In this document: piece after piece, positions 1 to 64,000 of the stretch
How positions within the stretch are numbered: position 1 is the first letter of the stretch
Layout of the letters: every line of letters begins with the position of its first letter
The notes under the pieces: model-generated
Databases searched by the model: none
Seen by the model: only the letters and a program-made list of their open reading frames with translations
What the model was told of the DNA's origin: nothing
Program-made: the position numbers and the translations under genes
NCBI GenBank assembly: GCA_964538615.1
Contig: CAZIGK010000006.1
Span: 3,935 to 67,934, forward strand
Origin: an uncultured Rickettsiales bacterium
GTDB lineage: Bacteria > Pseudomonadota > Alphaproteobacteria > Rickettsiales > RI-342
Length of the DNA stretch: 64,000 nt
Direction: 5' to 3'

Positions 1-2583
1 AATAGTTTAAACACCGCGCGAGATGTCACCATCCATTACCAGGAAGGACTGGGCTGGGGGCAATATAACCGCAAAGGCGATTTCCGCCCCTTCGTGCCGG
101 ATAGCAAAGATGAACTGGGCAATGGCATTTTCCTGCTGGCGCCGGATGCTGGCGAAAACGTCCTGACACTGGAGTTCCAACAACCCCGTCAGAATATTCT
201 GGATGATGCGGGCGAACCACCTGTCTCGTACCGCATTGAGCTATCCCCCCTGCCGGATGGCACCATCCATGCGGAATGGCATCCAGTCACCCTGCAAGAA
301 ACCCCACGCGCTTTCACCCATTCTCCCATACAGCTTTCACAAGGCCTTGTAGAGGGGGGCATCTTATTAGCGGCTCCCAAGTCATCAGCCCAACCTCATC
401 AGGAGCAGTCTCCCCCCCCCAACACAGTCTTCCGTGATTGGGATACAAGTGTTAGTCTCGTAGTCTCGCCGAACGGAGACGTGCTTTTAATGCAGGCACC
501 TCCTGGGCCGCTACGTGTACTGTCACTGGAACGTACATCTGAAGGCTGGCAGACGGTTTATCGTGACATATCAGACCTCAATGCCTCCGCACCTGAAGGC
601 GGGGGATGGTGGCAGTTCTCTCCCGCTTATCGCGTCACTATCCCAAAAGGTCATGAACCTTTTCTGGTAGAACATATTAACCCCGAAACGGGAGAACTGA
701 TCTACCGGGCAAAAGTCACCGCCGATACTCCGCATCAGGTACTATGGCAAAATCCGGCCTTAAACCTGCATGAATGGACACCCGTCAACGCTCAGCAATG
801 GCGGCTAGAAAAGGGGGTTTGGTACTATTTGCCTACGGAAACAAAAGTCGAAGCATCACCCGCCGCACCCAAGGAACCAGAAAGCACACGCGCCACCCAT
901 ACCACACTCTTTGAAGACATGGATCACCCCATCACGGTACGCCGTGGCGCTTATGGAGAAGTGATGTTCGATCTCCCATCCGACAGCCATCTGGCCATGG
1001 TGCCAGATAATGGCAGTTGGATAGTGGAATATACCGATAGCCGAACCGATCATACCCTCTACTGGTCACAGGAAGAGCAAACCCAGCCTCTCGTCCTCGC
1101 CCTGAATCAGGGTTATCGGTTAGAGATTCCGGCAGAAGCAGGTGCCCCGGCACAACTGATTCGCTCCGACAATCATCAGGAAACATTCCGCCTACATATT
1201 CGACCCGACGATACACCCGAGATCACCTTCATCCCGGAAGGCCGCATTTCCTCTGCACAATCCATTCAAGGGTTGCATGTCCGCGTTGAAAATACCGTGG
1301 TAGAAAACCTGGGGGCAGGGCCGCTGGCTGCCCAGCCCACCCATGCACCAACCACCCCTCCCTATATCACACCGCACCAACCACGCCCAACTATCCCGGC
1401 AGAAGCCAGCGGCTCGTACATCCCTTCGCAAGCACAATCACAAGCCGCCATTTGGTGGAACGAACAGGCCCTGCATGTCACTTTCGCTGAAGGCCAACCA
1501 TGGCGGGAACTACGGCTGGAGAGATTGGAATCGTTTGATGGCTCCCGCCATATTGCCGCCTATGTCACAAACGCAGAGGGACAACACGCCGCCTTCAATC
1601 TGGATGGAACCGGCTTCAAAACCCTACAGGCAGATAGTGCTATGCCGCTGCCCGGTCAATTGCTGGAGCAAGCGGATGGCCATATCTGGTATCAATGGAA
1701 CATGGCGGATGGCCTGACTCTTGCTATCCCCATGCAAGAGGCCACACTCCAACCTCTCCTGAGCGATAGTGATGCAGCAGGCAATATTGTTCATCAACTC
1801 ACCTACCAGCAGGATGGTCGCGTACTTCTCAGCACCCCCGGTCTCCCCACAGCGGAAGATATTACCCACACGACCATGCGGGATGCCTCAGGAGCCTACG
1901 CACAACCCTATCCGGTGGCTATGGTTCCCGCCCTTCCGTTCTCGTATCATCAGGCGGATGACATCTCCTTCCATCGCCTGCCCAACGGCTCTATCGAGTG
2001 TCGTACCGGTGAGGACAAACCCTACCTGACCTTCACACCAGATGCTCAGCAACAGTGCTGGACCGTCAGCGCCCATGATCGGGAAGGCTTGCTCCTGCCC
2101 GCCACGCCTATCACCGCCCATCAATTGCAAAGCTGGCGTCAGGCGACCCCTGAACAGCGGGAACAGCATCCTCTGCGTCACTTCCATACCCTGCTGGAAG
2201 CACGCAGTGCCGTAAACCCCGTCTATATCCCGGAACAGGGCGAAGCGTGGCATATCGCCTTTGCCAATGGTACGGAACTACGCATCCCCTCTACCCTGCA
2301 AGAGGCCGTCACCCTGCGCGATAGCAGCGCCGCTCACCGTCCGACCTTCGTGGCCTACGCTAATGGCAGTCAGGGCTTACACACCCCTCAAAGCGGCTGG
2401 ATACGCTTAGACGCACCGCTTGACCTGCACGCCAGTGAGCTAGAACAAGCAGAGGATATCGCCCTGTACCTGACCCAGCGTCTGGACGCCGCCACCGCCG
2501 ATCCCTCCTCACCAGCGCTGTCAACCCTTGCAACCGATGAAACCTTCTGGGCAGCTCTGAAAAGGGGAATGCAACAGGGTTAA
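1..2583 (+). CDS. Large hypothetical protein, N-terminus outside the window
   Basis: Frame 1 is open from nt 1 (NSLNTARDVTIHYQEGLGWGQYNRKGDFRPF precedes the GTG at 94 used by the ORF track); stop at 2581-2583. About 860 codons are visible. The protein is W/H/Q/P-rich with no motif I recognise. Confidence 0.55.
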   Translation, partial: NSLNTARDVTIHYQEGLGWGQYNRKGDFRPFVPDSKDELGNGIFLLAPDAGENVLTLEFQQPRQNILDDAGEPPVSYRIELSPLPDGTIHAEWHPVTLQETPRAFTHSPIQLSQGLVEGGILLAAPKSSAQPHQEQSPPPNTVFRDWDTSVSLVVSPNGDVLLMQAPPGPLRVLSLERTSEGWQTVYRDISDLNASAPEGGGWWQFSPAYRVTIPKGHEPFLVEHINPETGELIYRAKVTADTPHQVLWQNPALNLHEWTPVNAQQWRLEKGVWYYLPTETKVEASPAAPKEPESTRATHTTLFEDMDHPITVRRGAYGEVMFDLPSDSHLAMVPDNGSWIVEYTDSRTDHTLYWSQEEQTQPLVLALNQGYRLEIPAEAGAPAQLIRSDNHQETFRLHIRPDDTPEITFIPEGRISSAQSIQGLHVRVENTVVENLGAGPLAAQPTHAPTTPPYITPHQPRPTIPAEASGSYIPSQAQSQAAIWWNEQALHVTFAEGQPWRELRLERLESFDGSRHIAAYVTNAEGQHAAFNLDGTGFKTLQADSAMPLPGQLLEQADGHIWYQWNMADGLTLAIPMQEATLQPLLSDSDAAGNIVHQLTYQQDGRVLLSTPGLPTAEDITHTTMRDASGAYAQPYPVAMVPALPFSYHQADDISFHRLPNGSIECRTGEDKPYLTFTPDAQQQCWTVSAHDREGLLLPATPITAHQLQSWRQATPEQREQHPLRHFHTLLEARSAVNPVYIPEQGEAWHIAFANGTELRIPSTLQEAVTLRDSSAAHRPTFVAYANGSQGLHTPQSGWIRLDAPLDLHASELEQAEDIALYLTQRLDAATADPSSPALSTLATDETFWAALKRGMQQG

Positions 2584-2783
2584 GTCGTATCGTCAAATGA
2601 AAGGATACATTGGCGATGGGATGGATGTTGGTTAGATAGTGTTGTCACAAGATGTTGAATGACCTGCATCGCAAACCTACGCATCCATTGTGGATGATGG
2701 CTGCCTGCCGCGCACGTTGTTTCCTTGCAGAACGCAACATTTATCCTGCAACCCATCTTTGTTTCATCTAAAGATACAGCCCC

Positions 2784-3641
2784 ATGCTCCACCGCCTTCC
2801 TCTCCTCCTCTCCGCAGAAGAACTCCATCACTGGCTGCAACAACACCCACAAACCGTGGTGCTGGACGCAAGTTGGCACATGCCCAACAGCCAACGCAAC
2901 GCGCGAATGGAATATCAGCAAGCGCATATCCCCAACGCCCGTTTTTTTGATCTGGATGCCATCTCTGATCACGCATCCCCCCTCCCTCATATGCTTCCCC
3001 CTGCACAAACATGGGCACTCTCACTCGGTGCATTGGGCATTACCACGGAAAGCCCGGTTATTGTCTATGATACGGTGGGGCAATTCAGTGCCGCTCGCTG
3101 TTGGTGGATGTTCCGCGCATATGGCCATCGCTCTATTTCCGTATTGAACGGCGGCTTACCGGCGTGGCAAAAGGCAGGCTTTCCAGTGACCTCAGAACCC
3201 TCCCCCATGCATGCAACCACCTACCACCTTTCCCAACATACACCGCAGTATCTGGTCAATATGGCGCAGGTAGAAGCCGCCCTATCCCACCCGGAACAAT
3301 GCGTGCTGGATGCCCGCTCCCCCGCCCGCTTCCACGGCACAGAGCCGGATCCCCGTCCCGGCGTTCGTGCCGGCCACATGCCGGGCGCACGAAATGTGCA
3401 TTACGCCACACTCTTGAATGAAGACAAACATTTGCTCCCCCCTCACACGCTGCGTAAACAGTTCATGCAACTCGGCATCACCCCAGAAACACAGGTCGTG
3501 ACCACCTGTGGCTCCGGTGTCACCGCCGCCATTATTGCTCTTGCTCTGGAATATGCAGGCTTTCCCCGCTACTGCCTGTATGATGGTTCATGGGCCGAGT
3601 GGGGCAGCAGCGGCCAGCCCGTGCAAATCACGCCCGCATAA
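2784..3641 (+). CDS. sseA: 3-mercaptopyruvate/thiosulfate sulfurtransferase (tandem rhodanese)
   Basis: 285 aa with two rhodanese-like halves. The active-site loop CGSGVTA near the C-terminus is typical of the SseA/3-MST family. Confidence 0.85.
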   Translation: MLHRLPLLLSAEELHHWLQQHPQTVVLDASWHMPNSQRNARMEYQQAHIPNARFFDLDAISDHASPLPHMLPPAQTWALSLGALGITTESPVIVYDTVGQFSAARCWWMFRAYGHRSISVLNGGLPAWQKAGFPVTSEPSPMHATTYHLSQHTPQYLVNMAQVEAALSHPEQCVLDARSPARFHGTEPDPRPGVRAGHMPGARNVHYATLLNEDKHLLPPHTLRKQFMQLGITPETQVVTTCGSGVTAAIIALALEYAGFPRYCLYDGSWAEWGSSGQPVQITPA

Positions 3642-3738
3642 GCCCCATCACTCCCCGGCGGAACAAACGTCAGAGGCTCTGAATCCAATCCCTGAACCAC
3701 GGTACCATCTGCCGCCTGTTCGAAGCACGGTAGACGAT

Positions 3739-4947
3739 CTAAAAGGCCGCAATTCCAGTAATCGCCCGCCCCAAAATCAATGCGTGAATATCGTGGGTAC
3801 CCTCATAGGTATTCACACTCTCCAAATTCACCACATGCCGCATGACATGGTATTCATCGGTAATCCCATTCCCGCCATGCATATCCCGTGCGGTGCGGGC
3901 AATATCCAGTGCTTTCCCGGCAGAGTTCCGCTTCACCAGCGAAATCAATTCCACCGGACAGGCATGCTCATCCAGCAAGCGCCCTACCCGCAATACGGCC
4001 TGCAACCCCAGTGTTATCTCGGTCGCCATATCCGCCAGCTTTTTCTGAATCAACTGGTTAGCTGCCAACGGACGGTTAAACATCCTGCGCTCCAACGTAT
4101 AATTCCTCGCCGCTTCATAACAGAACTGCGCCGCGCCCAATGCCCCCCAGCTAATGCCAAAGCGAGCCTTATTCAGGCAACTGAACGGCCCTTTCAGCCC
4201 ACTCACCTCCAGCTCTTTTTCATCCGGCACAAACACATCATCCAACATAATGCTCCCGGTATCGGATGCCACCAGCGAAAGCTTGCCTTCAATGGCCGGG
4301 GTTTCCACTCCCGCCAAATGCCTGTCCACAATAAAGCCCCGAATGGTGCCATCTTCCACATGCCCGGCACCAAACACTTTCGCCCACACAATACATACAT
4401 CCGCAATCGGGGCATTGGTAATCCAGGTTTTACTCCCGTGCAGTTTCCACCCGCCGGGCACTTTGGTGGCACGGGTTTTCATGCCTGCCGGGTCAGATCC
4501 CACATCCGGCTCGGTCAGGCCAAAACAGCCAATCATCTCGCCCGTCGCCAATTTAGGTAAATATTCCTGCTTTTGTGCTTCCGTTCCAAACGTATGGATG
4601 GGGTGCATCACCAGAGAACTCTGCACTGAATAGGCAGAGCGGTATCCGCTATCCACCCATTCAATTTCCCGTGCAATCAAACCATAGGCTACATGGGTCG
4701 TACCTGCACAACCATATCCTTCAATGGTTGGCCCCAGCAACCCCATTTCCCCCATGTGCCGCATCAGTTTTGGGTCAAACCGATGCTGGCGAGTGGCCTC
4801 AATAATTCCCGGCAGAAGCTGCTCCCGTGCAAAGGCACGCGCACTGTCCATAATCAACCGCTCATCTTCCGTCAATTGACCGGACAGATCGAAAATATCA
4901 TCCCAGACAAAACGATTCACAGCAGCATTCACGGCATCACTCCTCAC
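3739..4947 (-). CDS. gcdH: Glutaryl-CoA dehydrogenase
   Basis: 402-aa acyl-CoA dehydrogenase resembling GcdH end to end, as I remember it ([25 protein letters not shown]-terminal [24 protein letters not shown]). Confidence 0.85.
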
Positions 4948-5034
4948 AGATTACCATACCGTCTCCATGCTATGCCGCTAAATGAGGTAAAGCAATCTTT
5001 TGTGCCCTGCACCATGTCAGAACCCCCCTGTCTC

Positions 5035-6615
5035 TCACGCCTCGGCTGATGTCACCATTCCTGTGTCTGTGCGTTTATTTCTGTTGTTTCTATCCCGCCA
5101 CAAGGCCACACATAATCCAGCCATTTGCAAAAAAAACAAAAAGAACAGCGGTATCGCTCCCGTACTGACCAACGCCCGCACTCCCGTAATACCGCTTTTG
5201 GCTGCCACCACACCGGATACCAAAAGCGTTAGCAACCCTCCCCACGTTAATTTCCTCGCAGCAGAAGGGGTAGCCTCCCCCCCATGCGCCATAGACGCCA
5301 ACACATAGGCCGCACTATCCGCAGAGGTCACCAGAAACAAAAATACCAATAGCCATACCCACACCCACCAGAATAGCGGGTATTCCTGTCCGGCAAACAG
5401 CATAAACACAGCATCCCCTACCTGATCCTGCACCTGCGCCACCAGAGGCGCCCCCAATAACTCCTGCTGCAAGGCAAAACCACCGAAAGCCGCAAACCAG
5501 AGAATACTGAACAGGCTGGGCACCAACACCACTCCGGCAATAAATTGCCGAATCGTTCGCCCACGGCTGATGCGCGCAATAAAAGTCGCCACAAACGGCG
5601 TCCACGCAATCCACGAGAGTAAATAGACCACTGTCCATTTTTCACCCCATGGCCGCTTGGCAATGCCAGCCGACGCCGTGCCGGAATCCTGTAGCTGAAA
5701 CGAAAGCTCCGGCAACATCTTCATAAAGGTACTCATGCTGGCACGCAACATGGTGGCAACATGTTCCCATGACATCAGGCCAATCACCGCCAGCATCAGC
5801 AATATGGCCAGCAGAATATTCACCACACTCAGTATCTGAATCCCCTTCCCCAGAGGCGTTGTTGCGGAGAGTAGAGCCACCCCACCCAATGCCCATGCCA
5901 GCATGGACTGCAAACCCAGCGTGTCTGCCCATTGTGGCACAATCCATTTCACGCCCGCCGCCAATTGTATCACCCCTTGACTGATACTAGCCGCCATCCC
6001 AATAATCACGGCGGTCAATGCCAGTATATCCAACAGACGGGATACATAGCGCGCCCATTTTCCTTGCCGACTTTGTAAAAGCGGCTGCACAGAACTACTG
6101 GGCATCAGAGGGTGCCGACGACAAAAGCGAAAATAGGCCACCGCAAGGCCTGATGCGGCATAAATCGCCCATGGATGAAACGTCCAGTGGAAATAACTTA
6201 AAGCCAGGCTTTCCGCTATTTGCTGACGCACGCTACCCTCACCCCATCCATCCGGTGGCAGGTCAAAATGCATCAAAGGCTCCGCAGCCCCCCAAAACAT
6301 TAGCCCGGCTCCCATACCGGCAGCAAACAGCATCGCCAGCCAGGATAAGGTATGAAACTCCGGTTGAGAATTCGCAGCCCCCAATTTCCATGCTCCAACC
6401 GGACTCATCGCTAACAGCAGCAAGCCCAGCAGCAATCCGCTACTCAACCATAACACCCCATCACCGAACACATGGCTGAAGGCAAACCCAATGCGCGTCG
6501 CCAGCTGCATAAAGGAAGAAGGATTCCACAAACACGCCGCGACCAGTGCAATACTGACCACCAATGCCGGACGCGCAACAGAAGAAACGTGAGGTATCAT
6601 CATGCGGGGCAGCAT
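5035..6615 (-). CDS. BCCT-family (betaine/carnitine/choline) transporter
   Basis: Polytopic hydrophobic protein carrying the BCCT signature region WTVVYLLSWIAWTPFVATFIARISRGRTIRQF. Confidence 0.85.
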   Translation of the reverse strand: MLPRMMIPHVSSVARPALVVSIALVAACLWNPSSFMQLATRIGFAFSHVFGDGVLWLSSGLLLGLLLLAMSPVGAWKLGAANSQPEFHTLSWLAMLFAAGMGAGLMFWGAAEPLMHFDLPPDGWGEGSVRQQIAESLALSYFHWTFHPWAIYAASGLAVAYFRFCRRHPLMPSSSVQPLLQSRQGKWARYVSRLLDILALTAVIIGMAASISQGVIQLAAGVKWIVPQWADTLGLQSMLAWALGGVALLSATTPLGKGIQILSVVNILLAILLMLAVIGLMSWEHVATMLRASMSTFMKMLPELSFQLQDSGTASAGIAKRPWGEKWTVVYLLSWIAWTPFVATFIARISRGRTIRQFIAGVVLVPSLFSILWFAAFGGFALQQELLGAPLVAQVQDQVGDAVFMLFAGQEYPLFWWVWVWLLVFLFLVTSADSAAYVLASMAHGGEATPSAARKLTWGGLLTLLVSGVVAAKSGITGVRALVSTGAIPLFFLFFLQMAGLCVALWRDRNNRNKRTDTGMVTSAEA

Positions 6616-6661
6616 AGGTCATCTGTCTCCCCCCGCCAACCATTAATGTCTTTTTTGTACC

Positions 6662-7420
6662 TTACTTGCCGGGTAATAAACGCACGATACGCTCCACCAA
6701 CGGCACAGGCAACATATCCAGCAACCGCAACGGTGCATACAGCGCGTATGGAAAGGCAATCCGACCCGGATTTTTTTCCAATCGTCTGGCAATCAGGGCG
6801 GCCGCCTGCTCCGGCTCCATGCGTAAGGGCATGGGAAACGGGTTAACATCCGTCAATGGGGTGCGAATAAAGCCAGGACATACCACCGTCACCCCCACCT
6901 GCTCCTTCGCCAGCAGTGGGCGTAATGCCTCGCCATAGGCTCGCACGGCACATTTGCTGGCACTGTAGGCCGGGGCGGAAGGCAAACCTCGCAACCCCGC
7001 CAAAGAACTGATGATCACCAATTGTCCACCCTGCCGCTGCACCATGCGTGGAATCACCGGGTGCAAACTATTCAGCACCCCATGCAGGTTTGTCTCCACA
7101 ATGGCCTGCACCTGCTCTACGCCCTCCACACCCTGTGCTGACCCGCCAGAGATACCCGCATTGGCAAACAACAGCTCAATGGGGGCATGGTCATCTGCCT
7201 TGCTCAGCCAGTCCTGCATCGCATCCGCATCCCGCACATCCAGCACGCGGGTCGTCACATGCGCCAGCTTTTGCCGACAGGCTTCCGCCACTTTATACAG
7301 CCTCGCCTCATCCCGCCCTTGCAGGTGCAGGGTCACAGCTTCAGCGGCATAATGTCTGGCCAGCGCAGCACCCAGACCGCTGCTTGCGCCGGTAATAGCC
7401 ACAACTTTACGTGCCTGCAT
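6662..7420 (-). CDS. Short-chain dehydrogenase/reductase
   Basis: ATG at 7420 gives MQARKVVAITGASSGLGAALA (the TGxxxGxG cofactor motif) and the catalytic motif YSASK. The remainder of the 493-aa track ORF is antisense to gmk. Confidence 0.8.
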   Translation of the reverse strand: MQARKVVAITGASSGLGAALARHYAAEAVTLHLQGRDEARLYKVAEACRQKLAHVTTRVLDVRDADAMQDWLSKADDHAPIELLFANAGISGGSAQGVEGVEQVQAIVETNLHGVLNSLHPVIPRMVQRQGGQLVIISSLAGLRGLPSAPAYSASKCAVRAYGEALRPLLAKEQVGVTVVCPGFIRTPLTDVNPFPMPLRMEPEQAAALIARRLEKNPGRIAFPYALYAPLRLLDMLPVPLVERIVRLLPGK

Positions 7421-7507
7421 CTTTTTCGTAACCGTTTTAAGGGTTTTCCAAACCTTTGCTATCATGCTATAGGCGTAAATGTTCACAAAACCAAGGAAAT
7501 CCCTCCC

Positions 7508-8149
7508 ATGCTTGACCGTCGTGGTATGATGTTTGTTCTCTCCTCTCCCTCCGGGGCGGGCAAAACCACCATTTCCCGCCGCCTGCTGGAGCTGGATACC
7601 AACCTGCGCATCTCCATTTCTGCCACCACCCGCGCCCCCAGACCCGGCGAGGAAAATGGCAAACACTACGACTTTGTGGATAAAGCGAAATTCGCTGATA
7701 TGATTATGAACGATGAGTTTCTGGAACATGCCAAAGTGTTCGATAATTATTACGGCACTCCCCGCGCACCGGTGGATATGGCTCTGTCGCAAGGCAAAGA
7801 TGTCCTGTTTGATATTGATTGGCAGGGCACCCGCCAATTGAAAAACAACGCCCGCAGTGATCTGGTCAGTGTTTTCATCCTCCCCCCCTCCATGCAGGAG
7901 CTGGAACGCCGCCTGCGCGCCCGTGCGCAGGACTCCGATGCCGTGGTACGCCAACGTATGACCAAATCCACAGACGAAATCAGCCATTGGTATGAATATG
8001 ATTATGTCGTGCTGAATAACGATCTGGAGGAAAGCCTGCACAAGGTGCTGTCCATTTTGCATGCAGAGCGCGCCCGCCGCAAACGCTATACCAACCTGCG
8101 AGAGTTTGTGGATCAATTGACCGATGAATACCGCGCCAGCCATGGCTAA
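7508..8149 (+). CDS. gmk: Guanylate kinase
   Basis: ATG at 7508; 213 aa; P-loop SSPSGAGKTT; typical Gmk length and C-terminal helix region. Confidence 0.9.
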   Translation: MLDRRGMMFVLSSPSGAGKTTISRRLLELDTNLRISISATTRAPRPGEENGKHYDFVDKAKFADMIMNDEFLEHAKVFDNYYGTPRAPVDMALSQGKDVLFDIDWQGTRQLKNNARSDLVSVFILPPSMQELERRLRARAQDSDAVVRQRMTKSTDEISHWYEYDYVVLNNDLEESLHKVLSILHAERARRKRYTNLREFVDQLTDEYRASHG

Positions 8150-9464
8150 TCACGCCCTCACCACTCTCTGTATGGCACTGCTATGCATGACCATGCAGCC
8201 TGCCCTGTCACGTGTGGCACATGCGCAATCCGCTCTATCCACAGAGCCACATCCCGCCGCAATCACGCAACCCCCCTCTGAAATACCACTCCCCGCACCC
8301 CTGAACGCGTCAGAGGATGCACAGCCCCTCGCCTCCCCACCCGCCTCGGAACTGGAAAAACTGCTCCACGCCTCCCCTGCGCAGGACACACCATCCTCCA
8401 CCGCTCCCTCTCTCGCGGAGGAACCCGCTCCCATCATCACGACCACCCAGCCAGACACCACACCTCCCACCTCTTCTTCACCCCCCGCCATCCAATCCAC
8501 CCCACTTCCCACACTCGCCCCCACCTCCGCACATGAAGCGGAAAACGCGACGGCTGAAGACACCGCTGCGGATACCCGCACCGCCTACCCGGAGCCAGAG
8601 CACTACTCCCTCCCCACAGACTCACCCCTTCCCATCGTGGGGGATTTCATTATCCATCCGGTCAGAGGGGAAGAAACCCTCTACGATATCGCTCGCCTCT
8701 ACGGTCTGGGTATTGTGGAACTGGCGCTCGCCAACCCAAAGCTGGACGTCTGGCTACCCGGTGTCGGCACAGAGGTGTTGGTGCCACGTAGTTTCATCCT
8801 GCCAGATACCCCTAAACAAGGCATTGTCATCAACCTGCCGGAACTGCGCATGTATGTCTATACCCGCAAGAAAACGGGTCATAAAACCTATACCGATGTC
8901 GTCACCTACCCCATCGGTGCGGGGCGTGAAGGGCTGAACACCCCCATCGGCACCACCACGGTTGTCCGCAAAAAAGCCAATCCCATCTGGTACCCCACGG
9001 CACAAACCCGCAAAGATAATCCAGAATATCCAGAAATGGTGCCCCCAGGGGAGGATAATCCCCTCGGCACCCATGCTCTCTACCTCGGCTGGCCGACCTA
9101 TGTCATTCACGGCACCCACCGACCCTGGGGCGTCGGACGACGCGTCAGCCGTGGCTGCATTCGCCTCTACCCGGAACATATTCCCCTGCTCTTTGCCGCA
9201 ACTGCCACGGGCACCCCGGTTCGTACCGTAGAACAACCCATCAAATTCGGCCTGCAAAATGGCAGCCTGTTTGTCGAAGTCCACCCGATGGACGCAGATA
9301 TGGAATCCATCGGCGCTCCCCAACCCATGACAGAGGAAGACAAACAACTCCTCACCCAGCGTATTCAGGCTATCCCACAGTCACATAGCCTCACCATAGA
9401 CTGGGAACGCCTCTGGGCAGCGGTTGAAAATCCTCGCGGCTACCCCATCCTCATCAGTCAATAA
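8124..9464 (+). CDS. L,D-transpeptidase (LysM + YkuD) with a Pro-rich N-terminal linker
   Basis: Signal-peptide-like N-terminus, a long P/S/T/A-rich region, a LysM-like segment (ETLYDIARLYGLGIVELALANP), and the YkuD catalytic region HGT...VSRGCIRLYPEHI. The start could be the ATG at 8142. Confidence 0.8.
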   Translation: MNTAPAMANHALTTLCMALLCMTMQPALSRVAHAQSALSTEPHPAAITQPPSEIPLPAPLNASEDAQPLASPPASELEKLLHASPAQDTPSSTAPSLAEEPAPIITTTQPDTTPPTSSSPPAIQSTPLPTLAPTSAHEAENATAEDTAADTRTAYPEPEHYSLPTDSPLPIVGDFIIHPVRGEETLYDIARLYGLGIVELALANPKLDVWLPGVGTEVLVPRSFILPDTPKQGIVINLPELRMYVYTRKKTGHKTYTDVVTYPIGAGREGLNTPIGTTTVVRKKANPIWYPTAQTRKDNPEYPEMVPPGEDNPLGTHALYLGWPTYVIHGTHRPWGVGRRVSRGCIRLYPEHIPLLFAATATGTPVRTVEQPIKFGLQNGSLFVEVHPMDADMESIGAPQPMTEEDKQLLTQRIQAIPQSHSLTIDWERLWAAVENPRGYPILISQ

Positions 9465-9658
9465 GCCCCCATCCGTTTTCTCCCTTTTGGGCGCATTGCT
9501 GTGGCTGGATGCAAAACAACGGCGAACACAACAATGCTGCAATGCAATGCCTGTTTTTGCTTGTAACCCGTGAGATAAGCTATCATAAACAAATGGCCAT
9601 GCGGCACCCCATCGCCGCATATACAGCATAGATATTCAAGCGTAAGGACATTCCCCCC

Positions 9659-10885
9659 ATGACCAAAATCAAAGTGGATAATCCCGTCGTCGAACTGGAT
9701 GGCGATGAAATGACCCGTATCATCTGGGCCTTCATCAAGCAAAAACTCATCCTGCCTTATTTGGATATTGACCTGAAATATTATGATCTGGGAATCGAAA
9801 AACGGGACGAAACCCGCGACCAGATTACCGTGGACGCCGCCTATGCGATTAAAGAATATGGCGTGGGTGTCAAATGTGCCACCATCACACCAGATGAAGC
9901 CCGCGTGGAAGAGTTCGGCTTAAAGGAAATGTATAAATCTCCCAACGGCACCATCCGTAATATTCTGGATGGAACAGTCTTCCGGGAACCCATTATTTGC
10001 CAGAATGTCCCACGCATTGTTAGCAACTGGCATCAACCCATCATTGTGGGTCGTCACGCGTTTGGGGATCAATATCGCTGCGTCAACTTCACCGTACCCC
10101 GCCGTGGCAAACTGAAAATCACCTTCACGCCAGATGATGGCAGCGCCCCTATCGAGCATGAGATTTTTCATTACCCCGGCAGCGGTGTCGCCATGGGCAT
10201 GTATAACACAGACGAATCCATTACCGGCTTCGCCCGTGCTTGCCTCAATTACGGCTTAGCACGTACCATGCCGGTCTATTTCTCTACCAAAAACACCATC
10301 CTGAAAGCCTATGATGGCCGCTTTAAGGATATTTTTCAGAAAGTCTATGAAGAAGAATTTACCGATTCCTTCAAGGCCGCAGGTATCACCTACGAACATC
10401 GCCTGATTGATGATATGGTGGCTGCCGCCATGAAATGGGAAGGCGGTTTCATCTGGGCCTGCAAAAATTACGATGGCGATGTGCAATCCGATATGGTGGC
10501 ACAAGGCTTCGGTTCACTGGGTCTCATGACCTCCGTCCTCATCACCCCAGACGGCAAAACCGTGGAAGCAGAAGCCGCGCACGGTACCGTCACCCGCCAC
10601 TACCGCGCCTACCAGCGTGGCGAAAAAACCTCCACCAACCCCATTGCCTCCATTTACGCATGGACCCGCGGCCTGTCCTTCCGCGCTAAGTTCGATGACA
10701 ACCCGGATCTCGCCCGCTTCGCTCAAGCGCTGGAACAAGCCTGCGTGGATACCGTGGAAGCTGGCTATATGACCAAAGACCTCGCCGCACTGGTCAGCAA
10801 AGACCAACAATGGCTCACCACGGAAGAATATCTGAATAAAGTGGATGAAGCACTGCACATGCGCATGCAGCAGAAAGCCGCGTAA
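9659..10885 (+). CDS. icd: NADP-dependent isocitrate dehydrogenase (about 400-aa subfamily)
   Basis: 408 aa. The N-terminus [23 protein letters not shown] and overall sequence match the monomer-size eukaryote-like IDH family. Confidence 0.9.
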
Positions 10886-10899
10886 GTCAACACCTCGTC

Positions 10900-10941
10900 A
10901 TGCCTGTACCCGCCTGCGCGGGCACAGGCTATGGCAGGCAT
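10900..10941 (+). terminator. GC-rich imperfect hairpin 14 nt after the icd stop; head of a dispersed-repeat copy
   Basis: ATGCCTGTACCCGC-CTGC-GCGGGCACAGGC followed by ATGGCAGGCAT. There is no clear U-run, so the terminator function is inferred only from position. Confidence 0.35.
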
Positions 10942-11060
10942 CCACGTGCATCTTTTCTCTGGCTCCACTCGGCTATTCTATTCCCTCCTTGCCCGACTCC
11001 TGTCTCGCCAATGAGGGCAGCTCAAGGCGGGCGGTGGCCTGCTTGCGACCACTCGCCTGC
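10942..11060 (+). repeat. Diverged copy of the dispersed intergenic repeat family
   Basis: It shares CCACGTG...CTCTGGCTCCACTCGGCT and AAGGCGGGCGGTGGCCTGCTTGCGACC with the copies at 29.4-29.7 kb and with the reverse complement of the copy at 37.4 kb. Confidence 0.45.
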
Positions 11061-11116
11061 CATGCTACATCAGCGTTCACTACTTTTTTCCCGCCCCTCA
11101 CCGCGAGTTCACCCTC

Positions 11117-11788
11117 ATGCCCTCCGATACCGACCTGATTGACGATTCCGCCTGTCGGCTCTACCTCATTACCCCTGCGCAATTGCCAGATATCTCGGCC
11201 TTCCATGATCAATTGCAAACCGCACTCATCACAGGCGGCACCCATATTGGAGCGGTGCAACTTCGCCTGAAAGACACGCCGGATGCACAGATACGGCAAG
11301 CTGCCAAAACCTTGCTTCCTCTTTGCCAAAAGCATCAGGTTGCATTTTTTCTCAATGACCACGCAAACATCGCGGCCGATATCGGGGCAGATGGCGTGCA
11401 TCTGGGTCAGGAAGATATGCCCATCCAGCAGGCTCGCACCTTATTGGGTACAGAAGCCGTCATTGGTATCACCTGCCACGACTCACCGGATCTGGCCATG
11501 CAGGCCGGTGCCAACGGCGCAGATTATATAGCCTTTGGTGCATTTTATCCTAGCCAAACCAAACAGGGGAAAGGCCACCCCACGCCAGATATCCTCACAT
11601 GGTGGAGCCAATGGGCTATTTTACCTTCGGTAGCCATTGGCGGCATCACACCGGAAAATGCCCCCCCACTGGTAGAAGCCGGAGCAGATTTTCTGGCAGT
11701 CATCTCTGCGGTCTGGAACCATCCGCAAGGGGTAGAAGCCGCCATTCGCGCCTTTTTGCCTGCCTTGTCTTCCGCATCGCGGGGCTAA
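11117..11788 (+). CDS. thiE: Thiamine-phosphate synthase
   Basis: 223-aa TMP-TENI family pattern (LYLITP..., GADGVHLGQED, AIGGIT). Confidence 0.85.
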   Translation: MPSDTDLIDDSACRLYLITPAQLPDISAFHDQLQTALITGGTHIGAVQLRLKDTPDAQIRQAAKTLLPLCQKHQVAFFLNDHANIAADIGADGVHLGQEDMPIQQARTLLGTEAVIGITCHDSPDLAMQAGANGADYIAFGAFYPSQTKQGKGHPTPDILTWWSQWAILPSVAIGGITPENAPPLVEAGADFLAVISAVWNHPQGVEAAIRAFLPALSSASRG

Positions 11789-11913
11789 ATGCACCGTTTC
11801 TATGGCCGACTCCCCCTCTTCTCCCCCCAACCCGTTACCTCTTCTGCTTGAATCCTTCGTCATTTCAGGGTAACAAAAGCAACACTTCCTATTTCTTGTA
11901 AACGAGGCATTCC

Positions 11914-12477
11914 ATGAAAATTGATGGCAACGCAGTACGCGCGGGCATGGTGATTGAATATGAAAACAAGCTCTGGCAGGTCGTCAAGCACGAACTGCGC
12001 ACCCCCGGCAACCTTCGCGCTTTCAATCAGGTGGAATTGAAAGAACTACAAAACGGCACCAAAAACAACGTTCGCCTCAGCTCCACCGAAAGAGTGGAGC
12101 GCGTCCGTCTGGATCAGCATGACTGCAATTTCCTCTACGCAGAAGGCGACATGCTGACCTTCATGAATACGGAAACCTACGAACAATTCACCCTGCCCGC
12201 AGATTTGCTGGGGGATGACCTACCCTTCCTGCAAGACGGCATGACCGTAATCGTAGAACTACACGAAAATACCCCCATCGGCATCACTCTGCCGGAGAAA
12301 GTGGAACTCACCATCGCAGAGACCGAACCCGTTGTAAGAGGCCAGACCGCCGCATCATCCAACAAACCCGCTGTGTTGGAAAACGGGGTGCGCATTATGG
12401 TTCCCCCCTTCATTGATTCCGGGGAGCGTGTCATCGTACGTATCGAAGATCGTGCCTATGTTGAGCGGGCGAAATAA
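11914..12477 (+). CDS. efp: Elongation factor P with a non-canonical loop tip
   Basis: 187 aa with the typical EF-P N- and C-termini (…[24 protein letters not shown]). The loop reads TPGNLRAF instead of PGKGxAF (see findings). Confidence 0.9.
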
Positions 12478-12483
12478 CCCCTC

Positions 12484-13299
12484 ATGACCCAACAGCTTTC
12501 CCCCACTCTTACCGTCATGCTGGCCGCCGCTGAAAAAGCGGGTAAACGTCTGGTGCGTGATTTTCACGAAGTTGAAAACCTGCAAGTCTCCCGCAAAGGC
12601 CCACGGGACTATGTCTCCAATGCAGACTTGCAGGCAGAAGAAACCCTGGTGACAGAACTGTCCAAAGCCCGCCCCGGCTACGGCTATCTACTGGAAGAAG
12701 GGGGAGAAGTGCCCGGCACCAACCCAGAGTTCCGCTGGATTATTGACCCGTTGGATGGCACAGGCAATTTCCTGCATGGCATTCCGCATTTCTGTATCTC
12801 TATCGCGCTGGAACAACGCACAGACAAACATACAGACATCATCGCAGGGCTGATTTTCAACCCCCTCACGCGGGATGCCTTCACCGCAGAGCGTAAAGGC
12901 GGTGCCTATCTGAATGGTAAGCGCATTAAAGTTTCCAGCCGCAAAGAAATTTCAGATGCGCTCATGGCTACAGGTAACTCGTCCCTGCGCACCACCGACG
13001 CACGCTACCGCAACCTCACCAGCGTCTATTCCGCTCATGTCTATGGTTTGCGTTCTCTGGGAGCTGCTGCGCTGGATCTGGCCTATGTCGCCTCCGGTAA
13101 ACTGGACGGTTTCTGGCAAATGGGACTCAAGCCATGGGATATCGCCGCTGGCACATTATTGGTAAAAGAAGCAGGCGGTTACGTTTTAGAACTGAATCGT
13201 CAACCAAATTTTATCGAAACCGGGGATATTCTGGCCTGCAATAATCTACTGGCCCCGAAACTGGAGAAACTTCTCTCCGAGGCGTATAAAGCCGCCTGA
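12484..13299 (+). CDS. suhB: Inositol monophosphatase family protein (SuhB-like)
   Basis: IMPase motifs WIIDPLDGTGNFLHG and WDIAAG; 271 aa. Confidence 0.85.
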   Translation: MTQQLSPTLTVMLAAAEKAGKRLVRDFHEVENLQVSRKGPRDYVSNADLQAEETLVTELSKARPGYGYLLEEGGEVPGTNPEFRWIIDPLDGTGNFLHGIPHFCISIALEQRTDKHTDIIAGLIFNPLTRDAFTAERKGGAYLNGKRIKVSSRKEISDALMATGNSSLRTTDARYRNLTSVYSAHVYGLRSLGAAALDLAYVASGKLDGFWQMGLKPWDIAAGTLLVKEAGGYVLELNRQPNFIETGDILACNNLLAPKLEKLLSEAYKAA

Positions 13300-13343
13300 A
13301 TGCGGACGGGTCAGCCCTTTTTGTTCACAACAGGCGACTTGCT

Positions 13344-14783
13344 ATGACCCGTTCTCTTTTCCGTGCATACTCCCTTGGCACCTGCCTTACCCTTACTTTG
13401 CTGGCGTTGTCCACCACGGGTGCGCGTGCCGCCACCAGCATGCAGGCTCCCCTGCCGGACGTGGAAATGCACCTGGATGTGCTGGATCGTTATCGCACGC
13501 CGGAAAGTGAACCGGTCCCCTATCCGGATAGCTACCGCTACCAGCCTCGCCCAAATGTTTGGCAAGCCCCATCGTTTCAGGTAGAAGAGCCAACCCAACA
13601 TCAGGGCGGCCCTATCATCATCAAACGTCGCCCCAGTGCAAACCCAACCCCTGCGGCCACTCCTAAAGCATCCCCAACGGTTGCACCTTCCTATGCGCCT
13701 GCGGTACCCACAAAAACCGCCCCCACCAAACCACTGCCTGCTAAAGCGGCCAGCAAACCCAATCCGGCAGCCAGCCGTCCGGCGGCACCGCCGCCCCCTC
13801 CACCCGCTACAAGCGTCAAAACCACCCCACCGCCAGCCGCCCAATCAACGGAGCTACCACCGCTACCACCCAGCGCCCCCGTGACCGTTGATTTACCCGC
13901 CGCTCCCCCAATGCCTCCCGCAGGCAGCACTGACAGCCATCGTCTTCCGCCGCTCCCACCGTCCGGCAATCATTCTGGCAAAGAGCTTCCGGCACTCCCT
14001 CCCAAGCCCTCTGATGCTTCTGCCGCTCCCGTGGTGGTACCGGTTCCGGGCAATGCGCCTGCTGCTGCCCCCACACCAACTCCTGCCCCCACACCTGCTC
14101 CCGCCCCCACACCTGCTCCTGCTGCGGATCCTGCTCCTGCTCCTGCTGCGGCTCCTGCTCCTGCTGCGGCTCCTGCACCAGCAGCACCCAGCAGCAAGAC
14201 CCTATCCATGCCCACCCTGCCGGATGAGCCCGCAGGCACCGGAGAGCCTGACCTCCCCCCACCCGCCGTCCCCGCACGTGATGGCAAAGTCATGCCTACC
14301 CTCCCCCCACCTGCGGATGGTGAAGAACTACCAGAGCTACCCCCCCTACCGGGCAAGGGTGAACCTTTGGCCCTACCCGCCCCTCCCTCTGCGGCACCCG
14401 GTGAGTTAGGCAATATCACGCCACCCGAGTTGCAAACCAAACCCATGATCGTGGCGGATTCCCCCCCAACGCCAACCCGCCTGCCCCGGCTGGAAATTGG
14501 CTTCACTAAATCAGAGACTGCTGTCCCCCTGAGTGAAGAAAAAGTCCTCAATGGTGCCGCCGCGACCTATAAAAAAGTCTTCGCCAAAAACATGACACTG
14601 GTTGGCTATGCCACCAGCCCGAAAGATCAATCCAGCGAGGCCCTAACCGTTGCCCAAAGCCGCGCCAGCGCGGTGAAAGATTATCTGGTGAAACAAGGCA
14701 TTGCCGCCAACGACATCACGGTGGAAAGCAAAACCCTCCCCAGTGGCACCCCGCAGGCGGATAAAGTCGAAATCTTTTTCTAG
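13344..14783 (+). CDS. OmpA-like C-terminal domain protein with a long Pro/Ala-rich region
   Basis: Signal peptide (…LALSTTGARAAT), about 330 aa of P/A/T/S low complexity, and a C-terminal OmpA-like segment (GYATSPKDQSSEALTVAQSRASAVKDYLVKQGIAANDI). Confidence 0.7.
   Translation: MTRSLFRAYSLGTCLTLTLLALSTTGARAATSMQAPLPDVEMHLDVLDRYRTPESEPVPYPDSYRYQPRPNVWQAPSFQVEEPTQHQGGPIIIKRRPSANPTPAATPKASPTVAPSYAPAVPTKTAPTKPLPAKAASKPNPAASRPAAPPPPPPATSVKTTPPPAAQSTELPPLPPSAPVTVDLPAAPPMPPAGSTDSHRLPPLPPSGNHSGKELPALPPKPSDASAAPVVVPVPGNAPAAAPTPTPAPTPAPAPTPAPAADPAPAPAAAPAPAAAPAPAAPSSKTLSMPTLPDEPAGTGEPDLPPPAVPARDGKVMPTLPPPADGEELPELPPLPGKGEPLALPAPPSAAPGELGNITPPELQTKPMIVADSPPTPTRLPRLEIGFTKSETAVPLSEEKVLNGAAATYKKVFAKNMTLVGYATSPKDQSSEALTVAQSRASAVKDYLVKQGIAANDITVESKTLPSGTPQADKVEIFF
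14055..14192 (+). repeat. Tandem degenerate Pro-Ala coding repeat inside the OmpA-like gene
   Basis: The DNA repeats units such as CCCCCACACCTGCTCC and GCTCCTGCTCCTGCTGCGG, encoding [41 protein letters not shown]. Confidence 0.6.
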
Positions 14784-15143
14784 TTCTTATCTACAGTTTG
14801 AGTGATCATTGAGCGAAAATGGCTTTTTTGCAAGCAGCGGAGAGAGTGTACATCGTGATACATGACAGGTGCAGCGCAGTAAACCTGCCCTTCGCAGCAC
14901 ATCATCATCAAATGTGACGACACGATCTGAATAAACTACACCTGTCTGCACCATCGCCCATGGCATCGCACCTCCCTCTCTTACCGAATGAAACGGCCTG
15001 AGAAAAGCGTGCTGATTTTCTGCATTTACGCATCCCGTCAGGATTGGTATCCTCCACCGCAATTTCCACTGTTTATCGCTGATTCTATGGACAGAACGCA
15101 TAGTATCCGCGCTAAATAACCATAGCGCGGCAGGTAAGGCAAC

Positions 15144-17462
15144 ATGGCGGCACACACCATCCACTCATCCTCCCCTTACAGTTTCGCTCCAGCATTCGCA
15201 TCACCGGAAGGACAGGCATTGCTTTCGCAACTAGCGGCCTATGGCCTGTCTCCCGCCCCCTATCCCATGCTATCGCCAGCCCCCCTCGCTTCGGATAGCC
15301 TGACCCGCGCCAAAGAACTGGCTGATGTGCAAATGGCCTACATGCGCCGCTTCACACCGTGGAAAGCACAGCATGTCGAAGAAGTGGCCGCCATGTATGT
15401 CCACCGCATGCACGCACTCGCTCTGGCGCAAGGCATTCCCGTGGGCGCAGAAGACCAGGAACGCTGGCACTATACAGGACTACTGCATGATATTGGCCAA
15501 ACGGTGAATGGACTGCGCGCCCATCTGGAAGATGCCCCCGTCTTCGTGGAACTGAAACGCCAATGGCGGGCGTTGCTGGAACCCCATGCACGCTGGCAAA
15601 AACTGCTTGTACCTGAACTCAACCGCCCTTACCTCTCACTGGAAGAGGCCATTGAAGATGCCAGCCTGCGTTACATCACAGGCATGTATTTCCTGCCGGA
15701 TGAGCTGAATACATTACTCAACAGCAGGCCGGACATCAAAGAGAAGATGTATGACATGCGCCGACATTGGGATGCCGATCACGTATTCTCGCTCATCCAG
15801 CTCCATGAATCCACGCTGTTGGATGATCTGCTCATCACCCCTTCTCTGCATCATGTCAGCTTTGGTGATGGCTCAACCACCATGGCCAGCGCCTATCCGT
15901 TTCAGGCAGAAACCGTAACCCGCCAGACTATTTCCTACAGCCAGTGGCTCTTCAGCCTGTTGGATCGCCTGCAAGCCGCCAGCATGAACCAGCAAAGCCT
16001 CACCAGCATGCTGGTCAATTACAGTGTCGGTTTTGACCACCCGTATTTTGGCGTCCACCCTTCTCTGCTACGGGAATCATTAGAACAAGGCTGGTTGTTG
16101 ACTCTGGCCGAGCACTATTTCAGCCCACGCCTGGGTTCCAACCTACAGCCAGAGCTAACAGAACCCATGGGTTGGTTGCTCCACATGTTGGATATCCCTC
16201 CCGGCGTCAATGATGCTCATGCTTGGGTCATTTCGCAGGAAGCACAAAATCTTCCCCTCAAACCCCAACCGGAATCCGGGCTGGATATAGAGCATTACCG
16301 CCGTGGTCAGGCTATTCTGGCACAACGTAGCTGGAGTAATCAACCCTTCTGCCCTCATTGGCAAGCCTTCTGGGAAGCGGTCTCCAATAATATCCCTCTA
16401 CAGGATTATGTGATTGCGCGCGCCCACAAAGCAGAGCAGCGCAGCCATCGGGAAGGCCGCACGCCCTTAGGGGGAGATGCTGAACTCACCCGCCTGCGCC
16501 AGCTCTCCCCTGCGGAACCCATGCTCCACTCCGATACTGTGCTTGCCCAATCTATCCGGCGGGAAAACGCACGTATCCACCACCAGCAACCTCCTCGCCC
16601 AGACTGGCAGGAGATTCCGGTGACCGAGCTACTCACCATGGCGCGCGAAGCAGGCAAGCAAATGCTGGATACCTCCATCCCACTGCAAACCGAAACCAAG
16701 CCCGATCAATCCATTGTCACCAACGTGGATAAAGCCCTAAACCATTGGTGCATCCAGCAACTTCAACACCTCACCCCACATATCCCTGTCATTGCGGAAG
16801 AAAGCCTGCCGGAAACAAACCGCGCCATTGCCGCCCAACACGCCACCTTCTGGGTGATAGACCCGGTTGATGGCACTAGCCAATATCATCGCTGGCGACA
16901 AGGGGATCTCAGCGCGGATGGCTTCAGCATCAATATTGCCTTGGTCAGCCACGGAGAGCCCGTGTTTGGGGTGACCTATTTTCCTGCCAAAGGCCTGCTT
17001 TATTATAATGATGCAGAAGGGGCATGGAAACAACAGGACGGACAACCCGCCAATCCTCTCGCTCCCTCCCCTCTGCGCTACATGGAAACCGTGCAAACCT
17101 CTGCCCACCCACAGGAAATTGCCAACCTGCTGCTGGATATGCCCACCTCCCGCCATAGCCAGAACCAGCCCATGACCGCCCAGCTTCGTAGTCTGGAAGC
17201 CGCAGCCGGCAATCATCATGTCGGTTACGGTTCGGCAGGTTTCAAATGGTGGGATACTGCCTCGGTACATGCCGTCCTCAAAGCGGTGGGCGGCACCATG
17301 ATTACCCCCCATAATGGGGAAGAACTGCGCTACCCGCAAGGCGGTGACCCCAACGCCGGACAACCCCCGCACGTCAGTGGTCTGGAAGCCACGTTGCGCC
17401 AGCTTGGGCTAACCGGTCTGCTGCATCGCGCAGCGCCATCCGCCGCACAGCTACGCAGCTAG
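15144..17462 (+). CDS. Fusion protein: N-terminal HD-domain region, about 350 aa of unknown sequence, and a C-terminal CysQ/IMPase-type phosphatase
   Basis: HD signature HVEEVAAMYVHRMHALALAQG...YTGLLHDIGQ (HD codons at 15486-15491). The C-terminal roughly 280 aa carry CysQ-like blocks: LTPHIPVIAEES, FWVIDPVDGT (16860), FSINIALVSHGEPVFGVTYFPA, WWDTASVHAV. Confidence 0.6.
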   Translation: MAAHTIHSSSPYSFAPAFASPEGQALLSQLAAYGLSPAPYPMLSPAPLASDSLTRAKELADVQMAYMRRFTPWKAQHVEEVAAMYVHRMHALALAQGIPVGAEDQERWHYTGLLHDIGQTVNGLRAHLEDAPVFVELKRQWRALLEPHARWQKLLVPELNRPYLSLEEAIEDASLRYITGMYFLPDELNTLLNSRPDIKEKMYDMRRHWDADHVFSLIQLHESTLLDDLLITPSLHHVSFGDGSTTMASAYPFQAETVTRQTISYSQWLFSLLDRLQAASMNQQSLTSMLVNYSVGFDHPYFGVHPSLLRESLEQGWLLTLAEHYFSPRLGSNLQPELTEPMGWLLHMLDIPPGVNDAHAWVISQEAQNLPLKPQPESGLDIEHYRRGQAILAQRSWSNQPFCPHWQAFWEAVSNNIPLQDYVIARAHKAEQRSHREGRTPLGGDAELTRLRQLSPAEPMLHSDTVLAQSIRRENARIHHQQPPRPDWQEIPVTELLTMAREAGKQMLDTSIPLQTETKPDQSIVTNVDKALNHWCIQQLQHLTPHIPVIAEESLPETNRAIAAQHATFWVIDPVDGTSQYHRWRQGDLSADGFSINIALVSHGEPVFGVTYFPAKGLLYYNDAEGAWKQQDGQPANPLAPSPLRYMETVQTSAHPQEIANLLLDMPTSRHSQNQPMTAQLRSLEAAAGNHHVGYGSAGFKWWDTASVHAVLKAVGGTMITPHNGEELRYPQGGDPNAGQPPHVSGLEATLRQLGLTGLLHRAAPSAAQLRS

Positions 17463-17489
17463 CTGCGTAGCTTCCGCAAAACATCCAAC

Positions 17490-18785
17490 TTATCCGTAAA
17501 TCGGAAAAGCCTTGCACAGCTTTTCCACTTCCGCCCGCACCCGCGCTTCAACGGCGGCATCGCCTGCTTCGTTCGCTGCCAGTGCATCCAGCACATCCGC
17601 AATCAGGTGCGCAATTTTCGTAAACTCTGTCACACCAAAACCACGGGTCGTTCCGGCAGGGGTTCCTAACCGAATACCAGAAGATACCGCTGGCGGTGCC
17701 GGATCAAAAGGAATCGCATTCTTGTTACAGGTCAGCCCCGCACGCTCCAGACCATGCTCTGCGGCTTTACCACTCACCCCTTTGCTACGCAAATCCACCA
17801 ACACCATGTGGCAATCCGTTCCGCCGGAGACAATACCCACTCCGCGCTCCTGCAAGGTGGCGCTCAGGGCGCGGGCATTATCCAGCACCGCCTGTGCGTA
17901 GGCTTTAAAACCGGGTTGCAGCGCCTCACCAAATGCCACGGCTTTTGCCGCAATCACATGCATCAAAGGCCCACCCTGTAGTCCGGGAAACACCGCAGAA
18001 TTCAACTTTTTCGCATAGTCTTCCCGGTCGGTCAGAATCAACCCACCCCGCGGCCCGCGCAGGGTTTTATGCGTGGTGGTCGTCACCACATCCGCATAGG
18101 GTAGCGGGGTCGGGTAAATGCCTGCTGCCACCAATCCGGCATAATGTGCCATATCCACCCACAAAATCGCGCCCACCTTGTCCGCAATCTCACGGAACCG
18201 GGCAAAGTCAATCACCCGTGAATAGGCGGAAGCCCCGGCAATAATCATGGTGGGTTTATGTTCTACTGCCAGCTTTTCCACTGCATCATAATCAATCAGC
18301 CCATCGGCTTCACGTACGCCATATTGCACAATGTTATACCATTTGCCGGAAAGGGTCGGCTTGGCACCATGGGTCAGGTGTCCACCCGCTGCCAGAGACA
18401 TCCCCAACACTGTATCTCCCGGTTTGGTAAAGGCCAGATACACGGCCTGGTTCGCCTGCGCACCGGAATGCGGCTGTACGTTGGCATAACAGCAGTTAAA
18501 CAGCTTTTTAGCACGCTCTATCGCCAGCACTTCGGCCTTGTCCACTTCTTCGCACCCACCATAGTAACGGGCATGCGGGTAGCCTTCCGCGTATTTATTG
18601 GTCAGCACGGAACCCTGCGCTTCCAGCACGGCGCGGCTGACAATATTTTCGGAGGCAATCAGCTCAATCTGGCTCTGTTGCCGATGCAGCTCACCTTTCA
18701 GGGCAGCGGCCAATTCCGGGTCAGCCTGTTGAACAGACTGGTTAAAAAATCCATGGGGGGCAAAGGCGTGGGCAGTCGCGGTCAT
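17490..18785 (-). CDS. glyA: Serine hydroxymethyltransferase
   Basis: 431 aa; PLP-lysine motif [14 protein letters not shown]; family-typical throughout. Confidence 0.95.
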
Positions 18786-18817
18786 GGTATTGTCTCCTTA
18801 CATATCCGCTAAATCAT

Positions 18818-19279
18818 TCAAAGTTTTTCAATTTTTGCAAGTCGCGCTTCGTGCCGTCCGCCGTCAAATGGGGTCGCCAGAAACGCATCCACGCAGGCAA
18901 TATGCGTGGTGAGATCTTCCCGTCTGGCAGCCAGACATAATACATTCGCATGGTTATGCTGACGAGTGAGAGCCGCGGTTGCAGCATCATGCACCAGTGC
19001 CGCCCGAATCCCTGCATGGCGGTTCGCTGCGATACTCATACCAATACCCGATCCACACAGCAATATCCCTGCTGCATTGGGGGTCGCCAGAACCTTCACA
19101 CTCACCGCATGGGCATAATCCGGGTAATCCACGCTTTGTGTATCCGCTGGTCCCAAATCCTGTACATTGATACCATGGCGTAGCAGATGATGCACCAGCT
19201 CAGCCTTACGCTCCACACCCGCATGATCACTGGCAATAAAAACCGTGGCAAAAACAGGGCTGGCGGCGGCATTTTCCAT
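18818..19279 (-). CDS. rpiB: Ribose-5-phosphate isomerase B
   Basis: RpiB/LacAB motifs FIASDHAG and CGSGIGMSIAANR. The start is either 19279 (MENAAAS…) or 19297. Confidence 0.85.
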   Translation of the reverse strand: MENAAASPVFATVFIASDHAGVERKAELVHHLLRHGINVQDLGPADTQSVDYPDYAHAVSVKVLATPNAAGILLCGSGIGMSIAANRHAGIRAALVHDAATAALTRQHNHANVLCLAARREDLTTHIACVDAFLATPFDGGRHEARLAKIEKL

Positions 19280-19475
19280 GCGGAACATCCTTATCATCGG
19301 TCAGGTTTTCCATCGTTACCTGAATCTGCCTCCAGAAACAAGAAAAGATGCGGTTTATCCCCCTTCCCGTCGTCCTCTCCCACCAGAATCATCCCACCAT
19401 TTGAAAAATGGCTTAAGCCTGAGCCATCACTTCCGATATGCTACGGATAAGGTTCACATCACAGGTACTACACGC

Positions 19476-21395
19476 ATGTCCTCTTCTTCTGCTTCACATC
19501 CCGCTCCTATCCGTGTCCTGTTGTTAGGCGGCACCTTTCTCATGGGAGCACTAGAAGACGGGCTCTATTACCCCATCTTCACCCTGCATGATATACTGCT
19601 GGCAGATGCCGCGTTGCATCACTTTGCCCATTGGCGTGCCCACCCTAACGACCCATCCATCATTGCACACATAGAGCAACGCTACGCCGACATGACCGGA
19701 CAACCCATCGCAAACCCCATGCCGCCACAGCTTGACGAAACCAAACTGGCCGCGCTGGAAGCATGGATTTTGGGAGAAGGAGACAGCACCCACCACATTC
19801 CGCCCGGCCTGCTACGGCAAACGTTCACGCGGGAATGGCACCGCACGGCGAAAGGCGAACATCTGCAAGCCAAACATTTCGGTCACTATCTCCTGCAAGC
19901 CGATCGCTATGCCGTGGCGCATCTGTTGGGCATCACACCCACGCCTGCCCTCCCTGCCCGTTGGGGTGGCCATGCCTATGGTCAACAGGCCTTGGAACAA
20001 GCGGTTGCCAATCTGCAACGCCAGCAATTACAGGCATACCCTATTCTGCCGGATGTACTCTACCCCCTCGGTGAGCTGGTAGACAGCCTGAACCTGACCG
20101 ATTCTCCAACACCTCCCGCCACCAGTCCCGATTCCACTGATGCGTCCAACACCCACACCATACGCGCCCTCATCGCAGCGGTACGTGCCTGCCTGCAACG
20201 CGGGGAATATCCACTGGTGATTGGTGGAACCGATACTCTGGAATGGTACGCCAGTGCCGTGGCATTAGCACTGGGTGAGGCATGGCAACAGGCGGGAATG
20301 CTCTTTGTCTCCGCCATGCAGGGTTTCGGCCAGAATCCTCAGCATGTAGCAGGTCTATGGCGCGCCGCAATGCAGGTGCACCAACATCACCCTACCGGTT
20401 GCCATGTTCTGGTAGCGGAGGATGCCTCTGTCCAACGCTGGCACCTGCTGGATGCCGCGCAGCCTTTCACCAAAATATCCGCCGCCGCAGAATGCTGGCA
20501 AGCCTTCCGTCAGGCGGAAAAATCGCCTCTCCACCCGCGCCCATTACCTCACATCGCCACCGTGGAATCCCTTCCCTGGCGCCGTATTTTCCCTCCCCTG
20601 CATGCCGATACCCCGGTGCGGCATGTCATCGGCTGGCTGCAAAGCCTGACCCATCGGCACCTACTCACCCGGCATAACACGCCGGATACATGGCACGGCC
20701 TGTTGCTGGCAGGCATCCCGCGGGAGGCTCTGTCCCACAGCGGCATGGCAGATGCCCTGACCCATGCGTTAGCGCAAGCAGTACAGGCGGGTTTGCAGGT
20801 CAGTCTGTACAATCCCTATCAAGGGCAAGCGCCTTTATGGTCATCTCCCCTGCAACCGGCTCTCTCCCCAAAGGATGCCGCACACTGGCGGAAGATCTGC
20901 CAACGCATCGGCGCCCAGTGGCTGGAAGAAGAAACACTTGCCCACGCCTACTGGCGTTGCTGCTGGACGGAAACCTCTCCCTCCCCCCCATGTTCAGGGG
21001 CGCATACGCCGGGTCAGGCACCATCCTTTCCCGTCGCGTGGGAGCGGTTGGCACTCTATTCCGTACCGCTCATACCGGTCATGCAACAGGCCATAGACTG
21101 GCTGCTGCGGGACGTGCATCTGAAACAACTGGTAGTAGTTGCGCCACCCAGCGGTGTCCTGCCAGAAGTGCTGGCATACCGCCTGCAACAGCACTGGCGG
21201 GACTGGCACCCCCCCAGAGGCAGCCTGCAAGTCACCACGGCCCATGCCGGGCTACAGCAGACCGCTCAACACCCGCATCTGGAAACCACCCACTGGCACA
21301 CGGGTGCGGTTTATGCCCCCGTGCGCGTCTGGCGACAATCGCTCTACGCCTGCTCACGGGGGGATAGCTCTGTCCAACAACTCGTCTCGGAATAA
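19476..21395 (+). CDS. Hypothetical protein with diverged asparaginase-fold motifs
   Basis: The ATG at 19476 (MSSSSASHPAPIRVLLLGGTFLMGA) avoids overlap with rpiB. VLLLGGT (compare TGGTIAG) and PLVIGGTDTLEWYASAVAL (compare HGTDTMEETAYFL; nt 20223) are separated by a roughly 220-aa insert, followed by about 380 aa that I cannot assign. Confidence 0.45.
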   Translation: MSSSSASHPAPIRVLLLGGTFLMGALEDGLYYPIFTLHDILLADAALHHFAHWRAHPNDPSIIAHIEQRYADMTGQPIANPMPPQLDETKLAALEAWILGEGDSTHHIPPGLLRQTFTREWHRTAKGEHLQAKHFGHYLLQADRYAVAHLLGITPTPALPARWGGHAYGQQALEQAVANLQRQQLQAYPILPDVLYPLGELVDSLNLTDSPTPPATSPDSTDASNTHTIRALIAAVRACLQRGEYPLVIGGTDTLEWYASAVALALGEAWQQAGMLFVSAMQGFGQNPQHVAGLWRAAMQVHQHHPTGCHVLVAEDASVQRWHLLDAAQPFTKISAAAECWQAFRQAEKSPLHPRPLPHIATVESLPWRRIFPPLHADTPVRHVIGWLQSLTHRHLLTRHNTPDTWHGLLLAGIPREALSHSGMADALTHALAQAVQAGLQVSLYNPYQGQAPLWSSPLQPALSPKDAAHWRKICQRIGAQWLEEETLAHAYWRCCWTETSPSPPCSGAHTPGQAPSFPVAWERLALYSVPLIPVMQQAIDWLLRDVHLKQLVVVAPPSGVLPEVLAYRLQQHWRDWHPPRGSLQVTTAHAGLQQTAQHPHLETTHWHTGAVYAPVRVWRQSLYACSRGDSSVQQLVSE

Positions 21396-21402
21396 TAGTC
21401 TC

Positions 21403-23388
21403 TCACGCTGTCGGCACTTCCGGTCGGGTACGGACCAGCTCCCCGATAATATCCGGGTTGACCAACGTGGAAATATCTCCCAACTGATCCACCTCTCCAT
21501 GCGCCAGTTTGCGCAAAATCCGCCGCATAATCTTTCCGGAACGCGTACGCGGCAACCCAGAAGCAAAATGCACCACATCCGGGGTCGCAATCGCCCCAAT
21601 CTGCTGACGCAGCCATTGCTTCAGCTCTTTGGCTTTTTCCGGGGTTCCCTGCACATCTGGCAGCAGGGTGGCATAGACATACATGCCCTCGCCCTTGATC
21701 GGGTGCGGTATGCCAACCACGGCGCTTTCGGTCACGTCCGGATGTTCGTTTAACGCCGCTTCCAACTCAGCCGTACCCATGCGATGGCCGGAAATATTCA
21801 ACACATCATCCATCCGCCCCACAATCCAGATATCGCCATCCGCATCCCGTCGCGCCCCATCTCCGGTGAAATAATAACCAGAGTACTGGCTGAAATAGGT
21901 TTCATGGAACCGCGCATGATCGCCATACACGCTACGCGCCTGTCCCGGCCAGCTTCGCTTTAAGCAGAGCGCCCCTTCCGCCTCCCCCGGTAATTCCTGC
22001 CCCTGCATATCCAACAGCACCGGCTCCACCCCAAAGAACGGACGCATCGCCGCGCCGGGTTTCATATCGCAGGCACCGGGCAATGGCACAATCATAATGC
22101 CACCCGTCTCTGTCTGCCACCAGCTATCCACAATCGGGCAGCGGTCATGCCCGACCTGATGATACAGCCAACGCCAGGCTTCCGGGTTAATAGGTTCACC
22201 CACACTCCCTAAAATACGCAGGCTCTCGCGGCTGGTTCCCTGCAACCATTGCTCACCCTCCCGCAACAGAGAACGCACCGCTGTGGGAGCGGTATAAAAA
22301 ATACTCACCCGGTGCCGGTCTACCATGTTCCACCAACGATCCGGTGACGGAGCATTCGGCACCCCCTCAAACATCAGAGTCGTCGCACCATTGGCCAGTG
22401 GCCCATAGACCACATAGGAATGCCCGGTAATCCACCCTACATCGGCCGTACACCAATAGATATCGCCGGGGCGGTAATCAAATACCAACTCATGCGTCAG
22501 GCTGGCATAGGTCAGGTAGCCCCCACTGGTATGCAAAACCCCCTTTGGCTTGCCCGTAGAGCCAGATGTATAGAGAATAAATAAGGGATGCTCCGCCTCC
22601 AACACTTCCGGTGCACATTCGGCAGATACCTGCTCACGCAGCACATGCCACCACTGGTCACGCCCTTCCTGCCAGCCCACCTCTGCTCCGGTGTGCTGTA
22701 TCACCAGCACCGTCTGGTCAGATAACGCCCCCAACGCCTGATCCACATTTTCTTTCAGCGGCACGGCTTTGCCACCGCGCATCCCCTGATCTGCCGTAAT
22801 CACCACCTTGCTTGCGCAATCCTCTATCCGGCTACGCAACGCTTCCGGAGAAAAGCCGCCAAACACCACAGAATGCACCGCTCCAATGCGTGCGCAGGCC
22901 AGCATGGCATAGGCCGCTTCCGGTATCATCGGCAGATAAATCGTCACCCTATCCCCCTTCACCACCCCCAACCGCTTCAAAACATTGGCCATGCGCTGCA
23001 CTTCGGCATGCAGTTCGGCATAGGTGATGCGCCGTACCCGTTCACCATCATCGCTTTCCCACAAAATCGCCACATCTTCAGCCTTGTGCGGCAAATGTCG
23101 GTCGATGCAGTTGGCGCTGACATTCAACAACCCGTCGTCATACCAGCGTATCTGCGCGGTGGGCGCAAACTGCCAGTGCATCACCCGCTGCGGAAACCGA
23201 TACCACTGCAACCGCTCTGCCATTTCTGCCCAAAACACCTCTGGCTCGTGCAGAGACTTCGCATACATCTGCGCATAGGTTGCTGCATTGATTTTCGCAT
23301 GCGCGGCAATCTCCGGCTTGCAGGGAAAAACCGTGGTCGCCAAATGCTGTCGCCCCTCTTTCATATCGCCTTTCATATCGTCTTTCAT
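21403..23388 (-). CDS. acs: Acetyl-CoA synthetase
   Basis: 661 aa with AMP-forming ligase motifs ([33 protein letters not shown]). GGGAGGA Shine-Dalgarno 7 nt upstream of the ATG at 23388. Confidence 0.95.
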
Positions 23389-23402
23389 CCTGTTATCCTC
23401 CC

Positions 23403-24260
23403 TTATTCATTCAACGCATCCCCCAAAAACAGGCTCCCACTCCCGCGCTTCGCCGGGCTGGGCTGGCTGGCGTCCGGCTTCCAGCCAATCAGGGTCAGCA
23501 ATTCATAGGTGGCGACAATCCGCCCGTCTGTGTTTGCAAATTGCTGCTGATAATACTCGGCTACTTCCACCAACTGCCGAGGACATCCCATACCTTTATG
23601 CTGCTGTTGCAACAGGTTACTCTCTCCCATGGCGCGCAGTTCCCGCATCAGGGCAAAGGCATGCGCATAGGTAGCGGTCACGGTCACTTTATCCGCAATC
23701 GGCAAGGCCAGCCCCGCCCGCTGTAACAAAGCGCCACCATCCCGCACATCCATAAACGGGTGAATATGTGGTTTCACCTTACCCGTCTGCATTTCCACCT
23801 GCAAAAACGCCTGCCGCAATTCACGCAGGCTCTCTCCGCCGGGAAAACACGCCATCAGCAACCCATCCGGCTGCAAGCGATCTGCCATTTGTCTCAGCAT
23901 ACCGGGCACATCATTCACCCGATGCAGCAAGCGACTCGTGAAAATTGCCTGCACCGGCTTTGGCAACAGCGGTATCTGCTCCTGCACCAACTCCCGCTCC
24001 GCGATACGGACAATCTCCGCCAGCGGAAATTGCTGCTGCAACACCCGCTGCATCGCCTCACTGCATCCAAGCAGCAAAATAGACTGGAATTGCCGCCGGA
24101 TATCCTGCACATTATCCAATAAAATCTCTTCTGCCATACCGTGCAGAAAATCCGCGCCTGCCACCTCTGCCGACTGTTTGACCAAACGGTTCAGGCGTCT
24201 GGCTTTCAACGCAAGATCAAACGGTGTCAGAACAGCAGAGGATTCAGAAGGGGCAGACAT
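23403..24260 (-). CDS. Class I SAM-dependent methyltransferase-like protein
   Basis: 285 aa with a methyltransferase-like layout (…[11 protein letters not shown]…, …[13 protein letters not shown]…). It ends 14 nt upstream of acs and is divergent from comF. Confidence 0.55.
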
Positions 24261-25062
24261 GCAATCTATCCATCACAACAGGCACCGTTCCTTTCTATCC
24301 TATCCTCTCCGGCAGGGCAAATACTGGCTGGAGTCATGGCTATTTCCGGCACATTGCCTGCTGTGCCCCACCCCCGTGCAACAGCATGGCGGCTTTTGTC
24401 TGGACTGTCATGGCAAACTAGGCTGGCTACACGCTCCGCTCTGCCCGGTCTGCGGCCTGCCGCAGGCAGATGATACCTCCTCCCCTCTCACATCATCCCT
24501 TCTGCTATCAGCTCCCTGCCCTTCCTGTCAGGAAAATCCTCCCCCCTTTCAGGCGGCGCGCTCCGTGGTCGCATATGATGAACACAGCCGACCGCTCATT
24601 CACCGCCTCAAGTTTCACGACCAACTGTATCTCGCCCGCCCACTTGGACACTGGATGGCGCATAGCCTACAGCCGATTCTACCAGCCTCCGATGCGCCTA
24701 TCCCCACCTATATTCTACCCGTACCCCTGCACCGCTGGCGGCTTTTCCACCGCATGAGCAACCAATCCCTGCTGCTGGCACGCGCCATGGGGCAAGTCAT
24801 GCAGTTGCCGGTCTTGCCCCATACGCTGCAACGGATTCGCTCCACCCGCCGTCAGACGGGCTTAAGCCGCAGCCAACGCCTGAAGAACCTGCACCGTGCG
24901 TTTGCCATCTCCCCCCAAACTGCCACCCTTCTCTCTGGCGCGCATGTGATTCTGGTAGATGATGTTATGACCACCGGTGCCACCATTGAGGCCTGCTGCC
25001 GTGCCTTGCGCAAAGCAGGGGTTGCCCGCATTACCGTGGCGACCTTCGCCCGCACATTATAA
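24259..25062 (+). CDS. comF: ComF-family amidophosphoribosyltransferase
   Basis: N-terminal Cys-pair zinc-ribbon-like motifs (CLLCPTPV…CLDCHGKL…CPVCGLP) and the C-terminal PRTase motif VILVDDVMTTGATI. Confidence 0.8.
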   Translation: MQSIHHNRHRSFLSYPLRQGKYWLESWLFPAHCLLCPTPVQQHGGFCLDCHGKLGWLHAPLCPVCGLPQADDTSSPLTSSLLLSAPCPSCQENPPPFQAARSVVAYDEHSRPLIHRLKFHDQLYLARPLGHWMAHSLQPILPASDAPIPTYILPVPLHRWRLFHRMSNQSLLLARAMGQVMQLPVLPHTLQRIRSTRRQTGLSRSQRLKNLHRAFAISPQTATLLSGAHVILVDDVMTTGATIEACCRALRKAGVARITVATFARTL

Positions 25063-25078
25063 ATCCATGGTCTGCATC

Positions 25079-26590
25079 TTACCCAAGGGTCAGCAACAGC
25101 CGCCCGCGCTTACGCTTTTGCTCTTCCTGCAAGCGCACATAAGCCAGATTGGCACGGTAAAGCCGTTTTTGCACAGCGTCAGTTGCTAACAATTCGGGTT
25201 CGCTGCTTTCAATCAGCAATCGGTTTTTCCCCAACTGCGGACGGGTACATTCCAGCACCTTCCGGCTACCACCTGAAATCGCGTAGGCCAATGCCCCCAT
25301 CGTGCCCAGAAAAAACCCATAGGCACAGTCTTCCCGCGTACTGCCCAGCGCCTCCAACCGCGACATCGGGTAATCATTCTCAAACCGGAACCGATGAAAC
25401 ACCGTAACAGCCAATAACGCACGCTCCCGGTGACTAATGCCCATGATCGGGGCATGCATAATGCGCATGAAAGCCGCCTCTGCCCGAAACACCGACACAT
25501 CAGGAAACGGCAGGGTCATCAATAAACAGGCTGCAGCCAGCAATCGCTGGTCATTCGGATGATCCGGCTGCAATACGGGCTGCAACCACTCCAGCAATGC
25601 CTCGCCAAACTCCTGATTTCCTTCGTTTTTGTTCAGCATGTCGTTGGCAGCGGCGTGCAGAGGTTCGGCTCCCTGCTCTTCCAGCGACAATAACCGATAC
25701 AACACCCCTTCCCGCACCCCGCAGGACGAAAACATCACCCGCTCCGGCTCAAAATATTTAATCAATTGCTGCAAAATCAAAGCCGCCATGGGCAGAGTAC
25801 GCAAACGTTTACCCGTTACTTCCGGCACATCCGGCAGCATCTCTTCCGGTGTCTTGGAAATACGGCTGGCAAAACGCCGCATCTGCATCGCATCCGCTTC
25901 ATAGGCATGCAAAAGCTTCAAGGGGTAATGCGTCTCATCCATATGCAGCCGCGCCAATGAACGAAAACTCCCCCCCACCAAATACAACTGGCATCCTCTG
26001 GCCTGTTTACGCAGTGGCTTCTGCGTCTCCAGCCATTCTTTAATCCATTCACGGGCACGCCCCCGCTCATTGGCGGATTCATTCATCACCCGCAACACCC
26101 CCAACGGCAAAGAGCAACGCCGCCCAAAACTGCCGTCTCCGTGAATATGCACCAGCTCCAGACTACCTCCCCCCAAATCACAGGCCAACCCTTCGCCCTG
26201 TTGCAAACTGTTATAGGCTCCCTGTGCCGCCAGTTCCGCTTCTTCATTTCCTTCCACTAAGCGGATATGAAATCCGGTCTTACGTTGCACCTGCTCAATA
26301 AATGCCTGCCCATCGTCCGCATCCCGCAGGGCGGCGGTTCCAATCAGCGCCACCTGCTGCACCTGCATAATATCCGTCAGCATGGCAAAACGCTGTAATG
26401 CCGCTAAAGCGCGGATAACCCCTTGCGGGTTTAGCCTGCCCGTGGCAGCCAACCCTTCCCCCAGCGCGCAGAGTACTTTTTCGTTAAATAGTTCCGATGG
26501 CGTGCGCTTAATCCCATCGTACACCACCATCCGCACGGAGTTAGACCCAATATCAATAATGGCCAGCTTGGCATGGTGACGGTCAGTCAC
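25079..26590 (-). CDS. ppx: Exopolyphosphatase (Ppx/GppA family)
   Basis: N-terminal LAIIDIGSNSVRMVVY (ASKHA fold); 503 aa; GTG start overlapping the ppk stop by 8 nt. Confidence 0.85.
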   Translation of the reverse strand: MTDRHHAKLAIIDIGSNSVRMVVYDGIKRTPSELFNEKVLCALGEGLAATGRLNPQGVIRALAALQRFAMLTDIMQVQQVALIGTAALRDADDGQAFIEQVQRKTGFHIRLVEGNEEAELAAQGAYNSLQQGEGLACDLGGGSLELVHIHGDGSFGRRCSLPLGVLRVMNESANERGRAREWIKEWLETQKPLRKQARGCQLYLVGGSFRSLARLHMDETHYPLKLLHAYEADAMQMRRFASRISKTPEEMLPDVPEVTGKRLRTLPMAALILQQLIKYFEPERVMFSSCGVREGVLYRLLSLEEQGAEPLHAAANDMLNKNEGNQEFGEALLEWLQPVLQPDHPNDQRLLAAACLLMTLPFPDVSVFRAEAAFMRIMHAPIMGISHRERALLAVTVFHRFRFENDYPMSRLEALGSTREDCAYGFFLGTMGALAYAISGGSRKVLECTRPQLGKNRLLIESSEPELLATDAVQKRLYRANLAYVRLQEEQKRKRGRLLLTLG

Positions 26591-28799
26591 GGCGCAGCTC
26601 CTCTTTACCTATCGGCTGCTTTTTTGCATTGGGTCGCAATTCTGCCAGTTTTTGTGGTTTACGCAAAGTACGCTTCAGCGCCCGCCCCCGACCGGAAAGG
26701 GAGGGGTTGCGCATAAAATATTCGTGGCTGGAAAATTGCCCAAGCTCTCCCAGTTTGCGCTCATAATGCCCATCCGGCAGCAAAAACCAGCTATGCCGGG
26801 TATCTTCCACCGTTGCCACCATAATCTGCCCGACAATTTGTTCATGCACAGTGGGGTTATCAATCTCCACCATATATTCCACCCGGTGGTCAAAATTGCG
26901 GAACATCCAATCCGCAGAGGAAATAAACACCCGTGACTCCAACGATGGCAAACCATGGCCATTACCAAAACAAAAAATACGGGAATGCTCCAAAAACCGC
27001 CCAATAATGCTTTTAACGGTAATATTCTCGGAAAAACCGGCAATTCCCGGTCGCAACGCACAAATACCGCGCACAATCAACACCACCTGCACCCCGGCCT
27101 GCCCTGCGGCATACAGGGCATCAATCGTCTCCTCATCGGTCAGGGAGTTCATTTTTGCCCATATTTGCGCGGGTCGCCCCGCCTTGGCATGGCTGGTTTC
27201 CATCTCAATGTGGCGTATCAACTCATCCCGCATATGCAAAGGAGACATGGTTATTTTCCGGCACTGCCGGGGTAGTGCATAACCCGTCAGGTAATTAAAC
27301 AGCCGCGCCACCTCCTGACAAATCGTGGCATCGCAGGTAAAATACGAGAGATCAGTATAGACTTTCGCTGTGACCGGATGATAGTTTCCCGTTCCCAAAT
27401 GCGCATAGCTGCGCAAGCCTTCCGGTGTGCGTTGGGTCACCAGCGACATCTTGGCGTGGGTTTTCAACCCCACCACGCCATACACCACCTGCGCCCCGGC
27501 TCTCTCTAAGTCCCGCGCCCATTTCATGTTGGCTTCTTCATCAAACCGGGCACGAATTTCCACAATAGCGGTCACTGCTTTGCCAGCTTCAGCCGCTTCT
27601 ACCAATGCAGCAATAATGGGAGAATCATTGCTGGTACGGTACAAGGTCTGTTTAATGGATAATACATCCGGGTCACGGGCGGCCTGCTGCAAGAACCGCA
27701 CCACCACATCAAAACTTTCAAACGGATGATGCACCACAATATCCTTGGCATAGATAGCCGCCAGACAATCCCCATTAAAATCATTAATACGCTCCGGAAA
27801 GCGAGGAATATACGGCTCAAAGCGTAACTGGCTGCAATGCTCATCCGCCACCAGTTCACTCAGGCTGCGCATATCCATAATCCCATGGCTGACAAACTGC
27901 GCTTCATCCTCAGCATGCAGTTGTCGCACCACATAATCCCGTAAAAAACCGGGCATTTCTGCGTCCACCTGCAACCGTATCACGTGGCCACGCTTACGCT
28001 CTTTCACGGCTTTTTCAAAGCCGCGCACCAAATCATCTGCATCATCCTCAATATCCAGATCACTATCCCGTAAAATACGGAACATTCCTTTCGCCAGTAC
28101 CTCATAGCCGGGGAATAACAGAGGCAGAGAATGGCATACCACCTCTTCCAGTGGAATATATCGGCTCTGTCCATTGCGGCGGGGCAAAGCGATAAAACGG
28201 CTTAGCTTTTGCGGCAGTGGCACCACCGCCAATTGCTGCTTTTTCTGCTCTTGCTCGTGCAGTTCCAAAATCAGCGTCTGGCTCTGGTTCGCTAAAAATG
28301 GAAACGGATGCGCCGGATCCAGCGCAATCGGCGTCAATACCGGAAAGATTTCCTGCTGAAAAAACTTTCCCAGCCATCGCTTCTCCTGCGGTTTCAGGTC
28401 GGCCATGGACAACACAGACAACCCTTCCACCTGAAGTGGCTGACGCAAAATGTTCCACTGCTCTTCCTGCCCTGCCAGCAGACGCATCACTTTCTGGTGA
28501 ATTTTCTCCAACTGTTCGCGGGCGGTCAACCCATCCAGTGACCGTTTATGCAACCCCTCCCGCACCTGATCCCGCAACCCCGCCACCCGCACCATGTAAA
28601 ACTCATCCAGATTGGAGGCAGAGATAGACAAAAACCGCAACCGCTCCAACAGCGGGTGCTCTGGGTTACCTGCCTCCTGTAATACTCGCGTATTAAACTC
28701 CAGCCAGGACAGCTCGCGGTTAAAAAAACGCTCTGCCGGATGCTCAAAATGCTCCAGAATTGTCTTTGCCAGCGTGTGCATACCCATGGAATCGTCCAT
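26583..28799 (-). CDS. ppk: Polyphosphate kinase 1
   Basis: RFFNRELSWLEFNTRVLQEA N-terminal motif and phosphohistidine region GLKTHAKMSLV. The start is uncertain: Met codons at 28799, 28787 and 28781, while the track ORF extends to 28868. Confidence 0.9.
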   Translation of the reverse strand: MDDSMGMHTLAKTILEHFEHPAERFFNRELSWLEFNTRVLQEAGNPEHPLLERLRFLSISASNLDEFYMVRVAGLRDQVREGLHKRSLDGLTAREQLEKIHQKVMRLLAGQEEQWNILRQPLQVEGLSVLSMADLKPQEKRWLGKFFQQEIFPVLTPIALDPAHPFPFLANQSQTLILELHEQEQKKQQLAVVPLPQKLSRFIALPRRNGQSRYIPLEEVVCHSLPLLFPGYEVLAKGMFRILRDSDLDIEDDADDLVRGFEKAVKERKRGHVIRLQVDAEMPGFLRDYVVRQLHAEDEAQFVSHGIMDMRSLSELVADEHCSQLRFEPYIPRFPERINDFNGDCLAAIYAKDIVVHHPFESFDVVVRFLQQAARDPDVLSIKQTLYRTSNDSPIIAALVEAAEAGKAVTAIVEIRARFDEEANMKWARDLERAGAQVVYGVVGLKTHAKMSLVTQRTPEGLRSYAHLGTGNYHPVTAKVYTDLSYFTCDATICQEVARLFNYLTGYALPRQCRKITMSPLHMRDELIRHIEMETSHAKAGRPAQIWAKMNSLTDEETIDALYAAGQAGVQVVLIVRGICALRPGIAGFSENITVKSIIGRFLEHSRIFCFGNGHGLPSLESRVFISSADWMFRNFDHRVEYMVEIDNPTVHEQIVGQIMVATVEDTRHSWFLLPDGHYERKLGELGQFSSHEYFMRNPSLSGRGRALKRTLRKPQKLAELRPNAKKQPIGKEELRRD

Positions 28800-28882
28800 A
28801 CCATACCGGGGAGAAATTGACCCAATAAACAGGAAAGCGTAAAAAGGCAGTAGGCTCTCTCGCTTCATCCTAAGGACGATTC

Positions 28883-29395
28883 ATGAAAACTCTGTTTATT
28901 CTGCGCCACGCGAAAGCAGAACCGGATGCCGGTAAACACCCGGATCATGCCCGCCTGCTCAATGATCGCGGGCACAGGGACGCGCAGCGTACTGGCCGCT
29001 GGCTACAGGAAAAACATTACCAACCTCAACGCATTCTCTGTTCATCTGCCCGCCGCACCATGCAAACACTGGAGGAAATTCAACCCTTCCTCCCACAGGA
29101 AAGCAGCGTCTGCTACGATGATGAACTCTACCTCGCCTCTGCCGGCACATTGCTCTATTGCCTGCAAACGCTGGAAGAACGCTGGACATCTGTTCTTCTC
29201 ATCGGGCACAACCCCGGCCTGCAACAACTCATTCATCTGCTGCTGGCCAGCATCCCGCCACAGCGGGCAGAATCGCTGCAACATCTACCCACCTGCGGTC
29301 TGGCTATCCTGCAATTGCAGAATACCCCCTGGGCAGACCTGCAACCCGCCACCGCCACCCTGCTGGATGTTCTCTCACCCAAAGATTACCTTTAG
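28883..29395 (+). CDS. sixA: SixA-type phosphohistidine phosphatase
   Basis: 170 aa; LFILRHAKAE (RHA catalytic motif) and LLIGHNPGLQQL. Confidence 0.75.
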   Translation: MKTLFILRHAKAEPDAGKHPDHARLLNDRGHRDAQRTGRWLQEKHYQPQRILCSSARRTMQTLEEIQPFLPQESSVCYDDELYLASAGTLLYCLQTLEERWTSVLLIGHNPGLQQLIHLLLASIPPQRAESLQHLPTCGLAILQLQNTPWADLQPATATLLDVLSPKDYL

Positions 29396-29419
29396 CCGGT
29401 TTCGCTCTGGCTCTGGGCT

Positions 29420-29550
29420 TTCCTTGGCTCCACTCGGCTTGCTAGCCTCATTCCGCGTCGGCACTGCGTGCCTCTCGCTGACGCTCGCTAAAGGCGGCGG
29501 CCTGCTTGCCGCCGTTCTTGTCCCACGCCCTTTTCAGATTTTTCCCCGTC
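29420..29550 (+). repeat. Dispersed intergenic repeat, copy A
   Basis: CCTTGGCTCCACTCGGCTTGCTAGCCTCATTCCGCGTCGG…CTCGCTAAAGGCGGCGGCCTGCTTGCCGCCGTTCTTGTCCC. Related to copy B and, in reverse complement, to the copy at 37359-37469. Confidence 0.6.
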
Positions 29551-29570
29551 ATGCCTGCGTAGGCAGGCAT
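29551..29570. repeat. 20-nt palindrome ATGCCTGC-GTAG-GCAGGCAT
   Basis: Perfect 8-bp stem with a 4-nt loop, lying between repeat copies A and B. A near-identical copy is at 29709-29728 and a related one at 10900-10941. Confidence 0.6.
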
Positions 29571-29708
29571 CCACGGGAAAACTTCCCTTGGCTCCGCTCG
29601 GCTTACTAGCCTCGCTACGCGTCGGGGCTAAAGCCCCTCTCGTTTCACTCGCTAAAGGCTCGCACTCCTGTGCTCGCTTCTTGTTCCTTGCACCAACCAA
29701 ACCTCTTC
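29571..29708 (+). repeat. Dispersed intergenic repeat, copy B
   Basis: CCCTTGGCTCCGCTCGGCTTACTAGCCTCGCTACGCGTCGGGGCTAAAGCCCCTC…CTCGCTAAAGGCTCGC…CTTCTTGTTCC. In tandem with copy A. Confidence 0.6.
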
Positions 29709-29728
29709 ATGCCTGCGCAGGCAGGCAT
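29709..29728. terminator. 20-nt palindrome ATGCCTGC-GCAG-GCAGGCAT immediately 3' of phoR
   Basis: Perfect 8-bp stem 5 nt downstream of the phoR stop (minus strand). There is no U-run, so terminator activity is only inferred. Confidence 0.35.
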
Positions 29729-29733
29729 CCGGT

Positions 29734-31185
29734 TTACACCAGACGCTCTTTGCTACCGCTTTCGCGCAATATCGGCAGGTAAACACTAAAGCAGCTTCCC
29801 ACACCAACCGTACTTTCCACGTGCAAAATACCCCGGTGACGCAGCAGAATATGCTTCACAATCGCCAGCCCCAATCCGGTGCCGGTGGCCTTGCGGGTCG
29901 TTGCATTATTCACCCGGTAGAAACGTTCCGTCAAACGGGGCAGATGCTCTTTGGCAATCCCCTCGCCCTGATCATGCACCGATATTTTAATGGCAGGCCC
30001 ACTCAATGTAATTTGCCGATCATGGGGAATACGGCGGGTCAATTCCGCTGTCACCATAATATCCGATCCCGCACGGCCATATTTCACGGCATTGCTCATC
30101 AGGTTCTGTAACACCTGCATCAGTTCGTTTTCTTCTCCCTGCACCAACGGCAACTGATCCGGTATTGCCAACTGAATGTTCATTTCGCGCTTATCCGCCT
30201 GCCACTCGCAATGTTCGCGTGCATTGCGTATCAACTGCAACACATCCACAATGCCTTCCGGCACACTGTTTGCGTTCATTTCAATCTTGGATAAGGACAG
30301 CAAATCATTCACCAACTGCGCCATGCGCTGCGCCTGATCGTGCATAATACCCAAAAACTGCTCCTGTGCTTCCGGGTCATCTTTGGCTGGTCCCTGCAAT
30401 GTCTCAATAAATCCCACCAGCGATGCTAATGGTGTGCGAATTTCATGGCTGGCATTCGCCACGAAATCTGCACGCATCTGCTCGGTACGTTTCAATTCCG
30501 TAATATCATGCATGGTGATAATCACCGCAATCCCTCCGGGAGAACTAATCGGAAAATGGTCAATCCGCGCTCTAAAATACCCCTCAATCGGCGTATTCAG
30601 GTAAAACTCCACATCCTTATCCGCCCCTTCCTCATAGGCCTCCCGCACAGCATTTAACAGTGCTTCATTATCCGCCACCTGTTCCAGTTTTTTATGGGCA
30701 AGACTCTGGCCAAAACATTGCCGTGCGGCGGCGTTGGTGCGCACAATGGTAAACGCACTATCTATCATGATGAGGATATCCGGTATGGAATCCACCAGAA
30801 TCTCCCGCTCATCAATCACCGCTTCCATTTCCTGTTTGCGGCGTTCCCAACTGCGGTGCAGCTTATTCACAGCAGAGGGCAAATCCCCAATCAACAACCG
30901 TAAATCCGGCATTTCCACCCGCCGATCCTGCGAAAGCCCATCCACATAATCGGTCAACGCCACAATGGAAGATAAATAAGGCCGAATCAGAATCGCACAG
31001 GCCATTAGCACCAGCACCGCGCCATATAAACCCGGCAAGACTGGCAAATAACCCATCAGCATAAAGCAGCCCAACATCAACAACGGTGCCGCACCAATAT
31101 ACAACACCGCCTTCAGCAGCATCGGCAGCGGCACAGAACGGCGGTACGGTGAAATCGGTCGGCGGTCAGGTTGCATGAAAAGCAA
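29734..31185 (-). CDS. phoR: PhoR-like sensor histidine kinase
   Basis: Two N-terminal TM segments, a PAS-like region, HisKA DFVANASHEIRTPL, and HATPase motifs (…NAVKYG…, DQGEGI, GTGLGLAIV). Confidence 0.8.
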   Translation of the reverse strand: MLFMQPDRRPISPYRRSVPLPMLLKAVLYIGAAPLLMLGCFMLMGYLPVLPGLYGAVLVLMACAILIRPYLSSIVALTDYVDGLSQDRRVEMPDLRLLIGDLPSAVNKLHRSWERRKQEMEAVIDEREILVDSIPDILIMIDSAFTIVRTNAAARQCFGQSLAHKKLEQVADNEALLNAVREAYEEGADKDVEFYLNTPIEGYFRARIDHFPISSPGGIAVIITMHDITELKRTEQMRADFVANASHEIRTPLASLVGFIETLQGPAKDDPEAQEQFLGIMHDQAQRMAQLVNDLLSLSKIEMNANSVPEGIVDVLQLIRNAREHCEWQADKREMNIQLAIPDQLPLVQGEENELMQVLQNLMSNAVKYGRAGSDIMVTAELTRRIPHDRQITLSGPAIKISVHDQGEGIAKEHLPRLTERFYRVNNATTRKATGTGLGLAIVKHILLRHRGILHVESTVGVGSCFSVYLPILRESGSKERLV

Positions 31186-31282
31186 TTACTCTTCCATTAG
31201 TCCATGCGGGCAGATGCGCTTCACACCTCTACCCACCCTGTTTCCTTGTAGAAGATAAATCTGAAGAATTGGTCAAGGCATC

Positions 31283-32191
31283 TCACGCCGTCACCATCGT
31301 CCCGGCTCCATGGTCGGTAAACAATTCCACCAACAATACATGCGGCAGTCGCCCATCCAGAATATGCGCAGCCGTCACCCCATGCGCCAGAGCATGCAGG
31401 CAGGTTTCCAGCTTGGGAATCATCCCACCGGAAATCGTGCCATTGTGCATCAGCCGCTCCGCGTCCAGTTGTTTCATACTCCGAATCAACTGCCCTTCCT
31501 TGTCCAGCACGCCCGGCACATCGGTCAGCAAATGCAGTTTATGGGCTTTCAGGGCTGCGGCAATCGCACCTGCGGCGGTATCCGCATTAATATTGTAAGT
31601 CTCGCCATCTTTCCCAATGCCAATCGGCGCAATGACAGGAATAATATCACTCTGACGAAACGGCTCCAACACCTCCGGGTTCACCTGCACCGGCTCCCCG
31701 ACAAAACCCAAATCCAACACCTGTTCAATATGCGAATCCGGGTCACGCTTGGTTCGGCGCAATTTCTGTGCCTGCATCAGGTTGCCATCTTTGCCGGAAA
31801 GCCCAATCGCCTTGCCTCCCACCGTATTAATGGCACTGACAATGGATTTATTGATCGCACCGGAAAGCACCATCTCCACCACTTCCACGGTCGCTGCATC
31901 CGTCACACGCAGACCATCGACAAATTCGCTCTGAATTTTCAACCGCTCCAGCATTTTCCCAATCTGCGGCCCACCCCCATGCACCACAATCGGGTGAATA
32001 CCCACCTGCTTCAACAGCACAATATCACGGGCGAAATGCTGTGCCAGCGTCTCATCTCCCATGGCGTGCCCACCGTATTTAATCACAATGGTCTTGCCTG
32101 CAAACTGCCGCATATAGGGCAAAGCGGCGGTCAGGGTTTCAGCCGTTTGCAAAAACGCCTGCGGCAAAGGAATGGGAGCAATCTTCATCAA
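31283..32191 (-). CDS. argB: Acetylglutamate kinase
   Basis: 302 aa; [21 protein letters not shown]; family-typical. Confidence 0.9.
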
Positions 32192-32271
32192 TTAACCCAT
32201 CAACAGAGGTTACAACATTTCTTCCTCTATACCCCAAGCCACGTCTTGCTGCACCAAAAAGCAACAGGCCG

Positions 32272-32868
32272 TCAATCAAATACCGGCTCACTCTCCAACG
32301 CCCGCATCAGGCGCTGTTCATACTCTTCTGCCGGGATATCCACACAACCAAACTGGCGTAAATGCTCATTGACATATTGGCAATCTAACAGCGTAAAGCC
32401 CCGCTCGTGCAGCCGTTCCACCAGCACCACCAAGGCCACACGGCTCGCGTTAGAGACATAGCTAAACATGCTTTCCCCACAAAAAGCCGCTCCCACCTGC
32501 ACACCGTACAGCCCTCCCACCAATCGTCCATCCCGCCAGCATTCCACACTATGGGCATGCCCCTGATGGTGCAGTTGGGTATAAAGCGCCTGAATCCTGT
32601 TATTAATCCAGGTGTCTGGTCGTTGTGTACGTTCTTGCGCACAGGCGGCAATCACGTCTGCAAAGGCACGGTTGACCGTTATGTCAAACGGGCAGTGGCG
32701 CATCAGGCGCCGTAACGATCGGGGGATATGAAATGTCTCTAGTGGAATAATCCCCCGCTCTTCCGGTTTGTACCAATAGAGTTCCGCCTCATGCCGTCCA
32801 TCCGCCATCGGGAAAAAACCAGCACGATACGCCTGCAACAGCAGCTCTGGCGTCAGTTCTTCCCCCAT
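32272..32868 (-). CDS. aat: Leucyl/phenylalanyl-tRNA-protein transferase
   Basis: 198 aa; LLQAYRAGFFPM…, GESMFS motif. Confidence 0.9.
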   Translation of the reverse strand: MGEELTPELLLQAYRAGFFPMADGRHEAELYWYKPEERGIIPLETFHIPRSLRRLMRHCPFDITVNRAFADVIAACAQERTQRPDTWINNRIQALYTQLHHQGHAHSVECWRDGRLVGGLYGVQVGAAFCGESMFSYVSNASRVALVVLVERLHERGFTLLDCQYVNEHLRQFGCVDIPAEEYEQRLMRALESEPVFD

Positions 32869-32876
32869 CTCACAAC

Positions 32877-33575
32877 CTATCCCACTGTCGCGTAGGGGCG
32901 CACCCGGTCAGGGTAATTGCTGGTAATACCATCCACTCCCAACCGATAGCATTTCCGTATATGCTCCGGGTCATCCACCGTCCAGGGGTACACCCGCATG
33001 CCGCGACGGTGCGCATCCTGCACCAGTTCCGCACTCAGAAAATGGATATTTGGGTGAATGGAATCCGCACCGGCAGCAGCAGCATTGGCCGCAAGGTCAA
33101 AACATTCCCCCACCAGTACCGCACCGGTACGCACCTGCGGCAACCGGTATTTGCATTCCGATAGGGTGCGGTGCCAAAAAGAAATGATGCGGTAAGCCTC
33201 ATGGTCATGGTGCTGCTCTCGCACCATGCGCTGCACCAGCGCACATACCTCCCGCGCTAAATCCGGCTCTTTCAGTTCAATGCAGGTCGGCAGACGCCCA
33301 CCAATAGCAAGCAACGCCTCTTCCAGCGTCAAAATAGAAGCACCATTCAATAACGGAATCGTCCGCAACTCAGTCAAGGTCCGACGGTTCACAAACCCAT
33401 GCGCCCGCGTAATTCTGTCCAGCCTGTCGTCATGAAACACCACAATCTCACCACTGGCGCAACGGCGCACATCCAGCTCAATCATATCGCTGCCCAGTGC
33501 CATAGCCTCCATAAAGGCGGGTAAACTATTCTCGGTCGTATAGCCGGATGCCCCCCGGTGCGCAATCACCAGCAT
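32877..33575 (-). CDS. Glycerophosphodiester phosphodiesterase
   Basis: GDPD motifs MLVIAHRGASGYTTENSLPAF and IELDV; 232 aa. Confidence 0.8.
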   Translation of the reverse strand: MLVIAHRGASGYTTENSLPAFMEAMALGSDMIELDVRRCASGEIVVFHDDRLDRITRAHGFVNRRTLTELRTIPLLNGASILTLEEALLAIGGRLPTCIELKEPDLAREVCALVQRMVREQHHDHEAYRIISFWHRTLSECKYRLPQVRTGAVLVGECFDLAANAAAAGADSIHPNIHFLSAELVQDAHRRGMRVYPWTVDDPEHIRKCYRLGVDGITSNYPDRVRPYATVG

Positions 33576-33584
33576 AACAACATC

Positions 33585-34037
33585 CTAATCCCTATCCAAC
33601 AGGCGGGCAATGGCCTCGACTGCCAATTCATAGCCATGCGCCCCCAAGCCACAAATCATGCCCTTGGCGACCATAGCCACATAGCTATGCCGCCGAAACT
33701 CCTCCCGCGCATGAATATTGGAGAGATGCACCTCCACCAGAGGCATTTCCAGGGCTTTCAGCGCATCGTGCAGCGCAATAGAGGTATGGGTATATGCTCC
33801 GGCATTCAAAATCACCGCGCAGGCATCGCTGCGCGCTTCATGAATCCAGTCAATCAATTCCCCTTCATGGTTGCTCTGCAAAAAACGGGTATCCATCCCA
33901 AAATCAGCCGCACGTGCGGCGGTCAGTTCTGCAATATCTTCCAGCGTCTGATAACCATAAATTTCCGGTTCCCGCTTGCCCAACAGGTTCAGGTTAGGGC
34001 CATTGAGAACATAAATACGGTGGCTGTTCAGGCTCAT
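33585..34037 (-). CDS. aroQ: Type II 3-dehydroquinate dehydratase
   Basis: 150 aa; [19 protein letters not shown] and [15 protein letters not shown]. Confidence 0.9.
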
Positions 34038-34153
34038 GGGCGGGTTCCTTGTGTCGGGTCATCGTTTCTGCTTAACGCAAAAAGCTTAATAGTCTTTTGC
34101 CAATCCCTGTATTTCCCATTATAGACAAACACAGAGATGAAGGATACAGCCCC

Positions 34154-34360
34154 ATGAGCCTACACATCACCCTGAACGGAGAAGAACATTCCCTGCCACA
34201 TCCCATGAGCATCCGTGAGATGCTGGAGTATCTGCAACTCCCTACCAACGGTGTAGCGGTGGAAAAAAACCGTGCCATCGTTCCCAAATCCCGGCATGGA
34301 GACGAACCCGTTGCCGATGGCGACCAGATTGAAATGATTCATTTTGTTGGAGGAGGTTAA
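34154..34360 (+). CDS. thiS: Sulfur-carrier protein ThiS
   Basis: 68 aa starting at ATG 34154 ([10 protein letters not shown]…) and ending …HFVGGG. Confidence 0.85.
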
Positions 34361-34361
34361 C

Positions 34362-35171
34362 ATGACCACCCATACCCTCATACAGCCCTACCAGCCAGAA
34401 GCAGACAGCTTCACCATCGCTGGAAAAACCTACCATTCGCGCCTGCTCATCGGCACGGGTAAATACAAAGATTTTGCAGAGAATGCCCGCGCACTGGAAG
34501 CCAGCGGCGCGGAGATCATTACCGTGGCGGTACGGCGGGTGAATGTTTCCAACCCAAAGGAACCCCGCCTACAGGACTACATTGACCCGAAACAATACAC
34601 TTTCCTACCCAATACCGCTGGTTGCTACACGGCCGAAGATGCGGTGCGCACCCTCAGGCTGGCACGGGAAGCAGGGGATTGGAATCTGGTCAAGCTGGAG
34701 GTCATTGGCGACCCGAAAACCCTCTATCCGGATATGGAACAAACGCTGGCCGCAGCAAAACTCTTGGTAGCGGACGGCTTTGATGTCATGGCCTACACCA
34801 CCGATGACCCGATTTTTGCCAAAAAACTGGAAGATGCAGGCTGCTGCGCCATTATGCCGCTGGCTGCCCCAATCGGTTCGGGCCTGGGCATTCAAAACCC
34901 ATTGAACATTCAGTTTATTATAGAAAATGCTTCCATTCCGGTTCTGGTGGATGCTGGTGTCGGCACCGCATCCGATGCGGCGATTGCCATGGAACTGGGC
35001 TGCGAAGCCGTACTAATGAACACCGCCATTGCGGAAGCGCGGGAACCCGTGCGCATGGCCTACGCCATGAAACTGGCCATTGAAGCGGGACGGCAGGCGT
35101 ATCTGGCCGGACGTATGCCACGCCGTGCCTATGCCAGCGCTTCCAGCCCGCTGACGGGACTGGTTGCCTAA
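34362..35171 (+). CDS. thiG: Thiazole synthase
   Basis: ATG at 34362 preceded by [27 protein letters not shown]…VKLEVIGD is typical ThiG. Confidence 0.9.
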
Positions 35172-35173
35172 AC

Positions 35174-36697
35174 ATGTCGCAACTGCACCCGAAAGATGTT
35201 TCACGTGAAACATTGTCAGCCCATGACATGAGCCGCACCCGCGCATGGGGTTGGCTATTGCTCAGCCTGCTGGCTATTCTGGGGGAGAGAGTGCATTATC
35301 TCTTTACCTCCGGCTTTGGATTATATGCGGATGAAGCGCAATACTGGTCATGGGCACAGGCGATGGAGTGGGGCTTTTATTCCAAGCCTCCGGCAGTAGC
35401 GGCAGGTATCTGGTTCACCACTCACCTGTGTGGCGATGGGGAAGCATGCGTGCGCCTGAGCGCGCCACTGGTACACGGCCTGACTGCCGTGTTTCTGTTT
35501 CTGGCGGCATTACGGCTTACGCGACCGGCACAAGCGTTGCTGGCGGCATTGCTGTATCTGACATTACCGGCGGTCTGGCTGTCGTCCGCTCTCATTTCAA
35601 CGGATGTCTTTTTGCTCTGCGCGTGGGGGCTGGGGTTATGGTGTTTTATCGCGGCCCTACAAACGGGTGGCGTCCGTTGGTGGCTCGGTTGCGGCTTAGC
35701 CCTTGGCTTAGGATTGCTGAGTAAGTACACCATGATTCTGTTTCTGGCTTCTGCTTTCTGGTGGATGCTGTGGCACGCAGAAGGGCGAGCGCAATTACGC
35801 CGCCCCTGGCCATGGCTGGCCGCTTGTCTGGGCTTTGCCTTGTTTCTACCCAATCTGTATTGGAATGCCCAACATGACTGGGTGAGTTTTGCCCACACGC
35901 AGGAAATTGCGAAACTGGATGGCGCATTGGGCAGCCTGAAACACATGGGGGAGTTTCTGGCCGCGCAACTGGCCGTGTTTGGCCCGTTATTATTTCCTCT
36001 GCTGTTGCTGATGTTTGCCCGCTGGCGTGGACTATCACAGCCCGTGCGGTTGCTGCTGACGTTTGTCTGGCCGATGCTGTTGGCCATTACCTTGCAGAGC
36101 TTTTTAAGCCGTGCCCATGCCAACTGGGCGGCGGCTGTTTATGTGCCTGCCAGTCTAGCTGTGGTGCTTTGGGCATGGGAAGGCAAAACAAGGCGGCAAA
36201 CGCTGGTTATGTTGTCACTGCTCCTGCATGTTGCAGTGGGAATAGGTTATCACCATTACCACCGCCTGTTGGATGGCTTGAGCATTGAAATCACGAAAAA
36301 GCGGGATCCGTTTGTGCGGTTATATGGCGGTAGGGAACTGGGCGAATATCTCCTGCATGTGCAGGCGAGCCACCCGCAAAGCCACCTGCTGGCGGATGAA
36401 CGCAAAATAGCCGCCACCCTGCTGTATTACACCCGTGGTAGCGGCGTGCAGGTGCAAAAATGGAATTACGATACAGTGATGGATGACCATTACGAACTGA
36501 CACGCACCCCCACCGTAGCGGATGAAGGTGCAAATTATATACTGGTGCAGACCTACCCCATCCGTGCGGAGCTGGCGGCGCATTTTTCACAGGTCACCCC
36601 GCTGGCACCCTGGGAGTATCGCCTCGCCTCCGATGCCAGTGTGACCTATTATTTCTATCATCTGCAAGGGTACAGGCCGCATGCTGTGGCGCAGTAA
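35174..36697 (+). CDS. GT39/ArnT-like membrane glycosyltransferase
   Basis: Polytopic protein with the N-terminal loop motif YADEAQYWSWAQAMEWGFYSKPP typical of the ArnT/PMT family; 507 aa. Confidence 0.75.
   Translation: MSQLHPKDVSRETLSAHDMSRTRAWGWLLLSLLAILGERVHYLFTSGFGLYADEAQYWSWAQAMEWGFYSKPPAVAAGIWFTTHLCGDGEACVRLSAPLVHGLTAVFLFLAALRLTRPAQALLAALLYLTLPAVWLSSALISTDVFLLCAWGLGLWCFIAALQTGGVRWWLGCGLALGLGLLSKYTMILFLASAFWWMLWHAEGRAQLRRPWPWLAACLGFALFLPNLYWNAQHDWVSFAHTQEIAKLDGALGSLKHMGEFLAAQLAVFGPLLFPLLLLMFARWRGLSQPVRLLLTFVWPMLLAITLQSFLSRAHANWAAAVYVPASLAVVLWAWEGKTRRQTLVMLSLLLHVAVGIGYHHYHRLLDGLSIEITKKRDPFVRLYGGRELGEYLLHVQASHPQSHLLADERKIAATLLYYTRGSGVQVQKWNYDTVMDDHYELTRTPTVADEGANYILVQTYPIRAELAAHFSQVTPLAPWEYRLASDASVTYYFYHLQGYRPHAVAQ
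35196..35213. repeat. Perfect 18-bp palindrome ATGTTTCACGTGAAACAT
   Basis: Codons 8-14 of the GT39 gene (D-V-S-R-E-T). The opposite strand reads M-F-H-V-K-H. The palindrome is centred on CACGTG. Confidence 0.7.
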
Positions 36698-37343
36698 GCA
36701 TATTCGTTTAGGCGGGTTGTTGTTAGGACTGGTCAGCGTCGTGTTTTTGCTCTGGCCGGAGATGGATCTTTGGGTATCGCAGGCATTGGTGGATGCGGTT
36801 ACCGGACGTTTTACCCCGAAGCACATGCAACCATGGTATAGCCTGTACCGTGCAGTGCCGTGGGTGATTGGTATGGTGAGTCTGGGCAGTGTCCTCCTCT
36901 GGCTGGCGGGGCGTTGGCAGGGACGTGTGCTGCTGGGCATGGAAGGCCGCGTGGTGTGGTTTTTACTGCTGGGTCTGGCCATTGGCCCCGGAATACTGGT
37001 CAACGCTCTGTTGAAAGAGCATTGGGGACGGGCACGCCCCAGCCAGATTGTGGAGTTTGGAGGACATGCGCATTTTTCCGCCCCGTGGGTGATGGCGCAG
37101 GAATGTGCTGGCAATTGTTCCTTTGCCTCTGGCCATGCTGCCGGCGCATTTTTTCTGCTCGGTCTGGGGTTCGCCTTTCGGAAACGCTGGCTTTATGCGC
37201 TGGGTGTTGGCTGGGGCATGCTGATTGGTTATGTGCGCATGGTACAGGGGGGGCATTTTTTCAGTGATGTGCTGATTGCCGGATTATTGGTGTATCTGGT
37301 CTTTGCCTGCCTGAGCGAGTGGCTACTGCGCGCTGAGCGATGA
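36681..37343 (+). CDS. PAP2-family lipid phosphatase
   Basis: All three PAP2 motifs are present: KEHWGRARP, ASGH, and VRMVQGGHFFSDV. The gene overlaps the GT39 gene by 17 nt. Confidence 0.75.
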   Translation: MLWRSKHIRLGGLLLGLVSVVFLLWPEMDLWVSQALVDAVTGRFTPKHMQPWYSLYRAVPWVIGMVSLGSVLLWLAGRWQGRVLLGMEGRVVWFLLLGLAIGPGILVNALLKEHWGRARPSQIVEFGGHAHFSAPWVMAQECAGNCSFASGHAAGAFFLLGLGFAFRKRWLYALGVGWGMLIGYVRMVQGGHFFSDVLIAGLLVYLVFACLSEWLLRAER

Positions 37344-37358
37344 GATGGTTTTTGGGTA

Positions 37359-37469
37359 GCGCAAGGGACAAAAACGTCGCAAGCAGTCCGCTGCCTTTGA
37401 GCCGAACGCAGTGCGAGGGGCTTTGGCCCTGACGCGGAATGAGGCTGGCAAACCGAGTGGAACCAGAGG
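37359..37469 (-). repeat. Dispersed intergenic repeat, inverted copy
   Basis: The reverse complement reads CCTCTGGTTCCACTCGGTTTGCCAGCCTCATTCCGCGTCAGGGCCAAAGCCCCTCGCACTGCG…CTCAAAGGCAGCGGACTGCTTGCGACGTTTTTGTCCCTTGCGC. This aligns with copies A and B. Confidence 0.6.
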
Positions 37470-37489
37470 CAGGAGAAGCATGGCTCACA

Positions 37490-37522
37490 AAAAAACCCTC
37501 CGGCACTGGCCAGAGGGTTTTT
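37490..37522. terminator. Bidirectional Rho-independent terminator
   Basis: AAAAAACCCTCCGGC-ACTG-GCCAGAGGGTTTTT: a roughly 14-bp stem with one mismatch, flanked by an A-run and a T-run. It lies between the convergent PAP2 and lipoprotein genes. Confidence 0.75.
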
Positions 37523-37547
37523 GACATGTCAGCGTATCGCAAGCAAC

Positions 37548-37859
37548 TTACTTGTATTGAGACTTGCGGAACATGCGGTCAGAACGCTCAGATGCAGCGT
37601 TGGCTTTTTCCAGAGCTTCAGAGGCTTTGCCATAAGCAGCGTCCGCTTTTGCAGCAGCTTCATCGGCTGCTTTGCGGGCGTCCATGACAGCAGCTTCCGC
37701 ACGGCTGGCGGATTCAGCAGCCTGACGGGCATTTTTATTGGCAGATTCAGCGGTTGCGCGAACATCAGACAGCAGAGCGCGGTCTTCTTCGCTCAGGCCT
37801 GCGCAGGCGCTTAGTAACAAAACCGCTGGAACAGCGGCCAGAAAGGTCTTACGGATCAT
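37548..37859 (-). CDS. OprI/Lpp-like alanine-zipper outer-membrane lipoprotein
   Basis: ATG at 37859 preceded by GAGGAG. Lipobox LLLSAC, an Ala/Glu/Lys-rich helical body, and a C-terminus …AKADAAYGKASEALEKANAASERSDRMFRKSQYK that resembles Pseudomonas OprI (…ARADEAYRKADEAL…ANERALRMLEKASRK, quoted from memory). Confidence 0.7.
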   Translation of the reverse strand: MIRKTFLAAVPAVLLLSACAGLSEEDRALLSDVRATAESANKNARQAAESASRAEAAVMDARKAADEAAAKADAAYGKASEALEKANAASERSDRMFRKSQYK

Positions 37860-38265
37860 GAAACTCTCCTCAGAAAATGGGGCATGCATAGCGGTATAGA
37901 ATGGAATAATGCAAGGAATGTCAAGGCACGAAAACACCCCGCCTGCTATTGAGCGGCTATTTTACGGGGTATGATGCAGGAAAAGCACGCTGGGGGTTCT
38001 GACTGACTGTGCAGATATGACGGCAAAAGGATTATTGCACATTCAAAATATGCCTCGCCATTGGCACAAAGGCCATGACCTATCTTGGAAGATACTGCCT
38101 GGGTTCAACCACCATTGAGTGGAGAATGTGGCGAATATGCTGGATTTCGAGAACCGGAAGTTGCCGTGTACTTAAAAACGCACATGAAAGCCGGAAGCGC
38201 AGACATTCAGCATGTGCAACACATAATAGTAGAATTTGACGACACTATCTAAAGAGTGACTGAAC

Positions 38266-38985
38266 CTAGGCAACCATCACATGCTGAGCCGCAGGTGCAG
38301 CATGGTGGGTGGTTCTTTTCAGACGCCAACGCTCAAACAGACGCGATAGACTGTGGCGTACATCTCCATGCTGGGCAGCCAGCACTTGCTGAATCTCCTC
38401 CGGCAGGTAGGCGTGTTCCGGCAAGGACTGCGAAGCCAGTTGCCGACACATGGCACGCGGCAACAAGGCAAGGCGAACCAGCACCATGGCCAATGCATAG
38501 AACGAACGTCTTTCCTTATGATAGGGAATAGAGGTCAATGCCTGCTGTAATTGCCCTAACTGCCAGTGCAGGCGACCGATAATATCCTGCTCCACTTGCC
38601 GGGCAGGAAAAGGCAGGCGTGGCAAATCCATACTGGCACGCAGGGAAACATGGGCTGTCTCCGCCATATCCTGTAGTAGATTTAACAGTTCATCCGCTTC
38701 CAGATTCAGACGGGCAACATGCTCCAGATAGCGCGTGACCTCCTGCAGAAGGGTCAGGCCAGCGGCCCAGCTTTCCAACGTCACATCCGTTGCGTTTTCC
38801 GTTGCGGTGCAAGAGGTATTGCCGCTATCCCCCGCTTCACGCAGCCACCATTGCGCTGCGTCTTGTCGCATCAGGACAGCCGACAGGGTTTTATACTCTT
38901 TGTCTAAAGAATAGCGTAGCATTATCTTATCCAGTACCGAAGCTTTATTAGGCCTATAACACGCATTACGTAACCAGTCACTCAT
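38266..38985 (-). CDS. Hypothetical protein
   Basis: Open frame with no recognisable motif. The start is uncertain (ATG at 38985 or 38922; the track ORF reaches 39078). It is flanked by about 300 bp of visibly AT-richer non-coding DNA on both sides. Confidence 0.4.
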   Translation of the reverse strand: MSDWLRNACYRPNKASVLDKIMLRYSLDKEYKTLSAVLMRQDAAQWWLREAGDSGNTSCTATENATDVTLESWAAGLTLLQEVTRYLEHVARLNLEADELLNLLQDMAETAHVSLRASMDLPRLPFPARQVEQDIIGRLHWQLGQLQQALTSIPYHKERRSFYALAMVLVRLALLPRAMCRQLASQSLPEHAYLPEEIQQVLAAQHGDVRHSLSRLFERWRLKRTTHHAAPAAQHVMVA

Positions 38986-39102
38986 CTTATAGGATATGAA
39001 AAGGCATACCACCCAACCATGACAATTGTGTGACAATGCCATTTCTTGCACAAAAAAACACCAAAAAATGCGTAACAATCTATTTTGATAAATATTTTCA
39101 CG

Positions 39103-39113
39103 TTAAGAATCTG
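39103..39113 (+). promoter_or_regulatory. TTAAGAATCTG, first copy (contains GANTC)
   Basis: An exact 11-mer repeated at 39298-39308 in the divK upstream region. Confidence 0.3.
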
Positions 39114-39297
39114 TCGTATTCTCGGACAATGGGGTGGTTTGTATGGCGGTTACCTATCTGGTTTCTTAATCCAGCTGCGCGACAGATGATTCCTTCTTTT
39201 TTAGCCAGCCATGCACCACCGCTGGTGCACAATGCGGGTTGTAAGCAAATCTTAATAGCTCTCCGTTAGCTATAGTATCATTGCCTGTTATGGGACT

Positions 39298-39308
39298 TTA
39301 AGAATCTG
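39298..39308 (+). promoter_or_regulatory. TTAAGAATCTG, second copy (contains GANTC)
   Basis: Exact repeat of 39103-39113, about 90 nt upstream of the divK ATG. Confidence 0.3.
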
Positions 39309-39395
39309 ATGACCCTGCACATGCAATAAGTGGCACACGCAAAACCCAATCATTTCAGGTCTATGCCACGGGACGGAATGCAAGGATAGGTACCA

Positions 39396-39839
39396 ATGGC
39401 CAAGATTGTCATTGTGGAAGATAATGAGCTGAATCTAAAGCTTTTCAAAGATTTGTTGGAAGCCCATGGGCACGTGACCTTTGAGACGCGCAGTGGGCAT
39501 GATGCCATTCCGTTGATACGCCTGCGTCAGCCGGATTTAGTACTGATGGATATTCAACTGCCGGAGGTATCGGGGCTGGAAATTACTCGCCAAATGAAAG
39601 CGGATGGGCAATTGGCGCATATTCCGGTGATTGCCGTGACCGCCTTTGCCATGCGCGATGATGAAGAAAAAATCATGAAAGCCGGTTGTGAAGGCTATGT
39701 TTCCAAGCCGATTTCCATTGGACCCTTTATTGAACTGGTACATAAGTTTTTAGCGACCGCCGCACAAACATCCACGATGGGTGACAGTGCCACATCTGCC
39801 TCGTCCCATGTGGAAAAACCAGCGGGGAGCCTGAAATGA
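39396..39839 (+). CDS. divK: Single-domain response regulator DivK
   Basis: [26 protein letters not shown]…[15 protein letters not shown]…[26 protein letters not shown] closely matches Caulobacter DivK as I remember it. It has about 20 extra S/T/A-rich residues at the C-terminus, and its stop overlaps the pleD ATG (ATGA). Confidence 0.85.
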
Positions 39840-42800
39840 CCGCGCAGATTCTGGTTGTTGATGACTTAGAGCCAAACGTCAAACTGCTGGAAGCTAAACT
39901 GCAGGCGGAATATTATGACGTGATTACGGCGATGGATGGTTTTCAGGCCATTGAGCAAGCCAAGAAATTTTCCCCGGATATTATTCTGCTGGATGTGATG
40001 ATGCCGCAGATTGACGGGTTTGAAACCTGTCGTCGTCTGAAGGCGGATCCCGCAACTGCACATATTCCGGTCGTCATGGTGACGGCTTTATCTGACCCGT
40101 CCGACAGGATTCAGGGGTTGCAGGCAGGGGCAGATGATTTTATCACCAAGCCGATTAAGGAAGTGCAGCTGCTGGCGCGGGTGCGGTCGCTGGTGCGCAT
40201 TAAAATGCTGATTGATGAATTGCGTCTGCGCGGGGAGACCTCCAGCCAGTTGGCCGGTATTAGCGGAGAGGATCTGGAAGCGCTGATGGATATCACCGGT
40301 GAGCATATTCTGCTGGTGGATGATGATATTGTGCAGAGCCGACAGGTGATTGAATCGCTGGAGCAGCAAGGATTGCTGGTGAGCCATATCTCCGAGCCGG
40401 AAGAATGTGTGGCTGCGGCCATGCAGGGGGAGTATGACATGTTCATTATCTCCACCCAACTGGCGGATATGGATGGTCTGAGGCTGTGTTCGCAATTGCG
40501 TTCCAACGATAAAACACGCTATGTGCCGCAATTGATTATGGTGGATGAGGATGACGAGCGATCCATCATTAAAGGGTTGGAAATGGGGGTGAATGACTAT
40601 TTGGTCAACCCGATTGATTTGAACGAGATGATCTGCCGGGTGCGTACCAACCTGCGGCGTAAAAAATATCAGGACGCATTGAAGAGCAATTACCGCAAAA
40701 GCGTCTCCATGGCGATTACCGACAGCCTGACCGGGCTGTATAACCGTCATTACCTGAATGCCCACCTGGAAAAACTGGTACGTCACGCGCATGATAAATC
40801 CAAACCTCTTGCGTGCCTGATGCTGGATATGGACCATTTCAAATCCGTCAATGATACCTACGGCCATGATGTGGGGGATGAAGTACTGAAGGAGCTTTCC
40901 CGCCGCATTGTTGGGCAGACCCGTTCGTCTAATCTGGTGGCACGCTTTGGCGGGGAAGAATTTGTGGTTCTACTGCCGGGGGCGGATATTACGGTCGCAC
41001 GGGAAATTGCCGAACGGATCAGGCAAGCAGTTGAAATTGTGCCCTTTACCATCAGTCACCCGCAAGGGCCGATTAACAAAACTCTCTCCATTGGGGTAGC
41101 TGCACTGCGCCTGAATGACCCGAAAGATACCGGCGAATCCATGATGAAGCGCGGGGATGAGGCGCTGTATCAGTCCAAGCATCAAGGGCGTAACCGAGTG
41201 ACCATTGCGGAAGATGACGCATTATTATCTTCCAGTTTTTCTGCGGCACATCTGATGGATGAAGAGAAAGAGCAGGCAGCAATGTCTTCTCATGAGCCTA
41301 CTCTGGCACTGGATGAGCAAAACCCGATTTCTTCTGCTTTTACGCCGGGACGCTCCCCGGAGCAGCATCGCGTCGCAAAAACGCAGGATGTGCTGTATCA
41401 GCCCGGTATTATTGAAACCGCTGCCTATGCAGAACATGAGGAAGAAGATGCATCCGCTATGACCGCTTTGTCCGGCTTTTCCTCCCTTGCGGCACCTGCC
41501 CCGGTTCAGCCCTTACAGGGGACACTTTCCCCGCAGGCAACACCGGGTGAAGCACCACTAGCAAGCGGTAGAGAGCCTGTGAATCCGTTTGCGGTTTTGC
41601 CTCCTCCTCCCACAACAACGCCTTCTGTCCGTACAGTGGAAGCAGCCCACGGCTATCGGGCAGACCCGTACGCCAGCTCGGATACAGCCCCCCTTACCCA
41701 GCCACAGAGCAACCTGTTTGGGGTGGGACTGGATGTGCGGGATATTCCGGATACTCCATCCGCTGGCATGTCTTTTTCCTCCCTGCCTGTAGGCACGGAA
41801 GCCTCTACCGCATCGAAAACACTATCAGACGCTATAACCGCCACACCATCCGAAATGGAGCGAGGTGTGCCCTTGCCCTCTACCCCGCCCATGGCTTCAC
41901 CCATTGCTTCATCCACTCTTTCCGGGCAGGCGGAACCTGAGGCAGAGCTGGATGATTGGCCAGCACCAGAGGCGCCTATGGCGTCTGCTGCCTCATCGCT
42001 GCAAGCTGATGATATGGGGTATCTCTCCTCACGTATGCCACGCCCCCGTGAACTGGAGTTTGACACAGAGGATGCGGAACTTACCATGGCACCGGATGAT
42101 GTTGTTCTGGGTATCTCTCCCGCACGGTTCAAAGCGGAGAAGGAAGAGCCTGCCGGATTATTTGGCAAGCTGGTTGGCGGATTATTTGGCCGCAAAAAAC
42201 CAGAAGTGGCAGAAAATCACCCTGTTTCGGCTACCCCTCCACCACGGCCACCGGGAGTACCGACCGCAGACATGGCAATGGTCAGCAAGGCATCCGCTAT
42301 CCCGGTACGTCCGGCATCGGCGGTGACACCTTACACAGCCGATAGTTCTGCGAACCTTGAAGATACAGAGGATGACGGATTTGATCTCTCCCCGCCCTGG
42401 GCCAAAAGCCCCAAAGAAGCGTTGACAAGGCAGGCTGCAACCGCAACAGAACCTACATCCGTATCTTCCACAGAGGCATCACCTGTCGGACACACGCCAG
42501 AAACATCCGTGATAGGAAATGCGGAACCTGCGGTTGCTGCACCGGATGCAGAAACGGTGAACATGCCTGTCCCGCCGCACATACCTGATACAACCGAAGT
42601 GGTAGCTCCTGTCCTGCCGGAGGCTCTGCCCCCCTTGGATGCACACTCCCATCCGGCTATTTCTTCCCCCAGCTTGCCGGAAGCTGCGTCATATACGGCC
42701 ACAGAAAGCCCTATGCCCGCACCCGTAGCGGCCACCGCTCCTCCCCCTCCTCCTACAGCGGTTACTTCTCCCTTTGCCAGCCCGTTTCCATTGACAGAAA

Positions 42801-43486
42801 TGGCACTGGATAACCCGTTCGATACCGAAATACAGCCGCCCTTACGCGAACCTGAAGCTGAAGACATCACGCAGAAGCCAGAGACCACCCGTGATGCCGC
42901 ATTAGATTTTGCCAAAGACTGGGTGTTGGAACTGGATCAGCCGGGAACCGGGGGAGCCGTACCCAATCCATCACCAGAACCGACAGCGTTTACGCCAGCC
43001 GTGGAAACAGTGCATCCACCTACCCTGACACCTGACCCGGCACCTGCCGTGACACCCGCATTATCACCTGCCGTTAGCCCCACTTTGCCGGAAACCCCCG
43101 CAACTGTATCTCCTGTCGAACATCCTGTATCACCATTTGCGCCCCCTCTCCCGGTCGCTGCAACGGCAGAAACTACGCCGATGCATACAGAACCCGCAGC
43201 CGATGCAGGTGCACGGAACCCCTTTACGGTGAGTACCAATACAGCCACACATACCACCCCGAATGGCCTGCTGTTTGGCAGTCAGGTACACGCCCCCGCT
43301 ATTACGGCAGAGCCGCCAGTATCGCCTGTTCAGCCACAAGAGCAGCGTTCCACCCAAGCTCCGGTGAGCAATGTGTTTGGTATTTTGCCCGGTGGTGATG
43401 CGCACAATCCATTTGCGGAATCCGCAGAAGCGTTGGCGCGCCGCGCCGCCAGTTACCATGGAAAACCATCCCATGAAGAGGAATGA
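39836..43486 (+). CDS. pleD: PleD-type diguanylate cyclase (REC-REC-GGDEF) with a roughly 755-aa low-complexity C-terminal extension
   Basis: REC1 has the acceptor Asp (IILLDVMMP). REC2 is a pseudo-receiver ([13 protein letters not shown]). The GGDEF domain has an intact GGEEF (40949-40963). From about aa 462 onward the sequence is P/A/S/T/E-rich, running to the stop at 43484-43486. Confidence 0.8.
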
Positions 43487-44153
43487 TGCGGCCATTCAGG
43501 CCAATGGCTTACGCTACCATGAGGCCATGGCACGTTGTGGTGTGATACAAACCCCGGCTTATGGCACATTACCGCTGGAAGAGCGTGCCCTGATGCTGGC
43601 GGGTGTGTTACCATTTCAGGTGAACCCTGCGGAGGGAGAGGCACAGTTTCTTATCATGCGCCCCAAGGCCAAACATGCGCATCTTCCCCCTCCTGAGTTA
43701 CAGCTTTGCAAAGGCACGCGCATGTGCCGGGATAGCCAGAGCCACCAATGGAGAGACATCACAGACGCTGAATTGCCATTGGCAGCGAGTACAGATGCCG
43801 AGCCGCTGGCGGTCACCGCCCTACGGGAAGGGCACGAAGAACTGGGATTGCTGCCGGAAAATATTGCGGGCATCTATGCGCTGGGTGTGCATGCTTTTCA
43901 AGCCAATAGTGGCAAGCAAAAAACCATGATGCTGTATGGGGTGACCCTGAAAGATACTGCGGCCTTTATCCCCCCCTGCGAGATACTGGCAGCAACACAG
44001 GAGACGCGCTGGCTATCCATGGCAGATGCTATGCAGCTCATGCGCAAGGAACATGCGGTGCTGCTGCCGTCTCTGGTGAGGTCTTTACACGCGGTTATGC
44101 CTGAACTTGCGTCGGTTCTGCACGGCGTTGACGGGCTGCACCCCACCCGATAA
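43473..44153 (+). CDS. Nudix-family hydrolase
   Basis: Near-complete Nudix box: E-PLAVTAL-REGHEELGL (Ex7REUxEExGU). The start is the ATG at 43473 or 43458; both overlap the pleD 3' end in another frame. Confidence 0.6.
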   Translation: MKRNDAAIQANGLRYHEAMARCGVIQTPAYGTLPLEERALMLAGVLPFQVNPAEGEAQFLIMRPKAKHAHLPPPELQLCKGTRMCRDSQSHQWRDITDAELPLAASTDAEPLAVTALREGHEELGLLPENIAGIYALGVHAFQANSGKQKTMMLYGVTLKDTAAFIPPCEILAATQETRWLSMADAMQLMRKEHAVLLPSLVRSLHAVMPELASVLHGVDGLHPTR

Positions 44154-44200
44154 ACTATGTATTGGGCGTTTATTGTTGTTGAACATAAGGAATTATAAAT

Positions 44201-44488
44201 ATGGCTCGCCTTTCTTTCATGCTTCCTGCTGCTTTAGCTGTGCTGGGTCTGGCAGCCTGTGCCAAGTCCTTACCAACCCCGCAGGTACAGCAGCCGGATG
44301 ATGTATATATGACCTGCCGCCAACTGGTGGATGGCATGCGTGAGATGAAAGATGCCGCCGCAGAGCAGAAATGGAAAAACCGGGAGTTTGCCAATTACGC
44401 GCTGGACCGGCGAAATCATTTACGGCAGGTGTACCTGAAGAAGGGTTGCAATAACCATGATTATTGGTTGGATGATGTGGCGCGCTAG
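44201..44488 (+). CDS. Small putative lipoprotein
   Basis: Lipobox LGLAAC after a hydrophobic N-terminus; 95 aa; no other motif. Confidence 0.5.
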   Translation: MARLSFMLPAALAVLGLAACAKSLPTPQVQQPDDVYMTCRQLVDGMREMKDAAAEQKWKNREFANYALDRRNHLRQVYLKKGCNNHDYWLDDVAR

Positions 44489-44493
44489 GTATC

Positions 44494-44913
44494 TCAGGCC
44501 ATCGCTTTTGATAATTGTTGGATTTTTTCCACCATGGCATACAGGCCATTGCTGCGGCTTGGGCTTAAAAAGCTTTTCAAATCCAACTGTTGTAGCGTAG
44601 CATCTATCTCCAGCGTTAGAGCCTGATGCGGGGTGAGGCCGTTGTATAGCCCCAACAAAATAGCCACCAGACCTTGCACCAGTTGGGCATCACTTTGTCC
44701 ACGCAGGCTGAGGGTACCATCCGCTGCACGATCCGGCACCAGCCAGACCTGCGAGGTACAGCCACGCACTTTATATTCTTCGCGCTGTTCTTCCGCACTT
44801 AGCGGAGGCAAGCCGCGCCCCAGTTCAATCAGATAGGCGTAGCGGTCTTCCCAGTCATCGAAGAAGGCAAAGCGTTCTACCAGTTCCTGCGGGGTGAAGT
44901 GTGGCATGGGCAT
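44494..44913 (-). CDS. sufE: Cysteine desulfuration protein SufE
   Basis: FFDDWEDRYAYLIELG… and VRGCTSQVWL. The start is probably the ATG at 44913. Confidence 0.85.
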   Translation of the reverse strand: MPMPHFTPQELVERFAFFDDWEDRYAYLIELGRGLPPLSAEEQREEYKVRGCTSQVWLVPDRAADGTLSLRGQSDAQLVQGLVAILLGLYNGLTPHQALTLEIDATLQQLDLKSFLSPSRSNGLYAMVEKIQQLSKAMA

Positions 44914-45062
44914 ACCCGTGTTATGTGGTGTATGGAGGATACAGATCACGCGTTTGTGCGCATGACCAGCCCTGTAGCATCAGGGTTTACGTGACATGAT
45001 TGAAGAAGCACGTTAACCATTGGATACTGTTACCGGATAACCGGATGCAAGTGAAGGATGAA

Positions 45063-45530
45063 ATGCGCATATTGATGGTATGTTTAGGGAATATCTGCCG
45101 CTCCCCAACGGCGCAAGGCGTGATGGAAGCACTGGCGCAACAGGCGAATCTGCCGCTGGAGGTGGATTCTGCGGGCACCTATGGCGGCCATGCAGGCGAG
45201 CGCCCGGATAGCCGCAGCCAACAGGCAGCCCGTTTGCGCGGGTATGATCTCTCAGGGCAGCGTGCACGCCAGATTCAGCGTCAGGATTTTTACCGGTTTG
45301 ATCTCATCTGCGCGATGGATACCAGCAATTTGCGCAATATTCAGCAGCTTTGCCCGGCGGATGGAACGGCCGAACTACGCCTGCTTGGGGAATATAGCCA
45401 GCAATGGTACGGTCAGCCGATACCCGACCCGTATTATGGTGGTGCGTCAGGTTTTGATGATGTGCTAAACCGGGTGGAAGATGCGTGCCGTGGTATTGTA
45501 GAGCGATTACAAAAAGGACAGGCGTTATGA
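45063..45530 (+). CDS. Low-molecular-weight protein tyrosine phosphatase
   Basis: MRILMVCLGNICRSPTAQG (CX5R(S/T) P-loop) and the DPYY motif; 155 aa. Confidence 0.85.
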   Translation: MRILMVCLGNICRSPTAQGVMEALAQQANLPLEVDSAGTYGGHAGERPDSRSQQAARLRGYDLSGQRARQIQRQDFYRFDLICAMDTSNLRNIQQLCPADGTAELRLLGEYSQQWYGQPIPDPYYGGASGFDDVLNRVEDACRGIVERLQKGQAL

Positions 45531-45760
45531 GCGAGGCGATTATTCCCATTCCACCAGAGCGACTGGAGCCGGAAACCCTGCAAGCCGTGATTGAGGAGTT
45601 TATTCTGCGAGAAGGTGCTGAACACGGCGCGGAAGACACTCCCCTCCCCGTGAAAGTAGAGCAGGTGCGCAAACAACTGGCCAAAGGGACGGCGGTGCTG
45701 GTGTATCATCTGGAAGAAGAGACGGTGCGTATTGTGCCTGCGCATGCATTGCCACGATAA
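45527..45760 (+). CDS. YheU/UPF0270-like small protein
   Basis: 77 aa. MSEAIIPIPPERLEPETLQAVIEEFILREG… resembles the YheU family. ATGA overlap with the upstream phosphatase gene. Confidence 0.55.
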   Translation: MSEAIIPIPPERLEPETLQAVIEEFILREGAEHGAEDTPLPVKVEQVRKQLAKGTAVLVYHLEEETVRIVPAHALPR

Positions 45761-45793
45761 TACGCACCTCGCTCATTCCATGCACATGGCCTA

Positions 45794-47365
45794 TCAGGCA
45801 GCCTGCTGGGTAACAGGCTTCGCGTGGGTAGATTCCCGCGTGCCGAGGTCTGCCAAAGCTGCATCCAGATCAAATGGTGTGAGTTCCGGCTGTTGTTGTT
45901 GCAGTTGAGCAATCTCCGCAGCGAATGCTTCTGTATCGTCGGTTACTTCCAGAATAGAGGGCATTTCCACGGCATGACGCAAGCGCCACAGATCTGCCAG
46001 ACGGGATAGTGTATAATCCACGATGGAGGCGGAATGCTGCGCAGGTGGGGTCAGAATGGCATCCACCTGTTCTGCCAGTGCATCACGCATGGCATCATTG
46101 AGGGGCAGGGAAACCCATGCGTCCGTCATGCGGGTGGGTTCCGGCAATTGCAGGGTCAGGCATTCCTCCCGGAAGCGCTCCATCAGGCCGACCAGCTCTT
46201 CGCTATAGAGAGAAACCATGGCACGACGAACCGCGGCAGTATCCCCCTGTAAGATAGCGTTTACCTCCTGCACAGCAGGTTGCAAATATGCCATTTGATG
46301 AGCACGGCCGAATTCCGCCTCCGTACCGGATGTGACCTTTTGTTCCGCAAGACGTGTCCATATGGTTTGCAGACGATCCGCATAATGGCTTGGGTTGTGG
46401 GAGAATTTTACCATATCCGCCAGCACTTCCAGCCCGACATCCGCACGTGAATAGCCCTGCCTACTGGCGTAGGCTTTGTCCGTTATGGCGACGTAGGTTT
46501 TAGCGAATCGGTTATGCTGACCGCCAATATCTTTGGCGATAGGATTATACATGGGTTTGGCCAACCAGTCTTTTATCGCATTCTGGTATTCTGGCAGCGC
46601 ACTGAAACGCTCTTCCCCATATGCCTGTTCACCCAACAGTTGATCCGCCCGGTGGGTAAGTTCCTCGACCAGCGTATCCGGCGCTTCTGTACCGCGTAAG
46701 GAGGTAATGATGGCACCGTTGAATGGCATTTGTACCCCCAGATACATGCCGTTTTCCAACATCGCATGATCCAGCTCTTCAAAATAGGTCGTAATGGTGT
46801 GACGATTGAGCAATACCAGCGGTGCAGCCTCTAACACCGCAGCTTGCTGCAAAAACTCAGGAAGTTTTGCCAGCATACGGCGGGTTTGACGTTTGGGATC
46901 ACCCACCGCCTGATCCAGATGGCTGAGTGGTTCCTGAGTATATTCCCGCCCGTTACGCTCATGATGACGGCGTGCCGCACGCAAAGCCGCCACTTCATCA
47001 TGCAGGGCATCTGCTTCGGTTTGATGGGTAGCCGGGTTGGGATTGGCACGTGACCAGTCCTGCGCCATGGCGTAGAATGTATCTGAACCCAGTTGCTGTA
47101 TCTGTTCCAGCCATGCCTGCTCTGTCGCGGAAGCCCCCCATTGTTCCTGCTGGCGTTGCATCCAGTTCAACTGGCGGTCAATTAACGCGGTAATGGCAGG
47201 TTCACGCTTGCCTTCTGCATCATCCGGAATCAGGAGTAACGGTGCGGATTGACCATCTCCTGTGCCAAGAGGGTCCCGCGAAATAAAATAATAGCCGTCC
47301 ATATGTTCGTGAACATACAAGACCTCCGTATGCTGCATGACCGCAGCGGGGGTGCGCTTTGCCAT
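45794..47365 (-). CDS. Hypothetical protein (523 aa)
   Basis: Long uninterrupted ORF with no signal peptide and no motif I recognise. Confidence 0.5.
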   Translation of the reverse strand: MAKRTPAAVMQHTEVLYVHEHMDGYYFISRDPLGTGDGQSAPLLLIPDDAEGKREPAITALIDRQLNWMQRQQEQWGASATEQAWLEQIQQLGSDTFYAMAQDWSRANPNPATHQTEADALHDEVAALRAARRHHERNGREYTQEPLSHLDQAVGDPKRQTRRMLAKLPEFLQQAAVLEAAPLVLLNRHTITTYFEELDHAMLENGMYLGVQMPFNGAIITSLRGTEAPDTLVEELTHRADQLLGEQAYGEERFSALPEYQNAIKDWLAKPMYNPIAKDIGGQHNRFAKTYVAITDKAYASRQGYSRADVGLEVLADMVKFSHNPSHYADRLQTIWTRLAEQKVTSGTEAEFGRAHQMAYLQPAVQEVNAILQGDTAAVRRAMVSLYSEELVGLMERFREECLTLQLPEPTRMTDAWVSLPLNDAMRDALAEQVDAILTPPAQHSASIVDYTLSRLADLWRLRHAVEMPSILEVTDDTEAFAAEIAQLQQQQPELTPFDLDAALADLGTRESTHAKPVTQQAA

Positions 47366-47440
47366 AATATCATTATCCCTGTTATCATTTTGATATGTTT
47401 TTATGAGGAAAGATTAAGCAAGGCTAACCATCAACGCAAG

Positions 47441-47474
47441 AAAAAACCCTCCATGCCTGGCATAGAGGGTTTTT
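47441..47474 (-). terminator. Rho-independent terminator downstream of ompW
   Basis: AAAAAACCCTCCATGCC-T-GGCATAGAGGGTTTTT. A-run and T-run flank the stem. It lies 54 nt after the ompW stop on the minus strand. Confidence 0.7.
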
Positions 47475-47527
47475 CGTATCGGTCAGATCATCGGCCTGTG
47501 GCCTAAGATCTTGTAACACATGGACGA

Positions 47528-64000: not shown

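Follow-up and report, generated by a model that had tools for sequence, protein, structure and literature searches.

The window, by which we mean the whole 64-kb stretch of DNA analysed, contains at positions 15144-17462 of the forward strand a complete coding sequence of 772 amino acids plus stop, hereafter ORF772. The sequence-only reading of this DNA had reported a single 772-aa ORF, and the ORF list confirms it as an ATG-initiated frame that contains all the peptide strings quoted in that reading. ORF772 is monocistronic, with a 360-bp gap separating it from an upstream OmpA-like gene and a convergent glyA terminating 27 bp downstream. Its ATG is preceded at 6-10 nt by a weak SD-like sequence (taagg), and no promoter or terminator signals above chance were detected around the gene. 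Hydropathy (19-residue) across the protein peaks at 0.98, and no signal peptide, transmembrane segment or recognisable secretion signal was found in it.

The codon statistics identify ORF772 as a genuine gene, coding end to end in one frame. Codon log-odds are positive for frame 0 in every 80-codon window and negative for frames 1 and 2, the GC1/2/3 periodicity is even along the whole gene, and the codon usage of the N-terminal region is on par with that of suhB and efp. The frame-0 signal continues unbroken across the junction (residues 401-560) at 0.23-0.36 bits per codon, and a stop-free run of 490 codons has a chance probability of ~1e-8 to 8e-8. The lowest log-odds in the gene (0.14), still positive, belong to its head (residues 1-60; 15144-15323, + strand), a low-complexity segment rich in Ala, Ser, Pro and Leu (22, 17, 13 and 13%, respectively). 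A fusion of two genes through frameshift or sequencing error, which the sequence-only reading had raised as a possible source of the architecture, has left no sign in codon statistics, periodicity or a scan for SD-like sequences, the internal Met499 having none upstream.

The neighbourhood of ORF772 is housekeeping in character (thiE, efp, suhB, glyA and rpiB), and ppk, ppx, acs, thiG and a BCCT transporter gene lie elsewhere in the window, as does the gene for an ankyrin-repeat protein (54316-56259). No sulfate-assimilation genes were found within the 64-kb window, and no secretion-system genes adjoin ORF772. The DNA comes from an isolated lineage of alphaproteobacteria that is rich in orphan ORFs: at 90% identity, glyA, efp, suhB and icd of the contig all form singleton clusters, no species representative is more than 72% identical to its glyA, and at least five further large ORFs of the window remain without any Pfam match. 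Given the isolation of the lineage and the many large orphan ORFs of the window, large lineage-specific sequence is normal here, which makes an orphan extension less surprising.

The C-terminal third of the protein carries a phosphomonoesterase domain of the IMPase (FIG) superfamily that belongs to the CysQ-like branch and spans about residues 495-732 (16626-17339, + strand). Pfam PF00459 (Inositol_P) matches residues 500-731 with 99.5 bits (cutoff 27; E 2.9e-28), in an alignment spanning profile positions 13-246 of 271, and the best PDB match of the domain is 3b8b, labelled 'CysQ' (E 1e-12). Both CysQ models fall below their cutoffs, TIGR01331 scoring 119.7 bits, about half of its equivalog cutoff of 228.8, and NF008182 (E. 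coli-type CysQ) 97.7 bits over residues 496-730, about a quarter of its cutoff of 379; the other subfamily models score lower (HisN, 50.6; SuhB-type, 31; FBPase/IMPase, 18.9; HAL2, 17.9 bits).

The metal ligands, which the sequence-only reading had described as retained, are indeed intact. They comprise the metal-binding Glu pair E552-E553 in the context I-A-E-E (16797-16802, + strand), an invariant column in alignment A1; the DPxDxT metal/phosphate-binding motif D573-P-V-D576-G-T578 (16860-16877, + strand), with D, P, D, G and T invariant in A1; and the third metal-ligand motif, in which W703-D704 is followed after 11 residues by G716-G717 (17250-17294, + strand), with W and D invariant in A1. 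The EE, DPxDGT and WD-x11-GG motifs are the same as those of CysQ, and the role of the DPIDxT motif has been described previously (PMC7948987). In CysQ, motif 2 reads L-S-E-E, with Ser replacing Gly ahead of the Glu pair (PMC5516325); ORF772 has I-A-E-E instead, and among its relatives S-E-E is found in five of six and A-E-E in one (P0006). Several other blocks conserved among the CysQ-like relatives are altered in ORF772 (SRSH to TSAH, GSSLK to TAQLR, YPR to GYG and YNK to YPQ), and a 6-residue insertion absent from the relatives follows DPVDGT. The C-terminal tail (residues 733-772; 17340-17459, + strand) exceeds that of the stand-alone relatives by ~25-30 residues (A1, columns 301-349) and matches nothing.

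By sequence, the C-terminal domain can be placed with confidence in the IMPase superfamily, as a divergent member of the CysQ branch with complete metal ligands, and we infer its IMPase fold from homology to solved IMPases and CysQ. The CysQ-type assignment made previously holds at the level of the family and of the best-scoring models, which are those for CysQ, but not at the level of the equivalogs, whose cutoffs are missed, and LSEE and several blocks have been lost. The altered SRSH, GSSLK, YPR and LSEE blocks and the missed cutoffs suggest that pAp may not be the substrate; the altered pocket blocks and missed cutoffs also suggest that activity could be impaired despite the intact ligands.

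The closest relatives of the domain (P0003-P0008) are stand-alone proteins of 246-298 aa, 25-37% identical to it. P0004 adjoins genes for an APS kinase, a PAPS_reduct-family protein and a sulfate-type symporter, P0003 a NUDIX gene and P0005 glycosyltransferase genes, so that two of the three relatives with examined neighbourhoods lie next to genes typical of cysQ loci. The stand-alone nature of the closest relatives and the cysQ-type loci of some of them show that the ORF772 domain derives from ordinary cysQ-type genes. ORF772 differs from CysQ in bearing, alone among the family members found, a 490-residue N-terminal extension, and in having no cys genes nearby. A Rosetta-stone check revealed no neighbour of P0003, P0004 or P0005 resembling the ORF772 N-terminus, and no separate HD gene. 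The stand-alone SuhB-like IMPase previously noted upstream of ORF772 was confirmed at 12484-13299, 1.8 kb away (Pfam E 4e-60). This paralogue shares the superfamily, the fold family (PF00459) and the catalytic motifs with the ORF772 domain, but the two are 22% identical in alignment A1, and the SuhB-type model reaches 195.7 bits on the paralogue as against 31 bits on ORF772. Moreover, SuhB is a stand-alone protein of 271 aa encoded in a conserved efp-suhB arrangement, whereas the ORF772 domain is fused.

Residues 1-490 of ORF772 are an orphan without detectable relative in any database searched. Beyond the head, the orphan region (residues 61-490; 15324-16613, + strand) is soluble, His-rich (24 His) and predicted to be mostly alpha-helical. 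The searches, which together covered ~15 billion proteins, yielded no true homologue of the N-terminal 490 residues among 1.84 billion representative proteins and no relative in a 5.8-billion-cluster word-indexed database, in genome and metagenome contigs, in 80 alphaproteobacterial loci or in plasmids; there is no paralogue in the window, and nothing was found in PADLOC or PHROGs. The sole match of the 1.84e9 scan, P0002, was rejected as repeat-inflated, aligning one ~45-aa helix pair with a TPR-like array. The stretch separating the two proposed domains had been described as lacking a recognisable motif, and the Pfam, PADLOC and PHROGs searches place it in no recognisable family. Likewise, the ORF772 protein forms a singleton cluster with PF00459 as its sole precomputed Pfam domain, in agreement with the view that HD+CysQ is not a common annotated architecture. 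The predicted helices come from low-confidence AlphaFold models only (pLDDT 36 for the single-sequence model of full ORF772, and 40), and Foldseek with such a model returned noise (all E>1, no HD protein). The structural check suggested by the sequence-only reading provided no usable model.

The only part of the N-terminus with database resemblance is an HD-like motif within residues 77-123 (H77, H87, H90 ... G-L-L-H115-D116-I-G-Q; 15372-15512, + strand), where ~35 residues are matched, below threshold, by HD-clan models only. Pfam HD (PF01966) reaches 12.7 bits on the full protein (E 0.16) and 15.2 bits on a 150-aa piece (E 0.026) against a cutoff of 22, with an alignment limited to profile positions 14-48 of 116. 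NCBIfam HDIG (TIGR00277) reaches 12.4-15.5 bits against 27.6 (E 0.012-0.11; positions 16-46 of 84), and HDOD 12.3 bits against 22.9 (E 0.12). At the motif level, H77 or H90 followed by H115-D116 corresponds to the first His and the H-D dyad of H...HD...D, and the likeness to HD phosphohydrolases consists of a His and, 25-38 residues on, a hydrophobic-hydrophobic-H-D-I-G string in a predicted helical context. Unlike in these enzymes, however, the distal ligands (the terminal Asp; H...H(H)) could not be aligned, the profile alignments ending at 48/116 and 46/84, and candidates for them (H213/H221, H236-H237 and D274) were picked by eye only. HD phosphatases have a conserved Arg ~3 residues ahead of the first His (PMC8177086), and this Arg is missing in ORF772, where K74 occupies position -3 of H77, and H87 and R88 positions -3 and -2 of H90. 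Residues 125-300 find no HD-fold or MIOX protein in the PDB at E<=10, and the exhaustive scan of 1.84e9 proteins revealed no HD protein at E 0.001. The pattern [LIVMF][LIVMF]HD[LIVM]G occurs about four times in 2412 mechanical ORF translations (an estimated ~700,000 aa), at unrelated loci and mostly in spurious-looking ORFs. What had been called a textbook HD signature is therefore present as a string, but all its profile matches are sub-threshold and cover about a third of the model, and it is not confirmed to exceed chance. With every HD-clan match below its curated cutoff, the profile search leaves the HD call essentially unsupported.

Among PDB entries, the N-terminus matches myo-inositol oxygenase best (MIOX; PDB 2ibn, 2huo), an HD-fold diiron oxygenase, at E 0.58 with an unbiased query and at E 0.016 with a short query chosen post hoc. 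The likeness is limited to a 35-aa ungapped alignment with 13 identities, in which H90, H115 and D116 are each paired with the same, conserved residue of MIOX; these three residues we take to be the iron ligands H98/H123/D124. Colinear similarity over the six-ligand set is absent, residues 125-300 do not match MIOX, and ORF772 gives no match to the MIOX family of Pfam.

On balance, we consider it somewhat probable that in ORF772 a CysQ-like phosphatase specific to this lineage carries a large orphan extension that is probably non-catalytic. Its C-terminal third is a divergent member of the CysQ branch of the IMPase/FIG superfamily, whose phosphomonoesterases depend on Mg2+ and are sensitive to Li+; because the complete metal-binding apparatus is retained, it most likely still hydrolyses a phosphomonoester. 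The most probable substrate, and the ancestral one, would be pAp (or PAPS), with its 3'-phosphate removed to yield AMP and Pi; a shifted substrate, for instance a different bisphosphorylated nucleotide or some inositol polyphosphate, is plausible because several CysQ-conserved blocks around the pocket have changed. The N-terminal 490 residues would represent a soluble, probably all-helical extension, added to or grown before a formerly stand-alone cysQ-type gene, and would most likely help to regulate, oligomerise or localise the phosphatase. Against a non-catalytic extension, it may be argued that the weak matches all belong to one superfamily (HD, HDIG, HDOD, MIOX) and appear more coherent than random noise, that exactly such weak matches would be expected from a strongly diverged HD fold carrying large insertions, and that the 24 His of residues 61-490 are compatible with a metal site.

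These arguments bear on the reading of ORF772 as a true bifunctional enzyme, in which residues ~70-300 would constitute a divergent HD phosphohydrolase or phosphodiesterase acting in sequence with the CysQ-like domain, with pAp, pGpG/nanoRNA or (p)ppGpp-type compounds as candidate substrates. HD-clan models give the only database signals of the N-terminus, H90, H115 and D116 fall on the conserved residues of MIOX, the candidate distal ligands occur in the right order, and the low-confidence models place helices around the motif, as the all-alpha HD fold requires; HD domains, moreover, tolerate insertions and frequently occur in fusions with other domains, catalytic or sensory (PMC8177086). Set against this, all HD matches are partial and sub-cutoff, the 176 residues downstream find no HD or MIOX protein, none of the 1.84e9 proteins scanned yielded an HD match at E 0.001, the conserved Arg is absent, the spacing from HD to HH would require an insertion of ~60-80 residues, the hexapeptide pattern arises by chance at appreciable frequency, and related cysQ genes have no separate HD neighbour. 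We therefore regard a bifunctional enzyme as rather unlikely, and doubt that residues ~70-300 are a real, extremely divergent HD-fold metalloenzyme with such an insertion, which would make ORF772 the first HD plus CysQ-type two-headed phosphohydrolase. Since the HD domain lacks profile, downstream, homologue and structural support, the idea put forward in the sequence-only reading, in which two phosphohydrolase domains process a phosphorylated nucleotide one after the other, has the motif alone as positive evidence. A variant in which a MIOX-like diiron oxygenase is joined to an inositol-phosphate phosphatase, converting inositol phosphate to myo-inositol and then D-glucuronate, would account for MIOX being the best PDB match, ungapped and with the H/H/D residues in register, but we deem it extremely improbable given the E-value of 0.58, the failure of residues 125-300 and of Pfam MIOX to match, and a C-terminal domain nearer to CysQ than to inositol monophosphatases.

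A secreted or host-directed effector, with the N-terminus as a targeting or interaction module and the phosphatase domain acting on inositol polyphosphates or pAp of the host instead of serving the bacterium's own sulfur metabolism, would fit the ankyrin-repeat protein and the many large orphan ORFs of the window, which are frequent in host-associated bacteria, the altered CysQ pocket blocks, the lack of sulfate-assimilation genes within 64 kb, and N- and C-terminal extensions unique to ORF772. The protein, however, is without signal peptide, recognisable secretion signal or adjoining secretion-system genes, its neighbourhood is housekeeping, the window otherwise resembles a metabolically complete free-living genome, and host association is deduced from one ankyrin protein, making this reading improbable. 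A still poorer case can be made for an artefact or decaying gene, whether two adjacent in-frame genes joined by sequencing or assembly error or by recent stop-codon loss, or a cysQ-like gene with an untranslated upstream extension and its true start at or near Met499. The lineage is represented by one genome and one contig, leaving the sequence without cross-check, and the C-terminal relatives are all stand-alone proteins of 246-298 aa that begin roughly at Met499. But the coding signal runs unbroken through residues 401-560, a chance frame of 490 codons is exceedingly rare, N-terminal codon usage is as good as in suhB and efp, and Met499 has no SD-like sequence and would, as a start, drop the first part of a helix 1 kept in relatives. 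We accordingly judge an artefact very improbable.

Fusions involving related activities have precedents. The archaeal NADP phosphatase/NAD kinase NF010678 joins an IMPase-family domain to a second catalytic domain, and NrnA (DHH family), a nanoRNase/pAp phosphatase, combines pAp turnover with another nucleotide-processing activity (PMC8268124). In both cases the partner domains are recognisable (NAD kinase in NF010678, DHH/DHHA1 in NrnA), whereas the partner in ORF772 is an orphan. pAp-like and nanoRNA-like nucleotides inhibit oligoribonuclease, PAPS-dependent enzymes and XRN-type RNases (PMC8268124). Were the HD metal site real, ORF772, as the first protein of this two-headed HD/CysQ kind, would suggest a coupled clearance of pAp-like or nanoRNA-like nucleotides, and could, for example, cleave a phosphodiester or pyrophosphate (pGpG/nanoRNA, (p)ppGpp-like, dinucleotide) before stripping the remaining 3'-phosphate; its domain architecture would then be new, and so would its HD subfamily, of which it would so far be the only member. 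The MIOX-like variant would couple inositol phosphate dephosphorylation to oxidative ring cleavage. Read as a CysQ-branch phosphatase with a very large orphan extension, in a lineage without close sequenced relative, ORF772 is a modest finding. It cautions against domain calls from motifs and provides a clean case for studying the recruitment of orphan sequence to old enzymes, and, with its changed pocket residues, the CysQ-like domain may have a substrate specificity that is new to the lithium-sensitive phosphatase family.

ORF772 is an ATG-started open reading frame of 772 residues at 15144-17462 (+), and the ORF listing agrees exactly with the single frame described by the sequence-only reading. 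It lies 360 bp downstream of an OmpA-like gene (13344-14783, +; 479 aa, C-terminal OmpA-like peptidoglycan-binding domain, E 6e-7) and is convergent with glyA (17490-18785, minus strand), which ends 27 bp downstream of ORF772. The OmpA-like protein contains long Pro/Ala-rich low-complexity tracts, with local GC up to 0.67. Consensus scans detected no promoter or terminator above chance around ORF772. The GC pattern at codon positions 1, 2 and 3 is uniform over its full length. In a codon log-odds model for which 18 of the window's conserved genes served as training set, frame 0 was positive in every 80-codon window (0.14-0.46 bits per codon, as compared with 0.37 for suhB and 0.39 for efp), and frames 1 and 2 were negative in all windows, including the junction of both parts. 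The chance probability of the 490-codon stop-free run before the phosphatase domain is ~1e-8 to 8e-8, and the internal Met499, located approximately where stand-alone relatives start, has no Shine-Dalgarno-like sequence ahead of it. On the basis of these four observations a frameshift-type fusion is very unlikely, and the coding statistics led us to reject a frameshift or fusion artefact. Of the sequencing-error fusion raised as a caveat by the earlier reading, the frameshift form is thus countered; a single stop-codon miscall is less well covered, since the lineage is known from only one contig. Together, these results show that ORF772 is a single polypeptide.

Residues ~495-732 of ORF772 belong to the IMPase superfamily (Pfam PF00459, 99.5 bits, E 2.9e-28). 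Among NCBIfam subfamilies, the highest scores were obtained with TIGR01331 (CysQ, 119.7 bits) and NF008182 (E. coli-type CysQ, 97.7 bits), followed by HisN (50.6 bits) and SuhB-type inositol monophosphatase (31 bits), and among solved structures the domain is matched best by 3b8b, a 'CysQ' deposition (E 1e-12). Its nearest relatives among the 5.8 billion clusters of the database searched are all stand-alone proteins, 246-298 aa long and only 25-37% identical to it. In an alignment of the domain with CysQ-like relatives and the SuhB paralogue encoded in the window, the metal ligands correspond to invariant columns, all of them kept by ORF772: E552-E553 in the first motif, D573-P-V-D576-G-T578 in the second, and in the third W703-D704 and, beyond a spacer of 11 residues, G716-G717. 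The DPIDxT motif is a metal anchor (PMC7948987). These data show that the C-terminal region harbors a predicted CysQ-branch IMPase fold with a complete three-motif metal site.

The Ser in L-S-E-E acts as a CysQ discriminator (PMC5516325), and ORF772 presents I-A-E-E where its CysQ-like relatives have L-S-E-E. It further departs from them in carrying TSAH for SRSH, TAQLR for GSSLK and GYG for YPR, a 6-residue insertion after DPVDGT and a C-terminal tail that is ~30 residues longer. The CysQ-type assignment made from the sequence therefore stands as regards the best-matching subfamily and the conservation of the metal ligands, but the scores fall far under the respective equivalog cutoffs (228.8 for TIGR01331 and 379 for NF008182) and several blocks are altered. 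Because it fails the equivalog tests, we class ORF772 as 'IMPase superfamily, CysQ-like branch' and not as CysQ, although it is predicted to function like a CysQ-type nucleotidase. Three of the closest relatives of the domain lie in ordinary chromosomal neighborhoods, with an APS kinase gene, a PAPS_reduct-family gene and a sulfate-type symporter gene next to P0004, a NUDIX gene next to P0003 and glycosyltransferase genes next to P0005. Together with the shared metal ligands, these neighborhoods suggest that the domain originated from ordinary cysQ-type genes and still has their catalytic machinery; given how far it has drifted, its pAp specificity is putative. For E. coli CysQ, a Km for pAp of ~1 uM is quoted in PMC8268124.

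The N-terminal 490 residues comprise an Ala/Ser/Pro-rich head followed by a His-rich part. The region is soluble, with no signal peptide and a maximum 19-residue hydropathy of 0.98, and helices are predicted in it only by AlphaFold models too poor to rely on. An exhaustive phmmer search of 1.84 billion representatives matched it only to itself and to P0002, a 1477-aa NTPase/TPR-like repeat protein (summed match E 2.4e-8). The match involves VELKRQWRALLEPHARWQKLLVPELNRPYLS (15519-15644, residues 126-167), a ~45-residue helical stretch that aligns in turn to every copy of the ~54-residue TPR-like repeat of P0002 (7+ copies), with 28-40% identity to each. The summed E-value is inflated, since one stretch is counted against many repeats and the best single alignment reaches 37 bits, far below significance there as estimated from database size; P0002 was hence rejected as a homolog, and the resemblance of a single helix stretch to its repeats was attributed to chance. 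Apart from the HD-like matches, this resemblance of residues 126-167 is the only one observed for the N-terminal region. No relative of the N-terminal region was identified in a word-indexed 5.8e9-cluster database, queried with the full protein and with residues 60-300 (E ≤ 10), or in species-representative genomes, JGI metagenome contigs, plasmids (tblastn) or 80 alphaproteobacterial glyA loci. The other proteins of the window include no paralog of the region, and PADLOC and PHROGs scans returned nothing for it. A Rosetta-stone test on the genomic neighbors of the closest stand-alone CysQ-like proteins revealed neither an HD gene nor a large orphan. As far as sequence similarity can tell, these searches show the N-terminal region to be an orphan.

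The HD signature proposed for this region by the sequence-only reading is present as a string (H77, H87, H90, then G-L-L-H115-D116-I-G-Q), but every profile match to it is below cutoff and covers only ~35 residues. All weak HD-clan signals are confined to this same N-terminal stretch: Pfam HD (E 0.16 with the full protein and 0.026 with a 150-aa piece; 12.7-15.2 bits, cutoff 22; positions 14-48 of 116), HDOD (E 0.12) and NCBIfam HDIG (E 0.012-0.11; at most 15.5 bits, cutoff 27.6; positions 16-46 of 84). All of these matches stay under their curated thresholds, and the alignments span just a third of each model. A PDB entry for myo-inositol oxygenase (MIOX), an HD-fold diiron enzyme, matched the region at E 0.58 in an ungapped alignment with 13/35 identities, in which H90, H115 and D116 coincide with H, H and D residues conserved in MIOX, which we take to be its iron ligands H98/H123/D124. 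Candidate distal ligands were located by eye (H213/H221, H236-H237, D274); to accommodate them, 60-80 residues would have to be inserted. Colinearity was tested independently by searching residues 125-300 against the PDB; the matches included WbbM and argonaute (E~1) but neither an HD nor a MIOX structure. HD phosphatases conserve an Arg approximately three residues ahead of the first His (PMC8177086); no such Arg is found in ORF772. Among 2412 mechanical ORF translations (an estimated ~700,000 aa), the pattern [LIVMF][LIVMF]HD[LIVM]G turns up ~4 times, mostly in spurious-looking ORFs, and no HD-domain protein of credible quality was detected in 1.4 Mb of fetched loci. AlphaFold without homologs yielded unusable models of both the full protein (pLDDT 36) and residues 60-300 (pLDDT 40), and a Foldseek search of the PDB with the latter returned only noise. 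The mutual coherence of the HD-clan matches is the best argument for a real, very divergent HD fold. We nonetheless regard a true HD fold in this region as doubtful and an active HD hydrolase as more doubtful still, and ORF772 should not be classed as an HD-domain protein.

Under the interpretation that we favor, with modest confidence, ORF772 would be a CysQ-like phosphomonoesterase carrying a non-catalytic orphan N-terminal module. The C-terminal domain would be an active Mg2+-dependent, Li+-sensitive phosphomonoesterase with pAp/PAPS as its ancestral substrate, removing the 3'-phosphate to release AMP/APS and Pi, and its altered pocket blocks would leave room for another substrate. The N-terminal region would most likely contribute to regulation, oligomerisation or localisation or, alternatively, constitute a cryptic HD-like metal domain. 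A true bifunctional HD+CysQ enzyme would fit the coherence of the weak N-terminal matches, all of which belong to the HD clan, but with sub-threshold scores, a missing Arg, distal ligands chosen by eye and no colinearity over residues 125-300, the second catalytic domain proposed by the sequence-only reading is unsupported and we consider such an enzyme unlikely. The literature search found no described fusion of HD with an IMPase/CysQ domain, in line with the earlier reading, and no HD-type pAp phosphatase; pAp phosphatases are known from three families, FIG (CysQ), DHH (NrnA) and PHP/amidohydrolase (PMC8268124). A fusion with an MIOX-like oxygenase, which would draw on the alignment of the H, H and D residues, is hardly credible.

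The two other explanations concern the biology of the source and the reality of the extension. Ankyrin proteins are a typical feature of bacteria that associate with hosts, and the window encodes a 647-aa ankyrin-repeat protein (54316-56259, minus; Ank_2, E 2e-15) with unannotated flanks, which hints that the source bacterium may live with a eukaryote; that ORF772 is itself a host-directed effector we deem improbable. An artefact or an untranslated extension, for which the single contig leaves some room and against which the coding statistics speak, is more improbable yet.

The neighborhood of ORF772 is of a housekeeping nature, with thiE, efp and suhB upstream and glyA and rpiB downstream. 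No sulfate-assimilation gene, second cysQ or recognisable HD protein was found in the 64-kb window, nor any rRNA, tRNA or Rfam match. The window is also rich in phosphatases and phosphoesterases, with LMW-PTP, PAP2, GDPD and NUDIX-like genes, and two ORFs that match the histidine phosphatase superfamily (branch 1; 53136-54296, +, and 61930-63018, minus), with E-values of 5e-20 for the strong match and 8e-4 for the marginal one. Genes for polyphosphate kinase 1 (ppk, 761 aa) and Ppx/GppA (ppx, 503 aa) are adjacent and slightly overlap (25079-28868, minus). A PAS histidine kinase is encoded at 29734-31185 (minus). In the 1216-aa protein encoded at 39836-43486 (+), a pair of receiver domains and one GGDEF diguanylate cyclase occupy the first ~455 residues, and the remaining ~760 residues have no family match; like ORF772, this protein combines a known module with a large orphan region.

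At least five large ORFs in the window lack a Pfam match. For those of 829 aa (94-2583, +), 523 aa (45794-47365, minus), 499 aa (51482-52981, minus) and 567 aa (60381-62084, minus), no Pfam match reached E ≤ 0.001; the two scored for codon log-odds, of 829 and 523 aa, look coding (0.26 and 0.41, respectively), and the 523-aa protein is a singleton among 15 billion proteins. A fifth, of 716 aa (19245-21395, +), has only a sub-threshold Asparaginase N-terminal match (E 0.043, residues 296-391). With its GTG start, this ORF extends over the 5' end of rpiB, which is divergent, and that version of the sequence is absent from the protein collection, so its real start is probably further downstream. 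The load of large lineage-specific proteins in this genome is unusually high; large lineage-specific sequence is thus the norm here, and an orphan extension on a known enzyme would be more of a surprise in a clade with good sampling.

In 185,579 species representatives, no match to GlyA exceeds 72% identity, the best ones being in Rhodospirillales MAGs and Thalassospira, and at the 90% identity level GlyA, EF-P, SuhB and Icd are each singletons in a set of 15 billion proteins. No relative of ORF772, even of its IMPase domain, was found within 10 kb of glyA in 80 loci from alphaproteobacterial species representatives. The only conserved adjacency is rpiB-glyA, in five of the 80 loci, all from Rhodospirillales or alphaproteobacterial MAGs (rpiB 36-47% identical), and in these five neither ORF772 nor the 716-aa orphan, suhB or efp was found near glyA. 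By sequence, the source is an alphaproteobacterium without a close sequenced relative. ORF772 can be seen as an old enzyme domain carrying a unique, very large orphan extension, whose orphan character is largely explained by the isolation of the organism.

What the first reader, a model, noticed from the sequence alone, without database searches (positions are those of the whole stretch)
41219..43486. PleD carries a roughly 755-aa disordered C-terminal extension with recurring NPF and hydrophobic-FG motifs
Residues 1-461 form a complete PleD (REC, pseudo-REC, GGDEF with an intact GGEEF). The characterised Caulobacter protein ends at that point.

Here the same frame continues without a stop for about 755 more codons of P/A/S/T/E-rich sequence. 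The tail is not featureless:
- The tripeptide NPF occurs four times, at nt 41582, 42812, 43217 and 43406 (contexts VNPFAV, DNPFDT, RNPFTV, HNPFAE).
- A hydrophobic-FG dipeptide occurs five times (NLFGV, GLFGK, GLFGR, LLFGS, NVFGI). Two of these lie in a basic patch, [15 protein letters not shown], in the middle of the tail.

By eye, N and F are otherwise scarce in the tail. The recurrence therefore looks like an array of short linear docking motifs rather than drift. NPF is the EH-domain ligand in eukaryotes, and I know of no bacterial reader for it.

A tethered c-di-GMP synthase with a long motif-bearing tail suggests scaffold or condensate recruitment. One candidate scaffold is the enlarged PopZ homologue at 56331-57434.
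Basis: partly seen in the sequence, partly recalled or inferred. Interest (0 to 1): 0.7.

Follow-up and report, generated by a model that had tools for sequence, protein, structure and literature searches.

The report
PleD cyclase with motif-studded disordered tail
A bacterial cell-cycle enzyme that makes the signal c-di-GMP (PleD) carries a 755-residue floppy tail here, studded with short recurring docking-type motifs that also appear in related uncultured bacteria, so the tail probably decides where in the cell the enzyme sits, which is still an open question for PleD.

Summary
ORF 39836-43486 encodes a 1216-aa protein. Residues 1-455 match Caulobacter PleD end to end (E 6e-133). Residues 462-1216 are a P/A/S/T/E-rich, acidic tail that AlphaFold predicts as disordered.

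The frame has 0 stops where about 25 are expected. NPF and LFG are the two most enriched of all 3-mers in the tail (4 seen, 0.06 expected each). The four NPF sites and two FG sites merge into one motif, N-[P/L/V]-F-[G/A/T/D] (6 seen, 0.04 expected). Other disordered regions in the window (1,477 aa) contain none.

The tail has no alignable homologue. However, the nearest PleD relatives (58-64% core identity) carry tails of 250-640 aa, and the top enriched 3-mers in six of them (59-64% core identity) are SFG, FGQ, KKK and NPF. Ordinary PleDs end within 15 residues of the GGDEF domain.

This is a hydrophobic-basic patch ([16 protein letters not shown]), conserved in P0002, P0004 and P0005, that resembles a weak membrane-binding helix.

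Best reading: a fast-evolving disordered tether carrying multivalent docking motifs and a membrane or acidic-surface patch that localises the cyclase. This is a new variant of a known kind.

The parts
39396..39839 (+). divK-like single-domain response regulator; its stop overlaps the pleD start
   Evidence: Pfam Response_reg E 4.6e-26. A REC gene sits directly upstream of every tailed relative examined.
39836..43486 (+). Complete pleD ORF, 1216 codons plus stop
   Evidence: The exact protein is on record from an NCBI contig of 101,798 bp.
39848..40186 (+). REC1 (residues 5-117) with the phospho-acceptor Asp in ILLDVMMP (D53)
   Evidence: Pfam. Alignment to Caulobacter PleD. D53 is invariant in alignment A1.
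40301..40660 (+). Second receiver (adaptor) domain, about residues 156-275; bounds are approximate
   Evidence: Second Response_reg stretch. AlphaFold strands and helices 157-262 at pLDDT 85-94. Aligned to the PleD structure.
40712..41197 (+). GGDEF domain (residues 293-454). Active site GGEEF lies at 40949-40963. The I-site position reads RSSN instead of RxxD.
   Evidence: Pfam GGDEF E 3e-48. Alignment to 2wb4/1w25.
41210..41251 (+). Short helix at the core-tail junction (residues 459-472, [14 protein letters not shown]). This tail start is shared with P0002.
   Evidence: AlphaFold with MSA predicts H459-472. BLAST match [11 protein letters not shown] / AEDDAMISTAM to P0002.
41219..43483 (+). 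Disordered C-terminal tail, residues 462-1216. It is P/A/S/T/E-rich with net charge about -64.
   Evidence: No Pfam hit, no PDB hit, no HMMER hit among 1.84 billion representatives. Mean pLDDT 36 alone and 30-50 in the full-length model. 0 stops against ~25 expected.
41582..41590 (+). NxF site 1: VNPFAV (N583)
41711..41722 (+). NxF site 2: SNLFGV (N626)
42155..42202 (+). Hydrophobic-basic patch [16 protein letters not shown] (residues 774-789), with PhiPhi-x-x-PhiPhi spacing followed by RKK. It lies in the only net-positive stretch of the tail.
   Evidence: Counterparts: P0002 SLFSALTGIIKKK, P0004 LGNFLPFLKKKK, P0005 LSSFLPFLKKKK. KKK is among the top enriched 3-mers in relatives. Unique basic-hydrophobic score peak at 0.48, next best 0.22. 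Small pLDDT bump in the tail-only model.
42812..42820 (+). NxF site 3: DNPFDT (N993)
43217..43483 (+). C-terminal motif cluster (residues 1128-1216). It holds RNPFTV (43217-43225), GLLFGS (43268-43279), SNVFGI (43370-43381) and HNPFAE (43406-43414), followed by a short amphipathic helix [12 protein letters not shown].
   Evidence: Helix at tail residues 735-743. Highest hydrophobic moment in the tail. Net charge about 0 here, against -3 to -8 elsewhere.
43458..44153 (+). Downstream NUDIX-like gene. The longest ORF starts at 43371, but the likely true start is near 43458-43473. It overlaps the pleD 3' end.
   Evidence: Pfam NUDIX E 2e-4. 39-43% identity to the genes downstream of P0003 and P0002, aligning from ORF residue 70.
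56331..57434 (-). PopZ-family protein (367 aa) with an enlarged acidic disordered region. It is not shown to be part of the system.
   Evidence: NCBIfam PopZ_fam E 2e-24. Sequence. No NxF or FG in its disordered region.

Best explanation
The gene encodes a genuine DivK-linked PleD (REC-REC-GGDEF diguanylate cyclase). To its C-terminus this lineage has added a long, fast-evolving, intrinsically disordered, acidic tether.

The tether carries two kinds of short functional element:
- An array of six N-[P/L/V]-F-[G/A/T/D] sites plus one LLFG. Four of these sit in the last 90 residues.
- One hydrophobic-basic patch ([16 protein letters not shown]).

Proposed mechanism (inferred):
- The aromatic motifs are low-affinity docking sites for an unidentified bacterial partner or surface.
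- The patch is a weak membrane-binding or acidic-surface-binding element of the MinD type.
- Each contact is weak, so binding depends on valency. Binding would strengthen when phosphorylation dimerises PleD, coupling activation to localisation of c-di-GMP synthesis.

Shown: the tail is real and coding; it is disordered; the motifs are statistically selected; the same motif classes and the patch recur in orthologous tails.

Inferred: that the motifs dock to something, that the patch binds membrane, and that the outcome is localisation.
For: Genuine PleD:
- End-to-end match to Caulobacter PleD structures, E 6e-133.
- divK-pleD operon.

Real, maintained coding sequence:
- 0 stops against ~25 expected. 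The other five frames have 11-27 stops.
- Tailed orthologues were recovered from independent assemblies.

Disordered:
- pLDDT 36 alone, and 30-50 beyond residue 473 in the 1-1200 model with an MSA.

Motifs selected:
- NPF and LFG are the top two of all 3-mers.
- N[PLV]F[GATD] occurs 6 times against 0.04 expected.
- No NxF or FG in 1,477 aa of other disordered regions from the same window.
- The contexts around the NPF sites differ, and no large tandem repeats exist, so the sites are not copies of one duplication.

Recurrence in relatives:
- [ND]PF is enriched in P0004 and P0005 (3 each, p 0.002), P0003 (p 0.03) and P0006 (p 0.05).
- FG is enriched in P0004, P0005 and P0007.
- In pooled relatives, excluding the window, the top 3-mers are SFG, FGQ, KKK and NPF.

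Evolutionary mode fits motif arrays:
- Between P0004 and P0005 the core is 93% identical (dN/dS 0.06).
- The central tail is unalignable, yet motif counts are kept (3/3 [ND]PF, 8/6 FG).
- The module containing the patch is well conserved.

Clade-restricted addition:
- 41 of 46 ordinary PleDs end within 15 aa of the GGDEF domain, and the longest tail among them is 54 aa.

Context:
- How PleD~P reaches the pole is an open question (PMC10212136).
- The MinD targeting helix is weak and acts only at dimer valency (PMC6803595).
Against: - No partner is identified.
- Motif positions are not conserved.
- The closest tail by sequence (P0002) has the patch but no NPF or FG. Several tailed relatives (P0008-P0010) have neither element.
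- Synonymous codon bias in the tail is near zero, against 0.195 in the core. GC3 is also lower, consistent with relaxed constraint on most of the tail.
- The membrane-binding idea failed to gain support in two tests. The hydrophobic moment is indistinguishable from shuffles, although the real MinD sequence fails the same test. My approximate basic-hydrophobic score peaks at 0.48, below the usual 0.6 threshold.
- AlphaFold gives the motifs no extra confidence next to the core.
- There is no expression or protein evidence for the full-length product.
Confidence: 0.5

Rival explanations
1. The tail recruits PleD into a PopZ polar condensate, with NPF and FG acting as client or sticker motifs for the enlarged PopZ encoded at 56331-57434.
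For: - A PopZ-family protein with an unusually long disordered region (367 aa, against about 177 aa in Caulobacter from my own knowledge) is encoded in the window.
- Caulobacter PleD is listed as a polar microdomain client (PMC9926476).
- Caulobacter PleD partly co-localises with PopZ in E. coli (PMC10212136).
Against: - In Caulobacter, PleD localises normally without PopZ, TipN, TipF, SpmX or PodJ (PMC10212136).
- The listed PleD partner is PleC, not PopZ.
- The tail (net about -64) and the PopZ disordered region are both strongly acidic, which disfavours non-specific co-condensation.
- Aromatic content is only about 4%, which is low for a self-associating sticker domain.
- PopZ lies 13 kb away and has no NxF or FG motifs.
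- No co-variation between PopZ size and tail presence could be tested.
Confidence: 0.15
2. The tail is mainly a membrane tether. The conserved hydrophobic-basic patch is a MinD/FtsA-type amphipathic membrane-targeting sequence. The long acidic chain is a spacer, and the NxF sites are secondary or irrelevant.
For: - The patch is the only tail element that can be matched by sequence across lineages: window, P0002, P0004 and P0005. KKK is a top enriched 3-mer in relatives.
- It has PhiPhi-x-x-PhiPhi-x-x-PhiPhi spacing followed by RKK/KKKK, as seen directly in the sequence.
- It gives the unique peak of the basic-hydrophobic score, 0.48 against 0.51 for the E. coli MinD C-terminus on the same scale.
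- It lies in the only net-positive window of the tail.
- Precedent: the MinD targeting helix needs dimer valency (PMC6803595), and RNase E carries such a sequence inside a disordered scaffold (PMC4435900).
Against: - The hydrophobic-moment test is not significant, and the score is below the 0.6 threshold.
- pLDDT of the patch is low in the full-length model.
- P0003, P0006 and P0007 lack such a patch but keep NPF or FG.
- This model does not explain the strong NxF enrichment.
Confidence: 0.2
3. The tail is a largely neutral, runaway low-complexity expansion, or a non-specific entropic or solubility spacer. The motifs are by-products of composition or local duplication.
For: - The tail is unalignable even between species whose cores are 93% identical.
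- There are no homologues at all.
- Tail length varies from 0 to 755 aa within the clade.
- Codon bias is weak.
- Some tailed relatives lack the motifs.
Against: - The open frame is maintained over 755 codons.
- Motif enrichment survives an all-3-mer correction and is reproduced in an independent set of relatives.
- Other disordered regions in the same window have none of these motifs.
- The motif contexts differ and there are no large repeats.
- Conserved islands exist in the tail.
Confidence: 0.12
4. The motifs mimic eukaryotic ones. NPF (EH-domain ligand), DPF and FG motifs would act on host endocytic or transport machinery after the protein is secreted by a host-associated bacterium.
For: - NPF followed by A/D/E resembles EH/EHD ligands (my own knowledge).
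- Some relatives are labelled 'Rickettsiales' MAGs.
- An ankyrin-repeat protein is encoded nearby.
Against: - The protein is a cytoplasmic response regulator in a divK operon and needs bacterial kinases.
- No secretion signal or secretion system was seen in the window.
- The window encodes a broad free-living metabolism: Acs, ICDH, FadE, a betaine transporter, PhoR and PPK/PPX.
- The literature search found no bacterial precedent of this kind.
Confidence: 0.02
5. The long ORF is an artefact. A sequencing or assembly frameshift, or a lost stop near 41.2 kb, merged pleD with a downstream gene.
For: A weak terminator-like hairpin lies exactly at the junction, 41209-41233.
Against: - The hairpin is not significant (z -1.2; 4 terminator-like sites found against 5.6 expected) and is absent in P0002.
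- No stand-alone homologue of the tail exists anywhere.
- Continuous tailed PleD ORFs occur in at least six related lineages, two of them in independent assemblies.
- The tail start (AEDDA[LM][LI]S) is shared with P0002.
Confidence: 0.01

Closest known systems
Caulobacter crescentus PleD (PDB 1W25, 2V0N, 2WB4, 9G85)
   Same: - REC-REC-GGDEF architecture, aligned end to end (E 6e-133).
- Phospho-acceptor Asp and GGEEF active site present.
- divK gene immediately upstream.
   Different: - Caulobacter PleD ends 5 residues after the GGDEF domain, in ...GKAA. This protein continues for 755 disordered residues and lacks the -AA end.
- The I-site RxxD reads RSSN here.
RNase E C-terminal scaffold of Proteobacteria (disordered region with SLiM 'microdomains', including an amphipathic membrane-targeting sequence)
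   Same: - An enzyme core followed by a several-hundred-residue disordered, compositionally biased region (AEPV-rich in RNase E).
- Sequence evolves quickly while short embedded motifs, including a membrane-binding one, persist (PMC4435900).
- This is the best analogue for how the tail would work.
   Different: - The enzyme is unrelated and there is no sequence similarity.
- RNase E motifs have known partners (RhlB, enolase, PNPase, RNA, membrane). Here no partner is known.
- The resemblance is one of organisation only.
MinD / FtsA C-terminal membrane-targeting amphipathic helices
   Same: - A short PhiPhi-x-x-PhiPhi hydrophobic pattern with flanking Lys/Arg and Gly.
- A comparable score on my basic-hydrophobic scale (0.48 against 0.51 for MinD).
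- The MinD helix is weak and works only on dimerisation (PMC6803595), which would suit a dimerisation-activated PleD.
   Different: - The patch is internal to a disordered tail, not C-terminal to a folded ATPase.
- Membrane binding is untested, and both computational tests were inconclusive.
- The MinD and FtsA sequences used for comparison came from my memory, not from a tool.
Eukaryotic endocytic adaptors (epsin, Eps15 partners, AP180) with NPF/DPF arrays, and FG/GLFG nucleoporins
   Same: Long P/A/S/T-rich disordered regions carrying multiple copies of NPF, DPF or xFG. They act through many weak aromatic contacts and evolve fast while keeping motif density.
   Different: - No EH domain, appendage domain or transport receptor is known or was found in this bacterium.
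- Aromatic density is far lower than in FG domains, and the spacers are acidic and proline-rich.
- This is analogy only, based on my own knowledge.
FtsZ C-terminal linker plus conserved C-terminal peptide, and SSB disordered linker plus acidic tip
   Same: - A bacterial enzyme or polymer core, a variable-length P/A/Q-rich disordered linker, and a short conserved docking peptide.
- Several relatives of this PleD do end in conserved tips...GW...EEGF...EGTF...FKDSQ.
   Different: - The window protein has no such conserved extreme C-terminal tip (it ends ...GKPSHEEE).
- Its motifs are distributed along the tail and multivalent rather than forming a single terminal peptide.

Membership tests
PleD-type response regulator diguanylate cyclase | REC - REC(adaptor) - GGDEF domain order over the full length | tested here: met
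   Pfam finds Response_reg (2 stretches) and GGDEF. Residues 1-455 align to 1-449 of Caulobacter PleD structures, E 6e-133. The AlphaFold core folds with pLDDT 80-95.
PleD-type response regulator diguanylate cyclase | Phospho-acceptor Asp in REC1 (D53 in Caulobacter) | tested here: met
   ILLDVMMP aligns to Caulobacter ILLDVMMP. D53 is invariant in alignments A1 and A2.
PleD-type response regulator diguanylate cyclase | Catalytic GG[DE]EF motif | tested here: met
   RFGGEEF at residues 370-376.
PleD-type response regulator diguanylate cyclase | Primary inhibitory I-site RxxD five residues upstream of GGEEF | tested here: not met
   The window has R-S-S-N where Caulobacter has R-A-I-D. Relatives P0002-P0005 keep RGSD or RASD. 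This feature governs feedback inhibition. It is not a defining feature of family membership.
PleD-type response regulator diguanylate cyclase | Genomic linkage to divK (divK-pleD operon) | tested here: met
   A 147-aa REC-only gene ends at 39839, overlapping the pleD start at 39836. The same arrangement is seen in L081-L086.
PleD-type response regulator diguanylate cyclase | Diguanylate cyclase activity and phosphorylation by DivJ/PleC | not testable with these tools
   Requires biochemistry.
Intrinsically disordered SLiM-bearing scaffold (RNase E CTD-like organisation) | Predicted disorder over hundreds of residues with composition bias | tested here: met
   pLDDT 30-50 across residues 473-1200. 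P+A+S+T+E make up 58% of the tail.
Intrinsically disordered SLiM-bearing scaffold (RNase E CTD-like organisation) | Short motifs enriched over composition and recurring in orthologues despite unalignable spacers | tested here: met
Intrinsically disordered SLiM-bearing scaffold (RNase E CTD-like organisation) | Identified binding partners for the motifs | not testable with these tools
   No partner could be inferred.
MinD/FtsA-type amphipathic membrane-targeting sequence | Amphipathic helix with a hydrophobic face and flanking basic residues | tested here: inconclusive
   The PhiPhi-x-x-PhiPhi pattern plus RKK is visible in the sequence. Hydrophobic moment is 0.17-0.28, not above shuffles, but E. 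coli MinD also fails this test. The basic-hydrophobic score is 0.48, against the usual 0.6 threshold and 0.51 for MinD.
MinD/FtsA-type amphipathic membrane-targeting sequence | Binds anionic membranes | not testable with these tools
   Requires liposome or in vivo assays.
EH-domain ligand (eukaryotic NPF motif) | NPF tripeptide in a disordered context | tested here: met
   Four NPF sites in disordered sequence.
EH-domain ligand (eukaryotic NPF motif) | An EH-domain reader in the same compartment | not tested
   None of the roughly 45 window ORFs scanned matched an EH or EF-hand family. The rest of the genome was not available, so I do not file the tail under this family.
PopZ client | Direct binding to PopZ or PopZ-dependent polar localisation | not testable with these tools
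   Only indirect evidence exists. A PopZ gene is present. Caulobacter PleD localises independently of PopZ (PMC10212136).

The most novel reading that the evidence does not exclude
An uncultured alphaproteobacterial clade has evolved a eukaryote-style system for placing the cell-cycle c-di-GMP synthase. It would rely on multivalent aromatic short linear motifs (N-P/L/V-F, xFG) in a long disordered tail, read by an undiscovered bacterial motif-binding domain or a polar assembly, together with a dimer-dependent membrane patch. If so, it would provide the missing handle on how PleD is recruited to its site of action. It would also define a new class of bacterial SLiM and reader.
Probability: 0.25. 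Interest if true: 0.8.

Novelty: new variant of a known kind. Interest (0 to 1): 0.6.

Why it matters
PleD is the textbook diguanylate cyclase of the alphaproteobacterial cell cycle. A 2023 review states that it is still unclear how the active PleD dimer is recruited to the pole, and no known polarity factor is required (PMC10212136).

A natural PleD variant that carries its own long, motif-bearing tether gives a concrete experimental handle. The motifs and the patch are small, mutable and transplantable. They can be used as bait to find their reader.

More broadly, the case would add a well-supported example of motif-array evolution in a bacterial disordered region: unalignable spacers with conserved motif class and density. 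That mode is well known for eukaryotic FG and NPF proteins and for RNase E. I found no report of it for a c-di-GMP enzyme in the literature I could search.

Tried and rejected
Homology to the tail:
- The word-indexed search returned only the protein itself.
- Exhaustive HMMER against 1.84 billion representatives found nothing.
- A metagenome scan found nothing.
- PDB and Pfam gave no hits.
- Conclusion: dN/dS on the window's own tail is impossible. I used the P0004/P0005 pair as a proxy. Their tails align poorly and dS is saturated (about 1.9), so the tail dN/dS of 0.28 is only indicative.

Other tests:
- Exact-sequence look-up of the window protein's contig returned no record.
- The amphipathic-helix test by hydrophobic moment was uninformative, because genuine MinD sequences fail it too.
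- The basic-hydrophobic score, my approximation of the published scale, was sub-threshold.
- AlphaFold of residues 1-1200 with an MSA, run to detect tail motifs docking on the core, showed no gain in confidence.
- The terminator-like hairpin at the core-tail junction is not significant and not conserved.
- Antisense and alternative-frame ORFs inside the tail have no Pfam matches and read as shadow ORFs.
- No tandem DNA repeats explain the motifs.
- Literature searches for tailed PleD, disordered diguanylate cyclases, bacterial NPF readers and bacterial FG repeats found nothing relevant.

Excluded from the tail statistics:
- P0015 was dropped from the pooled tests. Its 'tail' looks globular.
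- P0020 (reads like another frame), P0021 (globular) and P0022 (PleD-FliF chimera) were never included in the tail set.

Full report
**1. The observation**

The window contains one uninterrupted ORF, 39836..43486 (+), encoding 1216 aa. Pfam finds two receiver stretches (best 5-117) and a GGDEF domain (293-454). It finds nothing in residues 462-1216.

The core aligns end to end with the solved Caulobacter PleD structures: query 1-455 against chain 1-449, E 6e-133. The phospho-acceptor Asp (ILLDVMMP) and the GGEEF active site are conserved. Caulobacter PleD ends five residues after that alignment, at ...GRNAVVGKAA. A 147-aa receiver-only gene (divK-like) ends at 39839, overlapping the pleD start.

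**2. Is it more than chance, and is it real coding sequence?**

- Composition-preserving shuffles expect 0.06 NPF and 0.16 [LIVM]FG. The tail has 4 and 5, and none of 20,000 shuffles reached either count.
LFG and NPF come first and second (p about 5e-7 each, about 4e-3 after correction for 8000 words). The next best is about 2e-3 uncorrected.
- NPF occurs once in the other ~18,000 residues of window ORFs.
- Four other disordered regions in the same window serve as a control. They come from a YkuD protein, an OmpA-family protein, an ankyrin protein and PopZ. Together they hold 1,477 aa with 16 F and 27 N, yet contain no NxF and no FG.
- The contexts around the NPF sites differ, and the tail has no large tandem repeat, so the sites are not copies of one duplication.
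- The tail frame has no stop where ~25 are expected. The other five frames have 11-27 stops.
- Synonymous codon bias is weaker than in the core (about 0 against 0.195), and GC3 is lower (0.48 against 0.60). This suggests relaxed constraint on most positions.
- ORFs on the opposite strand and in other frames within the tail match no family.

**3. Structure**

AlphaFold on the tail alone gives mean pLDDT 36. There are two small bumps, one at the [16 protein letters not shown] patch and one at a short helix straight after the last NPF.

Residues 1-1200 were also predicted with an 18-sequence alignment. The three core domains fold confidently (pLDDT up to 95). A short helix forms at 459-472. Everything from about 473 onward stays at pLDDT 30-50, and no tail motif gains confidence beside the core, so intramolecular docking is not indicated.

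The tail has net charge about -64. The only net-positive 50-residue window is the one holding the patch.

**4. Relatives**

The tail has no alignable homologue. This held in the word-indexed search (self only), exhaustive HMMER against 1.84 billion representatives (0 hits), a metagenome scan and the PDB.

The core, however, identifies a clade of uncultured Alphaproteobacteria in which PleD often has a tail.

- Among representative genomes, the 12 complete PleDs with cores at least 53% identical have tails of 0-274 aa.
- The protein database holds PleDs of 672-1099 aa whose only domains are REC and GGDEF: P0002-P0019, with 44-64% core identity.
- These genes sit in the same divK-pleD operon. 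P0004 and P0003 were each assembled independently in two datasets.
- The window, P0002 and P0003 also share a downstream NUDIX-like gene.
- By contrast, of 46 complete PleDs at 33-51% identity from metagenomes, 41 end within 15 residues of the GGDEF domain and none has more than 54.

The tail is therefore a clade-restricted addition, not an assembly error.

**5. Are the motifs conserved?**

Motif positions are not conserved, but motif class is.

- [ND]PF is enriched in P0004 and P0005 (3 each, p 0.002). It is present in P0003 (p 0.03) and in P0006, which ends ...PPNPFARSNRQ (p 0.05).
- FG is enriched in P0004 (8), P0005 (6) and P0007 (9 SFG-type repeats).
- Pooling P0002-P0007 without the window, the most enriched 3-mers are SFG (11 against 0.37 expected), FGQ, KKK and NPF (6 against 0.27, in four tails).
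- P0004 and P0005 are syntenic orthologues. Their cores are 93% identical (dN/dS 0.06). Their central tails cannot be aligned meaningfully (45% identity in a forced alignment with 145 gap columns). Motif counts are nevertheless retained.
- A C-terminal module including ...FLPFLKKKK... is well conserved between P0004 and P0005.

This pattern of fast spacers with persistent motif density is what is expected of functional short linear motifs. It is the mode described for RNase E microdomains (PMC4435900).

There are counter-examples. P0002, the closest tail by sequence, has no NPF or FG. P0008-P0010 lack both motif types.

**6. Re-reading the motifs**

- *One N-x-F motif.* SNLFGV and SNVFGI share the Asn of the NPF sites. 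N-[PLV]-F-[GATD] occurs six times against 0.04 expected. Together with GLLFGS, four of these sites sit in the last 90 residues, which are nearly uncharged and end in a short amphipathic helix.
- *A hydrophobic-basic patch.* GLFGK and GLFGR belong to a single element, [17 protein letters not shown]0002 has a counterpart (SLFSALTGIIKKK), aligned by BLAST together with the shared tail start AEDDA[LM][LI]S. P0004 and P0005 also have counterparts (LGNFLPFLKKKK, LSSFLPFLKKKK).

The patch has a PhiPhi-x-x-PhiPhi-x-x-PhiPhi pattern followed by basic residues. This recalls the MinD and FtsA membrane-targeting helices (sequences from my own knowledge). Two computational tests were inconclusive.

- The hydrophobic moment does not exceed shuffles, but MinD's own sequence fails the same test.
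- On my approximation of a basic-hydrophobic scale, the patch is the single peak of the tail. It scores 0.48, against 0.22 for the next best and 0.51 for MinD, and stays below the customary 0.6.

**7. Mechanism**

The best-supported reading is a disordered tether that localises the cyclase through many weak contacts. Aromatic N-x-F/xFG sites would dock to an unidentified partner. A hydrophobic-basic patch would bind membrane or an acidic surface.

MinD-type helices bind only at dimer valency (PMC6803595). PleD is activated by phosphorylation-driven dimerisation (PMC10212136). Such a tail would therefore naturally couple activation to placement. These functional steps are inferences.

- The PopZ gene is real, but it lies 13 kb away.
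- Both the tail and the PopZ disordered region are strongly acidic.
- Caulobacter PleD localises normally without PopZ or the other known polarity factors, although it partly co-localises with PopZ in E. coli (PMC10212136).

Eukaryotic mimicry is unlikely. This is a cytoplasmic response regulator in an organism with a broad free-living metabolism. Pure drift is hard to reconcile with sections 2 and 5.

**8. Organism**

SHMT is at most 76% identical to any database protein. Named neighbours such as Thalassobaculum, Oceanibaculum, Pyruvatibacter and 'Rickettsiales' MAGs sit at 72-74%. The source is a deep-branching, uncultured alphaproteobacterium.

**9. Comparison and novelty**

- The core is a member of the PleD family. 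All structural features I tested are met, except that the feedback I-site RxxD reads RSSN.
- The tail belongs to no known family.
- In organisation it works most like the RNase E C-terminal scaffold, or like the FtsZ and SSB arrangement of a linker plus a docking peptide.
- The resemblance to eukaryotic NPF and FG proteins is analogy only.
- I found no description of tailed PleDs or of disordered, motif-bearing diguanylate cyclases in the searchable literature.

I rate this a new variant of a known kind. It is moderately surprising to specialists, and it is useful because PleD's polar recruitment is an acknowledged open question.

**10. Verdict**

Interest is 0.6.

Noticed in passing
Loci L012-L051 and L087-L127; PDB 9g85/1w25; compare window 43470-43483: Most ordinary short PleDs end in '-AA': 55 of 70 with cores under 52% identical to the window. 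Caulobacter PleD ends ...GRNAVVGKAA. None of the 12 loci in the window's own clade does, and none of the 17 tailed proteins (P0001-P0019 without P0015 and P0011, which is L004). A C-terminal Ala-Ala is the hallmark of ssrA/CtrA-type ClpXP degrons (my own knowledge). The tailed clade may therefore have lost a turnover signal. I found no paper saying PleD is a ClpXP substrate.
   Followed up: partly
C-termini of L003, L007, L008, P0004, P0005 (...GW); P0009-P0013, L005, L050 (...GTF, ...EGF, ...SGF, ...KFF, ...SEF, ...ESF); L001, L002, P0007 (...F[VI]V[KR]FKDSQ): Within the window's PleD clade, both short-tailed and long-tailed proteins often end in a conserved aromatic tip or a conserved FVVKFKDSQ peptide. 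This suggests the tail was inserted between the GGDEF domain and a terminal docking peptide, as in FtsZ or SSB. The window protein itself has no such tip (it ends ...SHEEE).
   Followed up: partly
window 40919-40930 (residues 362-365): The primary inhibitory I-site, RxxD five residues before GGEEF, reads RSSN in this PleD. Caulobacter has RAID, and relatives P0002-P0005 have RGSD or RASD. Product feedback inhibition may be weakened.
   Followed up: partly
window 41209-41233 (+): A terminator-like hairpin followed by a T-run lies exactly at the core-tail junction. Its folding z-score is only -1.2. Terminator-like sites in the region are not above chance (4 found, 5.6 expected). P0002's locus has no equivalent. 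It is most likely chance.
   Followed up: yes
window 56331-57434 (-) and 54316-56259 (-): The PopZ-family protein is 367 aa with a very long acidic disordered region. It scores below NCBIfam's cut-off (87.7 against 125 bits) because of this insertion. Immediately next to it is a 647-aa ankyrin-repeat protein with about 500 aa of disordered sequence, which is an unusual neighbour for popZ.
   Followed up: partly
window 13344-14783 (+) and 8124-9464 (+): An OmpA-family protein and a YkuD L,D-transpeptidase both carry very long P/A/T-rich low-complexity regions of about 430 and 220 aa. Long disordered insertions seem common in this genome. I used these regions as within-genome controls.
   Followed up: partly
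window 15144-17462 (+): A 772-aa protein has a CysQ-like 3'(2'),5'-bisphosphate nucleotidase domain only in residues 495-735. The N-terminal ~490 residues match no NCBIfam model.
   Followed up: no
window 43371-44153 (+); L083 7362-7994; L086 8524-9129: A NUDIX-like gene follows pleD and overlaps its 3' end. It is conserved downstream of the tailed PleDs P0003 and P0002 (39-43% identity) but not downstream of P0004 or P0005. The homology begins at residue 70 of the longest ORF, so the true start is probably near 43458-43473.
   Followed up: partly
Proteins P0015, P0020, P0021, P0022: Some long 'PleD' database entries are not disordered-tail variants. P0022 is fused to FliF-like sequence. P0021 and P0015 continue into globular-looking sequence. 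P0020 reads like an out-of-frame translation. They may be chimeric assemblies or true fusions. P0015 was excluded from the pooled motif tests, and P0020-P0022 were never in the tail set.
   Followed up: no
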